64,000 nt of DNA from Eubacteriales bacterium (GTDB lineage Bacteria; Bacillota; Clostridia; Oscillospirales; CAG-272): the NCBI GenBank assembly GCA_045612105.1, contig JAZKYL010000147.1, positions 884 through 64,883 of the forward strand, in the 5' to 3' direction. Both the position numbers and the translations under genes were made by a program. Under the pieces are notes generated by a model. That model was given only the letters and a program-made list of their open reading frames with translations, had not been told where the DNA came from and searched no databases. Shown one piece after another: positions 1 to 64,000 of the stretch. How positions within the stretch are numbered: the stretch's first letter is position 1; every line of letters begins with the position of its first letter.

Positions 1-282
1 GAGCGCGAGAAAAACCATGCTCTTGAGGAGACAAATTCAATTCTCTCGGCTTATCTTGCCGTTCTGATCGAGAAAAACGGTGAAGCAAGGGTTCCGCGTC
101 GGCTTGTTCGTGATGCTATCGGTAATTACCGCGCTTGCGTGGAGGTCTTGGGCGACGACTATCTTATAAGGATATTGCGCCCTTGCGGTGATGCGCCCGT
201 AGCCGATGGCGGCAGAGAAGCAGCTGCCGATGAGTCCGACGCTGAAAGAGGTGATTCTCTTGGGAGCGATATACCGCGATAA
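1..282 (+). CDS. 3' end of an upstream ORF (hypothetical, phage region), truncated by window edge
   Basis: Frame 1 is open from nt 1 to TAA at 280-282 (own translation EREKNHALEETNSILSAYLAVLIEKNGEARVPRRLV...). No family recognised. It overlaps the start of the next gene. Confidence 0.3.
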   Translation, partial: EREKNHALEETNSILSAYLAVLIEKNGEARVPRRLVRDAIGNYRACVEVLGDDYLIRILRPCGDAPVADGGREAAADESDAERGDSLGSDIPR

Positions 283-970
283 GAAATACGAGGAGTGGCT
301 TGAGGCATTCGGGCTTGAGTATTTACGCTGTCTTTCCGAGGCGGGATTCAGCGAAGATGAAATTGCTCAACGTATGGGTCTTGAACCTGAAATTCTGTAT
401 AAGTGGAAGAGGAAGCATCGTGAGTTTGCCGAGGCTTTGGCTCTTGGCAGGCCCGATTCGGATTTTCATGTCATAAATGCGCTATATAGAAAGGCTACCG
501 GATTTAACGTGGAGCTTAAGAAGACCTACAAGCTGAAAAAGATCGATTTTGATCCCGATACGGGAAAAAAGATACGGGAATACGAGGAGCTTGCCACGGG
601 GGTGGACGAGACCTTTATTCCCGCCGATCTCAGCGCGGAGAAATACTGGCTTGAGAGCAGACAGGGTGAAAAGTGGAGCAGATCGTCCCGTAACAGCGAT
701 GCTACTGACGGTGGGGGTGGCGGAGTTGTTATTATTCCCGAGGCTGACTCGATCGACGGTGTTGATGAAGAGTCGGGCTGTGGTGAAGCTGATATGAAAA
801 ATGCTTATCGAAATTCGGAGGAGTACAAGCTATATATTGAGGATTTTGAAGAGAACCGTGATCTTGTGCGGTCGCCGTATGGGGTGAGATCGGCTTTCGC
901 GAAAGAAGAGAAGGCTGCTATGGCGGTGAAGTCTTGGAGATCGGGAGGTGGCAATGAAGGCATTGAGTGA
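206..970 (+). CDS. phage terminase small subunit (putative)
   Basis: 254-aa ORF with an HTH-like segment (SEAGFSEDEIAQRMGLEPEILYKWKRKHREF). It lies directly upstream of the large terminase and overlaps it. Start is uncertain (ATG 206 or ATG 230). Confidence 0.6.
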   Translation: MAAEKQLPMSPTLKEVILLGAIYRDKKYEEWLEAFGLEYLRCLSEAGFSEDEIAQRMGLEPEILYKWKRKHREFAEALALGRPDSDFHVINALYRKATGFNVELKKTYKLKKIDFDPDTGKKIREYEELATGVDETFIPADLSAEKYWLESRQGEKWSRSSRNSDATDGGGGGVVIIPEADSIDGVDEESGCGEADMKNAYRNSEEYKLYIEDFEENRDLVRSPYGVRSAFAKEEKAAMAVKSWRSGGGNEGIE

Positions 971-2417
971 TTCCCCCGTGCGTGTGATATGGACACCTCA
1001 GCCGAGGCAGGCGGAATTTATGCGTCGGCTTGAAGATGAGGCACTCTATGGCGGTGCGGCGGGTGGCGGCAAGAGTGATTGCGCCCTTGCCGAGGCTCTC
1101 AGGCAGATACATATTCCGCATTATCGAGGTCTTATTTTGCGTAAGACTTATCCACAGCTCTCTGAGCTTATTGACCGTTCCTTTTCGATATATACGGGGG
1201 CGGTTCCAGAGGCTGTTTTCAATGACGGCAAGCATTTCTGGCAGTTTCCGTCGGGGGCGAAGATATATTTCGGGTCTTTGGCGCACACCGACGACAGGTA
1301 CAATTATCAGGGTAAGCGTTATGATTTTATTGATTTCGATGAGCTGACGCAGTTTACCTATGACGAGTACAGCTATCTGTTTTCGCGAAACCGTCCCAGC
1401 GGAGAGGGAACCAGGTGCTATATGAGGGCGCAAGCCAACCCCGGAGGGATCGGTCACGGTTGGGTAAAGGAGAGATTTATTACCCCCGCGCCGCCCATGA
1501 CCACCATTTGGGAGACGGTAAAGGTGCGTTTCCCCGACGGCAGAGAAGAAGAGAGACGAAAATCGAGAATTTTCGTGCCTTCCACAATATTTGATAACGA
1601 GATATTGCTTCGAAACGATCCCGATTATCTGACCCGTCTTGCCTCTCTGCCCGAAGCCGAGCGAGCGGCTCTGCTTTACGGAGATTGGAACGGGTTTTCG
1701 GGTCAGGTCTTTACCGAGTGGCGAAACGACCCCGACAATTATTTTGAGAGAGTCAACACTCACGTTATTTCGCCCTTTAAAATACCCAAGGATTGGAATG
1801 TATATCGCAGCTTTGACTGGGGGTATTCGCGCCCCTTTTCGGTTGGATGGTATGCCGAGGACAAAGACGGCACGCTTTACCGTATCCGCGAGCTTTACGG
1901 CTGCACAAAGACCCCAAACGAGGGGGTCAGGTGGGAGGCCTCGCGTGTGGCGCAGGAGATCAGGCGTATTGAAGCCGAGGATGAAAATCTGCGCGGCAGA
2001 ACTATTCACGGTATTGCCGACCCTGCCATTTATCAGAAGAACGGCGGTGAGAGCATTGGCGGAATTATGGAAAAACAATGTGTCTATTGGGATAGAGCCG
2101 ACAACTCTCGAATTGCCGGTAAACAACAGATACACAACCGTCTTGCATTTGATGAACGCGGTATACCGAGGCTTTACGTTTTTTCCTCCTGCCGTCAGTT
2201 TATTCGAACCTTTCCTTGTCTCGTTTACAGTTCAAGCGACGTTGAGGACGTTGACACTACGGGCGAGGATCATATTTACGACGAGCTTCGTTATATGTGT
2301 ATGGAACGTCCGCTGTCTTACAGAAGTAGGGATCGCTCTGTTTATTTCTCTGAGGACCCTTTGGAACAGAGGGGAGTCAATACCGATTACTGTTTGAGAG
2401 CAAAGTATAAGCAATAA
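954..2417 (+). CDS. phage terminase large subunit
   Basis: Walker-A-like GGAAGGGKSD near the N-terminus. Size and order (terS-terL-portal) are typical. The GGGAGG RBS at 943-948 favours ATG 954 over the track's GTG 948. Confidence 0.9.
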   Translation: MKALSDSPVRVIWTPQPRQAEFMRRLEDEALYGGAAGGGKSDCALAEALRQIHIPHYRGLILRKTYPQLSELIDRSFSIYTGAVPEAVFNDGKHFWQFPSGAKIYFGSLAHTDDRYNYQGKRYDFIDFDELTQFTYDEYSYLFSRNRPSGEGTRCYMRAQANPGGIGHGWVKERFITPAPPMTTIWETVKVRFPDGREEERRKSRIFVPSTIFDNEILLRNDPDYLTRLASLPEAERAALLYGDWNGFSGQVFTEWRNDPDNYFERVNTHVISPFKIPKDWNVYRSFDWGYSRPFSVGWYAEDKDGTLYRIRELYGCTKTPNEGVRWEASRVAQEIRRIEAEDENLRGRTIHGIADPAIYQKNGGESIGGIMEKQCVYWDRADNSRIAGKQQIHNRLAFDERGIPRLYVFSSCRQFIRTFPCLVYSSSDVEDVDTTGEDHIYDELRYMCMERPLSYRSRDRSVYFSEDPLEQRGVNTDYCLRAKYKQ

Positions 2418-2435
2418 AGAAAGGAACAATAGATA

Positions 2436-3998
2436 ATGAATGAAAATAGTTTGAGAACTCCCGACATTTCTCGGGCGGTCAAGACTCTGATAGGCTATAA
2501 GCGTGAAAAACGTGCCCTTGAAGAGAGGGTACGGGTTGAGGGCGAGGTTTGGAAAAGAGTATATGGGGGAGGTGCATCTTCATCATGGATCTTCAACAGT
2601 ATCGTCAACAAGCACGCGGACGTGATAGACAGTATTCCTACCTGCGCCTGTATTCCCCGTGAAAAGCAAGATGAGGCTTATGCCGAGATGCTTTCAAAAA
2701 TTGTGCCCGTTATTACCGCAAGGTGTGATTTTGAGCAGGTATATTCAGACAATTCCTGGGAAAAGCTGAAGCATGGCACTGCCGTTTACGGCATTTTTTG
2801 GAACACTGATCTTGAGGACGGTCTTGGTGATATTGATATCCGCGCGATCTCAACGTCGGATATTTTCTGGGAAATGGGTGTCACGAATATTCAGGACAGC
2901 AAAAATCTTTTTATAATCAAGCTTTGCGATACCGAAGAGATCGAGGCGAGGTTTGAGAATTTTGATTATTCCGTTTGCCGTGATTCCGATTCGTCTCTTC
3001 GCTCGGCTCTTGAGATCGGAGGAGGGGACGGCAAGTGTCTTTTGGTGGATTGGTATTACAAGCGAGTTTTAAGCGACGGATCTGTTGCGCTTCATCTTTG
3101 CAAATTCATTGGCGATCACGTTCTTTACGCGTCGGAATCTGACGAGGGGTGTGGTGCGGGTTGGTATCATCACGGACTTTATCCCGTGGTCATCGACAGA
3201 CTGTATCCTACCGACACGGTCTGCGGTTTCGGTCTTATTTCTATAGCTAACGTGACACAGAATTACATCAACCGCATTGACGAGGATATGCTGGGGTATG
3301 CCGATTGGGCTTCCAAGGTCCGCTTTTGGGCAAAGAGAAGCCTTGGTGTCAACGAAAAAGAGTTTCTTGATCTTGGGCGCAGTATCGTTGAGGTGGAGGG
3401 AGACATTGATGAAGAAAAGCTTCGTCAGATCGAGATCTCTCCCATTGACGACAGTGTTATTGACATCAAACGTATGAAGATCGATGAGCTTAAGGAGATA
3501 ACCGGCTCCCGTGACGTTTCCCAGGGTGGATATTCCAGCAGCGTTACTGCCGCCAGTGCTATCAGTATTCTTCGTGAGGCCGGTGCGAAGTCCTCCCGAG
3601 ACGGAATTGAGGAAAGCTTCAGGGCTTACGTGAAGATCGTTGCTATTATGATCGAGCTGATCAGACAATTTTATTGCGAAAAGAGGATCTTTCGCATTGT
3701 GGGAGACAGCGGCAGAAGGGAATATATCGAAATATCCGGCAAGGAGCTGATGAGAGATGACGGAAGGCATGCTCATTTTGATATTGAAGTGACTGCTTTG
3801 AAAAAATCGCCCACCGAGTCGGCGCAGAAGAATCAATTTGCCAAGGAACTTTACGATTCGGGAGCTTTCAAGCGTGAAAATGCCACTGAGACCCTTATGA
3901 TGCTTGAGCTTATGGATTTTGAGGGTGTGGGCAATCTTAAGGCGAATCTCAAGTCGCTTTACGGTGAGGACATAGCAAAGGGAGGCTGTGCGCAGTGA
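2436..3998 (+). CDS. phage portal protein
   Basis: 520-aa ORF immediately after terL. Size and position are typical of a portal. Its stop overlaps the next start (GTGA). Confidence 0.75.
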   Translation: MNENSLRTPDISRAVKTLIGYKREKRALEERVRVEGEVWKRVYGGGASSSWIFNSIVNKHADVIDSIPTCACIPREKQDEAYAEMLSKIVPVITARCDFEQVYSDNSWEKLKHGTAVYGIFWNTDLEDGLGDIDIRAISTSDIFWEMGVTNIQDSKNLFIIKLCDTEEIEARFENFDYSVCRDSDSSLRSALEIGGGDGKCLLVDWYYKRVLSDGSVALHLCKFIGDHVLYASESDEGCGAGWYHHGLYPVVIDRLYPTDTVCGFGLISIANVTQNYINRIDEDMLGYADWASKVRFWAKRSLGVNEKEFLDLGRSIVEVEGDIDEEKLRQIEISPIDDSVIDIKRMKIDELKEITGSRDVSQGGYSSSVTAASAISILREAGAKSSRDGIEESFRAYVKIVAIMIELIRQFYCEKRIFRIVGDSGRREYIEISGKELMRDDGRHAHFDIEVTALKKSPTESAQKNQFAKELYDSGAFKRENATETLMMLELMDFEGVGNLKANLKSLYGEDIAKGGCAQ

Positions 3999-4339
3999 TA
4001 GTAGCTGATTTTTCTAGAAAAAGGGGAGGCTTCAGGCTTCGCATTGAGGGACACGCGGAATACGGCAAGGCGGGAGAAGACATTGTCTGCGCCGCGGTCT
4101 CCAGTGTTTTTTACGCTCTTTGCGGTTTTTTGCTGAATTTTAAGAAAGACACGTTACGTGTGAATGAGATCGAGAGCGGTCTTGCAGAGATCGAGTGTGG
4201 GGATGAGTGTGAGGACTATCTTCAGCTTACCTGTCTCGGTCTTTGGCAGATAGCGGCAGCCTATCCACAGCATATGAAGGTCAATATTGGCGCGTGGGAG
4301 TGGCGAATGGTTCCGCCGCAAGTCGAGATCCCTATATAA
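3995..4339 (+). CDS. Prp-like (ribosomal-processing cysteine protease family, DUF464) phage prohead protease
   Basis: 114 aa. FRLRIEGHAEYG...GEDIVCAAVS matches the His/Cys signature of the Prp family. AAGGGAGG RBS is present. It lies between portal and scaffold. Confidence 0.8.
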   Translation: MIVADFSRKRGGFRLRIEGHAEYGKAGEDIVCAAVSSVFYALCGFLLNFKKDTLRVNEIESGLAEIECGDECEDYLQLTCLGLWQIAAAYPQHMKVNIGAWEWRMVPPQVEIPI

Positions 4340-4345
4340 CACCGT

Positions 4346-4942
4346 TTGGTGGGAAAGGATTACGTTTTACCTATGGAAGAAAACAGAATTATTGATGATA
4401 TGCCCGAGATACAAGTATCTGACGGCGATGTCGCGGGCGAAATACTCTCTTTGGAGGACTCTATCGGGGAGAATCCCGAGGATACCGATGCTATCGGTGA
4501 GGATGAGGGAGAGGTCGGCTCTTCCCAAAAAAAGATACGTTCTGAACGCGAAGAATACGATTTTTTGATAAAAAAACGTTTCAAGGAGCTTTATGCCGAG
4601 GATACCCAGAGGCTTATCAACCGACGTTTCCGCAAGTACAAGGTTATGGAGGAGAGATACAAGCTTCTTGAAGAGTCTTTGGCGCAAAAGGAGGCGGAGA
4701 TCGGTGAAAATATGCAAAAAATTGCAGATTTTGACGGTCTTTTGCGCTCTGAGGTCGAAAAGGCGATAAAGGAGACCGAGGAGAGGGTCATTTCGGAGAT
4801 AAGAGCCAAACAGCTTCGTCCCACGGAGAATGGAGCTATGCCGAGGATGAGTCCGTCGCCTTTTGACGTATCAAGACTTTCCCGCGATGACAGGGCAAGG
4901 CTTGCCAAGCGCGCTGCCGGCGGGGAGAAGATAAAATTTTAA
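4346..4942 (+). CDS. phage scaffolding protein (putative)
   Basis: 198-aa acidic, coiled-coil-like protein (E/K/R-rich) between the protease and the capsid gene. Start is ambiguous (TTG 4346, GTG 4349, ATG 4373). Confidence 0.55.
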   Translation: MVGKDYVLPMEENRIIDDMPEIQVSDGDVAGEILSLEDSIGENPEDTDAIGEDEGEVGSSQKKIRSEREEYDFLIKKRFKELYAEDTQRLINRRFRKYKVMEERYKLLEESLAQKEAEIGENMQKIADFDGLLRSEVEKAIKETEERVISEIRAKQLRPTENGAMPRMSPSPFDVSRLSRDDRARLAKRAAGGEKIKF

Positions 4943-5013
4943 TGCAAGCTGTTGCATTATATTACAAGATAAAAAACAGGGCGGGAGCCCTCAGAAAAAG
5001 AAAGGATGTAAAA

Positions 5014-6294
5014 ATGGAAAATTTGAGATTTAATATTCAGCTTTTCGGAGCAGGCGAGAAGGTGCTTGGCACCGAGGGTGAGATCAACACAAAGACCGGC
5101 GCTGTTGCAGAATATGCCGAGGGAGAGGGACTTTCTCCCGAGATGCGCACCTATTATTCCGATTATCTTATCGACAATGCCGAGCCTGCGCTTGTTCACG
5201 ATCGCTTTGCGCAGAAGCACAAGATCCCTGTGGGCGGTGGCAAGTCGGTTCAGTTCCGCAAGTATGATCCGCTGCCCAAGCTGACCGATCCTATTGCCGA
5301 GGGTATCACTCCCACGGGTCAGACTATAAATATGGGCATCGTCAACGCGACTGTTGCTCAGTACGGCGGTTACGTTGAGCTTACCGACCTGCTTCTTATG
5401 ACCGCCATCGACAACAATCTTTGCATGGCGACCAAGCTTCTTGGTTCTCAGGCAGGCAGAACTCTCGACACTATTTCCCGCGAGGTGCTTGTGGGCGGTA
5501 CCAACGTACAGTTTGCCGAGGGTCAGGTCAGCGCGCGTTGCCAGCTTCAGGGCGGCAAGACTGCGGGTGAAAACCACTATCTTACCGTTGATGCTGTGCG
5601 CAAGGCGGTGAGATTCCTCAAAAACCAGAACGCGGAGAAGATCGACGGCGCTTACGTGGCGATCATTCATCCCGACTGCGCTTACGATCTTATGAGCGAC
5701 CCCAACTGGAGATATCCTCATCAGTATGCCGAGCCTTCGGCTATTTTCGAGGGTGAGCTTGGCAAGATCGAGGGGGTTCGCTTCATTGAGAGCACCGAAG
5801 CCAAGGTCTTCCACGCGGAGGATTTGGCAAGTAACGCGAGAGTTCTCAAGGTGAGTGAGAAGGCGGCTGCGACATCAACGGTCAAGTTCAGCGGCGGCAA
5901 TGTTACAGCAGGTTCTCTTGTGGGCAGAGAGGTGCTTATCGGCGGTAAGAAATATTACGTTTCTGCCAACACCGCAAGCTCTATGACCCTTACTACCGAC
6001 AGCACCAAAGCAACTGCGGCAAGCGTTTCCTGTGACGTTGACACCGTGATCTATCCCGGTGAGGCGGGTAGTGAGGGCAGAGACGTTTACGCGACTCTTG
6101 TCTTCGGCGAAAACGCTTACGGCACAACGGCTTTGGCTGACGGAGGTCTTGAGCACATCGTCAAGCAGCTTGGCTCTGCCGGCTCCTCCGACCCTCTCAA
6201 TCAGAGAGCGACTGTTGGTTGGAAGGCGACCAAGGTTACCGTTCGTCTCGTTGAGGCATTTATGATCCGTATCGAGACCGCCGCGTCGGTATAA
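5014..6294 (+). CDS. phage major capsid protein
   Basis: 426 aa counted from ATG 5014 (RBS AAAGGA). Position after the scaffold and overall composition fit a major capsid. The N-terminus MENLRFNIQLFGAGE resembles a Prp cleavage site. Confidence 0.8.
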   Translation: MENLRFNIQLFGAGEKVLGTEGEINTKTGAVAEYAEGEGLSPEMRTYYSDYLIDNAEPALVHDRFAQKHKIPVGGGKSVQFRKYDPLPKLTDPIAEGITPTGQTINMGIVNATVAQYGGYVELTDLLLMTAIDNNLCMATKLLGSQAGRTLDTISREVLVGGTNVQFAEGQVSARCQLQGGKTAGENHYLTVDAVRKAVRFLKNQNAEKIDGAYVAIIHPDCAYDLMSDPNWRYPHQYAEPSAIFEGELGKIEGVRFIESTEAKVFHAEDLASNARVLKVSEKAAATSTVKFSGGNVTAGSLVGREVLIGGKKYYVSANTASSMTLTTDSTKATAASVSCDVDTVIYPGEAGSEGRDVYATLVFGENAYGTTALADGGLEHIVKQLGSAGSSDPLNQRATVGWKATKVTVRLVEAFMIRIETAASV

Positions 6295-6581
6295 GATCAG
6301 GGGGAGAATGCAGGGGAAGCCTTTTGGAAAAAGGCTCCCCCTGCACCGCCGCGAAAACTTCAATAAGGATAGTTGAAGTTACGGACGGTTTAGGTTTAGA
6401 GACGGTGGAGATTTTGGACGGTGCTTATCTGCTATCGTGTTGCAAGTATAATTGAACCGTTCAAGACACACAAGATTTGATCTAAAAAACAATTTTCAAG
6501 AGCTTTGAGGATCCCTAAGGGACTTTTACCAAAAGTCCCTTAGGTGGGGTGCGGGGCAAAGCCCTGCGAGAAAGGGGAAAT

Positions 6582-6950
6582 ATGTCAAAATTGAATGAAA
6601 CGATTGCCGCGATACGCGCGGAATATGAAGAGAGACTTGCAGAGAAGGAGGCTGAGAACGCGATCCTTCGCGGTGAGAGGATGATCGCTGCTGAGAAGGC
6701 TCGCGCGGCGGCTAAGGAATACGAGGATTATCTCAACGAGTACGTTTCGGTGAAGCTTTTCCGTGACAACGACCGATACAAGGACGACGTTTACGTAGCG
6801 GTCAACGGTCAGAACTGCGTTATCAAGCGCGGCGAGTGGGTGAAGATCAAGAGAAAGTTTGCTCTGGTTCTTGACGCGTCGGAGATCCAGGATATGAAGA
6901 CTGCTGAGTTTATTGAGAGAGAGCAGAAGAAATTTACAGAGGCTAACTGA
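6582..6950 (+). CDS. hypothetical phage protein (coiled-coil N-terminus)
   Basis: ATG 6582 is preceded by AAAGGGG. 122 aa. A terminator follows. No family recognised. Confidence 0.55.
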   Translation: MSKLNETIAAIRAEYEERLAEKEAENAILRGERMIAAEKARAAAKEYEDYLNEYVSVKLFRDNDRYKDDVYVAVNGQNCVIKRGEWVKIKRKFALVLDASEIQDMKTAEFIEREQKKFTEAN

Positions 6951-6962
6951 ATATTTGTCGCT

Positions 6963-7000
6963 CCTTCGTTGTGTGTTGATGCAACGAAGGGGTGTTTTTT
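6963..7000 (+). terminator. rho-independent terminator closing the phage head module
   Basis: Stem CCTTCGTTG (6963-6971) pairs with CAACGAAGG (6982-6990), followed by GGTGTTTTTT. Confidence 0.7.
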
Positions 7001-7074
7001 ATTGTGACTTAATGATAAAATTTATAACTTAATTTTATTATTATTTTATATTTACTTTAATTATTATAAATAAC

Positions 7075-7103
7075 TTGACAAACGTTCAATGCGGTGATAT
7101 AAT
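7075..7103 (+). promoter_or_regulatory. sigma-A promoter (TTGACA-17-TATAAT with extended -10 TG)
   Basis: TTGACA at 7075-7080, 17-nt spacer, TGaTATAAT with the -10 box at 7098-7103. Confidence 0.6.
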
Positions 7104-7107
7104 TATA

Positions 7108-7278
7108 CTGCGACACAATTTAATACATGATTTCGATTAAAAGTGGGTATTTTTATACTGATAAAAATACGTACTCCTTTTTCATATGCTTTTAATCGAA
7201 ATCGAGAGTTAATGAAATTGTGTCGCAGCAAATGGAGCGACGTATTTTTTGTGCGTGGCTACGGCTGCGCACTTTTTT
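7108..7278 (+). ncRNA. candidate structured small RNA or attenuating leader (three-tier nested hairpin plus terminator)
   Basis: Perfect nested stems: 7108-7121/7215-7228 (14 bp), 7130-7143/7189-7202 (14 bp), 7147-7156/7161-7170 (10 bp). A terminator-like hairpin at 7251-7271 is followed by a T-run at 7272-7278. The element starts a few nt after the promoter -10 box. Confidence 0.3.
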
Positions 7279-7472
7279 TATTTTTTGTTGGATTGAAAAA
7301 TGAAAAAATCAAAAAAATTCAGAAAAACGTGTCAGCTTTTATATTAATTTACGACTAATATTATTAGTGGGGATTAATGCTGCCGGTTTGCGCGCGGCGG
7401 GTTCCCAAAGCATCAAGATAATACGGTCCCGAGTGGATCTGAATTATAATTTTCATTTTAAGGAGAAAAAGG

Positions 7473-10400
7473 ATGAAAAAGACACAGTTTACAGCTGTTT
7501 TGCTGTCACTTTGCTTCGTTTTATTGGCTTTTGCCATAGGCGTTTTTGCGGTTGACGGTGAAATAGTCAGCGGAGACGTGAGCGGCGATGGGGTAGTGGA
7601 TATTAAAGACCTTATCCTATTGCGTCAGTATCTCGCTAATTTGAACTATGATACAGGCATTTCTTCGGTTGAGGTAAGTGCCGGTGCGGATGTGGATGGC
7701 AACGGTTTGGTTCGTCTTCACGATCTTTATCTTTTGAGAGAATATCTTGTAGATAAGGATTTTGATGACGATACAGAGGATACCGAGAGTGAGGAAACTA
7801 CGGAGGCTGAAACCGAGACGGAGCCCGAAATCAAATATAGCGAGGGGCTTGAATTTATTTCAAACGGCGACGGCACTTGCTACTTAAACGGAACGGGAAT
7901 TTGTACTGATACCGACATTGTTATTCCGCCGGTTTCTCCTGCGGGGGACAGGGTTACAAGGATCGGTGAAATGCTAATTATGGGCACCAATGTTACGAGC
8001 GTAGTGATTCCCGACAGTGTCACAATGATTGACACTAACGCGTTTCAAGGTTGCGAGAGTCTTACGAGTGTAACCATTGGAGACGGTGTTACAAGCATTG
8101 GTGATTCTGCGTTCAGAGGTTGCTCGAGTCTTACGAGCATCGTTTTCGGTGAAAACAGTCGGATCACAAGCATTGGTTATTCTGCGTTCTCGGGTTGCAC
8201 AAGCCTTACGAGCATAACTATCCCCGACAGTGTTACAAGCATTGGGGAGCATGCATTCAGTTGCTCGGGTCTTACGAGCATGACGATACCTAATAGTGTG
8301 ACGAGCATTGGTAATTATGCATTCTATGATTGCTCGGGTCTTGCGAGCATAACTATCCCCGACAGTGTAACAAGCATTGGTGGTGATGCGTTCTACGGTT
8401 GTTCGGGTCTTACGAGCATCGTTTTCGGTGAAAACAGTCAGATCACAAGCATTGGTTATTCTGCGTTCTCGGGTTGCACAAGCCTTACGAGCATAACTAT
8501 CCCCGACAGTGTTACAAGCATTGGTGATTATGCGTTCTCGCATTGCTCAAGCCTTGAGAGCATAACGATTCCCGACAGTGTAACAAGCATTGGTGATTTG
8601 GTGTTCATGAACTGTTCAAATCTTGAGAGTGTAACTATTGGTAGCGGTGTTACAAGCATTGGTATTTCTGCGTTCCAAGGTTGCACAAGTCTTACGAGTG
8701 TCAAAATCGGCAGTGGTATCATAGTTATTGAGTGGGCGGCATTCTCCGGTTGCTCAAGTCTTGAGACGGTATATTATAATGGAAGCAGGGCGTGTTGGTT
8801 GAAGATCAGCATTGATTCGGGTAACGAATACCTAACGAATGCGAATATAATTTTTGATATCGAATGCGTTTTCGGTGACTGGGTCACTGTGAAGGGTGCG
8901 AGCTGCACCGAGGACGGTGAGATGGAGCGCGTTTGCGAGTGCGGCGAAAAGGAGACTCAAACAATAGCGGCATTGGGTCATACTGAGGTTATTGACGCGG
9001 CGGTTGCGGCGACTTGTACCGAGAGCGGTTTGACCGAGGGTAAGCACTGTGGTGTTTGCGGTGAGGTTCTTGTTGAGCAAGAAGTTATTGCAGCACTTGG
9101 TCACACCGAGGTTGTTGACGCGGCGGTTGCGGCGACTTGTACCGAGAGCGGTTTGACCGAGGGCAAGCACTGCTCGGTTTGCGGTGAGGTTCTTGTTGAG
9201 CAAGAAGTTATTGCGGCACTTGGTCACACCGAGGTTATTGATGCGGCGGTGGCGGCGACTTGTACCGAGAGCGGTTTGACAGAAGGAAAGCACTGTGGTG
9301 TTTGTGATGTAGTTCTTGTTGAGCAAGAAGTTATTGCGGCACTTGGACACACCGAGGTTATTGACGAGGCGGTAGCGGTTACTTGTACCGAGAGCGGTTT
9401 GACAGAAGGAAAGCACTGTGGTGTTTGCGATGTAGTTCTTGTTGAGCAAGAGGTTATTGCGGCACTTGGTCACACTGCGGGTCAAACTGTTGTAGAGAAT
9501 AACGTAGCACCCGATTGTGTAAACAACGGTTCTTACGACAACGTAATTTACTGTACCGTGTGTGGCGATGAGATTACCAGAAATACAGTTACTGTTGACG
9601 CGCTGGGTCACGATGAGGTTATTGACGCGGCGGTTGAGGCGACTTGTACCGAGAGCGGTTTGACCGAGGGTAAGCACTGTGGTGTTTGTGATGTAGTTCT
9701 TGTTGAGCAAGAAGTTATTGCGGCACTTGGTCACACTGAGGGTTCTGCGGTAATGGAGAATCAGGTATCCTCTACTTGTGTTGTAAACGGTGGATACGAT
9801 AGCGTGGTCTACTGTTCGGTATGTACAACAGAGATTTCGAGAACGTCTGTGACACTTCCTTTGGCGGAGCATACGGTTGTTGACCGTGAATGTACCGTAT
9901 GTGATTATATTGAGCCCAGCGTAGGCTTGGCATATACGTTAAGTGACGATGGCACTTACTATTCCGTTAGCGGTAAAGGTGAGTGTACGGATATGATAAT
10001 CGTTATTCCCGACACATACAACGGTTTGCCGGTTAGAGAAATCGGAAAGCTTGCGTTCAATAATTTCTCGGGTACGACCGTGCATATTCCCGCATCGGTA
10101 TCCATGATAGGAGAAAGAGCTTTCAGTGGTTACTCAAGTAATCTTTCCTCTATTCAGGTGGCGGTAGACAACCCATATTACAAATCCGTGAACGGCACGG
10201 TTTACAGCAAGGACGGTTCTGTGCTTGTTTGCTATGCACCGAACAATCCCGCAAAGACATTCACACTTCCGGATAATGTAACAGAAATCGGTGCGTACGC
10301 TTTTAGTTATGCGGATGTGCTGACAAGATTTGTAACCACAAAGAACAGCTCTCTTACAAAGATCGGTGATTGGGCATTTGAAGAAGCTACTTACATCAGT

Positions 10401-13400
10401 GAGTTTGTGCTTCCCGATACTATATGCGAATTGGGAGAGGGTGCTTTTTCCAGCTGTAAGTCGTTGGAGCAGATCCCGAATCTCGGACAGGTAACCGAAA
10501 TTGCTCCGTATCTATTCAATGACTGTAACTGGGAGCTTCACGAGGTCGTGATCCCCGATGGAATTACAACGATTGGGGAGTGGGCTTTCAGTTATTGTGA
10601 TGAACTTGAATTCGTATGGATTCCTACGAGTGTAACGTACATAGGTGATTCTGCATTTGATAACGCTTTTGGCTATACAACGATAGAATATCTCGGAACC
10701 CGTGCGGAGTGGGATAGTGTTACAAAGCATTACTATTTTGCCAAAAACTATTTGGTTCGTTGTGCCGGAGAGATGAGTGAGAATCTTTCCTTCACGCTTT
10801 CCTCTGACGGTACGTATTACATACTTAGCGGAATCGGAACGTGCACAGACAAGGATCTGTTGATTCCTTCGAGCTACAACGGAAAGCCTGTTAAGGAAAT
10901 TGCAAGCGGTGCTTTCAATTCTACTTTGGTAAGAGTTACGATTCCCGACAGTGTTGAAATAATCGGAAGCCAGGCGTTCTACTATAACTATTATCTCACC
11001 CGCGTAGAGCTTGGCAATGGAATCAAAAGCATTGGTGATTCTGCGTTCTACGGTTGCTCGGGTCTTACAAGTATAACTATACCCAATAGTGTAACGAGTA
11101 TAGGTAATTCTGCGTTCTTTAATTGCTCAAACCTTACAAGTGTAACTATCGGAAACAGTGTCACCAGCATTGGTTCTTCTGCGTTCGAGGGTTGCTCGGA
11201 TCTTGAAAGTATTGTTGTCGAAAATGGTAATTCCAAATATCACAGTGCAGGGAACTGTATAATAGAGACCGAAAGCAAAACGCTTATACTCGGTTGCAAA
11301 AACAGTGTAATTCCCACGGACGGCAGTGTAACAAGCATTGGTGATTCTGCGTTCGACGGTTGCTCGGGTCTTACGAGCGTAGTGATTCCCGACAGTGTAA
11401 TAAGCATTGGTAATTATGCGTTCTATAATTGTGATAACCTTACGAGCATAACTATACCGGAAGGTGTAACAAGCATTGAAAGTTGCGCCTTTGCTCACTG
11501 CGACAGTCTTGTTAGCGTGACTGTGCCGCGCTCGGTCACCTTTATCGGCTGGAATGCATTTTACTCTTGTGATAATCTGACCATTTACTGTAACCGTGTG
11601 GAGGCGCATCCGAATTGGGATAGTAGTTGGAATTCCTCAAATTGTCCTGTAGAATGGCTTACTCCCAGCGAGGGACTGGAATATATATGTCACGGCTCGT
11701 ATTACTACGTAAGTGGCGTTGGTGACTGCCGCTATGATTCGGTTATCGTTATTCCTTCTACCTATCAGTCACTTCCTGTTATCGGAATTGAGTCTTATGC
11801 GTTTGAATACTGCTGGGCAGAGGAGATAATTCTTCCCGATTCTATCCTATATATTGAAGATTATGCGTTCTATTATGCATCGAGCCTTGTGAGCATTGAC
11901 ATCCCTTCGAGTATCATTTACATAGGTGCATATGCTTTTGATGGTTGCTACTATCTTGAAAAGGTTAATTTTGAGGACACGAGCTGCTGGTATGTGAACG
12001 GTGCTTCGATGTCTGCTGAAATGTCCGATCCTGTTTTGATGGCGGAGTATCTGACCTATACGTACTCGAACAGCACATGGAATCATCACTACAATGCATA
12101 TGGCTATGAGAATCCATATTTCATTAGTTTTCCGACCTGCACGGAAGACGGTTTGGTAGAGTATTATTTCGACTGTTTTTATTGTTACGAAAGGGTGGCA
12201 ACCTATCGTAGTATTATTCCGGCGACGGGACATGAAGGTACGTATGAATACGCACAAGAAAATTACACACCTCCTACATGTACCGTAGCCGGCGGATATG
12301 ATGGCATCTATAATTGCTATAGTTGCGGTGAATATGCATATACGGAATACGTAACCGTTCCCGCAACCGGTCACACCGAGGTTATTGATGCACAAGTTAA
12401 TCCTACTTGTACTACCGGTGGACTGACACAAGGAAAGCACTGTTCGGTTTGCGAGGTGATTATCGTACCTCAATATGAGATCAATGCGCTTGGACATACC
12501 TACAATTCGGTTACAACTATGCCTTCTTGTACGGAACAGGGTTACACAACACACACCTGTTATTGCGGTTATACGTACATTGATTCCTACGTTGACGCAC
12601 CGGGTCACGATGAGGTGATTGACGCGGCGGTTGAGGCAACTTGTACCAAGAGCGGTCTTACCGAGGGCAAGCACTGTGGTGTTTGCGATGTAGTTCTTGT
12701 TGAGCAAGAGGTTGTTGCGGCATTAGGTCACACATATAATGATGAAAATACCTGTATCGCTTGTGGAGATTATAAGGATAAGGGAGTTGTGTTTACTCTT
12801 TCGGGTAATGAGTACAGTGTGACGGGTTATACCGGAAGTGCAACCGAGATTATCATTCCTTCCACGTATAAGGGTTATCCTGTTACGAGCATTGGCGATA
12901 CTGCGTTCTATGGTTGCGCTGATATTAAGAGTATCACGATTCCCGAGGGAGTCACGAATATTGGCGAAAGTTCGTTCTACGGATGCATTAGCCTGAGGAC
13001 TATTTCAATTCCAAATAGTATAATTGATGTTGGTGATTCTGCATTCAGAGATTGTACAAAGCTTGCCTATAAATATTACGAAAACGCATGCTATCTCGGT
13101 AATGAAGCAAATCCTTACGTAGTACTTTTAAAAGCAGTAAGTAGTGAAATTCTTTACTGTGACGTTCATGAAAATACGAAGGTCATCTATAGTGGTGCGT
13201 TCCAGTGGAACGGAAGACTTGTTAGCGTTCAAATTCCGAACAGTGTCACGAGCATTGGTTCCTATGCTTTCTACTATTGTAGTAATATGGGTCAAGTTAG
13301 TATTCCCAGAAACGTGACGAGAATTGGCAATTGCGCATTCACTCATTGTTTAATACAAACTGTCAATATCGGAAACAAGATGACGACCATTGGGTATGCT

Positions 13401-15242
13401 GTGTTTGCTGAATGCGAAAGACTTACCAAAGTCACAATCGCAAGTAGTGTTACAAGTATCGAGAAGGAGGCTTTCGAAGGATGCACAAACCTTACGAGCA
13501 TCACAATCCCCAGTAGTGTAACAAGTATTGATGGAAGCGCATTCTCGGGATGCACAAACCTTACGAGCATCACTGTACAGAGTGGCAACACCAAATATCA
13601 CAGTAGAGGTAACTGCTTGATAGAAACTGCAAGCAAGGAATTGATATTAGGATGCAAAAACAGTGTTATACCCACAGATGGTAGTGTCACAAGCATTGGT
13701 GAATCTGCGTTCGAAGGTTGCTCGGGTCTTACGAGCGTAACAATTCCCGACGGTGTTACAAGCATTGGTAATTCTGCGTTCTCCGGTTGCTCGGGTCTTG
13801 AGACGGTATATTATAATGGATGCAGAGGGAGTTGGTCAGGGATCAGCATTGATTCGAATAACGGATATCTAACGAATGCGAATATAATTTTTGCCATCGA
13901 ATGCGTTTTCGGTGACTGGGTAACGACAAAGAATGCGACCTGCACCGAGTACGGTGTGATGGAACGCGTTTACGAGTGCGGTGAAAAGGAGACTACGGTG
14001 ATAGCAGCACTTGGACACACCGAGGTTGTTGACGCGGCGGTTGCAGCAACTTGTACTGAGAGCGGTTTGACTGAGGGTAAGCATTGCTCGGTTTGCGGTG
14101 AGGTGCTTGTTGAGCAGGTTGTTGTGGCACCTGGACACACCGAGGTAATTGACGCGGCGGTGGCGGCTACCTGTACCGAGAGCGGTTTGACAGAAGGCAA
14201 GCACTGTGGTGTTTGCGATGAGGTTATTGTGGCGCAGGTCGTTGCCCCAGCACTGGGACACAACGTAGGTGCAGACGGTTTTTGTGCTAAGTGTGACGAG
14301 CCTTTATGTGCTACCTCGGGCATATCGTATTCGATCTCCGAGGACGGAACGTATGCGATAGTGTCTGGCTATACCGGTTCCTATACCCGTGTAGTGATAG
14401 CGAGTGAATATGAAAGTCTTCCGGTAAAAATGATCGGTAACCGTGCTTTTTATGATAATGACAGCATCACAAAAGTACATATCCCCGACAGTGTCACGAG
14501 CATTGGTTCTTATGCGTTTGCGTTTTGCTCAAAATTCACAAGTATAACCATCGGAAATGGTGTCACAAGTATTGGGGATGGTGCATTCTACTATTGCTCG
14601 GGTCTTACGAGCATAACGATTCCCGACAGTGTAACAAGCATTGGTTATAATGTGTTCTACTATTGCTCGGGTCTTGAAAGTATTATTGTCGAAAATGGTA
14701 ATTCCAAATATCATAGTGCGGGGAACTGTATAATAGAAACCGAAAGTAAGACGCTTATACTCGGTTGCAAAAACAGTGTGATACCCACGGACGGCAGTGT
14801 AACAAGCATAGGTAATTATGCATTCAATAATTGTGATGATCTTACGAGCATAACTATCCCCGACAGTGTGACGAGCATTGGTGATGATGCGTTTTACTGG
14901 TGCTCGGGTCTTACGTGCGTTGTTTTCGGTGAAAACAGCCAGCTTACAAGCATTGGAAGTAGTGCGTTCAGCGGTTGCTCGGGTCTTACGAGCATAACGA
15001 TTCCCGACGGTGTAACAAGCATTGATTCTTTTGCGTTTAGCTATTGCCGTGGCCTTGCGAGCATAACAATCCCCGATAGTGTCACAAGCATTGGTTATTC
15101 TGCTTTCAACAATTGCGACGGTCTTGAGACGGTATGTTATACGGGAACCGAGGAAGAATGGGCGGCTATCAGCAAGGGTTCTTCTAATGATCCCCTCACT
15201 AGTGCCGTAATTATCTGCAACTATGTTCCCGAGGGGCAATAA
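7473..15242 (+). CDS. giant secreted cell-surface protein: signal peptide, N-terminal dockerin, BspA-type leucine-rich repeats, Cys-containing 41-aa repeats
   Basis: 2589-aa ORF with AAGGAG RBS and signal peptide MKKTQFTAVLLSLCFVLLAFAIGVFA. The dockerin (nt 7572-7751) has two Ca-loop motifs, DVSGDGVVDIKD and DVDGNGLVRLHD. There are many SVTSIGxxAFxGCSxLTSITIPD repeats of about 23 aa. Confidence 0.9.
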   Translation: MKKTQFTAVLLSLCFVLLAFAIGVFAVDGEIVSGDVSGDGVVDIKDLILLRQYLANLNYDTGISSVEVSAGADVDGNGLVRLHDLYLLREYLVDKDFDDDTEDTESEETTEAETETEPEIKYSEGLEFISNGDGTCYLNGTGICTDTDIVIPPVSPAGDRVTRIGEMLIMGTNVTSVVIPDSVTMIDTNAFQGCESLTSVTIGDGVTSIGDSAFRGCSSLTSIVFGENSRITSIGYSAFSGCTSLTSITIPDSVTSIGEHAFSCSGLTSMTIPNSVTSIGNYAFYDCSGLASITIPDSVTSIGGDAFYGCSGLTSIVFGENSQITSIGYSAFSGCTSLTSITIPDSVTSIGDYAFSHCSSLESITIPDSVTSIGDLVFMNCSNLESVTIGSGVTSIGISAFQGCTSLTSVKIGSGIIVIEWAAFSGCSSLETVYYNGSRACWLKISIDSGNEYLTNANIIFDIECVFGDWVTVKGASCTEDGEMERVCECGEKETQTIAALGHTEVIDAAVAATCTESGLTEGKHCGVCGEVLVEQEVIAALGHTEVVDAAVAATCTESGLTEGKHCSVCGEVLVEQEVIAALGHTEVIDAAVAATCTESGLTEGKHCGVCDVVLVEQEVIAALGHTEVIDEAVAVTCTESGLTEGKHCGVCDVVLVEQEVIAALGHTAGQTVVENNVAPDCVNNGSYDNVIYCTVCGDEITRNTVTVDALGHDEVIDAAVEATCTESGLTEGKHCGVCDVVLVEQEVIAALGHTEGSAVMENQVSSTCVVNGGYDSVVYCSVCTTEISRTSVTLPLAEHTVVDRECTVCDYIEPSVGLAYTLSDDGTYYSVSGKGECTDMIIVIPDTYNGLPVREIGKLAFNNFSGTTVHIPASVSMIGERAFSGYSSNLSSIQVAVDNPYYKSVNGTVYSKDGSVLVCYAPNNPAKTFTLPDNVTEIGAYAFSYADVLTRFVTTKNSSLTKIGDWAFEEATYISEFVLPDTICELGEGAFSSCKSLEQIPNLGQVTEIAPYLFNDCNWELHEVVIPDGITTIGEWAFSYCDELEFVWIPTSVTYIGDSAFDNAFGYTTIEYLGTRAEWDSVTKHYYFAKNYLVRCAGEMSENLSFTLSSDGTYYILSGIGTCTDKDLLIPSSYNGKPVKEIASGAFNSTLVRVTIPDSVEIIGSQAFYYNYYLTRVELGNGIKSIGDSAFYGCSGLTSITIPNSVTSIGNSAFFNCSNLTSVTIGNSVTSIGSSAFEGCSDLESIVVENGNSKYHSAGNCIIETESKTLILGCKNSVIPTDGSVTSIGDSAFDGCSGLTSVVIPDSVISIGNYAFYNCDNLTSITIPEGVTSIESCAFAHCDSLVSVTVPRSVTFIGWNAFYSCDNLTIYCNRVEAHPNWDSSWNSSNCPVEWLTPSEGLEYICHGSYYYVSGVGDCRYDSVIVIPSTYQSLPVIGIESYAFEYCWAEEIILPDSILYIEDYAFYYASSLVSIDIPSSIIYIGAYAFDGCYYLEKVNFEDTSCWYVNGASMSAEMSDPVLMAEYLTYTYSNSTWNHHYNAYGYENPYFISFPTCTEDGLVEYYFDCFYCYERVATYRSIIPATGHEGTYEYAQENYTPPTCTVAGGYDGIYNCYSCGEYAYTEYVTVPATGHTEVIDAQVNPTCTTGGLTQGKHCSVCEVIIVPQYEINALGHTYNSVTTMPSCTEQGYTTHTCYCGYTYIDSYVDAPGHDEVIDAAVEATCTKSGLTEGKHCGVCDVVLVEQEVVAALGHTYNDENTCIACGDYKDKGVVFTLSGNEYSVTGYTGSATEIIIPSTYKGYPVTSIGDTAFYGCADIKSITIPEGVTNIGESSFYGCISLRTISIPNSIIDVGDSAFRDCTKLAYKYYENACYLGNEANPYVVLLKAVSSEILYCDVHENTKVIYSGAFQWNGRLVSVQIPNSVTSIGSYAFYYCSNMGQVSIPRNVTRIGNCAFTHCLIQTVNIGNKMTTIGYAVFAECERLTKVTIASSVTSIEKEAFEGCTNLTSITIPSSVTSIDGSAFSGCTNLTSITVQSGNTKYHSRGNCLIETASKELILGCKNSVIPTDGSVTSIGESAFEGCSGLTSVTIPDGVTSIGNSAFSGCSGLETVYYNGCRGSWSGISIDSNNGYLTNANIIFAIECVFGDWVTTKNATCTEYGVMERVYECGEKETTVIAALGHTEVVDAAVAATCTESGLTEGKHCSVCGEVLVEQVVVAPGHTEVIDAAVAATCTESGLTEGKHCGVCDEVIVAQVVAPALGHNVGADGFCAKCDEPLCATSGISYSISEDGTYAIVSGYTGSYTRVVIASEYESLPVKMIGNRAFYDNDSITKVHIPDSVTSIGSYAFAFCSKFTSITIGNGVTSIGDGAFYYCSGLTSITIPDSVTSIGYNVFYYCSGLESIIVENGNSKYHSAGNCIIETESKTLILGCKNSVIPTDGSVTSIGNYAFNNCDDLTSITIPDSVTSIGDDAFYWCSGLTCVVFGENSQLTSIGSSAFSGCSGLTSITIPDGVTSIDSFAFSYCRGLASITIPDSVTSIGYSAFNNCDGLETVCYTGTEEEWAAISKGSSNDPLTSAVIICNYVPEGQ
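8970..9872 (+). repeat. in-gene tandem array 1 of the 41-aa (123-nt) repeat ALGHTEVIDAAVAATCTESGLTEGKHCGVCGEVLVEQEVIA
   Basis: About seven units with a 123-nt period (starts near 8970, 9093, 9216, 9339, ...). Several are nearly identical at the nucleotide level. Two are diverged, longer variants. Confidence 0.85.
12219..12773 (+). repeat. in-gene array 2 of the GH...C-x10-C-x2-C repeat (diverged units)
   Basis: Units begin ATGHEG, ATGHTEVIDAQV, ALGHTYN, APGHDEVIDAAVEATCTKSG and ALGHTYND. Confidence 0.7.
14004..14310 (+). repeat. in-gene array 3 of the 41-aa Cys repeat
   Basis: Two near-identical units (GHTEVVDAAVAATCTESGLTEGKHCSVCGEVLVEQ) plus one degenerate unit. The flanking sequence 13780-14000 duplicates 8740-8960. 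Confidence 0.75.
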
Positions 15243-15251
15243 ATGATTTTG

Positions 15252-15274
15252 GGCGGCTTTCGAGCCGCCTTTTT
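15252..15274 (+). terminator. rho-independent terminator of the giant gene
   Basis: GGCGGCT (15252-15258), loop TTCG, AGCCGCC (15263-15269), then TTTTT. Confidence 0.8.
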
Positions 15275-15304
15275 CAAATTTTGATTTGTCGGAGAGATAA
15301 AATA

Positions 15305-15486
15305 ATGAAATGTTTCGCAAGCGAAACATTTCATGATGCTTCGCATCATGAAATGTGCTACGCACATGAAATGAAATTCGCCTTCATTCATATGCGCTTC
15401 TGCGCATTTCATGTTCCCAAGGAACATTTCATGGCGCAGCCATTTCATTTGCCGAAGGCAAATTTCATTGCGCACCTTTGGTGCGC
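15305..15486. repeat. tandem array of nine short, non-identical stem-loops with constant ATG...CAT stem bases and GAA/TTC linkers
   Basis: Hairpins at 15305-15334, 15327-15355, 15353-15367, 15371-15387, 15392-15407, 15411-15427, 15431-15443, 15447-15463 and 15470-15486. Spacing is about 18-23 nt. Confidence 0.8.
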
Positions 15487-15516
15487 TAAATTGCAATTTA
15501 TACGTTTAAGTTTTTC

Positions 15517-15545
15517 TTGACATGGGGAGAAAATGGTGATATAAT
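15517..15545 (+). promoter_or_regulatory. sigma-A promoter for the membrane-protein gene
   Basis: TTGACA at 15517-15522, 17-nt spacer, TGaTATAAT with the -10 box at 15540-15545. Confidence 0.6.
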
Positions 15546-15581
15546 TTAATTGAAAACTATTGAAAGGTTTAGGTTTTTGAT

Positions 15582-17261
15582 ATGAAGAAGATGAGTTTGA
15601 GGGGTAAAGTTATTTTATCTGTTATTTCGGGTATTGTTTTTACGCTTTTATTCTTTTATTTTGCGGTTCCTGCCATCAATCCCTCGTATCCCGGGTTTTG
15701 GGTGAGTCTTACGCTTGTGATTTTGTCGTTTGCGTATCCTTTTCTCTTTACAAAGGGTGAAGGTAAGACTGTAAAGAGAGAAAAGAAGACAAAGAGCGGT
15801 GTTATCAACATTCAATTTGATATGAACGGGTCGAATCTCAACAAGATAGTGGTTATTTTAGTTGCGATCCCGATCGTTATAATGATACTTGGCAATATTA
15901 TTTCGTCCACGGTATTCAACGCAAAGGGTTACGCGGCGGTCATCGAGGTGACCGAGGCGGATTTTGCCACCGATATGAAGGAGACGAATGAGGTCACCAA
16001 CATAGCTCTCATGGACGGTGACTCGGCGAGATATCTTGGCAACAAGACTCTTGGAAGTCTTTCGCATATGGTTTCCCAATACGTGGTATCCGACAACTAC
16101 ACTCAGATCAACTACAAATACACGCCCAAGAAGGTTGCAAACCTTGAGCACGCAGACTTTTTCAAGTGGTTTGCCAATATGGAGGAGGGTGTACCCGGAT
16201 ACGTTATGGTCGATCCTGTAAATAACAGCGCGGAGTACGTTGAGCTGAAAAAGCCCTTAAAGTACGTTGACAGCGCGTATTTTGGCGACGATCTTATGAG
16301 AAAGCTTCGTTTTGACTATCCTACAAAGATATTTGACGATTTTATCAGCTTTGAGGTTGATGACGAGGGAAATCCTTACTACATCATCACCTGTCTTAAG
16401 CCCAAGGTATTTCCTTTTGGCGCAATGGACGTTTCCGAGGCGATAATTTTCGATCCTTGCACCGGCGAGAGCCAGCTTTACGCGGTTGAGGATGTTCCCG
16501 CTTGGGTTGATGCTGTCTATTCGGGTGATCTTGCAGAGGAAAAGTACAACTGGTACGGCACTCTGTCTGGTGGCTTTATCAACAGTATTATCGGAAACAA
16601 GGACTGCAAGCAGACCACCGACGATTACGGTTACATCGTTATCGGTGACGACGTTTGGTATTACACGGGTGTTACCTCGGTGACGGCGGACGAGTCCAAC
16701 ATTGGATTTATCATTTCAAATGCCAGAACGGGAGAATACAAATATTATCCTGTAATCGGTGCTGAGGAGCACGGTGCTATGAACGCGGCTGAGGGTGAGG
16801 TTCAGGAAAAGGGATACGTGGCTTCCTTCCCGTCTCTTGTTAACGTTTCGGGTCAGGCATCTTACATTATGGTATTGAAGGATGCGGCAGGCTACGTTAA
16901 GCTTTACGCTCTCGTTAACGTTGAGCATCCCAGTGTTGTGGCTACAGCTCCCAATCAGGCGGAGGCTATGAAGGCTTACAAGGCGCTTATGGTTGAGAAT
17001 GGCATTACTGAAGAGGAAAAAGCACCCGAGGTTGAGACGAAGAATGCGGAGATCACGGTTGCCGAGATCAAAACTTATACGGTTGACGGAAACACGGTAT
17101 TCTATATCGTTGGTGACGACGGCTACTATTACAAGGGCCTTCTTCGCGACGATGAGTCTTTGATATTCGTATCGGTTGGTGACAAGCTTTCGGTCGAGTA
17201 TTCGGAGGGTGACGGTAACAAGATAAGAATTATTAAGAATTTTGACACGGTTCAGGAATAA
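15582..17261 (+). CDS. hypothetical membrane protein (N-terminal TM helices, large extracytoplasmic domain)
   Basis: 559-aa ORF with three hydrophobic segments in the first ~115 aa, followed by a soluble domain. No family recognised. Confidence 0.8.
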   Translation: MKKMSLRGKVILSVISGIVFTLLFFYFAVPAINPSYPGFWVSLTLVILSFAYPFLFTKGEGKTVKREKKTKSGVINIQFDMNGSNLNKIVVILVAIPIVIMILGNIISSTVFNAKGYAAVIEVTEADFATDMKETNEVTNIALMDGDSARYLGNKTLGSLSHMVSQYVVSDNYTQINYKYTPKKVANLEHADFFKWFANMEEGVPGYVMVDPVNNSAEYVELKKPLKYVDSAYFGDDLMRKLRFDYPTKIFDDFISFEVDDEGNPYYIITCLKPKVFPFGAMDVSEAIIFDPCTGESQLYAVEDVPAWVDAVYSGDLAEEKYNWYGTLSGGFINSIIGNKDCKQTTDDYGYIVIGDDVWYYTGVTSVTADESNIGFIISNARTGEYKYYPVIGAEEHGAMNAAEGEVQEKGYVASFPSLVNVSGQASYIMVLKDAAGYVKLYALVNVEHPSVVATAPNQAEAMKAYKALMVENGITEEEKAPEVETKNAEITVAEIKTYTVDGNTVFYIVGDDGYYYKGLLRDDESLIFVSVGDKLSVEYSEGDGNKIRIIKNFDTVQE

Positions 17262-17327
17262 TTTTCTTAAAATCTGCTTAATAATGTACTGATATAATTA
17301 ATTGAATAAAAGAGAGGAGGACGGGTC

Positions 17328-18410
17328 ATGGCTACTGTTTTTGATTATTTGAAATGGAGAGGTGACCTGTCCTTTTCCGATGTCAGGGTAAACGAGGTCG
17401 ACAGTATTATCTTCGCTATGCTGACTTATATTGATTTCGGCGAGCTTTGCGGAGCTGATGAGCTGCTTCTTCGTGAGTCGGCTGTCGATTATTGCAGTGA
17501 CGGGAAGTATGACAGTGTAAATCTTGGGCTTATTATGCCTTCAAAGCAGATAAACAAGATGTTTTGCGACGCGGCAACGTCGAGGCGGTTTGGCGGCGTG
17601 AGGGTGACCGATTTTGTTGAGGAGACCAGTGACGAGGACGGTTATCAGTTTTCAGCGGTGACCTTTCATCTGTCGGGAAAGCAGATGGTGCTTGCTTTCA
17701 GGGGTACGGACGACTCTATTGTGGGTTGGAGAGAGGATTTTTGTCTTTCTTTTCTTGACGAGATACCCGCCCAGAGGATGGCGGTTGAGTATCTTGAGAG
17801 GATGGCGGCGAAGTATCCCGACGAGAGGATATATCTGACGGGGCATTCGAAGGGTGGAAATTTGGCGGTCTATTCGGCTGTGAAATGCTCGGAGTTAATT
17901 GCTTCGAGGATAGTTCGAGCTTACTGCAACGACGGTCCCGGGCTTACGGCTGAGACGGTTGGATCCCACAATTTCAAAAAAAGACAGAGAAAGCTGACGG
18001 TTTTGATACCGCAATCGTCCTATATTGGCATTATGTTTGAAAAGGGCGAGAAATACAAGGTGGTCAAGTGCCGCGGTGTGGGTGTTTTTCAGCACGATCC
18101 TTATTATTGGGAGCTTGAGGGTCCCGAGTACGTTAAGCTGCCCGAGCTTTCCAAGTGGGGCAAGCAAAACGAGCAGAAATTCCGCGTGGGAATGGCTAAG
18201 ATGACGGCTGACGAAAAGCGGGAGTTTGTGGAGACCTTTTTCTCGCTGGTTGAGGCAACGGGGGCGAGGACTCTTTCGGAGTTTGCCGACGGTGGGCTCA
18301 GACGGATAGTGTCGATCATCAAGGGATACGGAGGGCTTGACAAGCAGAAGAGGGAAATGATGCTGGCGATCATTCTGAGGCTGCTTGATATTAAGAAGCA
18401 TAAAGGGTGA
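17328..18410 (+). CDS. Mbeg1-like (DUF2974) alpha/beta hydrolase, lipase-like
   Basis: 360 aa with GAGGAGG RBS. It has FRGTDDSIVGWREDF and the nucleophile elbow GHSKGGNLA typical of DUF2974. Confidence 0.8.
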   Translation: MATVFDYLKWRGDLSFSDVRVNEVDSIIFAMLTYIDFGELCGADELLLRESAVDYCSDGKYDSVNLGLIMPSKQINKMFCDAATSRRFGGVRVTDFVEETSDEDGYQFSAVTFHLSGKQMVLAFRGTDDSIVGWREDFCLSFLDEIPAQRMAVEYLERMAAKYPDERIYLTGHSKGGNLAVYSAVKCSELIASRIVRAYCNDGPGLTAETVGSHNFKKRQRKLTVLIPQSSYIGIMFEKGEKYKVVKCRGVGVFQHDPYYWELEGPEYVKLPELSKWGKQNEQKFRVGMAKMTADEKREFVETFFSLVEATGARTLSEFADGGLRRIVSIIKGYGGLDKQKREMMLAIILRLLDIKKHKG

Positions 18411-18474
18411 TTATCAAGCCTATCGGCGCGATAAAAGTGAAGAACGAAGAGTTAAAAGTGAAGAATTTTGGTTG

Positions 18475-18500
18475 AAAACCGCCCCCTGGCGGTTTTCTTC
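18475..18500 (+). terminator. rho-independent terminator
   Basis: AAAACCGCC (18475-18483), loop CCCT, GGCGGTTTT (18488-18496), then CTTC. Confidence 0.65.
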
Positions 18501-18517
18501 ATTGTTAGATAAATTGC

Positions 18518-18870
18518 GATTTAACGGGGACGCGGGGGGACGCGCGCCTCCGGCGGCGAGCTTTTTGAAAAAAGCTCGGCAAAAACTTCCCCCAAAAAAA
18601 GGGAAAAATTTCACCAATGATGTCATTTGAAACCATATTGATTTGAACCGAAGTTTATCTTCTATCGTGTTTCGGGTGTATAGGAAACTCTTTTGATTAA
18701 AGAGTTTCCAACTAAACTTGCAACACGATAGCAGTGGAGCTTTGATCAAAATTCTAACGGTTTCACAAGATGAAATGGCTACACGTTTAACCATTTTTCA
18801 GGGAAGCTTTTTGGCTCCACCTTTTTCTCGAAAAAGGTGGAACGCGTCTCCCCCGCGTCCCCGATAAATC
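18518..18870. repeat. 353-bp non-coding element bounded by imperfect terminal inverted repeats (MITE-like or large structured RNA)
   Basis: Left end GATTTAACGGGGACGCGGGGGGACGCG (18518-18544). The reverse complement of the right end (18843-18870) is GATTTATCGGGGACGCGGGGGAGACGCG. Internal perfect hairpins lie at 18558-18577, 18683-18709 (nested inside 18662-18671/18722-18731) and 18817-18840. Confidence 0.45.
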
Positions 18871-18892
18871 AAAATTTGAAACAATCTAAAAA

Positions 18893-20110
18893 TTATTTTC
18901 CCTTGATTCGCTTCCAATACTCCTCGGCTGCCTTCTCGGTCTTATTATCGCCGTAGAAATAGTATTTCTTATTTTTCAGATCATCGGGAAGATACTGCTG
19001 CTCAACGTATCTGTTCGGATAATCGTGGGGATATTTATAACCCTTGAAAAGCGGACTTTGAAGGTGCACAGGAGGAGTGATTCCCTTTCCTGCTCTGACG
19101 TCCTCAAGGGCAGCGTCAACCGCCAAATGCTGGGTGTTGGATTTTGGCGCAGTCGCAAGCATTATTGCCGCGTTACCGAGCGGTATTCTCGCCTCGGGAA
19201 GACCAAGCTCCCTTGCGGAATCGCAACAAGCCTTGACTATCACTGCCGCCATTGGATATGCCAAACCTATATCCTCGCTCGCAATCACCTGCAAACGACG
19301 GCAAAGCGAGATAATATCCCCCTGCTCCACCATTTTCGCAACGTAAAATGCCGCCGCATCGGGATCGGAGCCGCGAATCGACTTTTGCAGACAACCCAAC
19401 ATATCGTAATGCACGTCGTCGTTGTAATTGCCCACACCGTAGTTGAACTGATCTGCGTCCGCTGGTGTAATCTCATTATCTGCGGCAAAATATGCATTCT
19501 CAAAAAGTCCGATGGATCGGCGAACATCGCCCCCCGCCGCCTTTGCAATATACTCTGAAGTCGCTTGCGTTACAGTCTTTTCGGTACCGTTCTCCTTATT
19601 GAGATAATCAAGTGCCTTGTAAAGCATCTTTGCGCACTCGCTCGGCTCAACCGTCTTGAATTCAAAAAGTGACGAACGGGATATGATAGCGTTATAAATA
19701 TAAAAATGAGGATTTTCTGTGGTGGACGCAATAAGAGTCACTCTTCCGTCCTCAATATATTCAAGAAGAGCCTGCTGCTGCTTTCGGTTAAAATACTGTA
19801 TCTCATCAATATACAAAAGAGTTCCGTTTGAACCGAAAAGACTTGCAGAGCCGTTTAAAACCTCCTTAACCTCGGAAAGCGATGCACTTGTGGCATTCAG
19901 CTTATGAAAATCCATCCCCGATTGCTTCGCAATGATCGAAGCCGCCGTAGTTTTTCCCGTACCGGGAGGGCCGAAGAAGATCATATTGGTGATACGACCG
20001 CCCTCCATCATGCGCCGAATAACTCCGCGTTCACCGAAAAGATGCTTCTGACCTGCTATGTCGTCTATTGTCTGCGGACGCAAAAGATCCGCCAACTGTG
20101 CGTTTCTCAT
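18893..20110 (-). CDS. rarA: replication-associated recombination protein A (AAA+ ATPase)
   Basis: 405 aa with Walker A FFGPPGTGKTT, LLYIDEIQYFNRKQQ, and a MgsA/RarA-type C-terminal domain. Confidence 0.9.
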   Translation of the reverse strand: MRNAQLADLLRPQTIDDIAGQKHLFGERGVIRRMMEGGRITNMIFFGPPGTGKTTAASIIAKQSGMDFHKLNATSASLSEVKEVLNGSASLFGSNGTLLYIDEIQYFNRKQQQALLEYIEDGRVTLIASTTENPHFYIYNAIISRSSLFEFKTVEPSECAKMLYKALDYLNKENGTEKTVTQATSEYIAKAAGGDVRRSIGLFENAYFAADNEITPADADQFNYGVGNYNDDVHYDMLGCLQKSIRGSDPDAAAFYVAKMVEQGDIISLCRRLQVIASEDIGLAYPMAAVIVKACCDSARELGLPEARIPLGNAAIMLATAPKSNTQHLAVDAALEDVRAGKGITPPVHLQSPLFKGYKYPHDYPNRYVEQQYLPDDLKNKKYYFYGDNKTEKAAEEYWKRIKGK

Positions 20111-20122
20111 TTTCTTTATCCT

Positions 20123-21049
20123 TTATTCAAAAACTCCCGCAGAAAGATATCTCTCTCCCGTATCGGGTAAAATTACAACTATGTTTTTTCCTTGATTCTC
20201 GGCTCTCTCCGCAATCTTTTTCGCCGCGCAAATTGCAGCTCCCGAAGATATTCCAACCAGTATTCCTTCGGTCTTGGCAATTTCTCTTGTGTATTCATAT
20301 GCCTCGTCGTCGGTGACCGTAATTATCTCATCAACAACCGAAAGATCAAGATTTTCAGGCAAGAATCCCGCCCCGATGCCTTGTATCTTGTGCGCTCCGA
20401 CTCTGCCTTCGGTAAGATATGGCGATGACGCAGGCTCAACGGCGACGACCTTGATCTTCGGATTCTTTTCCTTCAAAAATCTACCCGTTCCGCTGACCGT
20501 TCCGCCGGTTCCCGCGCAAGAAATAAAAATATCCACCTCTCCGTCGGTGTCATTCCATATTTCGGGACCCGTGGTCTTATAATGAGCGATAGGATTTGCG
20601 GGATTGTCAAACTGACCCGCAATTATCGCATTAGGGATCGATCTCACAAGCTCCTCCGCCTTCTCGATCGCGCCCTTCATACCGAGCGAGCCATCGGTCA
20701 GCACCAACTCGGCACCGTAAGCCGTCATAAGCATTCGCCTCTCTTTTGACATAGTGTCGGGCATAACGATAATAGCTTTATATCCCTTTGACGCACATAT
20801 CGCCGCAAGTCCAATGCCTGTATTTCCCGACGTAGGCTCGATTATCGTGCTTTCCGCCGTTAATCTTCCCTCTCTCTCGTACTCCTCGATCATCTCGAGA
20901 GCAACTCTGTCCTTGATCGAGCCTGCGGGATTGAACAACTCAATTTTAGCAAGAAGCTTTGCTGAAAGCTCGTATTTATGTTCAAAATTTCTCAGCTCAA
21001 GTAACGGCGTTCTGCCAATAAGAGCCGAAAGTGAATCATATATCTTCAT
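20123..21049 (-). CDS. cysK: cysteine synthase A (O-acetylserine sulfhydrylase)
   Basis: 308 aa with the PLP-enzyme motifs NPAGSIKDR and EPTSGNTGIGLA, and GTGGT. It ends 12 nt upstream of the rarA start codon, so the two are probably co-transcribed. Confidence 0.92.
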   Translation of the reverse strand: MKIYDSLSALIGRTPLLELRNFEHKYELSAKLLAKIELFNPAGSIKDRVALEMIEEYEREGRLTAESTIIEPTSGNTGIGLAAICASKGYKAIIVMPDTMSKERRMLMTAYGAELVLTDGSLGMKGAIEKAEELVRSIPNAIIAGQFDNPANPIAHYKTTGPEIWNDTDGEVDIFISCAGTGGTVSGTGRFLKEKNPKIKVVAVEPASSPYLTEGRVGAHKIQGIGAGFLPENLDLSVVDEIITVTDDEAYEYTREIAKTEGILVGISSGAAICAAKKIAERAENQGKNIVVILPDTGERYLSAGVFE

Positions 21050-21144
21050 AAAATCTTCCGTCCTTAGGAATCACTGTTTATCATAAAGTATAGCACATTC
21101 AGGCACAAAAATCAACATTAAAAACTAAATTTAAAAGATTTCTC

Positions 21145-21173
21145 TTGATTTTTCACGGTTTATGTGTTATCAT
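21145..21173 (+). promoter_or_regulatory. putative sigma-A promoter (TTGATT-17-TGtTATCAT)
   Basis: TTGATT at 21145-21150 and TATCAT at 21168-21173 with an upstream TG. It lies upstream of the lipoprotein gene. Confidence 0.4.
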
Positions 21174-21205
21174 ATTTTTAATTACTATTAATTGGGGAGA
21201 TCATT

Positions 21206-23272
21206 ATGAAAAAAACGGTCAAACAAATTTCCATTATCCTGTGTCTGTCTCTGCTCTTCTCAGTATTCGCCGCTTGTTCGAAAAAGCCTGAGGAAACAAC
21301 CCAAACAACGTTACAGACCTCGACAGAAACGACGGAAAAAATCTCAGAAACTACGGAGACAACGTCAAAAGCCAGTGAAAGCTCCGGAGAAACTACCGAG
21401 GGAACTACAGTTGAAATTGACGAAACTACTCGGGAAGAGACAGACACAACTAATATAGCAACCACGCAAGGAAACGATAATACTGAAATAGAAACCACGC
21501 TCACAGAAACCGACGCGCATACAACTCTTGTTGAAAGTGTTGCAGAAACAGAAATCCATACCGAAACCCTAAGCGATACTATCACCGTGACGGAGTGTGT
21601 TACGGAAACGGAAACACACACGGAAACAGAAATACTTACCGAGTCCGAAATCACCACCGAAGCCGATATTATTACCGAAAGTGAATCCGTGGAGACCGAA
21701 ATGGTAGAGGACATAGTAAGCTTCATTGACTATTCACGAAACAGCTCAAGAACCTATCACGACCTAAAAAACAGCGGCGATATAGCTATGTCCTTCACTG
21801 TTCCCAGCGGATACCTAAAAACCCTTTATCTCAATATAACCGACAATGGCTCTTATACCGATTGCCGTATCGGCGTAAGCATATACGTCTTCGACGGAAA
21901 ATATAAAACCTCCGTTGAAACTGAGCCCATTTATAATGAATACATAACCTCTACTCTCCGCACCTATGCAATCGAATTCGAAGACGGACAGATTGGAGCC
22001 GGTAATTATCTTGTGGTTGTCAGATACGTTGATGTTGTAGTATCTCATAATGCTTCAGCTACCCCCTCTCCCAGTGCCGATGAGCCGTCCGATAACGAAG
22101 AGATTGAAGACGTTAATACCGATACAGTATCTGCTACTGACACCGAAAGTGATACTCTTAGTGAAACAGAGACGGCAACAGAAACAGAAACAGAAACAGA
22201 AACTGAAACTGAAACTGAAACTGAAACTGAAACAAGTCCCAGCATACCCATCGAAGACCTTTACCATTGCAAGATCATAAGAGATACCTGTTGGGTACCT
22301 AAGTCTACCCCCGATGAATATGAGCAATACGATCTGAAGAGCTACGCAAACGGCAAACACATCAAGAGCTTTGCAATGGCAGGCGGCATTGTTATTGTTC
22401 ACGGAGCGCCCGCTGAGGAAGAGATCACCGATAACACCGACGATGAAACAAAAACCGAAGACGACAATGTCGCAAAAGTCATCCTTTTAGGCGGTCAGTC
22501 AAACGCTACCGGTGCATCCGTAAATAATTACCTTAAGAACCATGTGACTGCTGAACAGTATCAAAAATACGTCGAAGGGTTCTCTAACGTCAAGATACTC
22601 TACACCAACGGCTCTACCTCTGGCGGATTCCATACCACAACCATTACCGAAGAGTTTGTTGCTACAAAGCTCGGTCAGGGATACCAACCCTCTAATTTTG
22701 GTCCCGAGCTCGGCCTTGCAGCATATCTCAGCGAGACCTATCCCCACGAAACCTTCTATATCATAAAATATGCCATAGGTGGCTCGGGACTTTACAGTGC
22801 CTGGAACCCTACCGATTCTGAGAGAAATCAGTGTCTTGTAGAATTTAAAGATAAAGTCGATATGGGTCTTTCGCTTCTTGAAGATGAAGGACTCGACCCC
22901 CAAATAGTGGCTTTCCTCTGGATGCAGGGAGAAGGCGATGCATCTACGTTCTACCGTGCCCACGAGTATTATGAGCTTCAGAAGGCTCTCGTTGAAGATA
23001 TTCGCTACGAATATGATTTCTATGCTCCCGAACAAGGCATAGCTTTCATAGATGCGGCAATCAGCAACTCCGGACTTTGGTCATCCTGGTTCATTGTCAA
23101 CGATTGTAAGCTCAGATATTCCAAGGAGTCCGAAATGAACTACTATATCGACACAAACGCATACGGACTTACAACGCTATACGAAAACAATGACCTCGCT
23201 CACTACGACTCTGGCTCTATGCTTCTTCTTGGCAAGCTTTATGGAATGATGATTTCCGAAGTCATTGATTAA
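21206..23272 (+). CDS. lipoprotein with T/E-rich low-complexity linkers and a C-terminal SASA/DUF303-type (SGNH-like) carbohydrate esterase domain
   Basis: 688 aa. Signal plus lipobox-like LLFSVFAAC. Esterase motifs LLGGQSNATG, FLWMQGEGD and DLAHYD, as in the sialate O-acetylesterase family. Confidence 0.8.
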   Translation: MKKTVKQISIILCLSLLFSVFAACSKKPEETTQTTLQTSTETTEKISETTETTSKASESSGETTEGTTVEIDETTREETDTTNIATTQGNDNTEIETTLTETDAHTTLVESVAETEIHTETLSDTITVTECVTETETHTETEILTESEITTEADIITESESVETEMVEDIVSFIDYSRNSSRTYHDLKNSGDIAMSFTVPSGYLKTLYLNITDNGSYTDCRIGVSIYVFDGKYKTSVETEPIYNEYITSTLRTYAIEFEDGQIGAGNYLVVVRYVDVVVSHNASATPSPSADEPSDNEEIEDVNTDTVSATDTESDTLSETETATETETETETETETETETETSPSIPIEDLYHCKIIRDTCWVPKSTPDEYEQYDLKSYANGKHIKSFAMAGGIVIVHGAPAEEEITDNTDDETKTEDDNVAKVILLGGQSNATGASVNNYLKNHVTAEQYQKYVEGFSNVKILYTNGSTSGGFHTTTITEEFVATKLGQGYQPSNFGPELGLAAYLSETYPHETFYIIKYAIGGSGLYSAWNPTDSERNQCLVEFKDKVDMGLSLLEDEGLDPQIVAFLWMQGEGDASTFYRAHEYYELQKALVEDIRYEYDFYAPEQGIAFIDAAISNSGLWSSWFIVNDCKLRYSKESEMNYYIDTNAYGLTTLYENNDLAHYDSGSMLLLGKLYGMMISEVID
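22181..22234 (+). repeat. hexanucleotide microsatellite (GAAACW)x9 encoding (ET)9
   Basis: Read directly from the sequence: gaaaca x3, gaaact x5, gaaaca x1. Confidence 0.9.
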
Positions 23273-23287
23273 TTTAACAAAATAACT

Positions 23288-23328
23288 AAATCCACAAGTG
23301 ATTGCAAAAGCTTCACTTGTGGATTTTT
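23288..23328 (+). terminator. rho-independent terminator
   Basis: AAATCCACAAGTGA (23288-23301) pairs with TCACTTGTGGATTT (23313-23326), followed by TT. Confidence 0.75.
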
Positions 23329-23357
23329 ACAAAAATCAAAAAAAATGCCAATTAATG

Positions 23358-23385
23358 TTGACAAAACAGATAATTGTGCTATAAT
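23358..23385 (+). promoter_or_regulatory. sigma-A promoter of the feo operon
   Basis: TTGACA at 23358-23363, 16-nt spacer, TGcTATAAT with the -10 box at 23380-23385. Confidence 0.65.
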
Positions 23386-23392
23386 ATTATGT

Positions 23393-23410
23393 GGTTAGCA
23401 AAGGCTAACT
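23393..23410. promoter_or_regulatory. candidate operator: inverted repeat GGTTAGC-N4-GCTAAC just downstream of the -10 box
   Basis: GGTTAGC (23393-23399), AAAG, GCTAAC (23404-23409). The same arms recur at 23718-23735. Confidence 0.5.
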
Positions 23411-23455
23411 TGCGTTTGAATATTATTTCACATATACATTTTGGGAGGTTCCTTT

Positions 23456-23668
23456 ATGAATTTACGCAATGCTGAGGAAGGAAAAGAATACGTCATCAAA
23501 GAAATACATACCGACGATGAAGAGCTGGATGCGTTTCTCTTCTCCTTGGGCTGCTACTGCGGCGAGCCTATCACCGTTATTTCTCACCTCAAGGGCGGTT
23601 GCGTGGTCTCCATAAAGGACGGAAGGTATCATATTGACAATGAGCTTGCCGCGGCAATCATCGTCTGA
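23456..23668 (+). CDS. feoA: ferrous iron transport protein A
   Basis: 70 aa counted from ATG 23456 (GGGAGG RBS at 23443-23448). FeoA/SH3-like sequence. It lies directly upstream of feoB. Confidence 0.85.
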   Translation: MNLRNAEEGKEYVIKEIHTDDEELDAFLFSLGCYCGEPITVISHLKGGCVVSIKDGRYHIDNELAAAIIV

Positions 23669-23717
23669 CCCTTCTTCAAAAGAAAAAATCATCCTCAAGA
23701 TTATTTTTTTGCCTCGT

Positions 23718-23735
23718 GGTTAGCCAACGCTAACC
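23718..23735. promoter_or_regulatory. second copy of the GGTTAGC-N4-GCTAACC inverted repeat (feoA-feoB spacer)
   Basis: GGTTAGC (23718-23724), CAAC, GCTAACC (23729-23735). Confidence 0.5.
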
Positions 23736-23804
23736 AATCGGGCTTTAGTATAACGGTAAATATTTTTCAAAATAATTTTTTCATAGGTCTCAGGAGGAGA
23801 ATTA

Positions 23805-25850
23805 ATGAGAATCGCACTTGCGGGCAACCCCAATAGCGGTAAAACTACAATGTTTAACGCTCTTACCGGCAAAAACGAAAAGGTCGGAAACTGGGCGGGC
23901 GTTACCGTTGATAAGAAAGAGCACCCCATCAAAAGAAGCTATACAGTCGGCACGGCAGACCTGATTGCGGTAGACCTTCCCGGAGCATACTCCATGTCTC
24001 CCTTCACAGGGGAGGAGAGCATCACAAGCTCCTACGTCAAAAACGAAGCCCCCGACGTTATCATCAATATCGTCGACGCTACCAACCTCAGCCGAAGTCT
24101 GTTCTTCACGACACAACTCCTCGAGCTCGGTATTCCCATGGTCATAGCTCTCAATAAAGCCGACGTTAATAAGAAAAAGGAAACAACCATCGATTCGGGC
24201 GCGCTCTCCGAAAAGCTCGGCTGCCCCGTTGTGGATACCACCTCAACCTCGGGTCACGGCCTCAAGGAGCTGATCTCGGAGGCTGTTTCTATCATCGGAA
24301 AGGGTCAGACCGCTCCCTACGCGCAGGGCGACGTTGACCTCAGCGAAAAAGCGGCTGTTGTCAAGGCCGATAAAAAGAGATTCGAATTTGTAAACAATAT
24401 TGTTAAAGAGGTCGAGAACAGAAAGATTCTCACAAAAAACAAGAACGCTCAGGACAAAATTGACAATATACTCACCAACAAGTGGTTGGGTATTCCGATC
24501 TTTGCTGTGGTTATGTTCCTGGTATTCCAGATCTCACAAGCTTGGGTTGGCGAATGGCTTGCCAACGGTATCGATTTCGGTGACTACCACGTATGGGGGC
24601 TCGTAGATTGTATCGGCTGGTTCAAGGGTATTGTCGAGGGCTGGATGGAAGGTGCTCACGTGCTGCTCCAGGCGATCGTGCTTGAAGGACTTATCGAGGG
24701 TGTTGCCGCAGTCGTCGGTTTCCTGCCTCTCGTCATGATAATGTACTTCCTCATCGCGCTCCTTGAGGATTGCGGATATATGGCGCGCGCTACCATCGTG
24801 CTTGACCCAATCTTCAAAAAGGTCGGTCTTTCCGGTAAATCGGTAATTCCCTTCGTTGTCGGTACGGGATGCGCCGTTCCGGGTGTTATGGCTTGCCGCA
24901 CCATCAGAAACGAGAGAGAGCGCAGAGCAACCGCTATGCTTGCACCCTTTATGCCCTGCGGCGCAAAGCTTCCCGTTATTTCCCTCTTTGTCGGCTCCTT
25001 CTTCCCCGGTCAGGGGTGGATCGGTACTCTGATGTACTTCGTAGGTATCGTTATCATTCTTCTTTGCGCGCTCCTTGTCAATAAGCTCAACGGTATCAAG
25101 AGCAAGAAGAACTTCTTTATCATCGAGATGCCCGAATACAAGGCCCCCTCGGTCTGGCGCGCATTTAAGTCTATGTGTCAGAGAGGCTGGTCTTACATAG
25201 TCAAGGCGGGCACTGTCATTCTCGTTTGTAACTTCATTATTTATATGATGCAGAACTTCAACTGGAGCTTCCAAATGGTTGAAAACGCAGACGAATCCAT
25301 TCTCGCGACTATCGCGACCCCCGTGGCTTATCTTATAGCTCCCGTAGTTGGAGTAGTTATGTGGCAGCTTGCGGCATCCGCAGTTACCGGATTCATCGCA
25401 AAGGAGTGCGTTGTAGGTACTCTTGCAACCTGCTTAGCTTTCGAGCATCTTATCGGCGAGGATCTTGAGATCATCGAGGGCGGAACGACTATTGCCTCCG
25501 CCATTGGTATCGTTCCCGTTGCGGCTCTCGCATTCCTTATGTTCAATCTTTTCACTCCCCCCTGCTTTGCGGCAATGGGTGCTATGAATTCCGAGATCAA
25601 GAGCAAAAAGTGGCTTTTCGCAGGCATTGGAATTCAGTTTGCGGTTGGATTTACCGTTGGCTTCCTTACATTCTTCTTAGGCACTCTCTTCACCGGTGGA
25701 AGCTTCGGCGAGATTTGGATGCCTATCGTAGGTTGGGCTATAGTTGCGTCTCTTACCGCGCTCTTCACCGTACTCATCATCGTGAAGAATAGGCAGGTCA
25801 AGACCGAATCCACAAACAAAGCACAGAAAAAAGAAACTGTAAACGTATAA
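23805..25850 (+). CDS. feoB: ferrous iron transporter B
   Basis: 681 aa. N-terminal G-domain GNPNSGKTTMFNALTG, then a polytopic membrane domain. Confidence 0.95.
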   Translation: MRIALAGNPNSGKTTMFNALTGKNEKVGNWAGVTVDKKEHPIKRSYTVGTADLIAVDLPGAYSMSPFTGEESITSSYVKNEAPDVIINIVDATNLSRSLFFTTQLLELGIPMVIALNKADVNKKKETTIDSGALSEKLGCPVVDTTSTSGHGLKELISEAVSIIGKGQTAPYAQGDVDLSEKAAVVKADKKRFEFVNNIVKEVENRKILTKNKNAQDKIDNILTNKWLGIPIFAVVMFLVFQISQAWVGEWLANGIDFGDYHVWGLVDCIGWFKGIVEGWMEGAHVLLQAIVLEGLIEGVAAVVGFLPLVMIMYFLIALLEDCGYMARATIVLDPIFKKVGLSGKSVIPFVVGTGCAVPGVMACRTIRNERERRATAMLAPFMPCGAKLPVISLFVGSFFPGQGWIGTLMYFVGIVIILLCALLVNKLNGIKSKKNFFIIEMPEYKAPSVWRAFKSMCQRGWSYIVKAGTVILVCNFIIYMMQNFNWSFQMVENADESILATIATPVAYLIAPVVGVVMWQLAASAVTGFIAKECVVGTLATCLAFEHLIGEDLEIIEGGTTIASAIGIVPVAALAFLMFNLFTPPCFAAMGAMNSEIKSKKWLFAGIGIQFAVGFTVGFLTFFLGTLFTGGSFGEIWMPIVGWAIVASLTALFTVLIIVKNRQVKTESTNKAQKKETVNV

Positions 25851-25865
25851 ATTGGAGATAAAAAT

Positions 25866-26063
25866 ATGGGACCCGTTGATTTTATAATAATTGCGATCAT
25901 CGCGCTTATCGTCGGCGGTGCCGTCGCATACATTATCAAGGCTAAGAAAAGCGGCAAGAAATGTATCGGCTGTCCCGACGGAGGCTCCTGCGGAAAAAGC
26001 GGCGGATGTCAAGGCGGCTGTTCAGGTTGCCGTGGCGAATGCAACTGTGATGATGAAAAATAA
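25866..26063 (+). CDS. FeoB-associated Cys-rich membrane protein
   Basis: 65 aa: one TM helix, then CIGCPDGGSCGKSGGCQGGCSGCRGECNC. It lies immediately after feoB. Confidence 0.8.
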   Translation: MGPVDFIIIAIIALIVGGAVAYIIKAKKSGKKCIGCPDGGSCGKSGGCQGGCSGCRGECNCDDEK

Positions 26064-26074
26064 GTAATATTTTT

Positions 26075-26114
26075 GATACCGAGAACGTCAAATGCGTTTT
26101 CGGTATCTTTTTTT
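26075..26114 (+). terminator. rho-independent terminator of the feo operon
   Basis: 13-bp stem 26075-26087/26095-26107, followed by a T7 run at 26108-26114. Confidence 0.8.
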
Positions 26115-26238
26115 AATTTCGGGACAAAATAAAAAACAAATTATTAACTTTTTTTGTCAAAGCTAAAAATTTGATTACTTTGTATGATAAAAAAGCAAAA
26201 TTCACACCAAAAACCGTCAAAAAAATCACTTTTCACTC

Positions 26239-26267
26239 TTGATTTTTGACAAATAATGTGTTATAGT
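26239..26267 (+). promoter_or_regulatory. putative sigma-A promoter (TTGATT-17-TGtTATAGT)
   Basis: TTGATT at 26239-26244 and TATAGT at 26262-26267 with an upstream TG. Confidence 0.4.
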
Positions 26268-26307
26268 ATATATTGGTGAAATTTGAGACCAAAATCTAAG
26301 GAGATAT

Positions 26308-26967
26308 ATGATTACCTACGAACAGATAAAAAAAGATGATGCTATCAGAGTCTACGTCAAGGAGGCAGACGCTTCCCTTGCCGCTCTTGGATATACCGAG
26401 CATAGCTTCGCCCACGTTACAAAGGTCGCCGAGACCGCGGGATATATTCTGTCGGCACTGGGACACGGTGAAAGAACCGTTGAGCTTGCCAAGATAGCAG
26501 GATTTCTTCACGATATAGGAAATCTCGTAAACCGAGTCGATCACTCTCAAAGCGGAGCAATAATTGCCTTCCGTATCCTCGATAAAATGGGTATGGATCC
26601 CTTAGAGATCGCGACTATAGTCACGGCAATCGGAAACCACGACGAGGGCACGGGTGTTCCCGTAAACGCTGTCGCGGCTGCATTGATCCTTGCCGACAAA
26701 AGCGATGTCCGCCGTTCAAGAGTCAGAGGCAGCAAAATTGAGGTCGGCGACATTCACGACCACGTCAACTACTCGGTCACTAACGCGGATCTGACAATAA
26801 ACGAGGATAAAACTGTTATCACCCTTGATCTGACTATCGATACCTCCTTCAGCTCTGTAATGGACTATTTTGAAATATTTCTTGGCAGAATGATCCTCTG
26901 CCGTAAAGCTGCGGATAAGCTTGGGCTTAAGTTTAAGCTAATAATCAACAAGCAACAGCTTTTATAA
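26308..26967 (+). CDS. HD-domain phosphohydrolase
   Basis: 219 aa with the motifs HSFAHV...FLHDIGN...GNHDE. Confidence 0.8.
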   Translation: MITYEQIKKDDAIRVYVKEADASLAALGYTEHSFAHVTKVAETAGYILSALGHGERTVELAKIAGFLHDIGNLVNRVDHSQSGAIIAFRILDKMGMDPLEIATIVTAIGNHDEGTGVPVNAVAAALILADKSDVRRSRVRGSKIEVGDIHDHVNYSVTNADLTINEDKTVITLDLTIDTSFSSVMDYFEIFLGRMILCRKAADKLGLKFKLIINKQQLL

Positions 26968-27002
26968 TTTGACAAAAATTTATATCTATATAAGGAGAAA
27001 AA

Positions 27003-28685
27003 ATGACAAGCGAACAAATTATGCAATTAATCCAGAGCCTTATCTGGCTTCTGGCAGGTGTAGGCATATTTATTGTCGGCATGAACTTTTTAGGTGACGC
27101 GCTTGAAAAGAGTGCGGGAAACGGAATGAAAAAGCTGCTCGGCAAGATCAGCAACAACCGATTTGCGGGTGTTGGTATCGGCGCGGGTGTAACAGCAATC
27201 ATTCAAAGCTCCTCGGCAACATCGGTTATGGTCATCGGTCTCGTAAACGCGGGAGTTATGACTCTGATGCAGGCAACGCCGATCATCATGGGCGCAAATA
27301 TCGGTACCACCATCACCGGCGTGCTGGTTGCCCTTAAAAACGACTATTTCAATATGGTCATGTATCTTCTCGCATTTGCGGGAGTTATGATGGGATTTTC
27401 CAAAAATTCCAAGGTGAAGCTTATCGGAAGCCTCTTCTGCGGTCTCGGACTTATCTTCGTAGGTCTTGAGCTTATGAGCAGCGACCAGGCTTTTGGAAAC
27501 GACCTCGTTCAAGGTATGTTCACAAGCATCTTTGAAAAGATCGAATTCCCCCTGCTTCTCATTCTCGTTGGAATTATTTTCACGGGACTTATTCAAAGCT
27601 CCTCCGCCGCAACCGGTGTAGTTATTACAATGGTTGGAACCGGAGTGCTTCCCCTCGAACTCGCACTCTTTATTGTCCTTGGCGCAAATATCGGAACCTG
27701 CGTCACCGCACTTCTCGCATCTGTCGGTGCTAACGTCAATTCCAAGAGAGTTGCGCTGATACATTTTACATTCAACGTTATCGGAACTGTTCTCTTCACC
27801 ACAGTTATCTGGATATTCAAGGAGCCTGCGGTAAATCTGCTCGTTTCGATGTTCCCCGGAGACGATCCGATGTCACTCCAAATGAGAGTTTCAGTTTTCC
27901 ACGTAATATTCAATGTGACCACCACCGTTATCCTTCTTCCATTCGTAAAGGCGCTCGTCAAATACTCCTGCGTTGTTATCAAGGATAAGAAGGCTAAGGA
28001 GGAGATCCTTACCCTCAAATATGTCGACGAAAGACTTCTCTCCACTCCTCCTATCGCTCTTATGCAGGTCAAGAAGGAAATGGATTATATGCTGTCTCTC
28101 GTTGAAGAAAACGCGTCTCTCTCCTTCGTAGCTATGGACACAGGCTCCTCTGAGCATGACGAAAGGATCAAACGAAACGAGGAAATCATCGACTTTACAA
28201 ACAGCGCGCTGACCAAGTTTCTTATCAAGCTTTCAAGCGGTGTGGATCAGAACGACGAAAAAACTATCGGTGCATATTTCCACGTGCTTAACGACCTTGA
28301 GCGTATAGGCGACCACGCAGAAAACTTCCACGAGATCGGAATTGAAATGATCGGTAAGGATATATCCTTCTCCGAAAAGGCACAAGGTGAGATCGCGGCT
28401 ATGCGAGATAGCGTTATGCAGATGTTTGAAATCTCAAAGGATGCTTTTGAGAATCTCAACAAAGACAGATTGGGTAGCCTTACCGAGCTTGAAGAGAGCG
28501 TAGACGTAAAAAAGAAGGAGCTCATCGCAAGTCACTTTGCCCGTCTTGCTGAGGGCAACTGTAACGTAGACGTCAGCCCCTATTATTCCTCTGTTGTCGT
28601 AGGACTTGAAAGAGTCGCCGACCATCTGGTTAACGTCGGATATAGTATAGTTAACCCCACGGGATCTCAGAAAGAGGACAATTAA
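27003..28685 (+). CDS. Na/Pi cotransporter family protein with C-terminal PhoU-like domain
   Basis: 560 aa. Duplicated QSSSA(T/A) motifs in the membrane domain and a PhoU-like helical C-terminus (ERIGDHAEN, ERVADH). Confidence 0.85.
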   Translation: MTSEQIMQLIQSLIWLLAGVGIFIVGMNFLGDALEKSAGNGMKKLLGKISNNRFAGVGIGAGVTAIIQSSSATSVMVIGLVNAGVMTLMQATPIIMGANIGTTITGVLVALKNDYFNMVMYLLAFAGVMMGFSKNSKVKLIGSLFCGLGLIFVGLELMSSDQAFGNDLVQGMFTSIFEKIEFPLLLILVGIIFTGLIQSSSAATGVVITMVGTGVLPLELALFIVLGANIGTCVTALLASVGANVNSKRVALIHFTFNVIGTVLFTTVIWIFKEPAVNLLVSMFPGDDPMSLQMRVSVFHVIFNVTTTVILLPFVKALVKYSCVVIKDKKAKEEILTLKYVDERLLSTPPIALMQVKKEMDYMLSLVEENASLSFVAMDTGSSEHDERIKRNEEIIDFTNSALTKFLIKLSSGVDQNDEKTIGAYFHVLNDLERIGDHAENFHEIGIEMIGKDISFSEKAQGEIAAMRDSVMQMFEISKDAFENLNKDRLGSLTELEESVDVKKKELIASHFARLAEGNCNVDVSPYYSSVVVGLERVADHLVNVGYSIVNPTGSQKEDN

Positions 28686-28740
28686 TCAATACCTATCAGC
28701 AAATATTTTTTAATCCATCAGAAACAGAAAGGATCAGTTT

Positions 28741-30534
28741 ATGGACATTTTTGACATTTTGTCGCTTGTATGCGGCCTGGCTCTCTTCCTTTACGGTATG
28801 GACGTAATGGGAACCGCGCTGAAGAAAAGTGCGGGACGTAAACTCAAGACTATTCTCGGTAACCTGACCTCAAGCAAGCTCAAGGGCTTTTTACTGGGTC
28901 TCGGCGTAACGGCTATTATTCAGTCGTCGTCTGCTACCACCGTAATGGTAGTCGGTTTCGTAAACTCCGGAACCATGCTTCTCTCTCAGGCGATAAGCGT
29001 TATTCTCGGTGCAAACTTAGGTACTGCCGTCACCGCTTGGCTGACAGCACTTAACGGTATCGAGGGCGGTGCAGATGCAACCGCTTGGTTGGCATACTTA
29101 AAGCCTGACGCATGGATGCCTATCCTCGCACTTATCGGTATTGCCCTCATCATGTTCTCTAAGAAGGACAAGATGAAGGATATGGGCGCGATACTTATGG
29201 GCTTTGCCGTACTTATGGTTGGTATGGATCTTATGTCCGGCGCAGTAAGCGGACTTAAGAACGATCCCGAGTTTGCAAGCATTCTCACTCTCTTCAACAA
29301 TCCCCTCTTCGGTGTACTTGCGGGAACTATACTGACGGCTATCGTTCAGTCCTCCTCGGCATCCATCGGTATTTTGCAGGCATTGTCGGTAACGGGAGCT
29401 ATCTCCTTTGGAACGGCTATCCCGATCATTCTCGGTCAGAATATCGGTACCTGCGTAACCGCTATGCTCTCCGCTATGGGTGCTAACAAGAACGGTAAGA
29501 GAACCGCCGTGGCTCACCTCTTCTTCAACGTGATCGGCGTTACCTTCTGGTTGGGTATGTATTATCTCGTCGGTTGGATCCTCAATCTTACCGGTGTTTA
29601 CGACATCTTTGCGTTGGCAAACGGCACCACTATCAACATGTGGGGGATCGCCGCGGTTCACACCATATTCAAGATACTCGCTATCGCGCTTATGTGGCCC
29701 TTTACCAAGCTGCTTGAAAAGCTTGCTTGCGCTATCGTCAAGGGCGACGACAAGAAGGGCGACGAGTACACCTCTATGCTTGATGAGCGTCTCCTTGATA
29801 CCCCCGAGGTCGCAATCGAGCGTTGCCGTACAGTTGCCGCAAAAATGGCAGAGCTTTCAATAGTTCCATTCAACAAAGCTATCCAACTTATCAAGAATTA
29901 CGATCCTAAAGTGGCTCAGGAGATCCGTGATGCCGAAGACAAGGTCGATACCTATGAGGACGCTCTAGGTTCCTATCTTGTTAAGCTATCTGCTCGCAGT
30001 ATGACCGAGGCAGATAGCCTTGAAGTAACAAAACTTCTCCATATGATCGGTGACTTTGAGCGAATTTCCGACCACTCGGTCAACCTTCTGGAATCTGCCG
30101 AGGAAATGAAGGACAAGGAACTTTCCTTCTCCGAATACGCTCAGCGCGAGCTTCAGGTCATGTACGACGCTCTGGGCGAGATCACAGCGATTACTCAGCA
30201 AGCGTTTACCGAAGCCAACGTCGACAAGGCAACCTTGGTCGAGCCTCTTGAGCAGGTAGTTGACTACCTCAAGGATCAGATCAAGCTTCAACACGTTATC
30301 AGAGTTCAGAAGAGCCAGTGTACCATCGAGCACGGCTTCGTTCTCTCGGATATCCTAAACAATCTCGAGAGAGTTTCCGACCACTGCTCCAACATCGCGG
30401 GCTGTCTTATTGAAATCTCCCGTCACGATGATCTTAACCTCCACAATTACCTCCACGAGGTTAAGGCGGGAGGTAAGGAATTCCAGGAGAATTACAGCAA
30501 ATACATGGAAAAGTATTCTCTTCCTACCGAATAA
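28741..30534 (+). CDS. Na/Pi cotransporter family protein with PhoU-like domain (tandem paralogue)
   Basis: 597 aa with the same architecture (IIQSSSATTVM, IVQSSSASIG, ERISDHS, ERVSDHC). Confidence 0.85.
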   Translation: MDIFDILSLVCGLALFLYGMDVMGTALKKSAGRKLKTILGNLTSSKLKGFLLGLGVTAIIQSSSATTVMVVGFVNSGTMLLSQAISVILGANLGTAVTAWLTALNGIEGGADATAWLAYLKPDAWMPILALIGIALIMFSKKDKMKDMGAILMGFAVLMVGMDLMSGAVSGLKNDPEFASILTLFNNPLFGVLAGTILTAIVQSSSASIGILQALSVTGAISFGTAIPIILGQNIGTCVTAMLSAMGANKNGKRTAVAHLFFNVIGVTFWLGMYYLVGWILNLTGVYDIFALANGTTINMWGIAAVHTIFKILAIALMWPFTKLLEKLACAIVKGDDKKGDEYTSMLDERLLDTPEVAIERCRTVAAKMAELSIVPFNKAIQLIKNYDPKVAQEIRDAEDKVDTYEDALGSYLVKLSARSMTEADSLEVTKLLHMIGDFERISDHSVNLLESAEEMKDKELSFSEYAQRELQVMYDALGEITAITQQAFTEANVDKATLVEPLEQVVDYLKDQIKLQHVIRVQKSQCTIEHGFVLSDILNNLERVSDHCSNIAGCLIEISRHDDLNLHNYLHEVKAGGKEFQENYSKYMEKYSLPTE

Positions 30535-30539
30535 AAAGC

Positions 30540-30581
30540 ATAACACCTCATCAAGCCAAAAGCAAGATGAGGTGTTATTTA
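30540..30581. terminator. bidirectional terminator between convergent genes
   Basis: ATAACACCTCATC (30540-30552) pairs with GATGAGGTGTTAT (30566-30578). An A-run lies before it and T-rich sequence after it. Confidence 0.7.
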
Positions 30582-30590
30582 TATAATAGA

Positions 30591-31919
30591 TCAATAATGA
30601 TATTTTTTCTTCTGAGCCAAGATAAAGCATAACGTAACAGCGAAAGCCATCAACTCAGCCACAACTATTGAGATCCATATTCCGTCCATATCGAATATCA
30701 AAGGCAAAATAATGACCGCCGCGACCTGAAAAACAAGAGTTCGTAAAAACGAGATGATCGCCGAAATCAAGCCGTTATTGAGCGCAGTGAAGAAGGACGA
30801 GCCGAAGATCGTAATCCCACAGAACAAAAATGAAAATGAATATATATAGAAACCTCTCTCCGTAAGAGTAAAAAGCTCGGGATCATAACCCACGAAGATT
30901 TTCGACATAGGAGATGCAAGCAATATCGACGCGCCCAGCATACAAACCGAGGTAATGCCGATAACAATAAAGCTTTTCTTCAGCAGATTTTTCATTTCGG
31001 CATGATTAGCCGCACCGTAATTATAGCCTATCAGCGGCGCAGTACCTATGGAGTATCCAATAAAGATCGCCATAAAGATCATACTGACGTACATAAGGAC
31101 TCCGTAAGCAGCAACTCCATCCTCGCCCGCATATTTCATAAGCTGGAAATTGTAAAGCATACTGACCAGCGACATCGAAATATTACTCATAAGCTCAGAT
31201 GAGCCGTTTGTACAAGCCCTGAATAATGCTCTGCCGTCAAAATTTGTTTTTGTCAGCCTTAAAAGGCTGGTATTCGGACGCATAAAATATATAAGCGAAA
31301 CGAATCCGCCAACAGCTTGACTGAGCGCTGTCGCCAGTGCCGCGCCCACAAGCCCCATAGGAAATACCGCCACAAGGAGCGCGTCAAGTACCATATTTGT
31401 AACACCCGACGCAACCGTTACCGCCAATCCAAGCTTTGGCTTTTCAGCGGTAATAAAGAAGCTTTGGAACTCCATCTGCAGCATAAACGGAACCAGTGTC
31501 GCAAGAATTATTCTACCGTATATCACGCAACTCTCAAGCATTTCACCTTCGGCACCGAGAAGTGCCGCCACTGGTCGGATAAATATAATCCCCAAAACGC
31601 TGATAACAACACCTACACCGATAGAAACGTAAACCAACAGTGAAAAAATTCGATTTGCCCTCTCGCGGTCCCCTTCACCAAGGGTTTTCGCCACAAGCGC
31701 GCTTCCGCCCGTACCAAACATAAATCCGAAGGCACCGAGGATCATCAAAAACGGAAATATAAAATTTACCGCAGCAAACTCAGCCTTGCCGACAAAATTA
31801 GAAACAAAAAAACCGTCCACCACGCCGTATATCGAGGTAAAAATCATCATCGCGATAGAAGGGATAGTAAACCTGATCAGCTTACCGTAGGTAAAGTGAT
31901 CCGAAAGCTGTATTTTCAT
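30591..31919 (-). CDS. MATE family efflux transporter
   Basis: About 442 aa with 12 predicted hydrophobic segments and a MATE-like sequence. ATG 31919 is preferred over the track's TTG 31922. Confidence 0.85.
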   Translation of the reverse strand: MKIQLSDHFTYGKLIRFTIPSIAMMIFTSIYGVVDGFFVSNFVGKAEFAAVNFIFPFLMILGAFGFMFGTGGSALVAKTLGEGDRERANRIFSLLVYVSIGVGVVISVLGIIFIRPVAALLGAEGEMLESCVIYGRIILATLVPFMLQMEFQSFFITAEKPKLGLAVTVASGVTNMVLDALLVAVFPMGLVGAALATALSQAVGGFVSLIYFMRPNTSLLRLTKTNFDGRALFRACTNGSSELMSNISMSLVSMLYNFQLMKYAGEDGVAAYGVLMYVSMIFMAIFIGYSIGTAPLIGYNYGAANHAEMKNLLKKSFIVIGITSVCMLGASILLASPMSKIFVGYDPELFTLTERGFYIYSFSFLFCGITIFGSSFFTALNNGLISAIISFLRTLVFQVAAVIILPLIFDMDGIWISIVVAELMAFAVTLCFILAQKKKYHY

Positions 31920-32031
31920 CAAAAAAACGTCCTTTCTCTAAAACAACACTCCTATTATAGCCGAATGGCACTCAAAAGTCAAGCCTGTTTGAAAAACATG
32001 ACGCTCATCGGCTGTTTTTTTCGCTAAATTA

Positions 32032-32060
32032 TTGCAAATCCGATGAAAATATGATAGAAT
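32032..32060 (+). promoter_or_regulatory. sigma-A promoter of metF-metH
   Basis: TTGCAA at 32032-32037, 17-nt spacer, TGaTAGAAT with the -10 box at 32055-32060. Confidence 0.55.
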
Positions 32061-32140
32061 AAAATTAATATTTATTTTCAAGAAGGTTTTAGCGTGAAAG
32101 TTACTTCTTGACTTATAGTGAAATGATCTTTTTCACGCGC

Positions 32141-32164
32141 GAATTTTGCCATATGGCAAAATTC
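32141..32164. promoter_or_regulatory. perfect 24-nt palindrome in the metF leader (operator or RNA hairpin)
   Basis: GAATTTTGCCATATGGCAAAATTC read directly from the sequence. Confidence 0.5.
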
Positions 32165-32210
32165 ATCGATTACTTTTTGTACCGCCGTGCGCGGCGAAAT
32201 GGAGATTATT

Positions 32211-33089
32211 ATGAAACTTACAGAAATTCTCGAAAAAGGCACACCGCATCTATCCTTCGAGGTGTTCCCTCCCAAGACTACAACTGCATTTGATAGCGTC
32301 AAGCTTGCTACCGAGGAGATCGCCAAACTAAAGCCCTCATTTATGAGCGTCACCTACGGCGCGGGCGGCGGAACAAGTCAATATACCCTTGATATCGCAA
32401 AGAATATCAAAGCAGAGTACGGTGTTCCAACATTAGCGCACCTGACCTGCGTTTCCTCAACTAAAGAAACAGTCCACAATATGATCGACCGCATAAAGGA
32501 CGCGGGAATACAGAATATTATGGCACTTCGCGGAGATATCCCCGCAGACAAGCTTGACGAGGACAGAACGCTTTGGACGTATCATCATGCCATCGACCTT
32601 ATCCGCGAGCTTAAGGAATCGGGTGCTGATTTTTGCATCGGCGGTGCTTGCTACCCCGAGATACACCCCGAAAGCGTAGATCAAAAGACCGATATAAAAT
32701 ATCTCAAAGAAAAGGTTGACGCAGGCTGTGATTTTCTCACAACACAAATGTTTTTCGATAATAATCTGCTCTACAATTTCCTTTATAAGATCCGTGAAGC
32801 AGGTATCACAGTGCCGATCATCCCCGGAATTATGCCTATTACAAACGCCAACCAGGTGGCAAGATCTATAAAACTCTCAGGCTCATTTATGCCCCAGAGA
32901 TTTAAATCTCTCGTGGATAAATTTGGTGATAATCCCGAGGCTATGAAGCAAGCAGGCATCGCCTATGCCACCGATCAGATAATCGATCTCTATGCCAACG
33001 GCATCACCAACGTACACGTTTATTCAATGAACAAGCCCGACGTTGCTGAAAAGATACAAAATAATCTTTCGGCAATTATCGGCAAATAA
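32211..33089 (+). CDS. metF: methylenetetrahydrofolate reductase
   Basis: 292 aa counted from ATG 32211 (GGAGA RBS). LSFEVFPPKT...SVTYGAGGGT is typical of MetF. Confidence 0.9.
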   Translation: MKLTEILEKGTPHLSFEVFPPKTTTAFDSVKLATEEIAKLKPSFMSVTYGAGGGTSQYTLDIAKNIKAEYGVPTLAHLTCVSSTKETVHNMIDRIKDAGIQNIMALRGDIPADKLDEDRTLWTYHHAIDLIRELKESGADFCIGGACYPEIHPESVDQKTDIKYLKEKVDAGCDFLTTQMFFDNNLLYNFLYKIREAGITVPIIPGIMPITNANQVARSIKLSGSFMPQRFKSLVDKFGDNPEAMKQAGIAYATDQIIDLYANGITNVHVYSMNKPDVAEKIQNNLSAIIGK

Positions 33090-33104
33090 AATATTAGGTT
33101 TATT

Positions 33105-35510
33105 ATGAACATACTTGATTATTTAGAAAATAACGTACTCATCCTCGACGGTGGTATGGGAACGCTCCTTCAGGCAAACGGACTTGAGGCTGGCGAGCTT
33201 CCCGAGAGATGGAATATCTCACACCCCGATGTGATTCAGAAAATACACCGCGATTACTACGACGCAGGCTCAAACGTAGTATCCACCAACACCTTCGGCG
33301 CAAATCTCTTGAAGTTTTCAGCCGACGAGCTTGACGGGATAATACGCGCGGCGGTCGAAAACGCAAGAATCGCAAAAGATACAACAAAAAACAAAGGTGA
33401 AAAATTCATCGCCCTCGATATAGGTCCCTCGGGAAAGCTTTTGAAGCCTTACGGCGACCTTGATTTCGAGGATGCAGTCGCGCTTTTTGCCGAGACGGTA
33501 AAGCTTGGTGTAAAATACGGCGTTGACCTTATCTTCATCGAAACTATGAACGATAGCTACGAGACCAAAGCGGCTCTCCTCGCGGCTAAAGAGAATTCTT
33601 CTCTTCCCGTTTTCGTCTCCAATGCCTACGGCTCCGATGCAAGACTTATGACAGGCGCGTCTCCCGCGGCAATGGTAGCTATGCTTGAGGGTATGGGTGC
33701 CGACGCTATTGGAGCGAATTGCTCTTTAGGCCCCCGTCAGCTCGCACCTATTGTTGAAGAGCTTTTGGAATATGCGTCAGTTCCCGTTCTTTTGAAGCCT
33801 AACGCGGGACTTCCCGAGATCAAAGGCGGAAAAACCGTCTACGATATCACCCCCAAGGAGTTCGGCAAAGAGGTTGCAGCCCTTGTAAATAAAGGAGTCC
33901 GCATCTGTGGCGGATGCTGCGGAACAACTCCGGAATATATCAAGGCTATCAAGGATAATAGTTTAAGCCTTGTCACTCAGACCAAAAAAGAGCGCACACT
34001 CGTCTCCTCATACACCCATGCCGTTGATTTCAATAATGCCCCAATACTAATCGGTGAACGCATAAATCCCACGGGCAAAAAGAGATTCAAGCAGGCGCTT
34101 CGCGATAATGATCTTGATTTTATCCTCAAAGAAGGGCTTGATCAAGAGTCCTGCGGAGTCCACATTCTCGACGTGAATGTAGGTCTGCCCGAGATCGACG
34201 AAGCGGAAATGATAAAAACCGTGGTCTGCGAACTGCAAGCAGTCACGGCACTTCCCCTTCAGATCGACACCGCAAATCCCGTAGCTATGGAGGCTGCCCT
34301 TCGCCGATATAACGGCAAGGCAATGATCAATTCGGTCAACGGCAAATCCGACTCAATGGCAGCGATCTTCCCTCTCGTCAAAAAATACGGCGGCGTTGTG
34401 GTCGCTCTCACACTTGACGAGGACGGAATCCCCGAAACGATCGACGGTAGGGTCGAAATCGCAAAAAAGATACTCGATACCGCTGCAAAGTACGGAATAG
34501 ATAAAAATGATATCGTTTTCGACACCCTTACTATGACGGTCTCTGCCGAACCGAATGCCGCAAAGGTAACCCTCGGCGCGCTCCGCAAAATCCGCGAGGA
34601 GCTTGGTTGTAACACCGTTCTGGGTGTTTCAAACGTCTCCTTCGGTCTGCCAAACAGAGATATTCTCAACGGCATCTTCTTCGCAAACGCCCTTGAAAAC
34701 GGTCTCACCGCGGCGATAATGAACCCCTACTCGGCCGAGATGATGAAAACCTACCATTCCTATCGCGCCCTTAACGGTCTCGACGAAAATTTCGCGGATT
34801 ATATGGCATTTGCATCAACCGTTGAGTTGGGTGCGGCAACCACAAGAGGAGCGTCATCAAAATCAGCCAATCCTGACAGTATCTACTCGCTGAAGGATGC
34901 CATCGTCAAGGGACTCAAGGAAAAGGCGAAAGAATTGACCGCCGCAATGCTCGACACAACCGAGCCTCTTGAAATAGTCAGAAATCATATCATCCCCGCC
35001 CTCGATTTCGTGGGCAAAGGCTTTGAAAATCACACGATCTATCTCCCCGGTCTCCTTATGAGTGCCGAGTCTGCAAAATCGGCATTCGAGCCTATAAGTA
35101 AAAGACTTGCCGCAGCTAAAGATGAGACAAGTCAACGCTTGACTGTAATTATTGCAACAGTCAAAGGCGACATCCACGACATCGGCAAAAATATCGTCTC
35201 TCTGCTCCTCGAGAATTACGGCTTCAAGGTCATTGATCTTGGCAAAGACGTGTCTCCTGAGGCAATCTTAGCGGCGACAGAAGCACGCCATGCCCCCATT
35301 GTCGGTCTCAGCGCGCTGATGACCACCACCGTCCCCGCAATGGAGGAGACGATCAAGCTTCTCCGTAAAAATGCCCCTTGGTGCAAGATAGTTGTGGGCG
35401 GTGCGGTACTGACCGAGGAATATGCCAAAATGATCGGTGCGGATAAATATGCCGCAGACGCTATGGAAACGGTCAGGTATGCTGAGAGTGTTGAGGTTGA
35501 ATTTAAATGA
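33105..35510 (+). CDS. metH: methionine synthase, short form (Hcy-methyltransferase, pterin-binding and B12-binding domains, no reactivation domain)
   Basis: 801 aa. N-terminal LILDGGMGT, a pterin-binding region, and the B12 motif GDIHDIGKNIV. It is about 400 aa shorter than E. coli MetH. Confidence 0.9.
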   Translation: MNILDYLENNVLILDGGMGTLLQANGLEAGELPERWNISHPDVIQKIHRDYYDAGSNVVSTNTFGANLLKFSADELDGIIRAAVENARIAKDTTKNKGEKFIALDIGPSGKLLKPYGDLDFEDAVALFAETVKLGVKYGVDLIFIETMNDSYETKAALLAAKENSSLPVFVSNAYGSDARLMTGASPAAMVAMLEGMGADAIGANCSLGPRQLAPIVEELLEYASVPVLLKPNAGLPEIKGGKTVYDITPKEFGKEVAALVNKGVRICGGCCGTTPEYIKAIKDNSLSLVTQTKKERTLVSSYTHAVDFNNAPILIGERINPTGKKRFKQALRDNDLDFILKEGLDQESCGVHILDVNVGLPEIDEAEMIKTVVCELQAVTALPLQIDTANPVAMEAALRRYNGKAMINSVNGKSDSMAAIFPLVKKYGGVVVALTLDEDGIPETIDGRVEIAKKILDTAAKYGIDKNDIVFDTLTMTVSAEPNAAKVTLGALRKIREELGCNTVLGVSNVSFGLPNRDILNGIFFANALENGLTAAIMNPYSAEMMKTYHSYRALNGLDENFADYMAFASTVELGAATTRGASSKSANPDSIYSLKDAIVKGLKEKAKELTAAMLDTTEPLEIVRNHIIPALDFVGKGFENHTIYLPGLLMSAESAKSAFEPISKRLAAAKDETSQRLTVIIATVKGDIHDIGKNIVSLLLENYGFKVIDLGKDVSPEAILAATEARHAPIVGLSALMTTTVPAMEETIKLLRKNAPWCKIVVGGAVLTEEYAKMIGADKYAADAMETVRYAESVEVEFK

Positions 35511-35512
35511 CA

Positions 35513-35576
35513 CCGTCACTCCGACCAACAGAAAAAGGAGGCTTTCGCCTCCTTTTTCTGTTGGTCGGAGTGACGG
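35513..35576. terminator. 30-bp perfect hairpin (terminator core AAAAAGGAGGC/GCCTCCTTTTT extended by a tRNA-Pro 3'-end fragment)
   Basis: Left arm 35513-35542, loop TTTC, right arm 35547-35576. It starts 3 nt after the metH stop. Confidence 0.75.
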
Positions 35577-35582
35577 GATTCA
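35563..35582 (-). repeat. 20-nt duplicate of the tRNA-Pro 3' end (att-like scar)
   Basis: TGGTCGGAGTGACGGGATTC is identical to 35684-35703. Confidence 0.8.
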
Positions 35583-35640
35583 GAACATTTACGCAAATTT
35601 GCAAGCAAATTTGGTGGTGGATTCAAATGGCACCGCCCAT

Positions 35641-35691
35641 TCCGACCATAACAAAAAGGAGGCGTAAAGCCTCCTTTTTGTTATGGTCGGA
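35641..35691 (-). terminator. terminator hairpin downstream of tRNA-Pro; one arm includes the tRNA 3' end
   Basis: 23-bp stem 35641-35663/35669-35691 with loop GTAAA. Confidence 0.7.
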
Positions 35692-35760
35692 GTGACGGGA
35701 TTCGAACCCACGACCTCTTGGTCCCGAACCAAGCGCACTACCAAACTGTGCCACACCCCG
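35684..35760 (-). tRNA. tRNA-Pro (anticodon CGG), CCA encoded
   Basis: The reverse complement folds as a cloverleaf. Acceptor CGGGGTG/CACTCCG, D stem GCAC/GTGC, anticodon stem CTTGG/CCAAG with loop TTCGGGA, T loop TTCGAAT. 77 nt. Confidence 0.9.
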
Positions 35761-35780
35761 TTCTATCTCAAACAAGGGGT

Positions 35781-35809
35781 ATTATAGCACATTTTTGACT
35801 ATTTGTCAA
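35781..35809 (-). promoter_or_regulatory. sigma-A promoter of tRNA-Pro
   Basis: On the minus strand: TTGACA (35809-35804), 17-nt spacer, TGcTATAAT with the -10 box at 35786-35781. Confidence 0.65.
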
Positions 35810-35856
35810 GTGTTTAAAATTATTTATTTAAATAAATTCAATTAATGTATACGATT

Positions 35857-37080
35857 TTACATCACAAACTGGAACACACAGAATGCCGCGTAAATTCCAA
35901 GCAAAGTAATTCCCTGCCAACGCTTCAGCTTACCCTTGATAAGCGCGGGAATCGTCATCAGAAGCATTACGGTAAACATAACCGGAATGTCAATTACAAG
36001 AGACGCGTTCATTCCAGCGATCATTTTCTCGGCAGGAACAGCAAAGGGCGAGATAGTTATTGCCGCACCGCTTACAAGCACGAGATTGAAAATGTTCGCG
36101 CCGATAATATTACCGAGCGACAGCGAGCTGTGACCCTTCGCAAGCGCAGTAATTGCGGTTACAAGCTCGGGAAGCGAGGTTCCGAGAGCCACAAAGGTAA
36201 GAGCTATAACGCTTTCGGGAACACCAAGCTCGGTAGCGATAACGGTACCGTTGTCAACGAGAAGTGTCGCGCCGACGGCAATAACGATTGCACCGAAAAT
36301 CATGTAAATAATATTTGAATTAAGCAAACCAAGCTTGTTGGAAGTAATCGCCTTAATAAGACCAATCACAAGCAGGATAACACCCGCAACACCTACTATA
36401 TAGAAGGTGTTGAGCAGGTCTCCGAAGCTTGCGCCCTCGGGAAGAACGCCGAGAGGCTTGTCGGCGGAAACCAGAGCAACTATGTGACAGATCTGTGCCG
36501 CAATAAGTCCAACACCAACGATAATAAAACCAAGGAAATCACCAAGAGAGCTTTGCTTTTCCTCTTCAACCTCGTCGTCAAGAGCATCTACAACGTGTTC
36601 AACAGTCTTCTCCTCGGGCTTCATATTTTTAAATGCCTGAATCACCTGGAAGGCCATATAGCCAAGGAATCCCAAAAGAAGCACGATTCCCGCAATTCTT
36701 GTAAAGCCTTCTGGTGAGAAATAAGCGATCAGCGAATAGAAGATCGCCGCGCAGAAGAAGAAAATAACGGGAAATACCAGCGTTTTTCTTTCAGCCTTTG
36801 CGGGTCGGATCGCAATCGTAAGAGCAGCGATGAGAGCGGTATTACAGATGATAGAGCCGATGGCGTTGCCGTATGCCATAGATCCTGTTCCCTGCGCAGC
36901 CGCAGTCGCCGATACCATAACTTCGGGCAGAGTTGTTCCGATAGATACAACGGTCGCTCCAATAAGTATCTCGGGAATGTGGAATCTTTTAGCGATTCCG
37001 GTTGAACCATCAACGAACCAGTCGCCGCCTTTAATAAGCAAAACAAGTCCGATAGCAAATAAAACTACGTTAATTATCAT
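35857..37080 (-). CDS. calcium/sodium antiporter (CaCA / YrbG family)
   Basis: About 407 aa. Alpha-repeat motifs GATVVSIGTTLPE and ALTFVALGTSLPEL. ATG 37080 with a GGAGG RBS is preferred over TTG 37092. Confidence 0.88.
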   Translation of the reverse strand: MIINVVLFAIGLVLLIKGGDWFVDGSTGIAKRFHIPEILIGATVVSIGTTLPEVMVSATAAAQGTGSMAYGNAIGSIICNTALIAALTIAIRPAKAERKTLVFPVIFFFCAAIFYSLIAYFSPEGFTRIAGIVLLLGFLGYMAFQVIQAFKNMKPEEKTVEHVVDALDDEVEEEKQSSLGDFLGFIIVGVGLIAAQICHIVALVSADKPLGVLPEGASFGDLLNTFYIVGVAGVILLVIGLIKAITSNKLGLLNSNIIYMIFGAIVIAVGATLLVDNGTVIATELGVPESVIALTFVALGTSLPELVTAITALAKGHSSLSLGNIIGANIFNLVLVSGAAITISPFAVPAEKMIAGMNASLVIDIPVMFTVMLLMTIPALIKGKLKRWQGITLLGIYAAFCVFQFVM

Positions 37081-37236
37081 TTTTGCCTCCAAAAAATATA
37101 CATTTATAATATTTTACCACACAAAAACCTTTTTGTCAACAGGGTTTTCATGTTATTTTATTCAAATTCAAATATCATAAAAAAGAGCCTCTCATGCACC
37201 CAAAAGCGCGTGAAAGACTCCTTTTACTAATTATTA

Positions 37237-37461
37237 TCAAGCCTTTCTCTCTTCAAGAAATCGGCAAACGTCGCCAACGGTCTCAAATCTTACAGGCTCG
37301 GTAAACCTGAATCCGAATGCCGCCTCGATCTCCATAGCAAAGAGCATGATCGACAATGAATCAAGTCCAAGATCGTCGATAAGCTTTGTTGACTCGGTAA
37401 CCGAATCCATATCAATGTTTTTATTTACTTTTCCAAGTATTTCTTTAAGCTGTTCAAGCAT
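37237..37461 (-). CDS. acpP: acyl carrier protein
   Basis: 74 aa with the phosphopantetheine attachment motif LGLDSLS. Confidence 0.85.
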   Translation of the reverse strand: MLEQLKEILGKVNKNIDMDSVTESTKLIDDLGLDSLSIMLFAMEIEAAFGFRFTEPVRFETVGDVCRFLEERKA

Positions 37462-37490
37462 ATTTTTATCCTTTTTCCTTTCTTATCTGA

Positions 37491-38621
37491 TTATAAGTTT
37501 TTTACGTATGAACGGCGACGTTTATGCTGTTTCTGATCGAAGTATTTCCACTGCGCCAGAACCTGAGTGTTGGTTTCAAGGTTGAGATTAGTCTCAAAAT
37601 AATCGATCTCGCCGCTCTCAAGATATTCGGTCATTTTGTGGAGCATAACGGCATTAACACCCGCCGATTGATACTCGGGAAGTATCGCCACCAAGGCAAG
37701 ATCAACCACCCTCGGCTTTTTCACAAGCTTCAGAAGCTTTAAAAGCGTTGTGGGTGTCAATCTTCCTCCGCTCTTCTGTAAGGACTCACCAAATCCGGGA
37801 ATACAAAGGGCGAAGGACACCACCTTGTCGTTCTCATCACATATAATTATCAAATATTTCTTGTTGATCACAAGCATAAACTGATCGATTATCTGCGCTT
37901 TCATTTCTTCGGTAAATGGTACGGTTCCGTAAAGATGACGGTAGCATAGGTCGATGCACTCAAATACTCCGTCCTTATATTTAGAGATATATTCCTTCTT
38001 CGACATCGAGTCGGGATCAACCACGTGAAGCTTGCTAAGCTCAAGGGCGCGCTCGGCAACTCTCTCAAGCATAATATTCTTTTCCTTTGGAGCGCGAAGC
38101 TGAGATTCAAGCCAATCTATCTCCTTTACGTATCCGCATCCTTCGATAAGCGCGGGATAGTAGTCGTAATTGTACTGCTCCTCAAAGGTAGAAAGCTGAT
38201 CGAATCCCTCGATAAGCAATCCCTCTCTCTCAAGGTCACTGTAACCAAGAGGACCGCAGACCGTATCAAGGCCTCTGGCTCTTCCCCACGCTTCAAGAGC
38301 GTCGAAAAGTGCCTTTGCCACGTCAAGGTCATCTGTCGCGTCAAATCTTGTAAAACGAAGCCTTTTTTCGTTATGAATCTCATTGGATTGCTTCTGCAAA
38401 ATTCCTTGAATCCGTCCTACCGTCTTTCCGTCCTTCTCAGCCAGGAAAAACACCGACTCGCAAGTGTTTGCGTATGCGTTTTTGTCGGTAAACATCTGCA
38501 TCTCGTCACCGTAAAGGGGCGGAACGAAATAAGGGCAATCCTTATACATACGTAAAGGAAACTCAACAAACTTTTTCCGCTGCTTTTTGGTCTGTACTTC
38601 AATAACCTTAATATCAGCCAT
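37491..38621 (-). CDS. GNAT-like acyltransferase of unknown specificity (two-lobed, ~376 aa)
   Basis: 376-aa ORF. The C-terminal part (VAILPEYQSAGVNAVML) is GNAT-like. It lies between degV and acpP in an apparent operon. The family assignment is tentative. Confidence 0.6.
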   Translation of the reverse strand: MADIKVIEVQTKKQRKKFVEFPLRMYKDCPYFVPPLYGDEMQMFTDKNAYANTCESVFFLAEKDGKTVGRIQGILQKQSNEIHNEKRLRFTRFDATDDLDVAKALFDALEAWGRARGLDTVCGPLGYSDLEREGLLIEGFDQLSTFEEQYNYDYYPALIEGCGYVKEIDWLESQLRAPKEKNIMLERVAERALELSKLHVVDPDSMSKKEYISKYKDGVFECIDLCYRHLYGTVPFTEEMKAQIIDQFMLVINKKYLIIICDENDKVVSFALCIPGFGESLQKSGGRLTPTTLLKLLKLVKKPRVVDLALVAILPEYQSAGVNAVMLHKMTEYLESGEIDYFETNLNLETNTQVLAQWKYFDQKQHKRRRSYVKNL

Positions 38622-38623
38622 TG

Positions 38624-39538
38624 TTATACCTCGTCAAGAGACTCATCGTTACGGCGAATGAATGCAAGACCGTATCCCGCAACCCAGGGACCGTTATGAC
38701 AGCCGCTGACAGGCGACATAATAACGTCTTCGTGATTGGTCTTGATACCGTGCTTCTCTTCTATCTCCTTAAGTTGAACCAGAAGCGACGGACCTGTGTA
38801 AATGTGCCAAAGCAGATAATCCTCGGGAGAACGGTCGCCGATAAGCTCCTTTAACACCTCGCAGGTCTGATTAAGTGCTTTTTTCTGAGTTCTGACGCTC
38901 TGTAAAGGCACGATCTCACCGTCGCGCGTAAAGTGGATAACGGGACAGATGCTGAGCATTTTACCCATAAGTGCCTTACCGCCCTTAAGTCTGCCATTGT
39001 AAATAAGATAATCAAGTCTGCCTGCCACACCGAGAAATTCCTGACGGTTCATCATCCAAGCGATCTCCTTAAGGATAGTCTCGGTAGGAATACCCTCCTC
39101 TATCATCTCTGCCGCCTTAATAGCAAGCAAGCCCTCGCCAAAGCAGGTGATCTTGGAATTGATGACGTGAATATTCATCTTATCCTTGTACTCCTCGGCA
39201 ATAAGACGAATGAGGTTATACGTGCCGCCTAAAGCCGCGCTGATGCAGATTACAATAAGCTCACCATAACCCTCTTCATATGCCTTATCAAAATGAGACA
39301 TTATCTCCTCTCTCGTAGGCATCGACGTATAGGGCAGATTGTCTTTGGGGTTCTCAAGAGTCTCAAGCTCCGCGTAAAAAGCCACGGGATCGAGATCAAA
39401 GCCCTCAAGATACTCCTTGCCGTTAAAATGCATATGTACGCGAATTATGTCAATATTCTTTTCTCTATATCTCTCGGGAGCGTACTCAATGCAACCCGTA
39501 GACGTACACATTACTTTTCTTTTGGTCTCCATAATCAT
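38624..39538 (-). CDS. DegV family fatty-acid-binding protein (FakB-like)
   Basis: 304 aa with DegV-like sequence. Its start overlaps the plsX stop. Confidence 0.8.
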   Translation of the reverse strand: MIMETKRKVMCTSTGCIEYAPERYREKNIDIIRVHMHFNGKEYLEGFDLDPVAFYAELETLENPKDNLPYTSMPTREEIMSHFDKAYEEGYGELIVICISAALGGTYNLIRLIAEEYKDKMNIHVINSKITCFGEGLLAIKAAEMIEEGIPTETILKEIAWMMNRQEFLGVAGRLDYLIYNGRLKGGKALMGKMLSICPVIHFTRDGEIVPLQSVRTQKKALNQTCEVLKELIGDRSPEDYLLWHIYTGPSLLVQLKEIEEKHGIKTNHEDVIMSPVSGCHNGPWVAGYGLAFIRRNDESLDEV

Positions 39539-40530
39539 CTATTGTCCTTTCCGTAAAATATGTCTCTGTTTTTAACAATATTCAAAAGCATAGCCGAGGT
39601 ATTTGTAATAGAATCAGCGTTTGCCGAGCCTCTCGCCTTGATTATTGGTTTGCCCGCGCCAAGCACGATACCGCCGCCAAGCGAATTGAAATCGTAAATG
39701 CCCATAAGATGCTTAACCAGCTTCATTATCTCGGCACTTCCCGTCGCCTTCGAATATTTAACAATATCGGTTATGATTCTTCTGGCAATTCCCTCTGAAT
39801 TCTTGAATACCTGATTGCCCGCAAAGCCCTCGGCAACAAGCACGTCGCAGTCACCCGAAAGCGCGCGGTTGCCTTCGATATTACCGACGAAATTAAGGTC
39901 TTTTTCCTCCTTGAGAAGCGCGTGGGTAGCCTTAACAAGCTTGTTTCCCTTGGTCTCCTCCGCGCCGTTGGAAAGAAGTCCTATCCTCGGGTTTTCGATA
40001 TTGTAATAATCTCTCATAAAATCCGAGCCCATATGAGCAAAATCCACCAGATGCTCCGCGTTACAGTCGATATTTGCACCCGTGTCTACAAGGCAGGTAA
40101 ATCCACCCGTCTCTGCGGGAAGTATAGCCGCAAGCGCAGGTCTTTTCAGCACCTTTGCGGGAACGTAGCGAAGCGAGCCCGCAAGCAAAGCTCCCGTGCT
40201 TCCCGCGTTGATAAGACCAACTATATCTTCTCTCTCTCCGGTGGCAACAAGTGCCTTCACAAGAGAAGACTCGGTCTTTCTGAATATCGCCTCCATAGGA
40301 TTGTCGTAGTTTGTTACAACGTCGTCCGCGTGAACAACTTCAACACGCTCTTTGTCATATTCAAGCTCGGAAAGCTTTTTACCAATAGCCTCCTTGTCAC
40401 CAAACAGAACGATGGCAAGGTCGTCATTCTGTCTTAATGCGTTGACCGCTCCCTCCACAAGTATCTCGGGACCGTTATCACTGCCCATTACGTCTATTGC
40501 TATCTTATAATAATTCATATCAAAAAGCAC
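39535..40530 (-). CDS. plsX: phosphate acyltransferase PlsX
   Basis: 331 aa. KIAIDVMGSDNGP at the N-terminus is typical of PlsX. Confidence 0.92.
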   Translation of the reverse strand: MLFDMNYYKIAIDVMGSDNGPEILVEGAVNALRQNDDLAIVLFGDKEAIGKKLSELEYDKERVEVVHADDVVTNYDNPMEAIFRKTESSLVKALVATGEREDIVGLINAGSTGALLAGSLRYVPAKVLKRPALAAILPAETGGFTCLVDTGANIDCNAEHLVDFAHMGSDFMRDYYNIENPRIGLLSNGAEETKGNKLVKATHALLKEEKDLNFVGNIEGNRALSGDCDVLVAEGFAGNQVFKNSEGIARRIITDIVKYSKATGSAEIMKLVKHLMGIYDFNSLGGGIVLGAGKPIIKARGSANADSITNTSAMLLNIVKNRDIFYGKDNR

Positions 40531-40541
40531 CTTTCACTATA

Positions 40542-42197
40542 TTATTCAACCGCCACAAGGTAATCGTAGATATCCTGACCGCCAATAAGCACCTGAAGCT
40601 CAAGGTCCTCAAACCTTTCCTCAATCGCCTCGGTCATCTCTACTCTCTCTTCTTCACTTACCCGAGCACCCACAAAAAGCGTAATAAGCTCGCGACAGTC
40701 AATATCGTCTATCTTCTCTATCATTTCGCAGGTCGCCTCAATAACGTCATTCTTCGAAGTAACTATCTCACCGCCAAGAATACCGATATATTCGCCTCGC
40801 TTGATGTCAAGTCCACCAACCGAAGTATCCCTGATAGCAACCGTCACCTCGCCCGAGCAAACACCGTCCTTCGCGGCTAAAATATCTTCTATCTGCTCGT
40901 CAATGCTTTCAACCGACGAATTAAATACCGAAAGCGCCGCGTATCCCTCGGGAAGAGTTTTGGTGGGAATAACCGTCACGTTTTCGCCGCCCCAAAGCTC
41001 CGCCGCCTGACTTGCGGTAAGCAGAATGTTGCCGTTGTTGGGAAACACAAGTATGTGATCGACGTTAAGGCTATCAAATGCCGACAAAAACTGCTCAGCC
41101 GCAGGATTTCCCGTCTGACCGCCGTTGATAACCACGTCAGCTCCCAACGACTCAAAAAGTGCCGTCATACCGTCGCCGGTTGCCACGGTTACTACTCCGT
41201 AACGCTTGTGCGGCTTCTTTTTCTCATTCTCGGCTTTTTCAAGCTTTTCGGAATGCTGAAGACTCATATTCTCAATTTTAACGTTCAAAAACTCACCGTA
41301 TTTCTGGCAAAGTATCAATATATCGCTGGGTGTCGGGGTGTGAGCGTGTACCTTAAGTACATCCCCGTCCCTGATAGCAACAATAGACTCGCAACCCATA
41401 CCTTCAAGTGCAGCTACGAATTCTTTTTCACTGAAATCCTCGGACTCACCCTTGATCTTTTGCAATCTGACGAGACATTCGGTGCAATAACCGTATTCAA
41501 GAGAGCTTTCCGAGGTAAACAGATCGTAGTTGACCTCAACCTTCTCCTCTGCACCATAGCTGACGTTCACCGCCTCGTCTTCAGAAACAAGCGACTCGTA
41601 CATTCCCTTAATAATGCAAAGATATCCCGCGCCTCCGCTGTCAACAACGTCAGCCTCGGTGAGAACGGGAAGGATCTCCTTTGTCCTTTCAAGAGATCTC
41701 TCGGCTTCTTCAATATTCAGCTTCAAAAAATCTTCGACCGTACTGTCATCTCCAATGTGAGAACCCGCATATTCCGCACTCTCTCTGAAAACCGTAAGTA
41801 TAGTTCCCTCAACAGGATTAGCTACCGCAGTATAGGAACGCTCAACTCCCGCCAGACAAGCATTGGCAAGATCTCTGGTGCTTGCCACCTCCTTGTCCGC
41901 AAGAGAGCCGCACATTCCCGCGAAAAACTGCGACAAAATAACCCCTGAATTTCCTCTTGCGCCGAAAAGCGAGCCTTTAGAAAATCCTCCCGCCACGTCG
42001 CAAAGCGAAATATTCTCGTTGGACGGAATCTTCGCAATACCGCTCTCTATAGTCTTGCTCATATTGGTTCCCGTGTCACCGTCGGGCACAGGAAATACGT
42101 TCAGATCGTTTATAGTCTTGATATTTGAACGGATCCCATCGGCACCGCCGCGCAGAATGCGTCGGAACGTGTTTCCGTCAAGCTGTCTTATTTCCAT
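40542..42197 (-). CDS. DAK2-domain protein YloV / fatty acid kinase catalytic subunit FakA-like
   Basis: 551 aa. The N-terminal Dak2 domain has DGDTG and PVPDGDTGTNM, with a YloV-type C-terminal half. Confidence 0.85.
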   Translation of the reverse strand: MEIRQLDGNTFRRILRGGADGIRSNIKTINDLNVFPVPDGDTGTNMSKTIESGIAKIPSNENISLCDVAGGFSKGSLFGARGNSGVILSQFFAGMCGSLADKEVASTRDLANACLAGVERSYTAVANPVEGTILTVFRESAEYAGSHIGDDSTVEDFLKLNIEEAERSLERTKEILPVLTEADVVDSGGAGYLCIIKGMYESLVSEDEAVNVSYGAEEKVEVNYDLFTSESSLEYGYCTECLVRLQKIKGESEDFSEKEFVAALEGMGCESIVAIRDGDVLKVHAHTPTPSDILILCQKYGEFLNVKIENMSLQHSEKLEKAENEKKKPHKRYGVVTVATGDGMTALFESLGADVVINGGQTGNPAAEQFLSAFDSLNVDHILVFPNNGNILLTASQAAELWGGENVTVIPTKTLPEGYAALSVFNSSVESIDEQIEDILAAKDGVCSGEVTVAIRDTSVGGLDIKRGEYIGILGGEIVTSKNDVIEATCEMIEKIDDIDCRELITLFVGARVSEEERVEMTEAIEERFEDLELQVLIGGQDIYDYLVAVE

Positions 42198-42219
42198 AAT
42201 TTTACTCCGTCAATATAAT

Positions 42220-42753
42220 TTAAGCCTCTGCTCTATTCAAAAGCGGCTCTACCATAAGTACCGTCGCCTCCGCAAGACTGTTAATGTCATAACTCGTCTC
42301 CTTCAAGAGATGATCCCTTACCACACTAACAAATCCGCCGATAGCAAATGAGAGCTTAACTCCGTCCTCTGCTTCCTTTACTCTTCCGTCATAATAACGG
42401 TGAAGCCTTTCTCCAAGCTTTGCGCAAAGTACGTCCTGCTTTCCTCTGAAAACTATTTTTAAATAAGACGCTTCTTTCTCCAGCGAACGCAAAAGCCCAA
42501 CAATATATGCCTTGGGATCGTCAAACATCTTATCTTTTTCAGAAAAGCCCGACATCACCTTATCTATGGCAAAATCGTCTATTTCATCCGACAGCTGCGC
42601 CGAATCGGCATAATGATTATAAAAAGTAGTCTTATTTATCATCGCTACCTCGCAGATATCCTTGACCTTTATTTTCTCAGGCATAAGCTTTGTCCTGAGA
42701 GTTAAAAAAGCCTCTTTGATCTGCTTTCTGGTCTTTACCATTCTAAGATCCAT
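42220..42753 (-). CDS. TetR family transcriptional regulator
   Basis: 177 aa with an N-terminal HTH (IKVKDICEVAMINKTTFYNHY). It is the first gene of the minus-strand lipid operon. Confidence 0.85.
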   Translation of the reverse strand: MDLRMVKTRKQIKEAFLTLRTKLMPEKIKVKDICEVAMINKTTFYNHYADSAQLSDEIDDFAIDKVMSGFSEKDKMFDDPKAYIVGLLRSLEKEASYLKIVFRGKQDVLCAKLGERLHRYYDGRVKEAEDGVKLSFAIGGFVSVVRDHLLKETSYDINSLAEATVLMVEPLLNRAEA

Positions 42754-42897
42754 AGCTTTACCTCACCTTTCATATATAATTTATGCAAAGATAATCAACT
42801 TTAGTTGTATAAGTATATTATAGTCGTTTTTTGTCGAATTGTCAACAAAGTCTAAACCGAATTTTTCCTAAATTAACACAGTTTAACTTCAGTTAAC

Positions 42898-42937
42898 AAA
42901 AAAATACGGGAAACACCGAAATGCTTCCCGTATTTTT
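42898..42937 (-). terminator. rho-independent terminator ending the cohesin operon (bidirectional shape)
   Basis: ATACGGGAA (42904-42912) pairs with TTCCCGTAT (42925-42933), flanked by an A7 run and a T5 run. Confidence 0.75.
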
Positions 42938-42949
42938 CAATTGATCAGA

Positions 42950-44092
42950 TTAAATATCCTTCTTTTTCTTAATAAAGGTCAATGCTCCAAGTAATACTAC
43001 CGAAAACAGTGCGCCAAAGCTTATGGAAGATCCGCAACCCCAGGATTTATCGGGATTCTTGTCGCTTTCAACTTCCGCCTTGGTGCTCTCTTCACTTGCG
43101 GAAGTGTCCTTGGCACTATCGGTTACATCCCCGATCGTAAGGTCGGTTGTATTCTCAATTCTATCCTCAGTTGTATCCTCGGTTGTGTCCTCGGTTCTAA
43201 CATCGGTCTTATCATCGCTTGCCTCTGTCACTGTAACAGTTTCCTCAACCTCATTCTTAGGCAAAGTCGTTTCCTCATCCTTTGAAGAATCATTGTTGTT
43301 CGAGTTGTCACCTGAAGAAGGGTCGTTGTTCGAGTTGTCGCCCGAAGGAGGGTTATTGTTTTCCTCATCTGAAGTGGATTCCGCTTCAGTAATAATTCCG
43401 CCTTCGGTATCCTCCGCAGCTTGAGTCTCATCCGTAATAACGTCAGTTTCCTTATCGGGATCAGTAACGCCACAGTCGGTTTCTGTTTCTGCTTTGTTGG
43501 TTGTGTCCTCCTCTGTACCTATAGCGACACCTTGAGATTCGGTCTCACTCTCAACAGTTTCTTCGCTTACGAATATTTCATCGGTCTCTGTTGTTACCAC
43601 GTCAGCCGTAGTTTCATCGGTCACAGACTCAATAGGACCGCCTAAAACGTTGATCTTTATAGGCTCAATATTTACAGTAACGTCTTCCAGCTTAGCATTG
43701 CAACATTCATAAACTTTTACTATAATAACATTCTCACCAAATTTTGCGTTTTCACCAATTCTGAAGGTAATAGTAACTAACGTTCCCGTGGCGGTTGAAT
43801 CGCTTACTGAATCCCAAAGAATATTCAATCCGACGGTTATATCTTTCTTTATAGTACCGTTCTTTACGTCAACCACCTCAAAATCATCCGTTGAAGGCAC
43901 ATTGATCCTCATACCGGCGAATCCGGGATTGCTTTCAACATTAAGAACGACCTCTACCAACTCTCCTCTCTCGCCCTCTGCATCCGACACGGTGATCGTC
44001 ATAACGTCAGACGCAGAAACTCCGACACAGAGTAAAGAGAAAACCATAAGAACCGTTACGGTTATTAATAAGATTTTTTTAATTGCAGTCAT
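42950..44092 (-). CDS. cohesin-domain anchoring protein (signal peptide, cohesin, T/E/D-rich linker, C-terminal GCGSS-TM-KKKK tail)
   Basis: 380 aa. The cohesin-like module is coded at about 43637-44011 (...VVLNVESNPGFAGMRINV...). There is no LPXTG and no SLH. The hydrophobic C-terminus is followed by KKKKDI. Confidence 0.8.
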   Translation of the reverse strand: MTAIKKILLITVTVLMVFSLLCVGVSASDVMTITVSDAEGERGELVEVVLNVESNPGFAGMRINVPSTDDFEVVDVKNGTIKKDITVGLNILWDSVSDSTATGTLVTITFRIGENAKFGENVIIVKVYECCNAKLEDVTVNIEPIKINVLGGPIESVTDETTADVVTTETDEIFVSEETVESETESQGVAIGTEEDTTNKAETETDCGVTDPDKETDVITDETQAAEDTEGGIITEAESTSDEENNNPPSGDNSNNDPSSGDNSNNNDSSKDEETTLPKNEVEETVTVTEASDDKTDVRTEDTTEDTTEDRIENTTDLTIGDVTDSAKDTSASEESTKAEVESDKNPDKSWGCGSSISFGALFSVVLLGALTFIKKKKDI

Positions 44093-44114
44093 ATAATTAT
44101 ATCCTTGTAATTTT

Positions 44115-44804
44115 TTAATTTTGCTTGCCTAACACTACCGAAGAATGTCCCGTTTCGTAATCATAATTAGCAAGATACTGACGGATAAGTATAAGGTCTT
44201 TACCATCAACTGAACCATCATCGTTTGCGTCAGAACCGTAGAGCTCGTCGGAAGAGTTGCCATTAGTCAAATACTCTCTGAGCTTGATAACGTCAAGTGT
44301 ATCGACATTATCGTCACCGTTTACGTCACCGTACATAGGCGCAAGAGGCTCTCCGAGCACTTTGATCTTTATAGGCTCAATGCTTATACTAACGGGATCC
44401 AACTCATCATTAAAACACTCAATAACTCTGATATTAATGGTGTTCTCGCCTGCCTGCGCGCGATCGCCGATCCTAAATGTAACAGTAAGTAATGTTCCCG
44501 TAGCGGTTGAATCACTTGCAGAATCCCAAAGAATATTCTTTCCGCTGGTCATCGTTTTCATGACCGTGCCGTTCTTTACCTCCACGACCTCAAAATCCTC
44601 AGTCTGAGACACGTTAATCATCAAAGCGCAGAATCCGGGATTGCTTTCAACATTAAGAACGACCTCTACCAACTCTCCTCTTTCGCCTTCAGCAACAGAT
44701 GTAGTAACCGTCATAACGTCAGACGCAGAGACTCCGACACAGAGTGAGGAAAAAATCATAAGAACCGTTACGGTTATTAATAAGATTCTTTTTATTGCAT
44801 TCAT
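44115..44804 (-). CDS. adaptor scaffoldin: signal peptide, cohesin, dockerin
   Basis: 229 aa. The cohesin is coded at about 44346-44723. The dockerin (44118-44336) has the loops DVNGDDNVDTLD and DANDDGSVDGKD. Confidence 0.85.
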   Translation of the reverse strand: MNAIKRILLITVTVLMIFSSLCVGVSASDVMTVTTSVAEGERGELVEVVLNVESNPGFCALMINVSQTEDFEVVEVKNGTVMKTMTSGKNILWDSASDSTATGTLLTVTFRIGDRAQAGENTINIRVIECFNDELDPVSISIEPIKIKVLGEPLAPMYGDVNGDDNVDTLDVIKLREYLTNGNSSDELYGSDANDDGSVDGKDLILIRQYLANYDYETGHSSVVLGKQN

Positions 44805-44829
44805 ATGATGTATAAATCCTTATAACTTA

Positions 44830-47800
44830 TTAATATTGCTTGCCTAACACTACCGAAGAATGTCCCGTTTCGTAATCATAATTAGCAAGATACTGACGGA
44901 TAAGTATAAGGTCTCTGCTATCAACCACACCGTCATCGTTTGCATCAGAACCGTAGAGGTCGTCGGAAGCGTTGATGCCGACTAAATACTCTCTGAGCTT
45001 GATAATATCAAGGGTATCGATATCATTGTCACCGTCCACGTCACCGTACATAGACACATAGTTATCTATGTAATCCGTAGTGCTTGTATTAGTTCCGGTA
45101 GCAAGCGTGAAGCTCTCCATATCCCTATTGAATTTACAGATATCCTCAAGATCATCACTCATTCCGACATAAGCAATATCTATGTAGTCCTCGGTTGACA
45201 TAACAGAACCGAAAACGTCGAAACGAAGATACTTTGCCGCATATTCACCGTTTCCGTTTGCAGCAAAAGTAGAGCTCTTGCCGAACTTAGAAAGATCAAC
45301 CACCAAAAGGTGCCATTCACCGTCGCCTATAGCTACGTTATTTATTGCAAAATAATCGCTGGCTTGGGCACTTGAATTGACCGTGCTACAGTAAATATCA
45401 AATGAGGTTACCGTTTTTGTATTGGTAGAGGGCAATCTGTATTTTACAGCAACGTACTGTCCTGTAACAGAAGAAGAACTGCCTGCATAGGCATTGAAAT
45501 AAGCCTCGGAGGAAGTGCCGTCGCTATAAAGTCTTACGTAGCCTCCGTTTTCCATATAACGAGTACTTCTTATACCGTGCTTCTTAGTGGCGATCAACTG
45601 TATCTCACCGGGAGTCTGATATACGTTAATAGGATCCACGTCAGCTATGCCTTCCTCGGGCCAGCCTGCGAAATCATCGGAGGCAACGACCTTGAAGGTT
45701 CTGCTCTCTACGTCGGTCATATCAACCGCGAACGAATAAGAATAGGTTCCGTCATCGTCAAGATATACCATATATCCGTCGTAGCTGTGATGATAACCGT
45801 GAGTATCTGGGGTCTTATAGGAGCTTACGTCGTATTCTACCCACTTGCCGTCGATCTTTTCATAGATCTTGGGATTAGTGAGCTTGTTGAAGCCGTAAGT
45901 ATGGACAGCAACGTTATTGGTTCCGCCCGAAAGAGTAAACTCAACGCTCTCGCCGTTAGCCGACTTCACTCTGGGAACAAAGGGGCTATCTATCTTACTT
46001 CCCTCACCTACGGTTACGGTAAGAGGATCAAGACAAGTGTTAGCGCGAATATTCTGCATATTGGTGTCGTCAGCGGAATCTGTCCAACCCCAAGGAGATA
46101 TGACCATATTCAGGTTAATGGTGTCACCGGGATTGAGAGTTACAGTTCCCAGATCCATAGAAAGGCTATAAACGTAATTCTTGCCGACCATAACGAAATT
46201 ATCGTCACGCTCAACGCCACCAATAACTATCTCGGAGTCGTAAAGAACGAAACCGAGGTTTGCGTTGTTCACAGACCAGCTTGCGCTCTCGGAATAGAGA
46301 TCGTAAAGCGCAACGTAAGGACAATTCTTACCGAGAACAAGCGTTTCTGCGGTATCAGTGCCGTTTGTAGCCTTGTGAACTACACCCTGCTCTCCCAAAT
46401 ATCCGAGTTTCTGATAATATCCCGCATAACCCTCAAAGGAGTAGAACGAGAAATCATTTGCGAAATCATTGATAGTAACCGCACCAAGTATCTCATATTC
46501 GATCTCATAATAAGCGCGAAGCTCATCGGTCTGAGGCATTTCAATGTGCTTATACGTAACTTTGATCTTACCGTCATCGGAAATGTAGGACATATCCGCA
46601 TCGACGTAGACGGGACCCGAAGAATTTATAATGTTTGAGATATTCTCCGTACCGTTCTTGTTACCTGCGGCATCGGTGTACTGTAAGAAATACTGATATC
46701 CCGCATGAGTGTGCTGAGGCTGATTGCTGTATTCATCACCCTCAAGCTCAAACCAATAATCCATCGACTGAGAACGGAAGTCGGGCAGAGTCCAAAGATC
46801 GCGAGCACCGAACCAAGGAGCAATACAGCTGGTCTCGGTAGTACCAACGGAAAGATGATAATAAGGGTTAAAATACTGAATAGATGATAACTGCTTAAGA
46901 GGAAATCTTCCCCAATTCTGATAGAGATTGAGCACCGTGAAGGTAAGGCTCTCGTTAGCGCCAAGGCTGAGCGGGAACACGGTCTCACTGTAAACCATAT
47001 CGCCTGCATCGTAGATAGGCTCCTCATTCTCTCCTCCGAAGTTCTTGGAAACCTCCATAGGAATAGGAAGCAGCATATTGTTTTCATCGAGAAGCGCAGC
47101 ACCCTCAAGGCTTCCGCCCTCATAAAAGCCTGAGTAAACATAAATGTTTCTGTCGCTGCTGTCACCTGTAAAGGTAGCCGTTGCGCTGTAATGCTTGTTC
47201 CACTCGGCAAAGAAAGGAGTATTAAAGCCTGTACCGCCGATAGAAAGCTTATATGCTCCGCGAAGCGCATCGTATGTATATGATGTATCACAAGTAATAG
47301 TGCTCAGGGGAGATCTTTCATTCTCCGCCTCGGCAATAAACGCATCAAGCGTATCGTTTTCGTCGGTATAAATACGCTGACCCATACGGTAGTCGTTACT
47401 TGTATTGGTAACTTTTGCCTCATTTATATTTGTTGTATTAGGATCATCAACAGGATAAGCAGAAATAGCGCCTCCCGTGGGAGTAGAAGCCTGAGTTATA
47501 GTATAAATACCGTTAGCAAGTGTTACAGTCAGCTTACCGCTGTTCTCGTGAACAGGCAGAATATATCCGAAAACACCTACACCCGTCACGTGGAAACCAA
47601 CGTACTCTGCAGTGCTCCAATCAACCCCTTCAAGAGACGAGTGAGTTCCGTTTGCGTCCTTAACCACCAATGCGTCAACTTTGCTCTGCGCAAGCTCGGT
47701 GATCATTCCCACCTCGGCAATTCCCGAAACGTCCTCGGTTGCAACGAAGTGAAGCTCCTGATGAAGCTTGTCGGAATAGGTGTGGAAGGTTCTGTCAAGT

Positions 47801-48741
47801 CTGAGCGCAGGGATCGAGCCCTCTACGTTAACTATGCTCACGTCCTTGAGAGAAACCGTCGCGCCCACTGTCTTACCCAAATCAAATCTGATTCCGCATA
47901 CGTCGCCAGTGTAATTCGAAACGCCGTTAATAAATACGGTATAGGTATGATACTCGCCGTCGTTAACGAGGTCAAAGCTAACACTCTGCGCTTCGCTGTG
48001 TCCCGTGGCACCGTTTGCAAGAATATATATCTTTCCCGTGGTAGCATTTGCATCGGTAATTTTCGCGGTAAATCTTATAGCGTTGTATGAGGTGGCAGCA
48101 TATTTCGTGCAGCTATGGTAACCCATTGTCGTCTTGTGCGGTACATACACGTACGGATTAGTTGTGGTTGCGGTATAGGAAAGCTCGCCGTTCGAAGTGG
48201 TTTTGTTTCCAACACCGTTTGTGCCCGTAAATTTGGAAATGTCGATCGCAGTCTCATTGGTCGTCGGCAGATCGCCGCCAAAACTTTGACCGAGCATATG
48301 CACGTCATAATAGTAAAAACCGTGCTTATATATATTTACCCTTGCCGTATTAGTTGACTTAGAGGTATAATATACTCCCCCGTCGTTCATTTTAACGTAA
48401 GCGTCCATAGTACCCGCAAGGTATTCTTTGCCGCTTGCGCTCTTCAAGGAAGATACCTGATTGTTCTTCGCAATAGACAAATAATAGTCCAGCGACATAT
48501 TTTTATTCTTCACCGTAAATCCGTCACGGCTTTCGTCGATATACTTCGCGGTAATGCCGTTTGCCATAGCATTGGCATATTCTATCGACTCAGAAAAACC
48601 GTTTCCGACCGAGAAAGTTGTTCCCGTTGCACCATCGCCTGTAACCGCATCCTCGGCAAATACAACAAAGGTATTCGCGGAGAGAAGCAAACATATCGCA
48701 AGGATCATAGAAAACACTCTCAACATCTTGTTTCCATTCAT
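44830..48741 (-). CDS. giant secreted dockerin protein, paralogue 1 (unknown core family)
   Basis: 1303 aa counted from ATG 48741 (GAAGGAG RBS; the track starts at TTG 48747). Signal peptide, conserved core shared with the next two genes, and a C-terminal dockerin (DVDGDNDIDTLD, DANDDGVVDSRD). Confidence 0.9.
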   Translation of the reverse strand: MNGNKMLRVFSMILAICLLLSANTFVVFAEDAVTGDGATGTTFSVGNGFSESIEYANAMANGITAKYIDESRDGFTVKNKNMSLDYYLSIAKNNQVSSLKSASGKEYLAGTMDAYVKMNDGGVYYTSKSTNTARVNIYKHGFYYYDVHMLGQSFGGDLPTTNETAIDISKFTGTNGVGNKTTSNGELSYTATTTNPYVYVPHKTTMGYHSCTKYAATSYNAIRFTAKITDANATTGKIYILANGATGHSEAQSVSFDLVNDGEYHTYTVFINGVSNYTGDVCGIRFDLGKTVGATVSLKDVSIVNVEGSIPALRLDRTFHTYSDKLHQELHFVATEDVSGIAEVGMITELAQSKVDALVVKDANGTHSSLEGVDWSTAEYVGFHVTGVGVFGYILPVHENSGKLTVTLANGIYTITQASTPTGGAISAYPVDDPNTTNINEAKVTNTSNDYRMGQRIYTDENDTLDAFIAEAENERSPLSTITCDTSYTYDALRGAYKLSIGGTGFNTPFFAEWNKHYSATATFTGDSSDRNIYVYSGFYEGGSLEGAALLDENNMLLPIPMEVSKNFGGENEEPIYDAGDMVYSETVFPLSLGANESLTFTVLNLYQNWGRFPLKQLSSIQYFNPYYHLSVGTTETSCIAPWFGARDLWTLPDFRSQSMDYWFELEGDEYSNQPQHTHAGYQYFLQYTDAAGNKNGTENISNIINSSGPVYVDADMSYISDDGKIKVTYKHIEMPQTDELRAYYEIEYEILGAVTINDFANDFSFYSFEGYAGYYQKLGYLGEQGVVHKATNGTDTAETLVLGKNCPYVALYDLYSESASWSVNNANLGFVLYDSEIVIGGVERDDNFVMVGKNYVYSLSMDLGTVTLNPGDTINLNMVISPWGWTDSADDTNMQNIRANTCLDPLTVTVGEGSKIDSPFVPRVKSANGESVEFTLSGGTNNVAVHTYGFNKLTNPKIYEKIDGKWVEYDVSSYKTPDTHGYHHSYDGYMVYLDDDGTYSYSFAVDMTDVESRTFKVVASDDFAGWPEEGIADVDPINVYQTPGEIQLIATKKHGIRSTRYMENGGYVRLYSDGTSSEAYFNAYAGSSSSVTGQYVAVKYRLPSTNTKTVTSFDIYCSTVNSSAQASDYFAINNVAIGDGEWHLLVVDLSKFGKSSTFAANGNGEYAAKYLRFDVFGSVMSTEDYIDIAYVGMSDDLEDICKFNRDMESFTLATGTNTSTTDYIDNYVSMYGDVDGDNDIDTLDIIKLREYLVGINASDDLYGSDANDDGVVDSRDLILIRQYLANYDYETGHSSVVLGKQY

Positions 48742-48783
48742 TTTCAAAACTCCTTCATGTCAAATTTTTTGGACATCATATAT

Positions 48784-48812
48784 ATAATAACATAACTTCT
48801 TCCATTTGTCAA
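48784..48812 (-). promoter_or_regulatory. sigma-A promoter of paralogue 1 (TTGACA-17-TATTAT)
   Basis: Minus strand: TTGACA at 48812-48807 and TATTAT at 48789-48784. Confidence 0.5.
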
Positions 48813-48931
48813 CAACATATGATTTTATTAATTACATATATTGTAATATTTTAAAACCAAATTTATCATTTACAAATTATCCCCCACGCAACGAAGGTCA
48901 CGTGGGGGAGCAAAAAAACACTCAAAAATTA

Positions 48932-51900
48932 TTAATCTGTGCTATCCGTGATCTGGGGACCCAGAACAACAGTTGATTCACCGGTATCGTAGTTGTAATT
49001 CGCGAGATACTGACGAAGAAGGATCAGATCAAGCGTATTAATGCTTCCGTCACAGTTGACATCTGCACCTGCGCTTACTTTTACAGTTGACTCGCCTGTC
49101 TCATAATTGAAATTAGCGATGTATTCTCTCAAGGTAACGACGTCCTTGGTGGTTATCTTCGTGCTTCCGTCATCAACTACCTTACCGTAGGCATAGGATC
49201 GGAAAGTCACAGTACCTGCTGTAACCGCAGTATTAACTCCCTGACCCGAGATAGAGTTTGCGTCAACTACCTTGACCGAGAAATCGTACTGTGAATCCTC
49301 TTCAAGGTCGAAATTAGCCTTAAATGCAAGATTAATAAGCGTTCCGTCCTCTGAAGAATCATAAGTATTGCTCCATATGATATGTGAGCCGTTTACCGAA
49401 AGTCCTTCAAGCATGTCTCCGTTCACATATCCCATAAAAGTGAATTTGGTATTGTCGTATACGGGCATAATGTCGAGATAGGAAATACCCGTGTTATTTT
49501 GAATGTTTACAGGAATGATGAAAAGATCGTCGGGATTGATAACGGGACTTGCAACGCTGATGTTTACGATCTCGTTTTCTTCAGGCGCGGTTATTTGAGA
49601 ATAGAGTCTCGTACCCGCCGTTATGTCAGCCGTACTATACAGCATCCATGCGTCCTTAAAGTTCGTGTCGTAAGCGAAAATCTCGGAGATGCTGTCAGTC
49701 ATACCGACGTATGCCACGTCCATATAGGTGCCCGTTGGAATCTCAACACCATTGAGGAAGTCGATTCTCATATATCTTGTAAGACAGGTTCCGTCTGCTT
49801 CCGGCTTAAAGGTTTTAGACGGGAACGATGCAGCATCAAATATTGCCAGATGCCAAGCATCGTCAAAAAACACTTTATGATTGTCTATAACATAGCTATC
49901 AGAACTGGTTGCATTTGCATTTTCCGTACTGGTATACATCTCTATATACGCGCTATCCTGAACTGTCTGATCTGTTGTAGAGGGCAGTCTGTACTTGATA
50001 ACCACGTATTTACCTGTGTTTACAGGGTCTGTAGCAGCATAAAGATTTGTATAAAACTCTTTTTGACCGGTAGCTTTCGGGGCAAAACGAACGAAAGTTA
50101 CTCCGCTTTCGTCGGTTTGAGCGTCGGAAGCGACAGCATTGCTGTTTACCATAATGTTCCTAGCGCGAAGGTCATCTCCCGCAAAAAGCACGTTCATATT
50201 CTGGAGAGACACGTTGCTGTCAACACTAAGCTCCCAGCCGTCGAATGCCGTATCAGCGACGACCTTGAATTTCCTTGCCTGATCGCCATTTAGAGTAATT
50301 ACAAACGAGTAGGAATACGTTCCGTCTTCACTATTGTAGTAAACGTTGTAGCCGTCGTAGCTGTGTCCGTCACCGTTGACGTCGGGAGTTGTAGCCGAGC
50401 ATACGACGTAGTCGACCCACTTCGATTCCATTTCTGACCACTCCTGGATCTTGGGGTCGGTAAGCATTGTAAAGCCGTCAACACGGATGGTCTGATTACT
50501 TTCATCACCCGAAACGGTAAAGATTGCCTCGGTGCCGTTTGTGGTCTTGACTCTGGGGAGATATACGCTTTCGACGACCTCCGCATTTTCAACGGGAGTT
50601 ATCGTAACAGGTCTGAGAGCCATATCTGCTCGAACGTCACGAACGTTCTTATCCTGAATGTCGTCGTATGTTCCCTCCATCTCCTGAGAACCCCAAGGAA
50701 GAAGAATTGCGTTGATGGTAATGCTATCGCCCGCCTTGAGTGTTACCGCTTCGAGGTTAAGAGACAACGAAAGCTTGCCGCCAAGATCGTTGAGAACGAA
50801 GCGAGGGGTTTCAGTTGCATCCTTGATAGAGATATCGGAACCGCATACGATGAGGCCTAAGTTGGCATAACCGCCACGGTTGTGATCACTGGTAGCACCG
50901 TCCATATCAAAGAAGGAGAAATAAGGATAATAGCTACCAAGCGTATACTGCTCAGATGTTCCCTTTGCTTTTGCAGTAGCTACATAACACTTATTGTCTG
51001 TACCAAGATAACCAACACGCTGATAGAGACCCGTGGGATCCATCGATTCTACAGAATAGAATTGGAAATCTCTGCTGAAGTCTGTGAAGCTGACGTCTCC
51101 AAGTATCTCGTACTTAATTTGATAATAGGTTCTGTTCTCGTCGGTCTGAGGCATCTCCATATGAGTGTAGGTTACTCTGATATTGCCGTCATCGGAGATA
51201 TTCTGCATTTCTATCTCGGCGTAGGTAGGACCGTGAGAGGTTATGACATTGTTGTAGTTTTCACTTCCGTTAAAATTGCCTTCTGAATCGGTATACATCA
51301 GCCACTTGTGGTCACCGCAGGTAGGATGCTGAGGCTGATCGCTCCAGAACGGCGCAGACATCGGACGGAAGTCGGGCAGCGTTGAGTAGGTTCTGTTCGC
51401 AGCCTTTGTAGAATACATAGGAGTTATACAGGTAGACTCCGTAACACCCGTGGACAAATGATAGTAAGGAGTTGAGAACTGGATCCACGAGATCTGCTTC
51501 AAGGGATATTTTCCCCAGTTCTGATAAGCATTTACTACGGTATATTCAGCGCTTGAATTCGCCTTAACCTCCATCGGGAAGATAGATTCGCCGTAGGATG
51601 TGTCGTCAATGTTGAAGAGTCTTGGATTCTCCTCCGAGAAGTTCTTACCGACCTGAACAGGCACGGGGATCAACATTTCGTTTGCGTCAAGCAATACGGC
51701 ACTTTCAAGACAGCCACCGGTGGTTGCGGTCATCACCCATATCTTGCGATCTTTTTCGTCGCCCGTTACGGTAAAGTTTACGTGGAATTTCTTATTGATC
51801 GCTGAAAGGGCAGGCTCGCTGAAGCCGTGAAAGCCATCTATATTAAATTTATAGATGCCGCGGATAGCGTCGTATCCGACAAAACTGCCGTCGCAATCTT

Positions 51901-53341
51901 CGCTTACTTCGATATTCTCCGAAGTAAGAGGCTCTCTCTCGATTTCTGCCTCTGCAATGAAGTCAGTGAGGGTATCATTCGTATCGGTATAAATTCTTTG
52001 ACCTATGTAGAAGTCGTTTCCGTTAGGGATCTCCATGCCTTCATACGAAGGAATGAGAGTGCCGCCTGCAGGCTTGTTGATCTGTGTTATGACGTAATAA
52101 TCGGTGCCATCTATAGTCTTTTCAGTCACGGTAAGCTCGCCGCCCGAGCCGTCGCAGGGCATAATATATCCGAATACACCGACGCCCGTAATGCAAAATC
52201 CGGCGTACTCATCCTTCTCGAAAACGTATTCGCTAACGTCATTCTTGGGGATCTTCACCTCGACACCGAACTCTGTGATTTTCTCTACGGTCTTGGTGGT
52301 TGCAAACTGAGTAAAGCTATGCATCTTGTCGGTATAAACGAGGAATGAACGGGCAACCTGAAGTCCCTCGATCGAGTCCCCCATATCGACCTGAACTACC
52401 GCCAACTCGCTGACGGTAAAGGTTTCGTCTATTCCACCCGAAAAGTCAAGGCGAAGTCTGCCTATCGTTCCGGAGTAATCACTACCGTTAAACATAGGCA
52501 CCATATATTCACGCGATTGACCGTCGCCTATAACGCTGAACGAGACACTTTTATATTGGGTAAAGCCGGTTGCGCCGCTTACCTCATAAAAGAAGGTCGC
52601 GCCCGTAATTCCCTCAGAGACGGCCATTGTTATACTGATGTAGTTATATGTGCCTGCGGGATACGCGATGCTTTCGTATTTATAGCCTCTAAGGCTATCC
52701 ATCCAACTGGGATCGGACTCTCCGAACACTATATAAGGGTCCAATGTATTAAGGTCACCGGTATTGGTGATCGTTCCCGAAACGCTTCCGGGTGACGACT
52801 TTGAGCCACCCGAGGTTACAGTGACATCTAAACTGTTTTGAACCCAGAAGTTCTTTACGTCATGGGTTTCCCCGTCCTCCTTCGTTGTGGGAGAACCGGC
52901 AAGGAAGTCTTGACCCTCAAATCTCGCGTCGTAATAGTAGTATCCGAAACGGTGAAGGTTAGCAGTAGCGACAGAAGAAGAATTGGAGGCGTAAATCCTA
53001 TCTTTACCATCGATCGTGACAAAAGCGTCCATCGTGTTTTCGATGTAGGTTTTTGTGCCATCTTTAGTCGTTAAAGAAGCTACCTGCTTATTGCCTTCCG
53101 CATTAAGCTCATAGGTTAGGTTCATCTGCTGATTTTTAACGATGAACTGTTCTCTGTTTTCATCGGCAAAGTATGCCTGAACTCCGTTTGCCAACGAATC
53201 TGCATTTTCAATAATCACGCTCTCGTCGATAGGAGTGATCTCGCCCGCAGCAACCGCGGGAAGCACACCTATACAGAACGACGACAGAAGCATTGCAATC
53301 GATAACGTGACAGTCAGAATTCTTGTTGAAAATTTCTTCAT
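48932..53341 (-). CDS. giant secreted protein, paralogue 2 (unknown core, cohesin, dockerin)
   Basis: 1469 aa counted from ATG 53341 (GGAAGGTG RBS; the track ORF starts upstream at 53437). Signal peptide MKKFSTRILTVTLSIAMLLSSFCIGVLPAVAA. C-terminal cohesin and dockerin. Confidence 0.9.
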   Translation of the reverse strand: MKKFSTRILTVTLSIAMLLSSFCIGVLPAVAAGEITPIDESVIIENADSLANGVQAYFADENREQFIVKNQQMNLTYELNAEGNKQVASLTTKDGTKTYIENTMDAFVTIDGKDRIYASNSSSVATANLHRFGYYYYDARFEGQDFLAGSPTTKEDGETHDVKNFWVQNSLDVTVTSGGSKSSPGSVSGTITNTGDLNTLDPYIVFGESDPSWMDSLRGYKYESIAYPAGTYNYISITMAVSEGITGATFFYEVSGATGFTQYKSVSFSVIGDGQSREYMVPMFNGSDYSGTIGRLRLDFSGGIDETFTVSELAVVQVDMGDSIEGLQVARSFLVYTDKMHSFTQFATTKTVEKITEFGVEVKIPKNDVSEYVFEKDEYAGFCITGVGVFGYIMPCDGSGGELTVTEKTIDGTDYYVITQINKPAGGTLIPSYEGMEIPNGNDFYIGQRIYTDTNDTLTDFIAEAEIEREPLTSENIEVSEDCDGSFVGYDAIRGIYKFNIDGFHGFSEPALSAINKKFHVNFTVTGDEKDRKIWVMTATTGGCLESAVLLDANEMLIPVPVQVGKNFSEENPRLFNIDDTSYGESIFPMEVKANSSAEYTVVNAYQNWGKYPLKQISWIQFSTPYYHLSTGVTESTCITPMYSTKAANRTYSTLPDFRPMSAPFWSDQPQHPTCGDHKWLMYTDSEGNFNGSENYNNVITSHGPTYAEIEMQNISDDGNIRVTYTHMEMPQTDENRTYYQIKYEILGDVSFTDFSRDFQFYSVESMDPTGLYQRVGYLGTDNKCYVATAKAKGTSEQYTLGSYYPYFSFFDMDGATSDHNRGGYANLGLIVCGSDISIKDATETPRFVLNDLGGKLSLSLNLEAVTLKAGDSITINAILLPWGSQEMEGTYDDIQDKNVRDVRADMALRPVTITPVENAEVVESVYLPRVKTTNGTEAIFTVSGDESNQTIRVDGFTMLTDPKIQEWSEMESKWVDYVVCSATTPDVNGDGHSYDGYNVYYNSEDGTYSYSFVITLNGDQARKFKVVADTAFDGWELSVDSNVSLQNMNVLFAGDDLRARNIMVNSNAVASDAQTDESGVTFVRFAPKATGQKEFYTNLYAATDPVNTGKYVVIKYRLPSTTDQTVQDSAYIEMYTSTENANATSSDSYVIDNHKVFFDDAWHLAIFDAASFPSKTFKPEADGTCLTRYMRIDFLNGVEIPTGTYMDVAYVGMTDSISEIFAYDTNFKDAWMLYSTADITAGTRLYSQITAPEENEIVNISVASPVINPDDLFIIPVNIQNNTGISYLDIMPVYDNTKFTFMGYVNGDMLEGLSVNGSHIIWSNTYDSSEDGTLINLAFKANFDLEEDSQYDFSVKVVDANSISGQGVNTAVTAGTVTFRSYAYGKVVDDGSTKITTKDVVTLREYIANFNYETGESTVKVSAGADVNCDGSINTLDLILLRQYLANYNYDTGESTVVLGPQITDSTD
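49193..49570 (-). other. cohesin module inside paralogue 2
   Basis: IVNISVASPVINPDDLFIIPVNIQNNTGISYLDIMPVYDNTKFTF...TVTF, followed by the dockerin at about 48956-49192. Confidence 0.7.
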
Positions 53342-53449
53342 ATCGCACCTTCCAGAAATAAAATTTTCCCCAAGAGCAATATTAAATTGCCCTCGGGGAA
53401 GGTCGTGGTCTGCATTTGTGCATACACATTTATGCATACCGTTTATTAA

Positions 53450-53478
53450 ATTATAACATAGTCACCAAATCTTGTCAA
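53450..53478 (-). promoter_or_regulatory. sigma-A promoter of paralogue 2 (TTGACA-17-TATAAT)
   Basis: Minus strand: TTGACA at 53478-53473 and TATAAT at 53455-53450. Confidence 0.6.
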
Positions 53479-53540
53479 TGATAAAAATCAGACAAAAATA
53501 TGTTTATTCTGTAATTTGAGCGATCTTGATGAATGCCCGT

Positions 53541-56500
53541 TTACTTTGCTCCGAGCTGTACGCCGGGGGTATTGCTGTCGTAGTCGTAATTTGCCAGATA
53601 CTGACGAAGAAGAATGATATCCTTCATATTCACCTCTCCGTCGCCATTGGCATCAGCTCCCGAAGCGAGAACAAATGCGGGAGTATCGGTCTCGGTATTA
53701 TAATTCGCCAAATATTCTCTGAGCTTGCTTACGTCCAAAACAGAGATTCCCAAGTCTCCGTTAGCGTTACCGTATTTGGATCCTATCCACACGGTCTCTC
53801 CGGTCGCCTTTTTGATTATCTTATTTCCATTTGCGCTATAAACGGTATTATTTTCATCTATCACTACCGTAACACCGGTATAATTACCGGAGAAAGCGTT
53901 TTGGTTAGAAATATTCGTAACAGATGCGGGGATCTTGATGCTCTTGACGTTTTCGGTAACAATAGCACCGCTTTCAATTCCGGTTACAGGCAGACCCGCA
54001 TATTCTTCGGGAATCACCAGCGAATTGATCGCGTGTCCGTCAAATCCTACGACAGCAAGGCTTTCGCCGTCGTCGTTTAGAGCATATTCAAGGCCGAATG
54101 TTGCGGGTTCCTCAACAGTAACGCGGAAGGTTCTTGCAGTTGTATCGGTAATTGTAGTTACGAAGGAATAGTTATACTTACCGTTTTCATAAGTAACTGC
54201 ATAACCGTCGTAATCGTGATACGAGCCAGTTGCATCGGGAGTATCCTTGGAGGAAACAACGTATTCTACCCAATTTCCATTCACAAGCTCCTCGATCTTG
54301 GGAACACCCAAGAATTTAAAGCCCTTTGCGAGAACAGTAATGTTAACGTCATCGGCAGCAGTGTCAAATCCGCCGTTGATGGTAAACTGAGCCGAGGATC
54401 CGTTATTTGTAACCACGGTGGGAAGGAAAGCCGAAGCCTCAACGGTACAATCAGCTACCGCAGTTGCCTTATAACCGTTTGCGGCAATCAGTTCTTTTCT
54501 GATTCGTCTTACGTTATTGTCGTTATTAACGTGATATACCTTGCTACCGTCAGCCTGCTCTTTAACGTCAACACTATAATCGGCAGGATCGAATTCAACC
54601 ACGTTGGAATCCTTCCAACCGCCGCCCCAAGGCATAATGATGGCGTTGATCTTGAAGCTATCGCCCTTCTTAAGTGTAACAGCGCCGTCAATATCGAGAG
54701 TAAGGCTTAGAGTCTGATAAGCTTCCTTTACGGCAAAATTCGCGCTGCTCTTCTTTCCTCCTATGACTATCTCCGAGGTATCAACAATAAACGAGAGGTT
54801 TCCGTAGGAAGTAGCGTTCGACATATAATAAACATCGAAATACGGCACATGTGTTCCGAGAGTGTGATATCTCGTCTCCTTTTCCTTGCCGTCGGGCCAG
54901 ATCATTTCTGTGACCTTGCAGTTATTGGTGTTGTCAAGGTAGCCGAGATATTTATAATAGGAATAACCGAAGAATGAATACAGGGAGAAATCTTCTCTGA
55001 AATTATTGATCGTCAGATCCTCTTCAACGGTATAGACTATCTCATAATAGCCTCTGTTCTCATCGGTCTGAGGCATTTCCATATGGTTGATCTCTACCTT
55101 GATCTTACCGTCGTCGGTAACATAATTTGTTGTTACGTCAGCATAGGTGGGTCCATAAGAGCCGATAGCTACGTCGGTGTATTCGGTTCCGATCATCTTA
55201 CCCGTAGAATCTTCATAGCGAAGGAAAGCGTGGTGTCCCGCGTTATAGTGCTGGGGCTGGTTGTTCCAGAAGGGCTGAGACATAGCTCTGTGGTCGGGGA
55301 GCATCTCAAAGTTTCTTCCTCTTGTGGAATAATGAGAGATACAGTTGGTCTCGGTAACACCGGTGGAAAGATGATAATAAGGAACGTAATATCCGATAGA
55401 GGATATCTGCTTGAGGGGATATTTACCCCAATTCTGATAGAGATTGAGGAGAGTGAAGTATTTGTCGTCGTCACCGCCAACGGTTATGGGGAATATTGTG
55501 TCACCGTAAGTAGTGTCGCCGCAATTATAAATCGGCTCTTCCCCTTCAGAGAAGTTCTTACATACCTCAAGAGGTACGGGGAGCATCATATCGTTTACGT
55601 CAAGGAGCGCGGCGCACTCAAGAGCGCCGCTGGAGGTATGGGTCATTACGTAAATATTTCTGTCAGTACCGTCACCCTCTATTCCAAAAGAAACGTTATA
55701 GTGCTTATTGGGAGAATCCTCGTATGCTATGCCAAAGTTCGCTACACCAGAAAGAGTAAAGTAATAGGCACCCTTGATAGGATCGTAGCCCTTGAACTTT
55801 GAACGGGGGGTTGCATCGGTATCGATCTTGATGTTTTCCGCTGTAAGAGGATTTCTTTCGATCTCAGCTTCCTTAAGGAATGCATCGAAGGTATGATTCT
55901 TATCGGTATATATTCGCTGTCCCATTCTGAAATCGTTTGTAGCATCATAAACAGGTGCGAGGATCGTATCGTTGCGAGGAAATACCTCCTGAGTGATAGT
56001 ATAAACGTTGTTCGAAAGAGTAACCTTCATGCTTCCGCTCTTTCCGTCGTAAGGAAGGATGTATCCGAAGATACCAACGTTCTTAATATCAAATCCGATA
56101 TACTCGGCACTTGCCCAATCAACACCGTTAAGAGAAGTGTGAGTTCCGTTCTTATCCTTTACGATAAGCTTGTCAACTGTGCTTGCGTTGATCTCGGTGA
56201 TAACACCGAGAGAATTGATATTGTTAACATCCTTATAGGCAACAACGTGTATCTCCTGATGGAGCTTATCGGAATAGGTATGCATGGTACGGTCGAGGGT
56301 CAAAGGAACCTTATCGTAGGTTATGTTCAGAACCTTGATGTCCTTGATCTGGACGTCTGTTCCCTCCATGCCGTCGAAATCAAACCTCAAGCCGGTGACG
56401 TTACCTGTGTAACCCTTCTCAGCCCATCTCTCGGTGGAGAAAGTGTAGGTATGCCACTCGCCGTCGTTCTTGATATTGTTTCTGATCTTTCCCTTGTCTG

Positions 56501-58298
56501 TTGTGAATGAGGCTCCGTCAATGCTGAACAGAATGTCCATTGATGAAGACGTCTCGCTCTTGATTGTGATCTGAATAGCATTATAGGATTCTGCGGAATA
56601 AGACAGACTTGTTGATCCAACCCAGGTATCAAGGGGGTTAGCTATGGTAAAGCTCAATACACCGTTAGATACCTTAGGCTTTGTGGAATGGTGGGTGGAG
56701 TATTTTGTAAACGTGCTTATATCAAGAGTTTTCGTGGAAGAGACCGTTGCGCTGTTTACAAAATCGTTATCCAGCATATGAACGTCATAGTAATAATAGC
56801 CTAATCTGAAGATATTAGGTCTCGGCTCGGCGGTATAATTACTTGCGTAATAGGTCTTACCTGAAGTAGTTTTCGCGAAGACCTTCATAGTGTTCTGAAT
56901 ATAAGCCGCGCCCGAAGGATCGGTTATAGAAGCAACGGTGGAGTTTCCGCCGGTGGTAAGATTATAGTTAACGCGAACGTTTTGATTCTCGATAGTGTAC
57001 TTATTACGGTTACCATCCTTATTGTAATATGCATCAACACCGTTCACAAGACCGTTTGCATGTGCAATCACATCTTGATTGTTGTTACTGTATTCATATT
57101 TGGGAAATCCGCCTTGATCTTCAAGGCTTCCAACGTAAACGTCCTCAACAAAATCAAGCACACAAAGTGTGGATGTATTCTTCACGGGAACTGCCGCAAA
57201 GGTCACATCAACCCACTGTCCTTCATAATCGGAAAGATCAGCGGCTATTCCGTTACAATTTTTTCCGCTTCCCGCAGCGCACTGATAAGAAGCCTTGACC
57301 TTGGTGCTTGCCGCATCCGCAAAGGTTATACCAAGTTTCTGCTGAGCCGCAGTGATAACGCTATCGCCGGCATTAAAGATCGAGGATCTTCCGTAAAGCG
57401 TGGCATCATTCCAAGTCTTTCCGTCGTCAACCGACCACACGTACTTACTGATACCACCATCTACTACGCTCCAGCCGGAAAATACGAGACAGTTATCTTC
57501 AAAGGTAGTACCGCCATAAAGTATTCTGTCAACACCGGTTTTCGAGCTTCCGCCGCGAGCACTTAATGTTGCTGCTCCGTTCGCACCCATACCGTTGATC
57601 ATATCAAGAGCAGAACAATAAGCGAGATTCGACTTGGTATAAGAGGACGAGGGATCTATATATTCCTCTTTATTTTGATAATTCTCTGCGTCATATGCCT
57701 GAGCCTCAGCCGCTGAATTAAAAAAACCGATATACTCAATATCAATGAAGGCATCCTCGGGAATTGTTCCCGCGTTCATAAAATCAAAACGGAGATAATT
57801 TGCTGAACTTCCATTATAATCTGCTATTTTGGATGCAAGATCAACCGTTACAAGATTCCACTTACCGTTAGCGGTTATAGCAAAATGCTTTGAACTGCTT
57901 GCGGCAACAGGCTTCTTGTTAACCGAATCCGAAAGGATTTCCATAGAAATGCCTGCTGTCTGTGTCCTGTACTTAATAGCAATGACAGGAGCTACAGCAT
58001 GAGCCGTATAAAAAAGATGAAAATACGCTTCCGCTGTGCCCGGACCTCCCGCAGAAAGAAGACGAACAAATTCGGTACCGTTTTTCTTGTAATGAGTTAC
58101 TTCGTCGTATCCCATACAACCATATTTGTCACCCCAGATACCGGGCTCGGCTAGGTCATATATTTCCTGTGCGGTAAATATAAGATCGGTGGTGTCGTAC
58201 TCCAATGCAACCGCGGGCATCGCGGCAAAAGGCATAGAGAGCACCGACATTACAAGCGCCAGCATAAGCGAGACGCCTCTAAACAGTTTCTTTTTCAT
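53541..58298 (-). CDS. giant secreted dockerin protein, paralogue 3 (extra N-terminal modules, LRR segment)
   Basis: 1585 aa counted from ATG 58298 (AGGAGG RBS; the track ORF starts at 58379). Signal peptide MKKKLFRGVSLMLALVMSVLSMPFAAMPAVA. Shared core. BspA-like LRR near the C-terminus. Dockerin with NANGDLGISVLD and DANGDGEVNMKD. Confidence 0.9.
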   Translation of the reverse strand: MKKKLFRGVSLMLALVMSVLSMPFAAMPAVALEYDTTDLIFTAQEIYDLAEPGIWGDKYGCMGYDEVTHYKKNGTEFVRLLSAGGPGTAEAYFHLFYTAHAVAPVIAIKYRTQTAGISMEILSDSVNKKPVAASSSKHFAITANGKWNLVTVDLASKIADYNGSSANYLRFDFMNAGTIPEDAFIDIEYIGFFNSAAEAQAYDAENYQNKEEYIDPSSSYTKSNLAYCSALDMINGMGANGAATLSARGGSSKTGVDRILYGGTTFEDNCLVFSGWSVVDGGISKYVWSVDDGKTWNDATLYGRSSIFNAGDSVITAAQQKLGITFADAASTKVKASYQCAAGSGKNCNGIAADLSDYEGQWVDVTFAAVPVKNTSTLCVLDFVEDVYVGSLEDQGGFPKYEYSNNNQDVIAHANGLVNGVDAYYNKDGNRNKYTIENQNVRVNYNLTTGGNSTVASITDPSGAAYIQNTMKVFAKTTSGKTYYASNYTAEPRPNIFRLGYYYYDVHMLDNDFVNSATVSSTKTLDISTFTKYSTHHSTKPKVSNGVLSFTIANPLDTWVGSTSLSYSAESYNAIQITIKSETSSSMDILFSIDGASFTTDKGKIRNNIKNDGEWHTYTFSTERWAEKGYTGNVTGLRFDFDGMEGTDVQIKDIKVLNITYDKVPLTLDRTMHTYSDKLHQEIHVVAYKDVNNINSLGVITEINASTVDKLIVKDKNGTHTSLNGVDWASAEYIGFDIKNVGIFGYILPYDGKSGSMKVTLSNNVYTITQEVFPRNDTILAPVYDATNDFRMGQRIYTDKNHTFDAFLKEAEIERNPLTAENIKIDTDATPRSKFKGYDPIKGAYYFTLSGVANFGIAYEDSPNKHYNVSFGIEGDGTDRNIYVMTHTSSGALECAALLDVNDMMLPVPLEVCKNFSEGEEPIYNCGDTTYGDTIFPITVGGDDDKYFTLLNLYQNWGKYPLKQISSIGYYVPYYHLSTGVTETNCISHYSTRGRNFEMLPDHRAMSQPFWNNQPQHYNAGHHAFLRYEDSTGKMIGTEYTDVAIGSYGPTYADVTTNYVTDDGKIKVEINHMEMPQTDENRGYYEIVYTVEEDLTINNFREDFSLYSFFGYSYYKYLGYLDNTNNCKVTEMIWPDGKEKETRYHTLGTHVPYFDVYYMSNATSYGNLSFIVDTSEIVIGGKKSSANFAVKEAYQTLSLTLDIDGAVTLKKGDSFKINAIIMPWGGGWKDSNVVEFDPADYSVDVKEQADGSKVYHVNNDNNVRRIRKELIAANGYKATAVADCTVEASAFLPTVVTNNGSSAQFTINGGFDTAADDVNITVLAKGFKFLGVPKIEELVNGNWVEYVVSSKDTPDATGSYHDYDGYAVTYENGKYNYSFVTTITDTTARTFRVTVEEPATFGLEYALNDDGESLAVVGFDGHAINSLVIPEEYAGLPVTGIESGAIVTENVKSIKIPASVTNISNQNAFSGNYTGVTVVIDENNTVYSANGNKIIKKATGETVWIGSKYGNANGDLGISVLDVSKLREYLANYNTETDTPAFVLASGADANGDGEVNMKDIILLRQYLANYDYDSNTPGVQLGAK

Positions 58299-58358
58299 AA
58301 TGAAACCTCCTACTGATGAGTTGTGCAAATCATACAAGTCAATTAAACACTTTGAAAC

Positions 58359-58387
58359 ATAATAACATATTTTCTCCAAAATGTCAA
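58359..58387 (-). promoter_or_regulatory. sigma-A promoter of paralogue 3 (TTGACA-17-TATTAT)
   Basis: Minus strand: TTGACA at 58387-58382 and TATTAT at 58364-58359. Confidence 0.5.
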
Positions 58388-58526
58388 TACTCTTGTATAA
58401 AAATTATAATATAAATCACGGTGTTAGTCTATGGACTATCCGATTGAAATAGCTAAAAAATAGCACTATCTTATACATTTAAAGACCAATCATTTAAGGC
58501 ATATAACTAAAAATCCCCCAACAAAA

Positions 58527-58563
58527 ATATCTCCCGAAAGCCAAATTACCTTTCGGGAGATAT
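58527..58563. terminator. bidirectional rho-independent terminator
   Basis: 14-bp stem ATATCTCCCGAAAG (58527-58540) pairs with CTTTCGGGAGATAT (58550-58563), with T-runs on both strands. Confidence 0.8.
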
Positions 58564-58575
58564 TTTTCTTTTTTG

Positions 58576-60453
58576 TTAAACTCTTTCTTTTTTACCGAAA
58601 TACGTCAGCATCATCTCAAGCACTCTCGAGCTTCCGCTTCCGTTTGGTTGCCAAGGATTGTACCAAGGATTTATTGAGCAATACCGTTCAGCGACGATAT
58701 TTTCCTTTGTCATACCGTACTTTAGGCAAGCATCCAGCGTTTCCTTCGCCTTTTCTCGCTCACCGCACGCGCACCAAGCTTTTATCCAATAGGTCTCACT
58801 CTGCATAGTGTACCATACGTCGCCGTATCCGCCGAAATAAGCCTCGTCCCACATGCTGGCACAGCTGGTCATCCTGCCCGTAAGTCCGCGTTCAAACTGA
58901 CCTCGAATACGAAAGAAATTCTCCATCTTTTGGTGTATCTCACCGCCCGGCTCAATGAAACCGGTATAGAGCAGATAAGGCGCACCGTCGGTGTAATAGC
59001 TGTAATTTTCGCTGTCCTCAAAAGGTACTCCAAGCATATGCGGCAGAATGTAATATTCATCATCCTCATGACCCCTGAAAAGCAAGTCGCGAATGTCCTC
59101 GATCACTTCTGAATAATCGTCAAATATTGCTTTGGTGCGTTCATATTCATCGGACCCATACTGTAAAAGAACTTCGTACATCGAGCGCAATGCCATACAG
59201 TTGTGGCTGTCGGTAAAGGTCCAGAATTGACCTCTTTCGCTCCAATCACTTCCGGTTCCCGCAGGAAATATTCTCTCGTATCCGTCCTCGCGAGGCGACA
59301 TCCTACGTCTGTCTATCCAATCGCGCATAGCGGTCATATATGGCAAAAAGTGTCTGAATTCTCTTTTGCTGTCAGAGTTTTTCAAGTGCTCACAGATTCC
59401 GAACAGCACGGATCCCGTAAAATTGTCCCATCCCGCGGTTGAGCCGATCTTTCCGTGATCCTCACCGTCGATAATAAACCAACGTTCAAGATAGCCGCAA
59501 TAAGCGTTAAAGGAATACTCATATATTCCCGCCTTTTCAAGATTTGTCAGCACCTGGACGCCCTCATACGGCCAGACAAATCTTGCTATATCTCCTTGGC
59601 GCACAGATACCCTGTCCTGCCCCTCGTATCTTGCCAACATCTGCATACACTGAACGGCGCAATGCTTGTAAATCCCGAGATATTTTTCGTCGTCGGTGTC
59701 CGGCAGATATTTGATCTTTTCAACTATTCCCTGCCAGAAATCCACCGCCTCGGCTCGCTTTTTTTTGTAGTCAAAATTCCCTATCGGCTCGTTAGCGCGG
59801 ACGGCACCGGTAAAAGTAACCTTCTCCCACGCAGACAGAGTATATTTCACGTCAAAATAATCCGCCGCCGCAAAGCTGTGCCGACTTTTTGAATCGGTTA
59901 CCCAATCCACATGCAAATTATCCGCCTTGACCGTCAGATATCCCATATCGCTCTCGGCAACCCCTTCTTCGTTCTGCGCCCAAGTGCGTTTCAGCATATA
60001 CCAATTCTTGAAATTCGGACGGTACGGGCTGTACCCCTCTTGATGCTGATTGACCATATATTTTTCCTGCCCGGAACGCGGCATCACGGCAATATTACCT
60101 GAAACGGTCTCGTCGCTATCATTGATAAGAGTTACCTTAAAATATACCGTCGGATTCCGCTCACTGCCCGCAAAAGCCTCAATTTTTGTAAGACACTCTG
60201 CGCGATTTATCACCTCATATATGGGCAGACCGCACTCGACCTCTCTGTATTCGGTCTCATCAAGATCAAATCCCACAGGCTCTTCTCCGTGAAGAAACAA
60301 AACCCCCACTCCGGGCTGACCTACGTGTGTACCGTTGTCAAGCAAAGAGAGCGACAAGATCTTAAAATCGGGACAGAGCAATGCGATCCTTTCTGAAAGC
60401 GGACGATGAAGATAGGCCTTCGTAGTCTTCGGTCTCAACCAAGCCTCTTTCAT
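58576..60453 (-). CDS. cytoplasmic hypothetical protein, possibly a glycoside-hydrolase-like (alpha/alpha)6 enzyme
   Basis: 625 aa with no signal peptide. It is W/Y/E-rich with a helical-repeat-like C-terminal half. Translationally coupled to the AraC gene (ATGA overlap, AAGGAGG RBS). The function call is a guess from context. Confidence 0.7.
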   Translation of the reverse strand: MKEAWLRPKTTKAYLHRPLSERIALLCPDFKILSLSLLDNGTHVGQPGVGVLFLHGEEPVGFDLDETEYREVECGLPIYEVINRAECLTKIEAFAGSERNPTVYFKVTLINDSDETVSGNIAVMPRSGQEKYMVNQHQEGYSPYRPNFKNWYMLKRTWAQNEEGVAESDMGYLTVKADNLHVDWVTDSKSRHSFAAADYFDVKYTLSAWEKVTFTGAVRANEPIGNFDYKKKRAEAVDFWQGIVEKIKYLPDTDDEKYLGIYKHCAVQCMQMLARYEGQDRVSVRQGDIARFVWPYEGVQVLTNLEKAGIYEYSFNAYCGYLERWFIIDGEDHGKIGSTAGWDNFTGSVLFGICEHLKNSDSKREFRHFLPYMTAMRDWIDRRRMSPREDGYERIFPAGTGSDWSERGQFWTFTDSHNCMALRSMYEVLLQYGSDEYERTKAIFDDYSEVIEDIRDLLFRGHEDDEYYILPHMLGVPFEDSENYSYYTDGAPYLLYTGFIEPGGEIHQKMENFFRIRGQFERGLTGRMTSCASMWDEAYFGGYGDVWYTMQSETYWIKAWCACGEREKAKETLDACLKYGMTKENIVAERYCSINPWYNPWQPNGSGSSRVLEMMLTYFGKKERV

Positions 60454-61289
60454 TGATCGCCCTCCTTCTCTTTCAACTGTTTTCTCCAGGAAACAGGCGA
60501 TGTTCCGTAATAATTCTTAAAGCACCTTGAAAAATACTCGTTGTCACAAAATCCGCACTCCTCCGCAACCTCACGTATCGACAGCTCGCTGTTAATAAGC
60601 AGTCTCGCCGCCTTCTCCATGCGCTTTTTCATTACGTATTCCATTATAGTAATGTCGTATTCCTTCTTAAAATGCTCGGTGAGAGTAACGGTACTGTAAT
60701 GAAGCTTAAAAGAAAGATCTGAAAGGGTTATTTTTTTCGATAGATTGTTTTTAATGTAAGACTTTATAAGCTGACCGATAGTCATATCGGCATCCGCCAG
60801 AAGATTATTAGTCTCAATGTACTCGGAAATAAGCGGAAGCAGAGCCGCGAACGCATCAAGCTTCTCTTTTGAATATTTCGGCAGATCCTGAATACTCTTT
60901 TCAAGTTGACTTTTGTTAAGAGTGGGCGACACATCCAAAGCAAGCTTCATAAGCTCCTTTTCGCTCTCGACTCCGTCCTCGATACCCATTCCCACAAAAA
61001 CGTATGCGACGATCTCATCATTTTTATGTATAGGCATCAAAGCTTCATAAATACCGAAAGGACACTTGTACACGTGCAGACCGTTCTTCTCGTATGCCCT
61101 CTCAAGCTCACAATCATCCGATTCAATGCAAATATCCATGCATTTTTGTGATTTGTGTATATTTGAACAGTACAAAGCGCCCGAATAGCGGCGGGCAATT
61201 ATTTTATTTTTGCTGTTGACTATGGCAACGTCCATACCCGATATTTCATAAAAGCTCTGCAAAATATCTTCGATCTTAAGCGAACCCAT
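60450..61289 (-). CDS. AraC family transcriptional regulator with N-terminal PocR-like sensor domain
   Basis: About 279 aa counted from ATG 61289 (GAAGGAGG RBS; the track starts at TTG 61307). Cys-rich PocR-like N-terminal region. C-terminal AraC HTH (...IREVAEECGFCDNEYFSRCFKNYYGTSP). Confidence 0.85.
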   Translation of the reverse strand: MGSLKIEDILQSFYEISGMDVAIVNSKNKIIARRYSGALYCSNIHKSQKCMDICIESDDCELERAYEKNGLHVYKCPFGIYEALMPIHKNDEIVAYVFVGMGIEDGVESEKELMKLALDVSPTLNKSQLEKSIQDLPKYSKEKLDAFAALLPLISEYIETNNLLADADMTIGQLIKSYIKNNLSKKITLSDLSFKLHYSTVTLTEHFKKEYDITIMEYVMKKRMEKAARLLINSELSIREVAEECGFCDNEYFSRCFKNYYGTSPVSWRKQLKEKEGDQ

Positions 61290-61435
61290 AATTCTGCCCT
61301 CCTTCAAAAATCCGTTTTTCCAAATTGAATTACTCTACTGCTTCATAATAGCATAAGACCCGTAAAATTGCAAGCCTTTTTTGCTAAAAAGCCATAAAAT
61401 TTATCGATTTTACGGTTTTACTTATTGATTTGTAG

Positions 61436-61464
61436 TTGTCAAGGCAAAAAAAGTTTGCTATAAT
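61436..61464 (+). promoter_or_regulatory. sigma-A promoter of the oxidoreductase gene
   Basis: TTGTCA at 61436-61441, 17-nt spacer, TGcTATAAT with the -10 box at 61459-61464. Confidence 0.55.
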
Positions 61465-61528
61465 GTACTCGTAAGGCAGAAAAGCCTGCCCAAATTAAAA
61501 ATATTTATTACACAGGAGGATGTGTATC

Positions 61529-62551
61529 ATGAAAGACGGAAAAGTTGTTGTTGGTATTATGGGCCTGCAGTTCGGTCTGCGCCATATGGAAGGAGCTATG
61601 GAAAACGGATACGAGATCGGCGCTATCTGCGACACTCTGCCCGGCAGACTTGAGGATTACGGCACGGAGTACAAGATTCCGAGAGACCGCTGGTACACCG
61701 ATTACAGAGATTGCCTTAATATCGGACTTGACGTTGTAGTTCTTGCGGTTCCCGACCAGATGCACAGACAGATGTCCGAGGATTTTCTTGCCGCAGGAGT
61801 AAACGTACTCTGCGAAAAGCCTCTCGCGCTCAACCGTGAGGATCTTTGCGCAATTATCAAGGCTGAAAAGGCAAGCACCGCACGCTTTATGGTAGGTCAG
61901 GTCTGCCGTTTCACCTCCAATTTCATTCTTGCAAAGCAGATGATCGACGAGGGCAAGATCGGTGACATCTACTTTATCGAATCCGAGTACGCTCACGACT
62001 ATATGAAGATACTTGCCAACGAAAAGGCTTGGAGAGCAGATCCCGCACGTCACGGTATGATCGGTGGCGGTTGCCACGCTGTTGACCTTATGCGCTGGAT
62101 CGCAGGAGACCCCTATGAGATCATGGCATACGGCACGCATAAGCTCCTCCCCACTGTTCCCTACAATGACGCAACCATCGCAATCATGAAGTTCCCCAAC
62201 GACGTCATCGGTAAGGTATTCTGTTCTACCGGTTGTAAGAGAAACTACACCATGAGAACCCTTATCTACGGAACCAAGGGTACCATCATCTGCGACAACA
62301 CATCTCCTACTATCACCTACTTCGGTGTGAATGAGGATCAGACCCACAAGAAGGCTGAGGAGATCCCCGTTGGCACCGTAAACAACCACAACGTAAAGGA
62401 CGAGATCAGAGTATTCGTTGACGCGATCCTCAACAATAAGCCTATCCAGATGTCTGCTACCGAGGGTGCAAAGAGCGCTCAGGCTTGTATCTCTATCGTT
62501 GAGTCCAGCGACACAGGCAAGATCGTACATCCCAATTATAATTTCGATTAA
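61529..62551 (+). CDS. Gfo/Idh/MocA family oxidoreductase
   Basis: 340 aa counted from ATG 61529 (AGGAGG RBS at 61514-61519). Rossmann N-terminus VVVGIMGLQFG and the EKPLA motif. Confidence 0.88.
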   Translation: MKDGKVVVGIMGLQFGLRHMEGAMENGYEIGAICDTLPGRLEDYGTEYKIPRDRWYTDYRDCLNIGLDVVVLAVPDQMHRQMSEDFLAAGVNVLCEKPLALNREDLCAIIKAEKASTARFMVGQVCRFTSNFILAKQMIDEGKIGDIYFIESEYAHDYMKILANEKAWRADPARHGMIGGGCHAVDLMRWIAGDPYEIMAYGTHKLLPTVPYNDATIAIMKFPNDVIGKVFCSTGCKRNYTMRTLIYGTKGTIICDNTSPTITYFGVNEDQTHKKAEEIPVGTVNNHNVKDEIRVFVDAILNNKPIQMSATEGAKSAQACISIVESSDTGKIVHPNYNFD

Positions 62552-62574
62552 TTTGCATAGATTATAATAAATTA

Positions 62575-62617
62575 TCCGTCTGGAACCGAAAATTTAGGTT
62601 GCAGACGGGTATTTTTT
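62575..62617 (+). terminator. rho-independent terminator
   Basis: CCGTCTG (62576-62582) pairs with CAGACGG (62602-62608), with inner AACC/GGTT pairs, followed by GTATTTTTT. Confidence 0.65.
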
Positions 62618-62651
62618 AACAAAAAAGTCACATATAACACAAAAAATATTG

Positions 62652-62680
62652 TTGCAAATGTGAATATTTAATGATATATT
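62652..62680 (+). promoter_or_regulatory. putative sigma-A promoter (TTGCAA-17-TGaTATATT)
   Basis: TTGCAA at 62652-62657 and TATATT at 62675-62680. Confidence 0.45.
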
Positions 62681-62715
62681 AAAGTTACATTTATACTATA
62701 TTTGGGAGGATTTTT

Positions 62716-64000
62716 ATGAAAACTAAAAGACTCATTTCTTTGATCCTTGCAGTAATTCTATCGTTAGGTACGGTAGTTTATACTGCATCTGCTTCCGAAG
62801 CTTCTGCAAGCACAAACGCAGATATTCTCCTCGGCGACGTTAATGACGACGGGACCGTCGACACAAAAGATATTATTCTTTTGCGTCAGTATTTCGCAAA
62901 CTATAATTACGACACCGGCAAAGCACCGTTCGAGATTGGTGACAGCGCAGACGTAAACGGTGACGGAGAAATCAATTCGACCGACATTGTCGAATTAAGA
63001 GATATTCTCGTCAATAAAGTTTATCCCGATGATGAAGACTCAAAGATCGGTGAGACTATTGATGCGGAATATGCCGCTGATTTCACGGTTGCAAAGGTTT
63101 TCTCCGATAATATGGTCGTCCAGAGAAACGAGCAAATACGCGTTTGGGGCTTTGCTCCCGAAAGCGAGAACGGCAAAAAGGTTTCCGCTACCTTCAAGGG
63201 TATGTTCGCGGAGGCACTTGTTGAGAACGGTGAGTGGTGCATCACCTTTGGTGCGCGACTCGTTGAAAACGTAAACGGCGCACAGATGAAGATATACACC
63301 GATACCAAGACAGTTGCGTTCGAAAACGTCCTTGTCGGCGACGTTTATCTCGTTATGGGTCAGTCCAACGCGGCGTATAACGTAGAACAGCATCTCAAGT
63401 ACGACGATCCCGCAACTCAGGGTGGCGGATTGGATGCCATAGATGAGAATTCCATAATAAGACTCAATTATCTTAACGGTTCGGGCGGCGAATACAGCAA
63501 AAAAGGAACTGATTACGTTTATTCAGACCTTGAAAACACCACCTTCTGGACAAAGACCACCCAGAACGATACCAAACGCTTCTCTGCATTGGGATATTAT
63601 TTCGCAAGACATATGACCGAAAAGGATCCCACCGTTCCGATTGGTCTTATGGAGGTAGCCGTTGGAGGCGCTCCCCTCGTATCCTTCCTCCCCAACGATC
63701 TTGCTGAAAAGTGGGATGGCGATTACTTAAACACCGCTGACGGCAAATATTATTCCAACGTCAGCAACGAGCATATGGGCAGATACTTCTATAACTGCTA
63801 TCTCGCTCCCGTTTCCAGATATGCCATCGCAGGTGTGCTTTGGTATCAGGGCGAAAGCAACAACGGAATATCCGAGTCAATGAAGTACAATGCTACTTTT
63901 GCGGATTTTATGACCCGTTTGCGTTCAACTCATAACGTAACAAATAAGGACTTCCCCGTATTCATCACCGAGCTTCCTTCTATATATCAAAAGCCCGCGG
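62716..64000 (+). CDS. secreted N-terminal-dockerin SASA/DUF303-type carbohydrate (sialate O-acetyl-) esterase, 3' end beyond window
   Basis: Absent from the ORF track because it runs off the window. In my translation, frame 1 is open from ATG 62716 (GGGAGGA RBS) to nt 64000. Signal peptide, dockerin (62833-63012; DVNDDGTVDTKD, DVNGDGEINSTD), then VYLVMGQSNA and LWYQGESN esterase motifs. Confidence 0.8.
   Translation, partial: MKTKRLISLILAVILSLGTVVYTASASEASASTNADILLGDVNDDGTVDTKDIILLRQYFANYNYDTGKAPFEIGDSADVNGDGEINSTDIVELRDILVNKVYPDDEDSKIGETIDAEYAADFTVAKVFSDNMVVQRNEQIRVWGFAPESENGKKVSATFKGMFAEALVENGEWCITFGARLVENVNGAQMKIYTDTKTVAFENVLVGDVYLVMGQSNAAYNVEQHLKYDDPATQGGGLDAIDENSIIRLNYLNGSGGEYSKKGTDYVYSDLENTTFWTKTTQNDTKRFSALGYYFARHMTEKDPTVPIGLMEVAVGGAPLVSFLPNDLAEKWDGDYLNTADGKYYSNVSNEHMGRYFYNCYLAPVSRYAIAGVLWYQGESNNGISESMKYNATFADFMTRLRSTHNVTNKDFPVFITELPSIYQKPA

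Follow-up and report, generated by a model that had tools for sequence, protein, structure and literature searches.

A hairpin array in a gut Clostridia genome as a two-armed Gut-1 (RF01706) element

Between a gene for a giant leucine-rich-repeat protein and the promoter of the next gene, a 64,000-nt stretch of DNA from an Eubacteriales bacterium (the whole of which is called the window here) carries a chain of short, back-to-back hairpins whose stems all differ and whose linkers repeat. What is this array, and in what form would it work? A sequence-only reading had described nine stem-loops at 15305-15486, lying between the terminator of the giant gene and the promoter of the next, with linkers that switch from ATGAAATG on the left to CATTTCAT on the right and so give the array a global dyad. 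All nine stem-loops are present and a repeat finder recovers the same inverted repeats; the placement is borne out by the sequence, and the switch of linkers is real. That reading recognised no known element in the array, which in fact belongs to an existing Rfam family, Gut-1 (RF01706).

Identity, parts and setting of the array in the window

An Rfam scan of the whole window, a check that the sequence-only reading had suggested, returned three matches, namely one tRNA and two copies of RF01706, both of the latter above the family's gathering score of 50 bits. The plus-strand copy (15303-15377; 50.1 bits, E = 6.2e-09) is an arm of hairpins joined by (A)TGAAAT(G), referred to as the open arm; the minus-strand copy (15401-15470; 57.6 bits, E = 7.9e-11) consists of UGAAAU-joined hairpins whose plus-strand linkers read ATTTCA, and is referred to as the enclosed arm. 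In the model alignment the array fits the Gut-1 consensus of three consecutive variable hairpins with (G)UGAAAU linkers. Since one match lies on the plus and the other on the minus strand, the global dyad is a pair of converging Gut-1 units, and the array is one complete Gut-1 element with its two units facing each other. The family is already catalogued, and the copy in the window is not a new kind of element.

Gut-1 was described in 2010 from human-gut metagenomes, with 43 examples, and is reported there solely from human-gut sequences; the seed alignment of that description already includes examples with an inverted second arm in the flank and a GTGATAT linker variant is visible (Weinberg et al. 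2010, PMC2864571). Rfam types RF01706 as 'Gene; sRNA'. Within the literature searched, this was the sole paper found to mention RF01706 or Gut-1, and neither a function nor a cultured host was found there. The 77-nt Rfam model covers a single arm, and in related loci it scores the enclosed one, as at 15401-15470 in the window; comparison with those loci shows that the model represents half of an element of ~150-200 nt.

The leftmost stem-loop is a 14-bp perfect palindrome, ATGAAATGTTTCGC-AA-GCGAAACATTTCAT (15305-15334), which the repeat finder also reports; it is terminator-like on the minus strand, where TATTTTATCT follows it and the terminator scan lists 13 pairs. The linker at 15329-15334 is inverted relative to the rest of this arm. 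A 13-bp palindrome, CATTTCATGATGC-TTC-GCATCATGAAATG (15327-15355; inverted repeat I4, 100% complementary; core ATGATGC-TTC-GCATCAT), overlaps the first, and the two are therefore mutually exclusive alternatives. The hairpin ATGTGC-TAC-GCACAT (15351-15365) follows and is a helix in the Rfam alignment. The fourth stem-loop of the sequence-only reading, ATGAA-ATTCGCC-TTCAT (15371-15387), is a weak hairpin of 5 bp with a 7-nt loop and is probably not conserved; its position is occupied by the 5' strand (in plus coordinates) of a long-range closing helix, AATGAAATTCGCC (15370-15382), whose 3' strand is GGCAAATTTCATT (15457-15469). Twelve of the 13 positions of this helix pair, the exception being a C.A on the plus strand that is a G.U on the minus strand.

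On the side of the enclosed arm there are four hairpins, for which the alignment to the Rfam model is part of the evidence: ATGCGC-TTCT-GCGCAT (15391-15406, also called by the terminator scan), ATGTTCC-CAA-GGAACAT (15411-15427), ATGGC-GCA-GCCAT (15431-15443) and ATTTGCC-GAA-GGCAAAT (15447-15463). Because the GGCAAAT arm of the last is shared with 15457-15469, this hairpin is a local alternative to the closing helix, and an equivalent pair of alternatives is present in homologues. Beyond the Rfam matches lies a flanking hairpin, GCGCACC-TTT-GGTGCGC (15470-15486), which is followed by no T-run on either strand and is not called by the terminator scan.

Both the linkers and the folding of the array stand out from chance. 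The motif CATTTCATG occurs five times in the 64-kb window, every time within the array (expected 0.87; five or more in 0 of 100 shuffles). For a 197-nt segment the folding energy is -78 kcal/mol on the plus strand (shuffle mean -47, z = -7.7) and -86.5 kcal/mol on the minus strand (shuffle mean -52, z = -8.1). A terminator scan over 600 nt gave 3 sites against 0.8 +/- 1.0 in shuffles, which is no clear excess; the earlier view that the array is not a plain terminator stack is probably right. Two open reading frames of 79 and 91 aa that run over the array were rejected as coding sequences; they are by-products of the palindromes, since the indels and stem swaps of homologues preserve no reading frame.

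The gene to the left (7473-15242, plus strand) encodes a 2589-aa protein with a dockerin at its N-terminus and 13 BspA-type LRR_5 stretches (Pfam Dockerin_1 and LRR_5), and its intrinsic terminator (15252-15274, plus strand; GGCGGC-TTTCGA-GCCGCC, then TTTTT) forms the left flank of the element. On the right, a sigma-70-type promoter directed away from the element (15517-15545, plus strand; TTGACA-17 nt-TATAAT with TG, 12/12 matches in the promoter scan) precedes a gene for a 559-aa protein without a Pfam match (15582-17261, plus strand). The same scan found no convincing promoter within or upstream of the array. Neither a PF05635 gene nor a tRNA gene, the two neighbours that recur elsewhere, lies beside the array in the window, whose sole tRNA gene, for tRNA-Pro(CGG) (35684-35760, minus strand), adjoins no Gut-1 array. 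Relative to the usual flanks the element is flipped here, with its enclosed arm toward the promoter and not the terminator, so that orientation relative to the flanks is not strict.

The neighbouring proteins match proteins of Ruminococcaceae and Clostridia MAGs, and over 5,000 homologues of the 559-aa protein occur in MAGs of gut Clostridia. Exact look-ups of the window protein, and of a hit with 100% identity to it, gave no match. The array is absent at the orthologous loci, in which the 559-aa protein is 90, 88, 85 and 78% identical. These loci retain the promoter of the 559-aa gene, so the promoter does not require the element, which was either gained in the lineage of the window or lost in the others. 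An Mbeg1-like/lipase gene (17328-18410, plus strand) follows the 559-aa gene in the window and in the three closest relatives (85-90% identity), and a pectate-lyase-like gene follows the 559-aa orthologue instead in the 78% relatives. Cumulative GC skew has its maximum at ~19-20 kb (window region 18000-21000), and gene strand switches from plus to minus between 18410 and 18893, beside an MgsA/RarA-type AAA+ gene; this may mark a replication terminus or a mere change of gene strand.

Conservation and two-arm architecture of related arrays

A scan of a genome collection for three ATGAAAT linkers gave at least 120 loci, about half of them unrelated tandem repeats, and at least ~70 real arrays are found among the matches listed. 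Nearly all of these arrays are in Clostridia/Oscillospirales MAGs (Acutalibacteraceae, Oscillospiraceae and 'Eubacteriales'), and they come from the guts of humans, goats, sheep, deer and horses, so that their source MAGs share the gut habitat of Gut-1. Several contigs carry two arrays and some MAGs have several array contigs, which indicates that the element is multicopy. A metagenome scan for GTGATAT linkers also gave at least 120 loci, ~88% of which are unrelated tandem repeats, with at least 14 GTGATAT arrays among the matches listed. Two linker-pattern scans of viral contigs produced chance or coding-repeat matches only, among the matches listed; a phage origin was set aside for want of a true array there, which is a weak negative.

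The arrays among the matches listed have the same linkers and different yet complementary stems, and stem-specific subtypes recur across species with compensatory changes. Stems are 98% Watson-Crick in the ~70 arrays among the matches listed, and loop sequences vary. The covariation that the sequence-only reading claimed does not follow from the window, as differing stems within one sequence are insufficient, and does hold among the homologues compared; for the local hairpins the compensatory support consists of complementary stems across the ~70 arrays listed. The existence of these homologues bears out the suggestion of a conserved structured single-stranded element.

The order of the arms is fixed: TGAAAT precedes ATTTCA (convergent) in all 44 two-arm elements among the matches listed, with no divergent case, and the same order is found at 3/3 loci chosen by an unrelated protein query (PF05635). 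Moreover, in 40 of the 44 two-arm elements among the matches listed, against a chance of ~1% each, the distal end of the second arm (for instance, GGCGGATTTA) is the complement of a segment that immediately follows the last TGAAAT (TAAATCCGCC). The variants of this closing helix include CCGCC/GGCGG, CCACC/GGTGG, CCGTC/GACGG, TTCGCC/GGCGAA and GAATC/GATTC. Ten of its 14 pairs are changed on both sides, in a test that is partly circular because the partner was found by complementarity; RNAalifold arrives at this helix independently when given 35 arms in a plain MAFFT alignment, and it marks 7 of 11 pairs as compensatory. The long-range helix covaries, and it encloses one arm. It competes with the local hairpin that uses the same strand.

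The linkers are invariant within an element. Two-arm elements with TGATAT linkers (among the metagenome matches listed) have ATATCA in the second arm and a closing helix of the form TATATTCGCC/GGCGAATATA, and this joint switch from TGAAAT/ATTTCA to TGATAT/ATATCA, with the closing helix present, implies that linker identity changes in concert. The outermost stem pairs are likewise constant per element: the ATG...CAT stem base that the sequence-only reading took as constant is indeed so here and in one subgroup (AT-G...C-AT), and others use ATC...GAT or ATA...TAT (AT-C...G-AT or AT-A...T-AT). Given these constant outer pairs, the truly unpaired linker may be GAA (or GAT) alone. Taken across the arrays, the linkers look like the selected part of the element.

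Linker spacing ranges from 16 to 28 nt (SD 3.1) and has no peak at multiples of 10.5. An iteron or operator array on double-stranded DNA is unlikely, given this unphased spacing and the palindromic spacers of arbitrary sequence, and the multi-site platform proposed earlier is disfavoured as a reading of double-stranded DNA, its stems being variable yet palindromic. CodY sites, cre sites, omega-protein heptads and ECF -35 half-sites were dropped as candidates, since spacing and palindromic spacers do not suit them. Loop-loop or loop-linker pairing between the arms, judged by eye, was inconsistent and was also dropped.

Several loci (numbered with L) depart from the common layout. At L168 (5989-6250), a TGAAAT array with four linkers leads straight into five CGATAT-joined hairpins of like orientation, so that one locus contains two linker types. 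The arms are 100-490 nt apart in L228 (1617-2247), L213 (5002-5290) and L226 (1087-1320), and the insert between the arms in L228 includes tandem 'ttatcgctactt..' repeats; such separated arms look like terminal inverted repeats around an insert. L153 (1100-2500) has a gene for a prepilin-like protein of 140 aa between two identical arrays of four linkers each, which are ~980 nt apart, in a region rich in 'gtcattc(t/c)gagcg(a/t)agcg..' repeats.

Genes and signals beside Gut-1 elements

In most two-arm elements among the matches listed, a bidirectional intrinsic terminator lies beside the enclosed arm. A tRNA gene is found within 400 nt of ~24 of the 44 two-arm elements listed, and in all but one of those ~24 it lies on the side of the enclosed arm and points into the element; at related loci, a tRNA gene with its terminator immediately precedes the Rfam-sense unit. 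The opposite side often has a sigma-70-type promoter that points outward and starts where the last linker ends. Under a single fixed criterion applied to the ~70 arrays among the matches listed, such promoters number 17 outward and 1 inward.

The gene served by the outward side encodes a PF05635 protein of 115-122 aa in 12 of the 44 two-arm elements listed (E = 2.7e-24), and every PF05635 gene in the fetched DNA (12/12) adjoins an array. PF05635 is the 23S rRNA intervening-sequence protein family, a four-helix bundle first known from intervening sequences. A less biased test, with three PF05635 loci reached by protein search, gave the same arrangement at 3/3: tRNA, terminator, Gut-1 dyad, TTGAAA-17-TATAAT, PF05635 gene. 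Besides PF05635, no protein family, recombinases and transposases included, recurs among the flanking open reading frames of the arrays listed.

The PF05635 gene stands directly after a dyad with its tRNA and terminator at L426-L440, L137, L171, L196 and others. Many PF05635 homologues are on contigs of 0.5-1.5 kb, which suggests that the gene or its surroundings break assemblies, for example as a repeat. The reading frames after the same PF05635 gene differ by sample (62 and 58 aa; 116 and 148 aa; five of 51-71 aa; seen at L426 2850-3700, L427 2590-4070 and L432). A repeated segment, 'agcaagtcccatccTGAAATttg..gggacttga', is similar to the 3' end of the tRNA beside it, and L427 has a duplicated PF05635 3' end together with a 3' remnant of a tRNA. 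Taken together, these features of L426, L427 and L432 have the appearance of cassettes being turned over, or of integration at the tRNA. At L201 and L203, arrays flank a gene segment containing PF05635. In L197 (1157-1741) a tRNA-Leu gene lies between two Gut-1 dyads, the second partly duplicated, and L137 carries a glycine riboswitch aptamer at 5771-5850 (RF00504, 56 bits), with a Gut-1 dyad and a tRNA-Ser gene ~300 nt away.

Single-arm arrays (L141, L134, L156, L209 and L232) occupy 3'-UTR positions, with UGAAAU in the sense of the upstream gene. That of L134 comes just after a BspA-type LRR gene that shares a ..NYVPE ending with the LRR gene of the window.

Working form, rival readings and known systems

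Whether the element works as RNA or DNA, and on which strand, can be approached through the polarity of its stems and loops. Isolated stem mismatches, read in the TGAAAT sense, comprise 6 G.T and 15 A.C among ~1,200 pairs of the arrays listed, and such a near-absence of G.U pairs is unusual for an RNA family. Fold energies show higher hairpin stability in the ATTTCA sense in both arms (88 versus 20), which is opposite to Rfam's orientation. The TGAAAT-sense loops TTC, TTT, TAC and TGC are, in the ATTTCA sense, loops such as GAA, GTA and GCA with a closing C-G pair; in that sense, and in both arms, GNA triloops closed by C-G make up about half of the loops of 3 nt, and none are found in the opposite sense. 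Hairpins with C-GNA-G triloops, such as GCGAAGC, are exceptionally stable mini-hairpins in DNA. The same loop polarity in both arms makes the arms true mirror images, with no strand favoured throughout; a single transcript would thus carry one favourable and one unfavourable arm. Wobble pairs in the closing helix point to one strand in some subgroups and to the other strand in others. A common subtype hairpin, CCUCAC-UCC-GUUCGG (at L177, L185, L186, L189, L203 and L240, among others), keeps a tandem U.C/C.U mismatch that is a tandem G.A on the other strand, a sign of some specific structural feature or of a preferred strand. Overall, the pattern fits an element that has to fold whichever way it is transcribed, or in each of the two DNA strands, and fits a small-RNA gene on one strand less well.

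The explanation we prefer, with moderate confidence, is a structured RNA whose hairpins hold the constant linkers single-stranded, probably made as the tail of neighbouring transcription units. A folded single-stranded nucleic acid, most likely RNA, would be the working form of Gut-1. The short G+C-rich hairpins would be interchangeable structural spacers that expose a constant linker 4 to 8 times, as GAA in UGAAAU and as its complement in the AUUUCA of the other arm. The linkers would be the functional sites, either read by a sequence-specific factor or pairing with the complementary linkers of the other arm; one such pairing, that of the closing helix, is conserved and has a local hairpin as its competitor. 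Any neighbouring transcription unit that reaches the spacer would yield the element as its tail, and the dyad would let the element work in either orientation. The near-lack of inward promoters, the bidirectional terminators alongside and the near-perfect stems lead us to infer that it is not a free-standing small-RNA gene. The family identity, the fold, the covariation, the dyad rule and the genomic context are results of the analysis; the RNA nature of the acting molecule, the choice of strand, the role of the linkers as active sites and the nature of their binder belong to the proposal. Against it stand the scarcity of G.U pairs, the mirrored loop polarity, the greater hairpin stability in the ATTTCA sense, the conflicting wobble pairs of the closing helix and, in the window, the flipped orientation relative to the usual flanks.

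Two rivals deserve most weight. A free-standing, trans-acting small RNA, the class to which Weinberg et al. (2010) assigned Gut-1, would act as a scaffold or sponge whose repeated UGAAAU sites titrate a multimeric RNA-binding protein, and would accord with the Rfam typing, with repeated single-stranded motifs between hairpins, with a terminator after the element on one side in most loci (in the window, the 14-bp palindrome followed by UAUUUUAU ends the minus-strand reading) and with stem-specific subtypes conserved across species. We consider it rather unlikely, since inward sigma-70-type promoters number 1 in the 70 arrays listed, against 17 outward, with none in the window, and since the Rfam-sense unit directly follows a tRNA gene and its terminator; the absence from close relatives at the locus of the window and the several copies and subtypes per genome also speak against it.

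The other, a serious rival to the RNA reading that we still judge improbable, is a site in single-stranded DNA, such as the template of the lagging strand, where the folded hairpins would be recognised by a recombinase, transposase or nuclease specific for structure. Gut-1 would then be mobile or mark cassette boundaries in the manner of REPIN or attC, with a possible link to the PF05635 gene. Near-perfect palindromic stems with almost no G.T speak for such a site, as does the two-fold symmetry that follows from C-GNA-G triloops of the same polarity in both arms. Patchy, multicopy presence among close relatives is in line with it, as are the adjacency to tRNA genes (~24 of the 44 two-arm elements listed) and to PF05635 genes (12 of the 44, plus 3/3 independent loci), the many PF05635 homologues on contigs below 1.5 kb that suggest an assembly-breaking repeat, and the arrays that flank a PF05635-containing segment at L201 and L203. 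Against these stand the lack of a recombinase or transposase family recurring among the flanking reading frames, copies that are not near-identical, unlike recently mobile repeats, subtypes conserved across species with compensatory changes, and stems of 5-7 bp that are too short for cruciform extrusion; no target-site duplications were seen.

A back-up bidirectional terminator or insulator is much less probable still. Its AUUUCA-sense units would each be a G+C-rich hairpin with a U-rich tail, so that polymerase arriving from either side would encounter weak terminators, three or four of them, once it reached the far arm, and the greater ATTTCA-sense stability of both arms suits this, as do spacers that lie by strong terminators, upstream of promoters and after tRNA genes. 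Three units in the window were called terminator-like, but not clearly above shuffles (3 versus 0.8 +/- 1.0). The TGATAT/ATATCA variant lacks the U-tract and keeps the architecture, which makes a pure terminator stack unlikely; strict conservation of the hexamer and the closing helix would be unnecessary for termination, and the fixed order of TGAAAT ('>') then ATTTCA ('<') is left unexplained. A functionless one-off of slippage or palindrome amplification, which the sequence-only reading had kept as its alternative and which the lack of the array in the orthologous spacer of three relatives might favour, is refuted by dozens of arrays of the same architecture in many species, with compensatory changes.

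A more specific proposal, which we advance tentatively and regard as doubtful, is that Gut-1 would be a two-fold symmetric module of ~150-200 nt, read once per strand, that separates stable-RNA genes or terminators from small cassettes whose first gene is an Avd-like PF05635 gene; it might be a partner of an oligomeric PF05635 protein through ~five linkers, or the cis site of an undescribed form of cassette insertion or exchange by chains of GNA-loop mini-hairpins in single-stranded DNA.

Set beside known systems, Gut-1 shares with REP, BIME and REPIN elements multicopy extragenic hairpins near terminators or between transcription units, inverted pairs of units and patchy presence. In REP elements the stem sequence is conserved within a genome and a GTAG-type motif is read by a RAYT transposase; Gut-1 stems, in contrast, differ from unit to unit, from copy to copy and even along one contig, and constancy is limited to the 6-nt linkers and the outermost stem pairs. 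The sequence-only reading had likewise recognised no REP or BIME-type element. No RAYT-like gene or recurrent transposase occurs in the flanks of the arrays listed. That reading also excluded CRISPR, in which direct repeats of ~21 nt or more separate unique non-palindromic spacers with cas genes nearby, and rightly so: the constant part here is 6-9 nt, the 'spacers' are palindromic and no cas-like neighbours were found.

CsrB and RsmZ, which titrate a protein through repeated GGA, are similar in repeating a short motif many times on a scaffold of hairpins, but the Gut-1 motif is UGAAAU and sits between hairpins rather than in loops, Gut-1 has an inverted second arm, and no promoter was found for it. 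The type III antitoxin arrays (ToxI, CptI) are also tandem structured RNA units, and the AAAU within the Gut-1 linker resembles a ToxN cleavage motif; ToxI has near-identical repeats of 34-45 nt followed by the toxN gene, whereas Gut-1 units all differ and no adjacent toxin gene was found. The likeness to integron attC sites lies in a site that is defined by structure, varies in sequence, keeps short inverse core motifs and is found where small gene cassettes adjoin; attC acts as folded single-stranded DNA. An attC is one long imperfect hairpin with R''/R' cores (GTTRRRY), extrahelical bases and an intI integrase alongside, whereas Gut-1 is a chain of mini-hairpins, and neither GTTRRRY cores nor an integrase were found among its neighbours.

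The closest comparison is with the Gut-1 model itself, from which the inverted second arm, the closing helix and the fixed arm order are absent, as are the links to tRNA terminators and PF05635 genes. The finding in the window, one more copy of a known family, is ordinary. Gut-1 has been an orphan structured-RNA candidate since 2010, and related loci now place the motif in named Oscillospirales/Clostridia genomes. The catalogued motif emerges as half of a larger element of fixed architecture, whose recurrent neighbours are tRNA terminators and PF05635 genes; this extended architecture and these links are the parts worth following, as they turn an unexplained motif into one that can be tested for the strand that is made, the reader of the constant linker and a four-helix-bundle protein as its partner.

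Follow-up and report, generated by a model that had tools for sequence, protein, structure and literature searches.

A small cohesin-dockerin locus with giant all-beta cargo proteins in an uncultured gut Clostridia bacterium

Genes and transcription signals of the locus

The window analyzed here, a 64-kb stretch of DNA that makes up most of a 69-kb NCBI contig, comes from an uncultured gut Clostridia bacterium that is a relative of the Ruminococcaceae/Oscillospiraceae group. On its minus strand five consecutive ORFs encode, by rising coordinate, a cohesin anchor protein, a cohesin-dockerin adaptor, and three giant dockerin proteins (P1, P2, and P3). The preliminary description of this DNA had claimed five consecutive minus-strand genes with all parts of a cellulosome-like assembly, and both the ORFs and the HMM matches bear out that these genes encode the modules such an assembly would need. 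P1, P2, and P3 are secreted paralogues that are 42-44% identical and have a ~1000-aa all-beta core in common. P1 (44830-48747) is composed of a signal peptide, the all-beta core, a CBM-like module, and a dockerin (44833-45051), as determined from the ORF, Pfam, and a structural model; it has 1305 aa as an ORF and 1303 aa from the database start at 48741. In P2 (48932-53341; ~1469 aa from MKKFSTR) the ORF and Pfam place the core, a CBM-like module, a cohesin (49193-49570), and a dockerin (48935-49180) in that order, and the core-cohesin-dockerin order recurs in the orthologue at the related locus L001 as well as in a distant family member at L063. P3 (53541-58298; ~1585 aa from MKKKLF) has two extra N-terminal CBM-like modules ahead of the core and its dockerin (53544-53765), again from the ORF and Pfam. 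A short stretch of P3 looks like a BspA-type LRR by eye and has no Pfam LRR match. The orthologue of P3 is a 1587-aa gene in L085 and probably a pair of genes (1094 and 468 aa) in L001, judged by size and position. The longest ORFs of P2 and P3 span 48932-53437 and 53541-58379, and the true starts are likely 53341 and 58298 because promoters lie inside these longest ORFs.

Each giant gene had been said to have its own TTGACA-17-TATTAT/TATAAT promoter, and three near-consensus minus-strand sites, all with an extended TG, were found: TTGACA-17-TATTAT for P1 (48784-48812, 11/12 matches), TTGACA-17-TATAAT for P2 (53450-53478, 12/12 matches), and TTGACA-17-TATTAT for P3 (58359-58387, 11/12 matches). 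The gene coordinates give the same intergenic gaps as were described earlier, 25 nt between P1 and the adaptor and 22 nt between the adaptor and the anchor. The intrinsic terminator described at 42898-42937 on the minus strand was likewise recovered by direct reading, as a G+C-rich 9-bp stem followed by T7 (42937-42898: ACGGGAAGC-loop-GTTTCCCGT then T7), and was not called by the automatic scan. It closes the P1-adaptor-anchor unit, and the gene beyond it has its own perfect promoter at 42845-42817. Given the tight spacing and the single terminator, it is plausible that P1, the adaptor, and the anchor are co-transcribed, as had been proposed. A terminator-like hairpin (48880-48909, minus strand; 13 pairs, 8 of them G-C) lies 3' of P2, and the hairpin scan found, in the stretch from the P2 promoter to the start codon of that gene, a 15-bp hairpin (53366-53400, minus strand) that may be the P3 terminator or a P2-leader hairpin.

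Upstream of P3 on the same strand, the gene of a 625-aa protein (58576-60453) that lacks a signal peptide and matches no family overlaps by 4 nt that of a PocR-sensor/AraC-type protein (60450-61307), a candidate regulator of the locus. The regulator gene adjoins the giant genes in L085 too, where no gene is called in the place of the 625-aa protein. On the plus strand follow a Gfo/Idh/MocA oxidoreductase gene (61520-62551), syntenic with the locus in the comparison with L085, and a SASA-type carbohydrate esterase gene (SASA PF03629; 62716-64000) that encodes an N-terminal dockerin (about 62830-63012) and runs past the window end; L085 has a 688-aa gene at the esterase position. A further plus-strand gene at 7473-15242 encodes a 2589-aa BspA-type LRR protein (LRR_5, 1044 bits; Dockerin_1, 31.6 bits) with an N-terminal dockerin (7572-7751). 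The cargo had been described as not being a recognizable cellulosome or amylosome enzyme set; the giants match no family, and the esterase is recognizable as a carbohydrate esterase (SASA). Carbohydrate esterases are known parts of ruminococcal cohesin-dockerin systems. LRR-dockerin proteins are known parts of these systems as well (PMC4611034). The cargo is not exotic in kind, as LRR-dockerin proteins and the esterase fit ruminococcal systems.

Dockerins, cohesins, and the origin of the adaptor

The earlier count of six dockerins (four C-terminal in the run and two N-terminal elsewhere) and three cohesin modules was reproduced in full, as HMMs built from the window's own modules and run against the six-frame translation found exactly these nine. 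All six dockerin proteins exceed the Pfam Dockerin_1 (PF00404) gathering cut-off of 22.9 bits, with scores of 28.3-44.7 bits: P3 28.3, P1 30.5, P2 30.8, the LRR protein 31.6 (residues 34-92), the adaptor 38.0, and the esterase 44.7 (residues 39-95). In the alignment the dockerins have the expected duplicated architecture, in which a Ca-binding loop (D-x-[DN]-x-[DN]-G-x-x-x-x-x-D) leads into a helix and this loop-helix segment occurs twice in tandem. Both Ca loops are canonical in the P1, adaptor, and esterase dockerins, the loops of the LRR-protein and P3 dockerins carry conservative substitutions, and the first loop of the P2 dockerin is degenerate (KVVDDGSTKITTKD). The dockerins of the giant paralogues are type-I-like. 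Each cohesin protein of the window has a single cohesin. Against the Pfam Cohesin (PF00963) cut-off of 24.1 bits, the anchor module scores above (26.4 bits, E 9e-6, and 25.2 bits) and the other two slightly below (adaptor, 20.2-22.4 bits with a best E of 1.5e-4; P2, 23.6 bits, E 6.7e-5, spanning model positions 2-138 of 139), so that the earlier cohesin assignments pass the Pfam threshold for the anchor and come close to it for the other two. In PDB profile searches cohesins are among the top matches, at marginal E values of 0.003-0.05.

The adaptor (44115-44804, minus strand, 229 aa) consists of a signal peptide, a cohesin (44346-44723), and a dockerin (44118-44336). Repeat detection and an identity profile determined that the minus-strand region 43629-45058 is made up of two tandem 715-bp units, 44344-45058 and 43629-44343. 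Each unit contains a dockerin and its stop codon, an intergenic spacer that includes a ribosome-binding site, and then a signal peptide and a cohesin, and the junction of the units created the adaptor gene. The units are 89-100% identical over the dockerin 3' end, the spacer, and the signal peptide, and 57-75% identical in the distal cohesin. New here is the birth of an adaptor by a 715-bp tandem duplication that took in the P1 dockerin, the spacer, and the signal peptide and cohesin of the anchor. Since then 27 lineage-specific residue changes have accumulated in the anchor cohesin and 7 in that of the adaptor (Tajima chi-square 11.8), and it is the adaptor cohesin that is closer to the anchor cohesin of L001 (80% identity, compared with 63% for the anchor cohesin of the window). 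The P1-anchor pair is kept at the related loci L001, L085, and L086, none of which has the adaptor gene; it is present only in this window.

The borderline cohesin scores and the presence of the adaptor in one lineage only could suggest that the cohesin-like modules are not cohesins for the local dockerins and that the adaptor arose recently as a perhaps non-functional side product of duplication. This is very improbable, as the adaptor reading frame is intact and has kept its own ribosome-binding site, a dN/dS of 0.28-0.45 in both halves indicates purifying selection, and six of the seven homologues of the anchor-type module match Pfam Cohesin individually (best E 1.2e-7).

The anchor and its relation to known systems

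The anchor (42950-44092, minus strand, 380 aa) begins with a signal peptide read from the translation (44012-44092), followed by the cohesin (about 43634-44011), an acidic linker rich in Thr, Glu, and Asp, and a C-terminal tail (42953-43045) made up of SWGCGSS, a hydrophobic helix, and KKKKDI. The tail has no LPXTG; the LPXTG_anchor model reaches 13.1 bits against a cut-off of 15.9, and only through its membrane-helix part. In three other lineages (L001, L085, and L086) a P1 orthologue is directly followed by an orthologous anchor gene, and giant gene-anchor synteny is seen in L001-L003, L085, and L086. The tails of the four orthologous anchors keep the Gly-Cys, the helix, and the basic end, in the form of GCG or GCK, [IV]S, about 20 hydrophobic residues, and KKKKD, KKRR, or RRKDD. 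This fits the three-part plan of a Cys-type CTERM signal, in which a motif with an invariant Cys precedes a membrane helix and a basic cluster. The plan is common to the Cys-containing C-terminal sorting signals MYXO-CTERM and JDVT-CTERM as well as Synerg-CTERM and CGP-CTERM (bioRxiv 10.1101/2023.06.07.544157). The anchor tail differs from signals of the MYXO-CTERM class in that it reaches no curated model; the curated CTERM models give only sub-threshold matches, to several unrelated models. A text search of the same paper found no mention of Firmicutes or Clostridia. Judged from the tails, the conserved Gly-Cys motif, membrane helix, and basic end of the anchors, in place of LPXTG, appear to be a new feature.

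By analogy, the locus is built like the ruminococcal amylosome and ScaE systems. In Ruminococcus bromii, Amy4/Sca1 (1356 aa) is an enzyme with a cohesin and then a C-terminal dockerin, like P2, and Sca2 is a monovalent cohesin protein with a C-terminal cell-surface signal, like the anchor; LRR-dockerin partners and a gut host of the Ruminococcaceae/Oscillospiraceae group are further points of likeness (PMC4611034). The locus thus has an amylosome-type layout in its core-cohesin-dockerin protein P2 and its monovalent cohesin anchor. It differs from the R. bromii amylosome in that the cargo there is GH13 and here an unannotated all-beta family, in that the R. bromii anchor has a sortase (LPXTG-type) signal that the anchor of the window lacks, and in that cargo, adaptor, and anchor are encoded here in one block. 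A true R. bromii-type amylosome was rejected, as no GH13 was found among the scanned window proteins and the anchor has no LPXTG. The Ruminococcus flavefaciens cellulosome has > 220 dockerin proteins (PMC2930009, PMC5429695). Its adaptor scaffoldins consist of a cohesin and a dockerin and its anchor ScaE is monovalent and cell-bound, as in the window, and many of its dockerin proteins are of unknown function or LRR-bearing. Unlike that system, the window lacks both a multi-cohesin scaffoldin and cargo of the cellulase or hemicellulase type, and its cohesins are very divergent, as the marginal PDB matches indicate. A strict cellulosome, defined by a multi-cohesin scaffoldin with a cellulose-binding CBM and by dockerin-bearing cellulases (GH5, GH9, or GH48), was also rejected within the window, which has single-cohesin proteins only and no cellulase family among the scanned proteins.

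As the view is limited to 64 kb, the earlier reading of a self-contained locus with a dedicated scaffold is tentative, and the true partners of the cohesins may be encoded elsewhere in the genome. The locus could be one piece of a conventional cellulosome- or amylosome-type system that is larger and encoded elsewhere, with the giants as accessory proteins and the local cohesins serving many dockerin enzymes. The dockerin genes of R. bromii (26 genes) and R. flavefaciens are scattered, and in R. bromii amylases, peptidases, and LRR proteins share one anchor cohesin (PMC4611034); the window itself has two more dockerin proteins 35 kb and 4 kb away. On the other hand, four lineages keep the anchor gene directly after P1, a point in favour of a specific pairing of cargo and anchor, and no GH5, GH9, GH48, or GH13 gene was found among the scanned window proteins. 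A larger system of this kind is a serious possibility that falls somewhat short of even odds, and it can hold together with the explanation preferred below.

The cargo family and its likely role

The giant proteins have only Dockerin_1 in Pfam and nothing in NCBIfam, and the cargo core has no match among PDB sequences in a sequence-profile search. The statement that none of them resembles a known cellulase, xylanase, or amylase therefore stands; matches to well-characterized CAZy families were looked for in these searches and by hhalign against OpgG, and none was found. The AlphaFold model of P1 residues 32-1225 (pLDDT 85.8, pTM 0.74) and a second cargo model (pLDDT 84.5) are all-beta, with CAZyme-like beta-sandwich and CBM-like domains. 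With Foldseek the central 600 aa have as their top PDB matches, all of weak resemblance, OpgG/OpgD (GH186), the GH36 N-domain, GH38, and PL26, and the full model also matches GH101, GH2-type beta-galactosidases, and CBM4/22/29 structures. The OpgG/OpgD match has an E of 1e-6 and a probability of 1.0, yet a TM of only 0.27-0.36 and an rmsd of about 20 A over 400-460 columns. The GH186 beta-1,2-glucanases OpgG/OpgD, with a beta-supersandwich and then an Ig-like domain (PMC10514313), are the nearest, though weak, structural neighbours of the cargo central domain. They differ in that they are far smaller, have a TM of only about 0.3, and share no sequence or profile similarity with the cargo, which is extracellular and from Gram-positive hosts; hhalign of the cargo with E. 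coli OpgG gave a probability of 0.07%, and there is no Pfam match to OpgG/MdoG either. No residue of the core could be named as catalytic.

About 526 clusters, all of them from uncultured gut Clostridia, make up the family that the core defines. Family members carry the accessory modules CBM_4_9, PKD, fn3, Cu_amine_oxidN1, dockerin, and cohesin, which are those typical of surface proteins and CAZymes. Most members have no dockerin, so that display at the surface is no general property of the family. The giants could be non-catalytic adhesins or glycan-binding surface proteins, displayed together with the BspA-type LRR protein to attach the cell to particles, mucus, or other cells. The multi-domain models amount to strings of beta-sandwich and CBM-like modules, the PDB structure matches are mostly to accessory domains and CBMs, the BFVD matches are phage tail-fibre-like chains, and LRR_5 and PKD modules co-occur in family members. 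Moreover, no catalytic family was detected, and the supersandwich fold is usually non-catalytic. However, about 15 charged or polar residues in one domain are invariant across the 26 most diverse family members, which are 29-38% identical to the first alignment row, and such clustering suits an active site better than an adhesin. In GH186 the supersandwich itself is catalytic (PMC10514313), and family members recur beside glycoside hydrolase and esterase genes. A purely adhesive role is thus considered unlikely. The CBM-like modules and the invariant polar residues suggest a possible new glycan-active family. The giants have CAZyme-like beta-sandwich and CBM-like folds and are probably unrecognized glycan-active proteins rather than non-carbohydrate cargo.

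The glycan genes that adjoin family members elsewhere (GH25, GH123, GH106-like, GH127, CE4, and GDSL) would point either to plant glycans that bear rhamnose, arabinose, and acetyl groups or to glycans of the bacterial cell wall. The nearest dockerin-less members (52-56% identical to P1) lie ~30 nt downstream of a co-oriented GH25 muramidase gene in at least nine loci, where the housekeeping neighbourhood is conserved and GH123 lies nearby, and a GH106-like (rhamnosidase family) gene is directly upstream of another subfamily in nine loci. Such contexts would fit a target among bacterial cell-envelope glycans, for remodelling of the cell's own wall, scavenging, or attack on other bacteria, instead of dietary polysaccharide. 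This is improbable, as other contexts look plant-directed (GH127, CE4, GDSL, and SASA esterases) and this window has no GH25 adjacency.

The best explanation, with a probability of roughly 60%, is that the locus is a small ruminococcal-type cell-surface display system whose giant cargo belongs to an undescribed and most likely glycan-active family. At the cell surface, the anchor cohesin would hold the dockerins of P1 and P3, and possibly those of P2, the LRR protein, and the esterase. The adaptor appears to retain an ancestral-type cohesin together with a P1-type dockerin and so could add a second tier (anchor, adaptor, cargo) or chain with itself. The P2 cohesin could carry a second dockerin protein or multimerize P2, for which R. 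bromii Amy4 is a demonstrated precedent (PMC4611034). The cargo core would most likely be a hydrolase or lyase with its active site in the galactose-mutarotase-like supersandwich, aided by the CBM-like modules. A more far-reaching and tentative reading, which is rather doubtful as a whole, is that the core founds a new carbohydrate-active family with a catalytic beta-supersandwich, widespread and multi-copy in uncultured herbivore-gut Clostridia, and that the anchor uses a Cys-type sorting signal new to Clostridia rather than sortase. If both parts were true, the locus would represent a minimal assembly complex that is directed at an unknown glycan and is seen while it acquires an adaptor tier by tandem duplication.

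Organization and module content of the cohesin-dockerin locus

The module content, signal peptides and linkage of the locus can be read directly from the DNA. Five minus-strand open reading frames encode a 380-aa cohesin protein with a membrane tail (the anchor, 42950-44092), a 229-aa cohesin-dockerin protein (the adaptor, 44115-44804), and three giant paralogues with C-terminal dockerins, P1 (44830-48747), P2 (longest ORF 48932-53437) and P3 (longest ORF 53541-58379). The true starts of P2 and P3 are most likely MKKFSTR at 53341 and MKKKLF at 58298, because consensus promoters fall within the 5' ends of the longest ORFs, and a typical signal peptide begins at both positions. Of the four highest-scoring minus-strand promoter matches, three immediately precede P3, P2 and P1 and carry an extended TG element; a strong promoter thus stands before every giant gene. 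Gaps of 25 and 22 nt separate P1, the adaptor and the anchor, which probably form a single transcript; inspection of the sequence showed that the terminator at 42937-42898 is real. Coordinates and sequence inspection thus bear out the ORFs, gaps, terminator and promoters that were claimed in the preliminary description. Rfam gave no match inside the locus, including to a 15-bp hairpin (53366-53400, minus strand) between the perfect P2 promoter (53478-53450) and the P2 start at 53341, which either serves as the P3 terminator, in overlap with the P2 leader, or is attenuator-like.

Pfam Dockerin_1 was matched above the gathering cut-off in the adaptor, P1, P2 and P3, and at the N-terminus of two further proteins, a 2589-aa BspA-type LRR protein and a SASA-type carbohydrate esterase whose gene is cut by the end of the window. 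The anchor module scored 26.4 bits against Pfam Cohesin, above the cut-off of 24.1 bits, while the adaptor and P2 modules scored 22.4 and 23.6 bits (E 1e-4 to 1e-5); the P2 module covers the Pfam model nearly completely, and six of seven homologues of the anchor-type module match Pfam Cohesin individually. When the modules of the window were themselves turned into HMMs and its six-frame translation was searched with them, exactly six dockerins and three cohesins were detected. The observation of a cohesin-dockerin locus is confirmed in full. With the adaptor cohesin as query, a word-indexed search for homologues yielded two proteins only, and a scan of the JGI metagenomes with the cohesin alignment found no relative. 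The motif LLRQY[LF]AN[YL]NYDTG follows the first repeat in the two N-terminal dockerins (7572-7751 and 62830-63012), but in all four C-terminal dockerins it follows the second; the repeats look swapped in order depending on the end of the protein that is occupied.

The anchor cohesin is followed by an acidic linker of ~190 aa that is rich in Thr, Glu and Asp. All four orthologous anchors (window tail 42953-43045; L001, a related locus in another genome, 14800-14902; and the C-termini in the related loci L085 and L086) end in a Gly-Cys motif (WGCGSS, KGCGLS or GGCKAV), ~20 hydrophobic residues forming a membrane helix, and a Lys/Arg cluster at the C-terminus; LPXTG is absent from all four. In its sequence the tail resembles the Cys-type CTERM sorting signals, which are described from other phyla only; a text search of the preprint on these signals gave no mention of Firmicutes or Clostridia (bioRxiv 10.1101/2023.06.07.544157). 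The curated CTERM sorting-signal models gave sub-threshold matches only, and NCBIfam had no match for the anchor.

Origin of the adaptor by a 715-bp duplication

The span 43629-45058 consists of two tandem 715-bp repeats (44344-45058 and 43629-44343), a duplication that is seen directly, as is the synteny with related loci. Each unit takes in the P1 dockerin with its stop codon, the spacer between the two genes together with the ribosome-binding site it contains, and the signal peptide and cohesin of the anchor. At the junction, which reads ...LGEPLAP/MYGDVNGD... (the slash marking the boundary), a cohesin is joined to a dockerin, and the adaptor gene was therefore created. In five related loci (L001, L002, L003, L085 and L086) a P1 orthologue is followed directly by a small cohesin protein with the same type of tail, and the adaptor is absent. 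The gene order is P3 (probably split into two genes), P2, P1 and a 322-aa anchor in L001, L002 and L003 (P1 87% identical), esterase, oxidoreductase, regulator, P3, P1 and a 246-aa anchor in L085 (P1 83% identical), and P1 and a 210-aa anchor in L086 (P1 64% identical). The pre-duplication state is thus preserved in related genomes, and in the window the donor and the product of the duplication remain adjacent.

The two repeat units are 89-100% identical over the 3' end of the dockerin, the spacer and the signal peptide, and 57-75% identical in the distal cohesin. It is the membrane-anchored copy of the cohesin that has diverged more: the L001 anchor cohesin is 80% identical to the adaptor cohesin versus 63% to the window anchor cohesin, lineage-specific residue changes number 27 in the anchor versus 7 in the adaptor (Tajima chi-square 11.8), and synonymous divergence is likewise doubled. 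This unevenness fits faster evolution and later recombination or gene conversion equally well. The dN/dS ratio is 0.28-0.45 in both halves, and both copies are therefore under purifying selection.

The giant cargo family

The three giant paralogues share 42-44% identity across a core of ~1000 aa. The core has no match in Pfam or NCBIfam, NCBIfam has nothing for the giant proteins as a whole, PDB sequences gave no match to a 41-sequence family profile, and searches of PDB sequences with the family profiles A1 and A2 returned dockerins or noise only. A search of 1.84 billion representatives with a profile of the ~600-aa central domain gave 526 clusters (counted at 50% identity) at E<1e-3 and 263 at E<1e-30, and the family is sharply bounded. 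In GTDB genomes 452 stretches match the profile, often with several paralogues per genome. All of these loci are from uncultured Clostridia, Eubacteriales or Oscillospiraceae, and the hosts are mostly MAGs, for which goat, sheep, deer, yak and horse hindguts or faeces are the main sources. No named protein shares more than 79% identity with the methionine synthase of the window, and the few with names come from MAGs labelled Clostridia, Ruminococcaceae or Eubacteriales bacterium.

Most family members lack a dockerin. Among 26 diverse members, dockerins are present in five and a cohesin in one, other modules include LRR_5, PKD, fn3, CBM_4_9, Cu_amine_oxidN1 and Flg_new, and no known catalytic domain co-occurs; these accessory modules represent the repertoire of secreted, surface-associated proteins. 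One distant member (at locus L063) has the same core-cohesin-dockerin order as P2. About 15 polar residues of the central domain are invariant even in the most divergent members, including (P1 numbering) R458, E477, R533, K568, H631, E638, D656, R658, E736, D741, E742 and R744, and this conservation suggests that they probably form an active site.

AlphaFold2 models of residues 32-1225 (pLDDT 85.8, pTM 0.74) and of the central 601 residues (pLDDT 84.5, pTM 0.84) are confident and beta almost throughout. In Foldseek searches of the PDB the central domain matched OpgG/OpgD (GH186; E 1e-6, probability 1.0, TM ~0.3), and further matches were to the supersandwich at the N-terminus of GH36, to GH38, to GH2-type beta-galactosidases and to PL26. 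With the full model a match to GH101 was added, and its flanking modules matched CBM4/22/29. All of these matches are weak and hold at the level of domains only. Membership of GH186 was rejected on a negative hhalign comparison of the central domain with E. coli OpgG. A phage origin of the giant proteins was also rejected, as BFVD yielded generic tail-fibre-like beta-sandwich chains only (TM ~0.1). Because the Pfam, NCBIfam and PDB-profile searches were empty, the fold matches weak and the hhalign comparison negative, the core lies outside every known family; the models indicate that it is assembled from domain types of carbohydrate-active enzymes. The giant proteins thus look like unrecognised glycan-active proteins, and we put the probability that the core is a glycan-active enzyme at about 0.5-0.6. 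A non-catalytic binder is a possible but less favored reading of the same core.

The gene context elsewhere is carbohydrate-related yet ambiguous. At no fewer than nine loci, the closest dockerin-less relatives are preceded at a distance of ~30 nt by a GH25 gene, with GH123 nearby. Another giant subfamily of ~1230 aa is directly preceded by a co-oriented GH106-like gene (~1036 aa) in nine loci (L036, L039, L041, L042, L044, L046, L047, L052 and L059); this label is based on BLAST clustering with two Pfam-annotated GH106 genes, and phmmer found no PDB match for the neighbor. At one locus the genes upstream of the giant gene encode GH127, CE4, a GDSL esterase and a dockerin protein. Genes for a PocR/AraC regulator, a Gfo/Idh/MocA oxidoreductase and the dockerin-bearing SASA esterase flank the giant genes both in the window and in L085. 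The regulator gene overlaps by 4 nt a minus-strand gene (58576-60453) for a 625-aa protein that lacks a signal peptide, is matched by neither Pfam nor NCBIfam, and gave no significant hit among PDB sequences.

Numerous Cys-rich repeats with the pattern ALGH...CT..G.TEG.HC..C are present in the LRR giant (7473-15242). These repeats also make up the N-terminal half of the GH25 proteins (L081 8340-9974 and equivalents) encoded directly upstream of dockerin-less giant-family genes in other MAGs, and BLAST traced the clustering of these proteins with the LRR giant to the repeats, so that shared LRRs were rejected as the cause. Directly upstream of the LRR-dockerin gene, plus-strand phage-type genes (206-6294; HTH/small-terminase-like, terminase large subunit, P22-like portal and capsid) constitute a prophage or prophage remnant. 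Just downstream lie two matches to the Gut-1 RNA motif on opposite strands (Rfam; 15303-15377, plus, 50.1 bits, and 15401-15470, minus, 57.6 bits; cut-off 50), followed on the plus strand by genes for a 559-aa membrane protein whose family is unassigned and a 360-aa Mbeg1-like/class-3 lipase (15582-18410), and by a second SASA-type esterase (21206-23272, 688 aa) with no Pfam dockerin match.

Proposed assembly and significance

The anchor tail would sit in or on the membrane or wall and present its single cohesin at the end of the ~190-aa linker, where dockerin-bearing cargo could dock; a surface location of the giant cargo is predicted. In the ancestral state, the partner of the anchor cohesin was presumably the dockerin on the adjacent P1. 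The adaptor would then unite both partners in one chain, and it could add a second tier or self-assemble into chains. The P2 cohesin likely differs in specificity from the anchor type because the two are only 21% identical. Through it P2 could carry a further protein or multimerise, by analogy with R. bromii Amy4, for which a comparable cohesin role was shown experimentally (PMC4611034). The architecture of the locus would work like that of the R. bromii amylosome and the ScaE/adaptor arrangement of R. flavefaciens.

By its cargo the locus is neither a cellulosome nor an amylosome. The earlier interpretation is partly supported: the giant cargo is indeed unrecognised, but a self-contained, dedicated scaffold is a possible reading of the 64 kb covered, the partners (the esterase and the LRR protein) are of a conventional kind, and the giant proteins look glycan-active.

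Cellulose and starch are the substrates for which cohesin-dockerin assemblies are best understood. At this compact, genetically linked locus the chief cargo belongs to a large and conserved family that lacks any annotation, and the locus offers a handle on that family through three paralogues with their own promoters, a nearby regulator, a predicted surface location and invariant residues. The 715-bp duplication is a one-step route by which an adaptor scaffoldin can arise, and the value of the locus lies in this origin, still visible in the sequence, together with the uncharacterised family. If the core is an enzyme, it would found a CAZy family of its own and extend such assembly complexes to a new class of substrate.

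Follow-up and report, generated by a model that had tools for sequence, protein, structure and literature searches.

A Cys-type C-terminal sorting signal on a clostridial anchor cohesin, with a CPBP protease clade and an Lgt paralogue as candidate processing enzymes

To our knowledge, the Cys-type C-terminal sorting signals reported until now (MYXO-, JDVT-, Synerg- and CGP-CTERM) come from diderm bacteria and archaea; a protease for such signals was experimentally shown only in 2025, and the enzyme that lipidates them is still unknown. MYXO-CTERM is cleaved in a Cys-dependent manner by MrtX, a CPBP protein, and Lgt is the leading, as yet unproven, candidate for its lipidation (PMC11980579; Haft preprint 10.1101/2023.06.07.544157). 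The tail of an anchor cohesin encoded in the 64,000-nucleotide stretch of DNA analysed here (the window) resembles MYXO-CTERM/MrtX (Myxococcota; TIGR03901, NF040914) in its tripartite build, in which a G-C-G-type motif containing an invariant Cys is followed by a transmembrane (TM) helix and a basic cluster. In both cases, many copies per genome are found on unrelated surface proteins, the cognate or candidate enzyme is a CPBP/Rce1-like glutamic intramembrane protease, and two steps have been proposed, lipidation of the Cys followed by cleavage. The present host, however, belongs to the monoderm Clostridia, so that neither an outer membrane nor a T2SS step is involved, and the basic cluster is Lys-rich, whereas that of MYXO-CTERM is Arg-rich. 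Furthermore, the candidate protease is coupled to a dedicated Lgt paralogue, of which none is named for myxosortase (PMC11980579; 10.1101/2023.06.07.544157). Synerg-CTERM/MrtS (Synergistales; TIGR04564, NF040589) likewise has a single Cys at the end of a short signature rich in Gly and Ser, near a TM helix that often contains a mid-helix Pro, and, like the present tails, is lineage-restricted. It differs from them in that the present tails have 3–6 small residues between the Cys and the helix, occur in another phylum and have a CPBP protein other than MrtS as the candidate enzyme.

Two better-known routes to the cell surface are also related. LPXTG/sortase A anchoring shares the tripartite layout and tethers cohesins, and hence cohesin–dockerin complexes, to the Gram-positive surface; ScaE of Ruminococcus flavefaciens is a sortase-anchored scaffoldin. 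In contrast, the cohesin described here is predicted to be attached to a membrane lipid and not to peptidoglycan. The N-terminal lipoprotein pathway (Lgt, then LspA) is similar in its use of an LGT-family enzyme and in the order of events, with an intramembrane protease removing the adjacent helix after lipidation, and the [G/A]-C-[G/S] part of the lipobox resembles the tail core G-C-[G/S]-[S/G]. However, the topology is the mirror image, with the helix located C-terminal of the Cys in the present tails, and the protease is a CPBP protein instead of LspA.

The features of the anchor gene and its surroundings are listed in Table 1. The translation terminates in ...NPDKSWGCGSSISFGALFSVVLLGALTFIKKKKDI. 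The signal peptide is of the SPI type, without a lipobox. The domain that follows is a cohesin by its predicted fold: the top 50 Foldseek matches in the PDB were all cohesins (best E = 8e-10; TM-score to target up to 0.79), and among them was 2zf9, the entry for the cohesin of the cell-surface anchoring scaffoldin ScaE. Support from the sequence itself is weak. At E ≤ 0.1, Pfam found no domain in the anchor protein, neither cohesin (PF00963) nor SLH, the latter in agreement with the original prediction. The cohesin of the adaptor encoded upstream, which is 68% identical to that of the anchor, does not reach the PF00963 cutoff of 24.1 bits either (20.2 bits), and the same adaptor scores 38 bits for Dockerin_1; it is a likely partner of the anchored complex. 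The ≈200-residue linker is disordered, acidic and rich in Thr, Asn, Asp and Glu, and neither its sequence nor its length is conserved among the homologues (alignment A1). Similar linkers precede the tails of other tail-bearing proteins, and the linker of the anchor presumably serves as a wall-spanning stalk. In the AlphaFold model, a helix (residues 359–377) comes directly after the disordered stretch of residues 156–358. A terminator-like hairpin lies ≈20 nt past the stop codon of the anchor gene; it has a 12-nt loop and was not reported by a hairpin scan with a loop limit of 8 nt.

Table 1. Features of the anchor cohesin gene and adjacent sequence (positions within the window).
Feature	Position	Strand	Basis
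Anchor cohesin gene, 380 aa (stop codon, 42950-42952, included)	42950..44092	-	ORF list; homologues P0002-P0011, L001, L002
Sec signal peptide, residues 1-27, predicted cut ...VSA/SD	44012..44092	-	by-eye reading; predicted helix 2-22
Predicted cohesin domain, residues about 30-150	43643..44005	-	AlphaFold pLDDT 94-98; Foldseek
Linker, residues about 151-345	43058..43642	-	AlphaFold pLDDT <50 over 156-358
Sorting-like tail, profile A2 match	42956..43057 (= G000:C147:43839-43940)	-	57.3 bits, E=5.7e-15
Gly352-Cys353 signature, inside W-G-C-G-S-S	43034..43039	-	invariant in 10 homologues
Transmembrane helix I357-I374, 18 aa, hydrophobic	42971..43024	-	sequence; predicted helix 359-377
Basic cluster K375-K378 (KKKK), predicted cytoplasmic, followed by D-I and stop	42959..42970	-	sequence
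Terminator-like hairpin, TACGGGAA-12 nt loop-TTCCCGTA, then T run	42897..42933	-	by eye
Cohesin+dockerin adaptor, 229 aa (P0003), upstream of anchor gene	44115..44804	-	Pfam

The original prediction described a tripartite tail without LPXTG at the end of the anchor (42953–43042, W351–I380), consisting of WGCGSS, an 18-residue helix and KKKK, and this description was confirmed. Past the end of the cohesin domain, no residues other than G352 and C353 are invariant in the 10 homologues of alignment A1, and the G-C pair is kept in a syntenic orthologue (L001) as well as in a distant homologue (L002). The Cys was present in every tail read from the fetched loci and homologues, while the signature Gly was substituted in two of them (NCKS in L007 and NKCG in L103). 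The Lys position of the basic cluster is at least 90% conserved in both A1 and A2, the latter being an alignment of 15 tails from which the tail profile was built.

The tail is not confined to the cohesin. Seven secreted proteins in the MAG have G-C directly in front of a TM helix and basic tail at the C-terminus; they carry signal peptides, range from 322 to 2402 residues and have unrelated ectodomains, with a Thr/Glu/Pro linker preceding the tail. At a fixed position, a G-C dipeptide is expected with a frequency of about 0.0015, and the cohesin tail matched the 15-tail profile with 57 bits (E = 6e-15 for the genome); thus, the tail is far above chance expectation. With the same profile, 3–13 copies per genome were found in 37/37 genomes of the genus, where the best E value was about 1e-15 in the MAG, 3e-13 in the other genomes and 1e-3 in the weakest. 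No E value better than 0.03 was obtained in 24 other families of the order, and a survey of 400 Clostridia genomes gave verified G-C tails, besides the MAG, in only four (G386, G202, G278 and G451). The form of the tail may be written as [K/E]-x-G-C-[G/A]-[S/G], followed by 3–6 small residues, the TM helix and 3–4 Lys or Arg. The tail is a real, conserved, multi-copy and lineage-restricted signal. The original prediction had named a lack of the signature in homologues, and of the tail in other proteins of the genome, as counterevidence; neither was the case. The reading of the tail as a processed, Cys-containing sorting signal is supported, while cleavage and lipidation remain unproven.

To place the tail among catalogued signals, the full protein and nine tails were compared with NCBIfam by hmmscan (E ≤ 10). 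The full protein gave only sub-threshold matches over the TM region, and, as judged from the profile scores, no C-terminal sorting model consistently reaches its cutoff on these tails. On the cohesin tail, the LPXTG model TIGR01167 scored 13.4 bits against a cutoff of 15.9, with the match limited to profile positions 10–33, i.e., the TM and basic part, and the cyano_PEP model scored 9.5 bits against 21.6. No MYXO-CTERM domain model (TIGR03901) was among the matches for the nine tails; the sole MYXO-related match was to the tail end of NF045522 (11.6–12.7 bits, cutoff 150). Synerg-CTERM (TIGR04564) was the best-scoring catalogued signal model for one MAG tail, that on contig C22, with 16.7 bits against a cutoff of 22.5; it matched none of the other eight, including the cohesin tail. 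No model by the name of Firmicu-CTERM matched any of the nine tails, and GlyGly-CTERM (TIGR03501) was passed by the C45 tail alone (19.2 bits, cutoff 15.5, on SGG, TM and RRKR) and not by the cohesin tail. The proposed resemblance to the Cys-containing classes holds for the layout but not for membership: the tail is a tripartite Cys signal of the MYXO/Synerg kind, but no MYXO-, Synerg- or Firmicu-CTERM cutoff was reached. We describe it as an uncatalogued Cys-type C-terminal sorting signal of a few gut and rumen Clostridia lineages, including this genus.

A route other than sortase A had been suggested in the event that the signal is real, and the wider search supports this. WGCGSS stands in the place of an LPXTG motif. 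No LPXTG-like tails and no match to sortase (PF04203) were found in the MAG (83% complete), and 35/37 genomes of the genus are without sortase, compared to 22 of 24 sister families in which it was found. The MAG also has no match to rhomboid (PF01694) or to exosortase/archaeosortase (PF09721). Sortase, rhombosortase and exosortase, all absent from the MAG, were thus ruled out as the tail enzyme. The statement that the window contains no sorting-enzyme gene was correct, and the three CPBP genes of the MAG lie on other contigs. None of the three reaches an Mrt cutoff or adjoins a tail gene, and the neighbourhoods of the seven tail-bearing genes have no membrane enzyme in common. Phylogenetic profiling, which the original prediction had suggested as a way to a co-occurring enzyme, did yield a candidate, although not one of the sortase-, rhombosortase- or exosortase-like enzymes it had named: a CPBP clade that we refer to as C-type.

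The C-type CPBP is an Rce1-like member of PF02517 of ≈270 residues and eight TM helices, with intact EExxFR, FGxxHxxN and HxxxN/D motifs. It is found in 35/37 genomes of the genus and is currently annotated only as “CPBP family intramembrane metalloprotease”. In a CPBP tree, each of the four other tail-positive genomes contributes one protein to the C-type clade of the genus (SH-aLRT 99), while 0/39 CPBPs from 24 tail-negative families fall within it. A profile of the clade scored 328–382 bits in these four genomes, and the next best score among about 395 others was 99.9 bits. (The four sequences were themselves included in the profile, so that the profile is independent evidence only for the lack of the clade elsewhere; the membership of the four rests on the tree.) The class-wide match between tail and CPBP rests on only three additional families, and within the order the phylogenetic pattern is simply one genus set against all others, which many genus-specific genes would fit. 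By the curated models, the C-type is not an Mrt member (Mrt_core NF040914, 18–20 bits, cutoff 100; MrtJ, 23–31 bits, cutoff 75; MrtS, 16–18 bits, cutoff 130); that it works like an Mrt enzyme, and cleaves the tail, is an inference. In the MAG, neither the C-type CPBP nor the Lgt paralogue described below was found. As tblastn also missed the flanking ftsK orthologue, the enzyme locus is probably unassembled in this incomplete genome, although this is not proven.

Other CPBP types were considered. The C94-type has orthologues in tail-negative families and was rejected. The clade of the C87-type holds only sequences from the genus in both trees, with no member in G386 or G202; it was rejected on these two trees and was not profiled across the whole genus. 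The D-type (C84 in the MAG) is present in 36/37 genomes of the genus, with only paralogue-level matches outside, and in G021 and G033 it lies convergent to tail genes at less than 400 bp. G386 and G202, however, encode three and two CPBPs, respectively, none of them in the D-type clade, so the D-type was rejected as the general tail enzyme. Within the order, the D-type fits the distribution of the tail as well as the C-type does.

Immediately upstream of the C-type gene, directly adjoining it or with an overlap of a few to about 60 nt, lies a gene for a PF01790 (LGT) protein, which we call LgtL. The pair was present in 9/9 genomes of the genus that were inspected, in G386, which belongs to another family outside the order, and in five of six sampled public contigs. 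In some of these loci, the genes are arranged as ftsK–LgtL–C-type CPBP–[FeFe]-hydrogenase-like gene. The CPBP gene lacks an adjacent LgtL in the tail-positive G202, G278 and G451 and on contig L113, a statement that concerns adjacency only. LgtL scores 96.5–102.6 bits in Pfam (cutoff 24.9) but remains below the Lgt equivalogs TIGR00544 (63–71 bits, cutoff 118.9) and NF000778 (106–110 bits, cutoff 334), and a canonical Lgt exists besides it (at C153 in the MAG). Its motif, GR[LIV]GC[LF]xAGCC[HY]G (GRxGCxxAGCC), has Cys at the Asn and Glu positions of the canonical GRxGNxxNGE, and its chemistry may therefore differ. At three loci (L103, L112 and L114), a tail gene lies directly upstream, giving the order tail substrate–LgtL–CPBP. 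The proteins encoded beside the pair combine G-C tails with signal peptides of the SPI type that lack a lipobox. We found no description in the literature of an Lgt–CPBP sorting system, or of an Lgt paralogue in Clostridia.

Co-occurrence of the tail and the C-type CPBP has been shown, as has the coupling of the CPBP gene to LgtL; lipidation and cleavage themselves have not been demonstrated. From these elements, a pathway can be proposed. Export by Sec and removal of the signal peptide would follow from its SPI type. The C-terminal helix would then hold the protein in the membrane, N-out/C-in, a topology that would put Cys353 at the outer leaflet. LgtL would lipidate the Cys thiol, most probably with diacylglycerol, a role inferred from the gene coupling, and the C-type glutamic intramembrane protease would remove the helix just after the lipidated Cys, as inferred from the phylogenetic profile, the gene neighbourhood and the analogy with MrtX. 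The mature cohesin would remain on the cell surface by its C-terminal lipid, with the disordered linker spanning the wall, and would dock the dockerin-bearing adaptor and the enzymes encoded upstream. We consider this pathway as a whole, from Cys-type signal to lipid-held cohesin, to be probable, without any biochemistry to back the two enzymatic steps. The specific claim that LgtL is the enzyme lipidating the invariant Cys of Cys-type signals is more tentative: it is possible, but we would not call it probable. A MYXO-CTERM-like system in a monoderm is thus inferred.

The tail could instead be a plain, uncleaved type-I TM anchor, with Gly-Cys in another interface role, such as helix capping, metal or thiol chemistry, or oligomerization, and with LgtL–CPBP unrelated to it. 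Such a tail would need no processing to anchor a protein in the membrane of a monoderm, which would agree with the lack of the enzyme genes in the MAG and with an LPXTG_anchor match that covers the TM and basic part only. We nevertheless consider a plain anchor unlikely, since it leaves unexplained that the Cys is invariant and equally spaced from the helix in unrelated proteins and distant families, as well as the exact co-occurrence with one CPBP clade, the tail genes directly upstream of LgtL–CPBP and the replacement of sortase. A fraction of M. xanthus TraA reaches the surface without MrtX (PMC11980579), and it is conceivable that LgtL or the housekeeping Lgt lipidates the present Cys while the helix is kept. 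Alternatively, another protease could make the cut and the C-type be otherwise employed; the D-type, with its presence in the MAG and throughout most of the genus and its proximity to tail genes in two genomes, would be the obvious choice. The D-type, however, has no orthologue in two tail-positive genomes, and the C-type is the only CPBP clade common to all tail-positive lineages. A retained helix or a different protease appears improbable to us.

A role of LgtL and the C-type CPBP in maturing N-terminal lipoproteins, with a merely coincidental link to the tail, is hard to reconcile with the canonical Lgt already being there, with neighbours that encode G-C tails and no lipobox, or with a co-occurrence that, among about 400 genomes, is limited to four separate families. 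What can be said for it is that LgtL is a genuine LGT-family protein and that the two-component lipoprotein N-acylation system of S. aureus reportedly includes a CPBP protein, LnsB, so that an alternative Lgt with an LnsB-like partner could serve such proteins. We regard this as very unlikely.

If the proposed pathway of lipidation by LgtL and cleavage by the C-type CPBP is correct, LgtL would account for the lipidation step that is still unassigned in MYXO-CTERM and its relatives, and C-terminal diacylglyceryl “mirror-image lipoproteins” would constitute a general, sortase-independent form of surface display in monoderm Clostridia that includes whole cohesin–dockerin enzyme complexes. The same Cys-signal logic is now seen in a Gram-positive gut lineage that is nearly without sortase, and the two- or three-gene cassette (LgtL, CPBP and sometimes the substrate) offers a compact means to test the question of lipidation. 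The annotation of surface proteomes and of cellulosome-like complexes in uncultured gut and rumen Clostridia should change accordingly; tail proteins are now annotated as hypothetical or plain membrane proteins. Seen within the genus only, and hence indistinguishable from synteny, two further conserved genes adjoin the tandem tail-gene arrays, encoding a 4-TM protein of ≈170 residues and a TM-anchored protein of ≈260 residues that is SGNH/GDSL-like by eye.

The anchor cohesin protein comprises 380 residues encoded by the ORF at 42950..44092 (-) of the window, with the C-terminus ...NPDKSWGCGSSISFGALFSVVLLGALTFIKKKKDI; the originally predicted sorting-signal-like tail was read in the translated ORF as residues W351-I380. 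The protein had no match in Pfam or NCBIfam, and neither an LPXTG motif nor an SLH domain was found, in agreement with the original prediction. All 50 of the best PDB matches to the modelled beta-sandwich were cohesins. Because of this fold, and because the upstream genes encode a cohesin+dockerin adaptor followed by a dockerin (Pfam), "anchor cohesin" is a fair name. The coordinates of these and other features are listed in the table.

Among 10 metagenome homologues, which have the cohesin domain in common and linkers that cannot be aligned, G352 and C353 were the only invariant columns past the cohesin domain, and the Lys cluster was conserved at ≥90%. A syntenic orthologue from a faecal Eubacteriales MAG ends in NGCTLSVSG...KKSK, and a distant cohesin protein from a roe-deer colon Clostridia MAG in DGCSGSF...RKKK. 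As expected of a sorting signal, like tails occur in other proteins of the MAG holding the window (2.96 Mb, 83% complete): seven proteins with signal peptides, which range from 322 to 2402 aa and whose ectodomains are unrelated, end in [K/E]xGC[G/L][S/G], a TM helix and [K/R]3-4, in all seven preceded by a Thr/Glu/Pro-rich linker. By chance, G-C would be expected at a given position with a frequency of ~0.0015. No LPXTG-like tails were found in this MAG. A profile built from 15 tails (A2) found 3-13 copies per genome in 37/37 genomes of the genus, the lowest E-value being ~1e-15 for this MAG and 3e-13 for the other genus genomes (weakest genome, 1e-3), while no E-value better than 0.03 was obtained in 24 other families of the order, represented by a single genome each. 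None of the tails read out lacks the Cys; the Gly is sometimes substituted. Single-copy tails have NCKS or GCKG; in tandem arrays of 2-5 paralogous secreted proteins (540-600 aa), every protein ends in GGCGSVVGFGA...FKKKED.

Within the genus, the arrays are flanked by a ~170-aa 4-TM protein and a TM-anchored 260-aa protein, the latter resembling an SGNH/GDSL hydrolase by eye. An array-protein orthologue is present in this MAG (G000). The gene for the 322-aa tail protein of the MAG is flanked by what appear by eye to be genes for a capsule/EPS chain-length regulator paired with a tyrosine kinase, and for further polysaccharide-related membrane proteins.

Coordinates of features in the window, in its genome (G000) and in related genomes and loci
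Feature	Location	Remarks
SPI-type signal peptide	anchor cohesin protein, residues 1-27	
Beta-sandwich	anchor cohesin protein, residues 30-150	modelled, pLDDT 94-98
Disordered acidic/Thr linker	between cohesin domain and C-terminal helix	~200 aa
C-terminal helix	anchor cohesin protein, residues 359-377	structure model
Cohesin+dockerin adaptor	window 44115-44804	229 aa; upstream of anchor cohesin gene
Hairpin	window 42897-42933 (-)	8-bp stem, 12-nt loop, then T run
Sigma-70 consensus	window 42817-42845 (-)	TTGACA-17-TATAAT, 12/12
177-aa ORF	window 42220-42753 (-)	
Tandem tail-gene arrays	L003-L007, L009, L011	e.g. G029:C17:92-100 kb
Array-protein orthologue	G000:C8:159-2174	
322-aa G-C-tail protein	G000:C22:3874-8870 region	outside window
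D-type CPBP	G000:C84:8491-9546	outside window
Lgt-like paralogue	G000:C4:1388-2056 (-)	222 aa
Lgt-like paralogue	G000:C116:104494-105231 (+)	245 aa
Sortase match	G001:C139:14690-15103	
Sortase match	G009:C43:3452-3823	
Tail beside LgtL/C-type pair	L103	...NKCGVTIAGG...KKKED
Tail beside LgtL/C-type pair	L112	...DKGCASVMG...RKKD
Tail beside LgtL/C-type pair	L114	...SGCGATVLG...RKKD

Nine tails were scanned against NCBIfam release 20 at E ≤ 10, and none consistently attained the curated cutoffs. One tail scored 16.7 bits with Synerg-CTERM (cutoff 22.5) and one other 19.2 bits with GlyGly-CTERM (cutoff 15.5). The match to LPXTG_anchor (~13 bits; cutoff 15.9) was confined to the TM part, and the MYXO-CTERM and Firmicu-CTERM models matched none of the nine. 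The resemblance originally noted to the MYXO-, Synerg- and Firmicu-CTERM classes thus did not extend to membership, and the signal is uncatalogued in this release.

No sortase, rhomboid or exosortase was found in this MAG, at 83% completeness, and sortase was anti-correlated with the tails, being absent from 35/37 genus genomes and present in 22/24 sister families. This does not favor a rhombosortase, exosortase or sortase, which were among the co-occurring genes originally proposed to be looked for. The only two sortase matches in the genus are in genomes with estimated contamination of 6% (G001) and 4% (G009), and may represent contaminant contigs or recent acquisitions.

The MAG has three CPBP (PF02517) genes. 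In a tree of 61 CPBPs, the genus formed several clades, two of which, D-type and C-type, are near-universal in the genus and had only paralogue-level matches outside it. Of the 37 genus genomes, 36 (this MAG among them) have the D-type, a protein of 340-370 aa that is considerably extended at its C-terminus; its gene is convergent with G-C-tail genes <400 bp apart in L029 (G021:C106) and L030 (G033:C155). The C-type (~270 aa) is present in 35/37, missing only from this MAG and one 73%-complete genome. Since a genus-versus-rest profile cannot separate the two types, the tail profile was also run on a class-wide sample of 400 Clostridia genomes. Besides this MAG, true G-C tails, verified by reading the sequences, were found only in G386 (15 profile matches), G202 (4 matches, though its loci that were read contain at least 6 tails), G278 (1) and G451 (1). 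A fifth weak match, in G433, was rejected, as the G-C part of the profile is absent and there is no CPBP.

In the CPBP tree, enlarged by all CPBPs of these genomes, the C-type clade (SH-aLRT 99) contained the six sampled genus C-types and exactly one CPBP each from the four tail-positive genomes, but 0/39 CPBPs from the 24 tail-negative families. The catalytic motifs EExxFR, FGxxHxxN and HxxxN/D are intact in this clade. The other tail-positive lineages lack the D-type, which was rejected as the general enzyme because G386 and G202 contain no orthologue of it. The same 400-genome set was searched with A3, a profile built from the C-type clade: the four genomes gave 328-382 bits, and the top score among the ~395 others was 99.9 bits. 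A3 includes the four high scorers' own sequences, so that its new information is only the absence elsewhere; clade membership comes from the tree. Four separate families have both tails and C-type CPBP, a combination seen nowhere else in the sample, and phylogenetic profiling, as originally proposed, did yield a candidate that matches the tail distribution. The overlap across ~398 class-wide genomes was 4/5 tail matches versus 4/4 CPBP matches (Fisher probability ~5e-9 by our own arithmetic, ignoring phylogeny). Support for this phylogenetic profile comes from few independent lineages.

Directly upstream of the C-type gene, abutting it or overlapping by a few to ~60 nt, lies the gene for a 260-288-aa membrane protein, LgtL. 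It belongs to the LGT family (PF01790, 96-103 bits), but falls under the NCBIfam cutoff for authentic Lgt (63-71 versus 118.9 bits). The pair was present in 9/9 genus genomes inspected, in G386 (43% identity) and in 5/6 public contigs reached via the C-type family, which comprises at least 653 protein database clusters named only "CPBP family intramembrane metalloprotease". LgtL is not adjacent in G202, G278, G451 and contig L113. LgtL is an extra paralogue beside the canonical Lgt, found in this MAG on contig C153: at the site of the canonical motif GRWGNFFNGEAFG it has GR[LIV]GC[LF]xAGCC[HY]G, and it retains the YGGLIGG, PVQLFE and YGxWRFxIExxRxD motifs. In L103, L112 and L114, the gene next upstream of the pair encodes a tail-bearing protein; as the latter two are syntenic relatives, these loci represent two independent arrangements. 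LgtL, C-type CPBP and their flanking ftsK are all absent from this MAG. Because the ftsK that flanks the pair in relatives is also missing, the enzyme locus is probably unassembled.

As inferred here, the clostridial system would be a variant of the Cys-type C-terminal sorting already known to involve CPBP proteases. Our results agree with the two-step scheme put forward for MYXO-CTERM, in which Lgt-like lipidation of the invariant Cys is followed by CPBP cleavage (PMC11980579; Haft preprint 10.1101/2023.06.07.544157). Firmicutes are not mentioned in the preprint, and our literature search found no description of such a tail/Lgt-paralogue/CPBP system. Under this model, an Lgt-like enzyme would lipidate the invariant Cys of the tail, and the CPBP protease would cleave the tail after lipidation. 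The resulting protein of a monoderm would be displayed at the surface, held on the outer leaflet via its C-terminal lipid, with the disordered linker across the wall; at the window locus, the cohesin-dockerin complex would be tethered by lipid and not by sortase. All of these chemical steps are inferred from comparative genomics, and none has been shown. The Lgt and CPBP pair could instead act in N-terminal lipoprotein acylation, in which a CPBP protein of S. aureus, LnsB, reportedly takes part. However, the substrates adjoining the pair carry SPI signal peptides and G-C tails, which disfavors this alternative relative to C-terminal sorting.

The two additional short Lgt-like paralogues in this MAG are distinct from the canonical Lgt and have a G-x-G-C-x3-G-C-C motif like that of LgtL, not the canonical GRxGN. 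L104 (G202:C35) and L113 (ENA ERZ27297542 contig) represent one lineage, in which the C-type CPBP gene has no coupled Lgt paralogue and lies between GyrI-like and Exo_endo_phos (endonuclease/exonuclease/phosphatase family) genes, followed by an HtrA-like protease. In the window, the hairpin ~20 nt past the cohesin gene stop looks like an intrinsic terminator; it was not in the consensus scan because of the loop-length limit of that scan. The perfect sigma-70 consensus lies upstream of the 177-aa ORF, which by eye has the appearance of a small TetR-type regulator.
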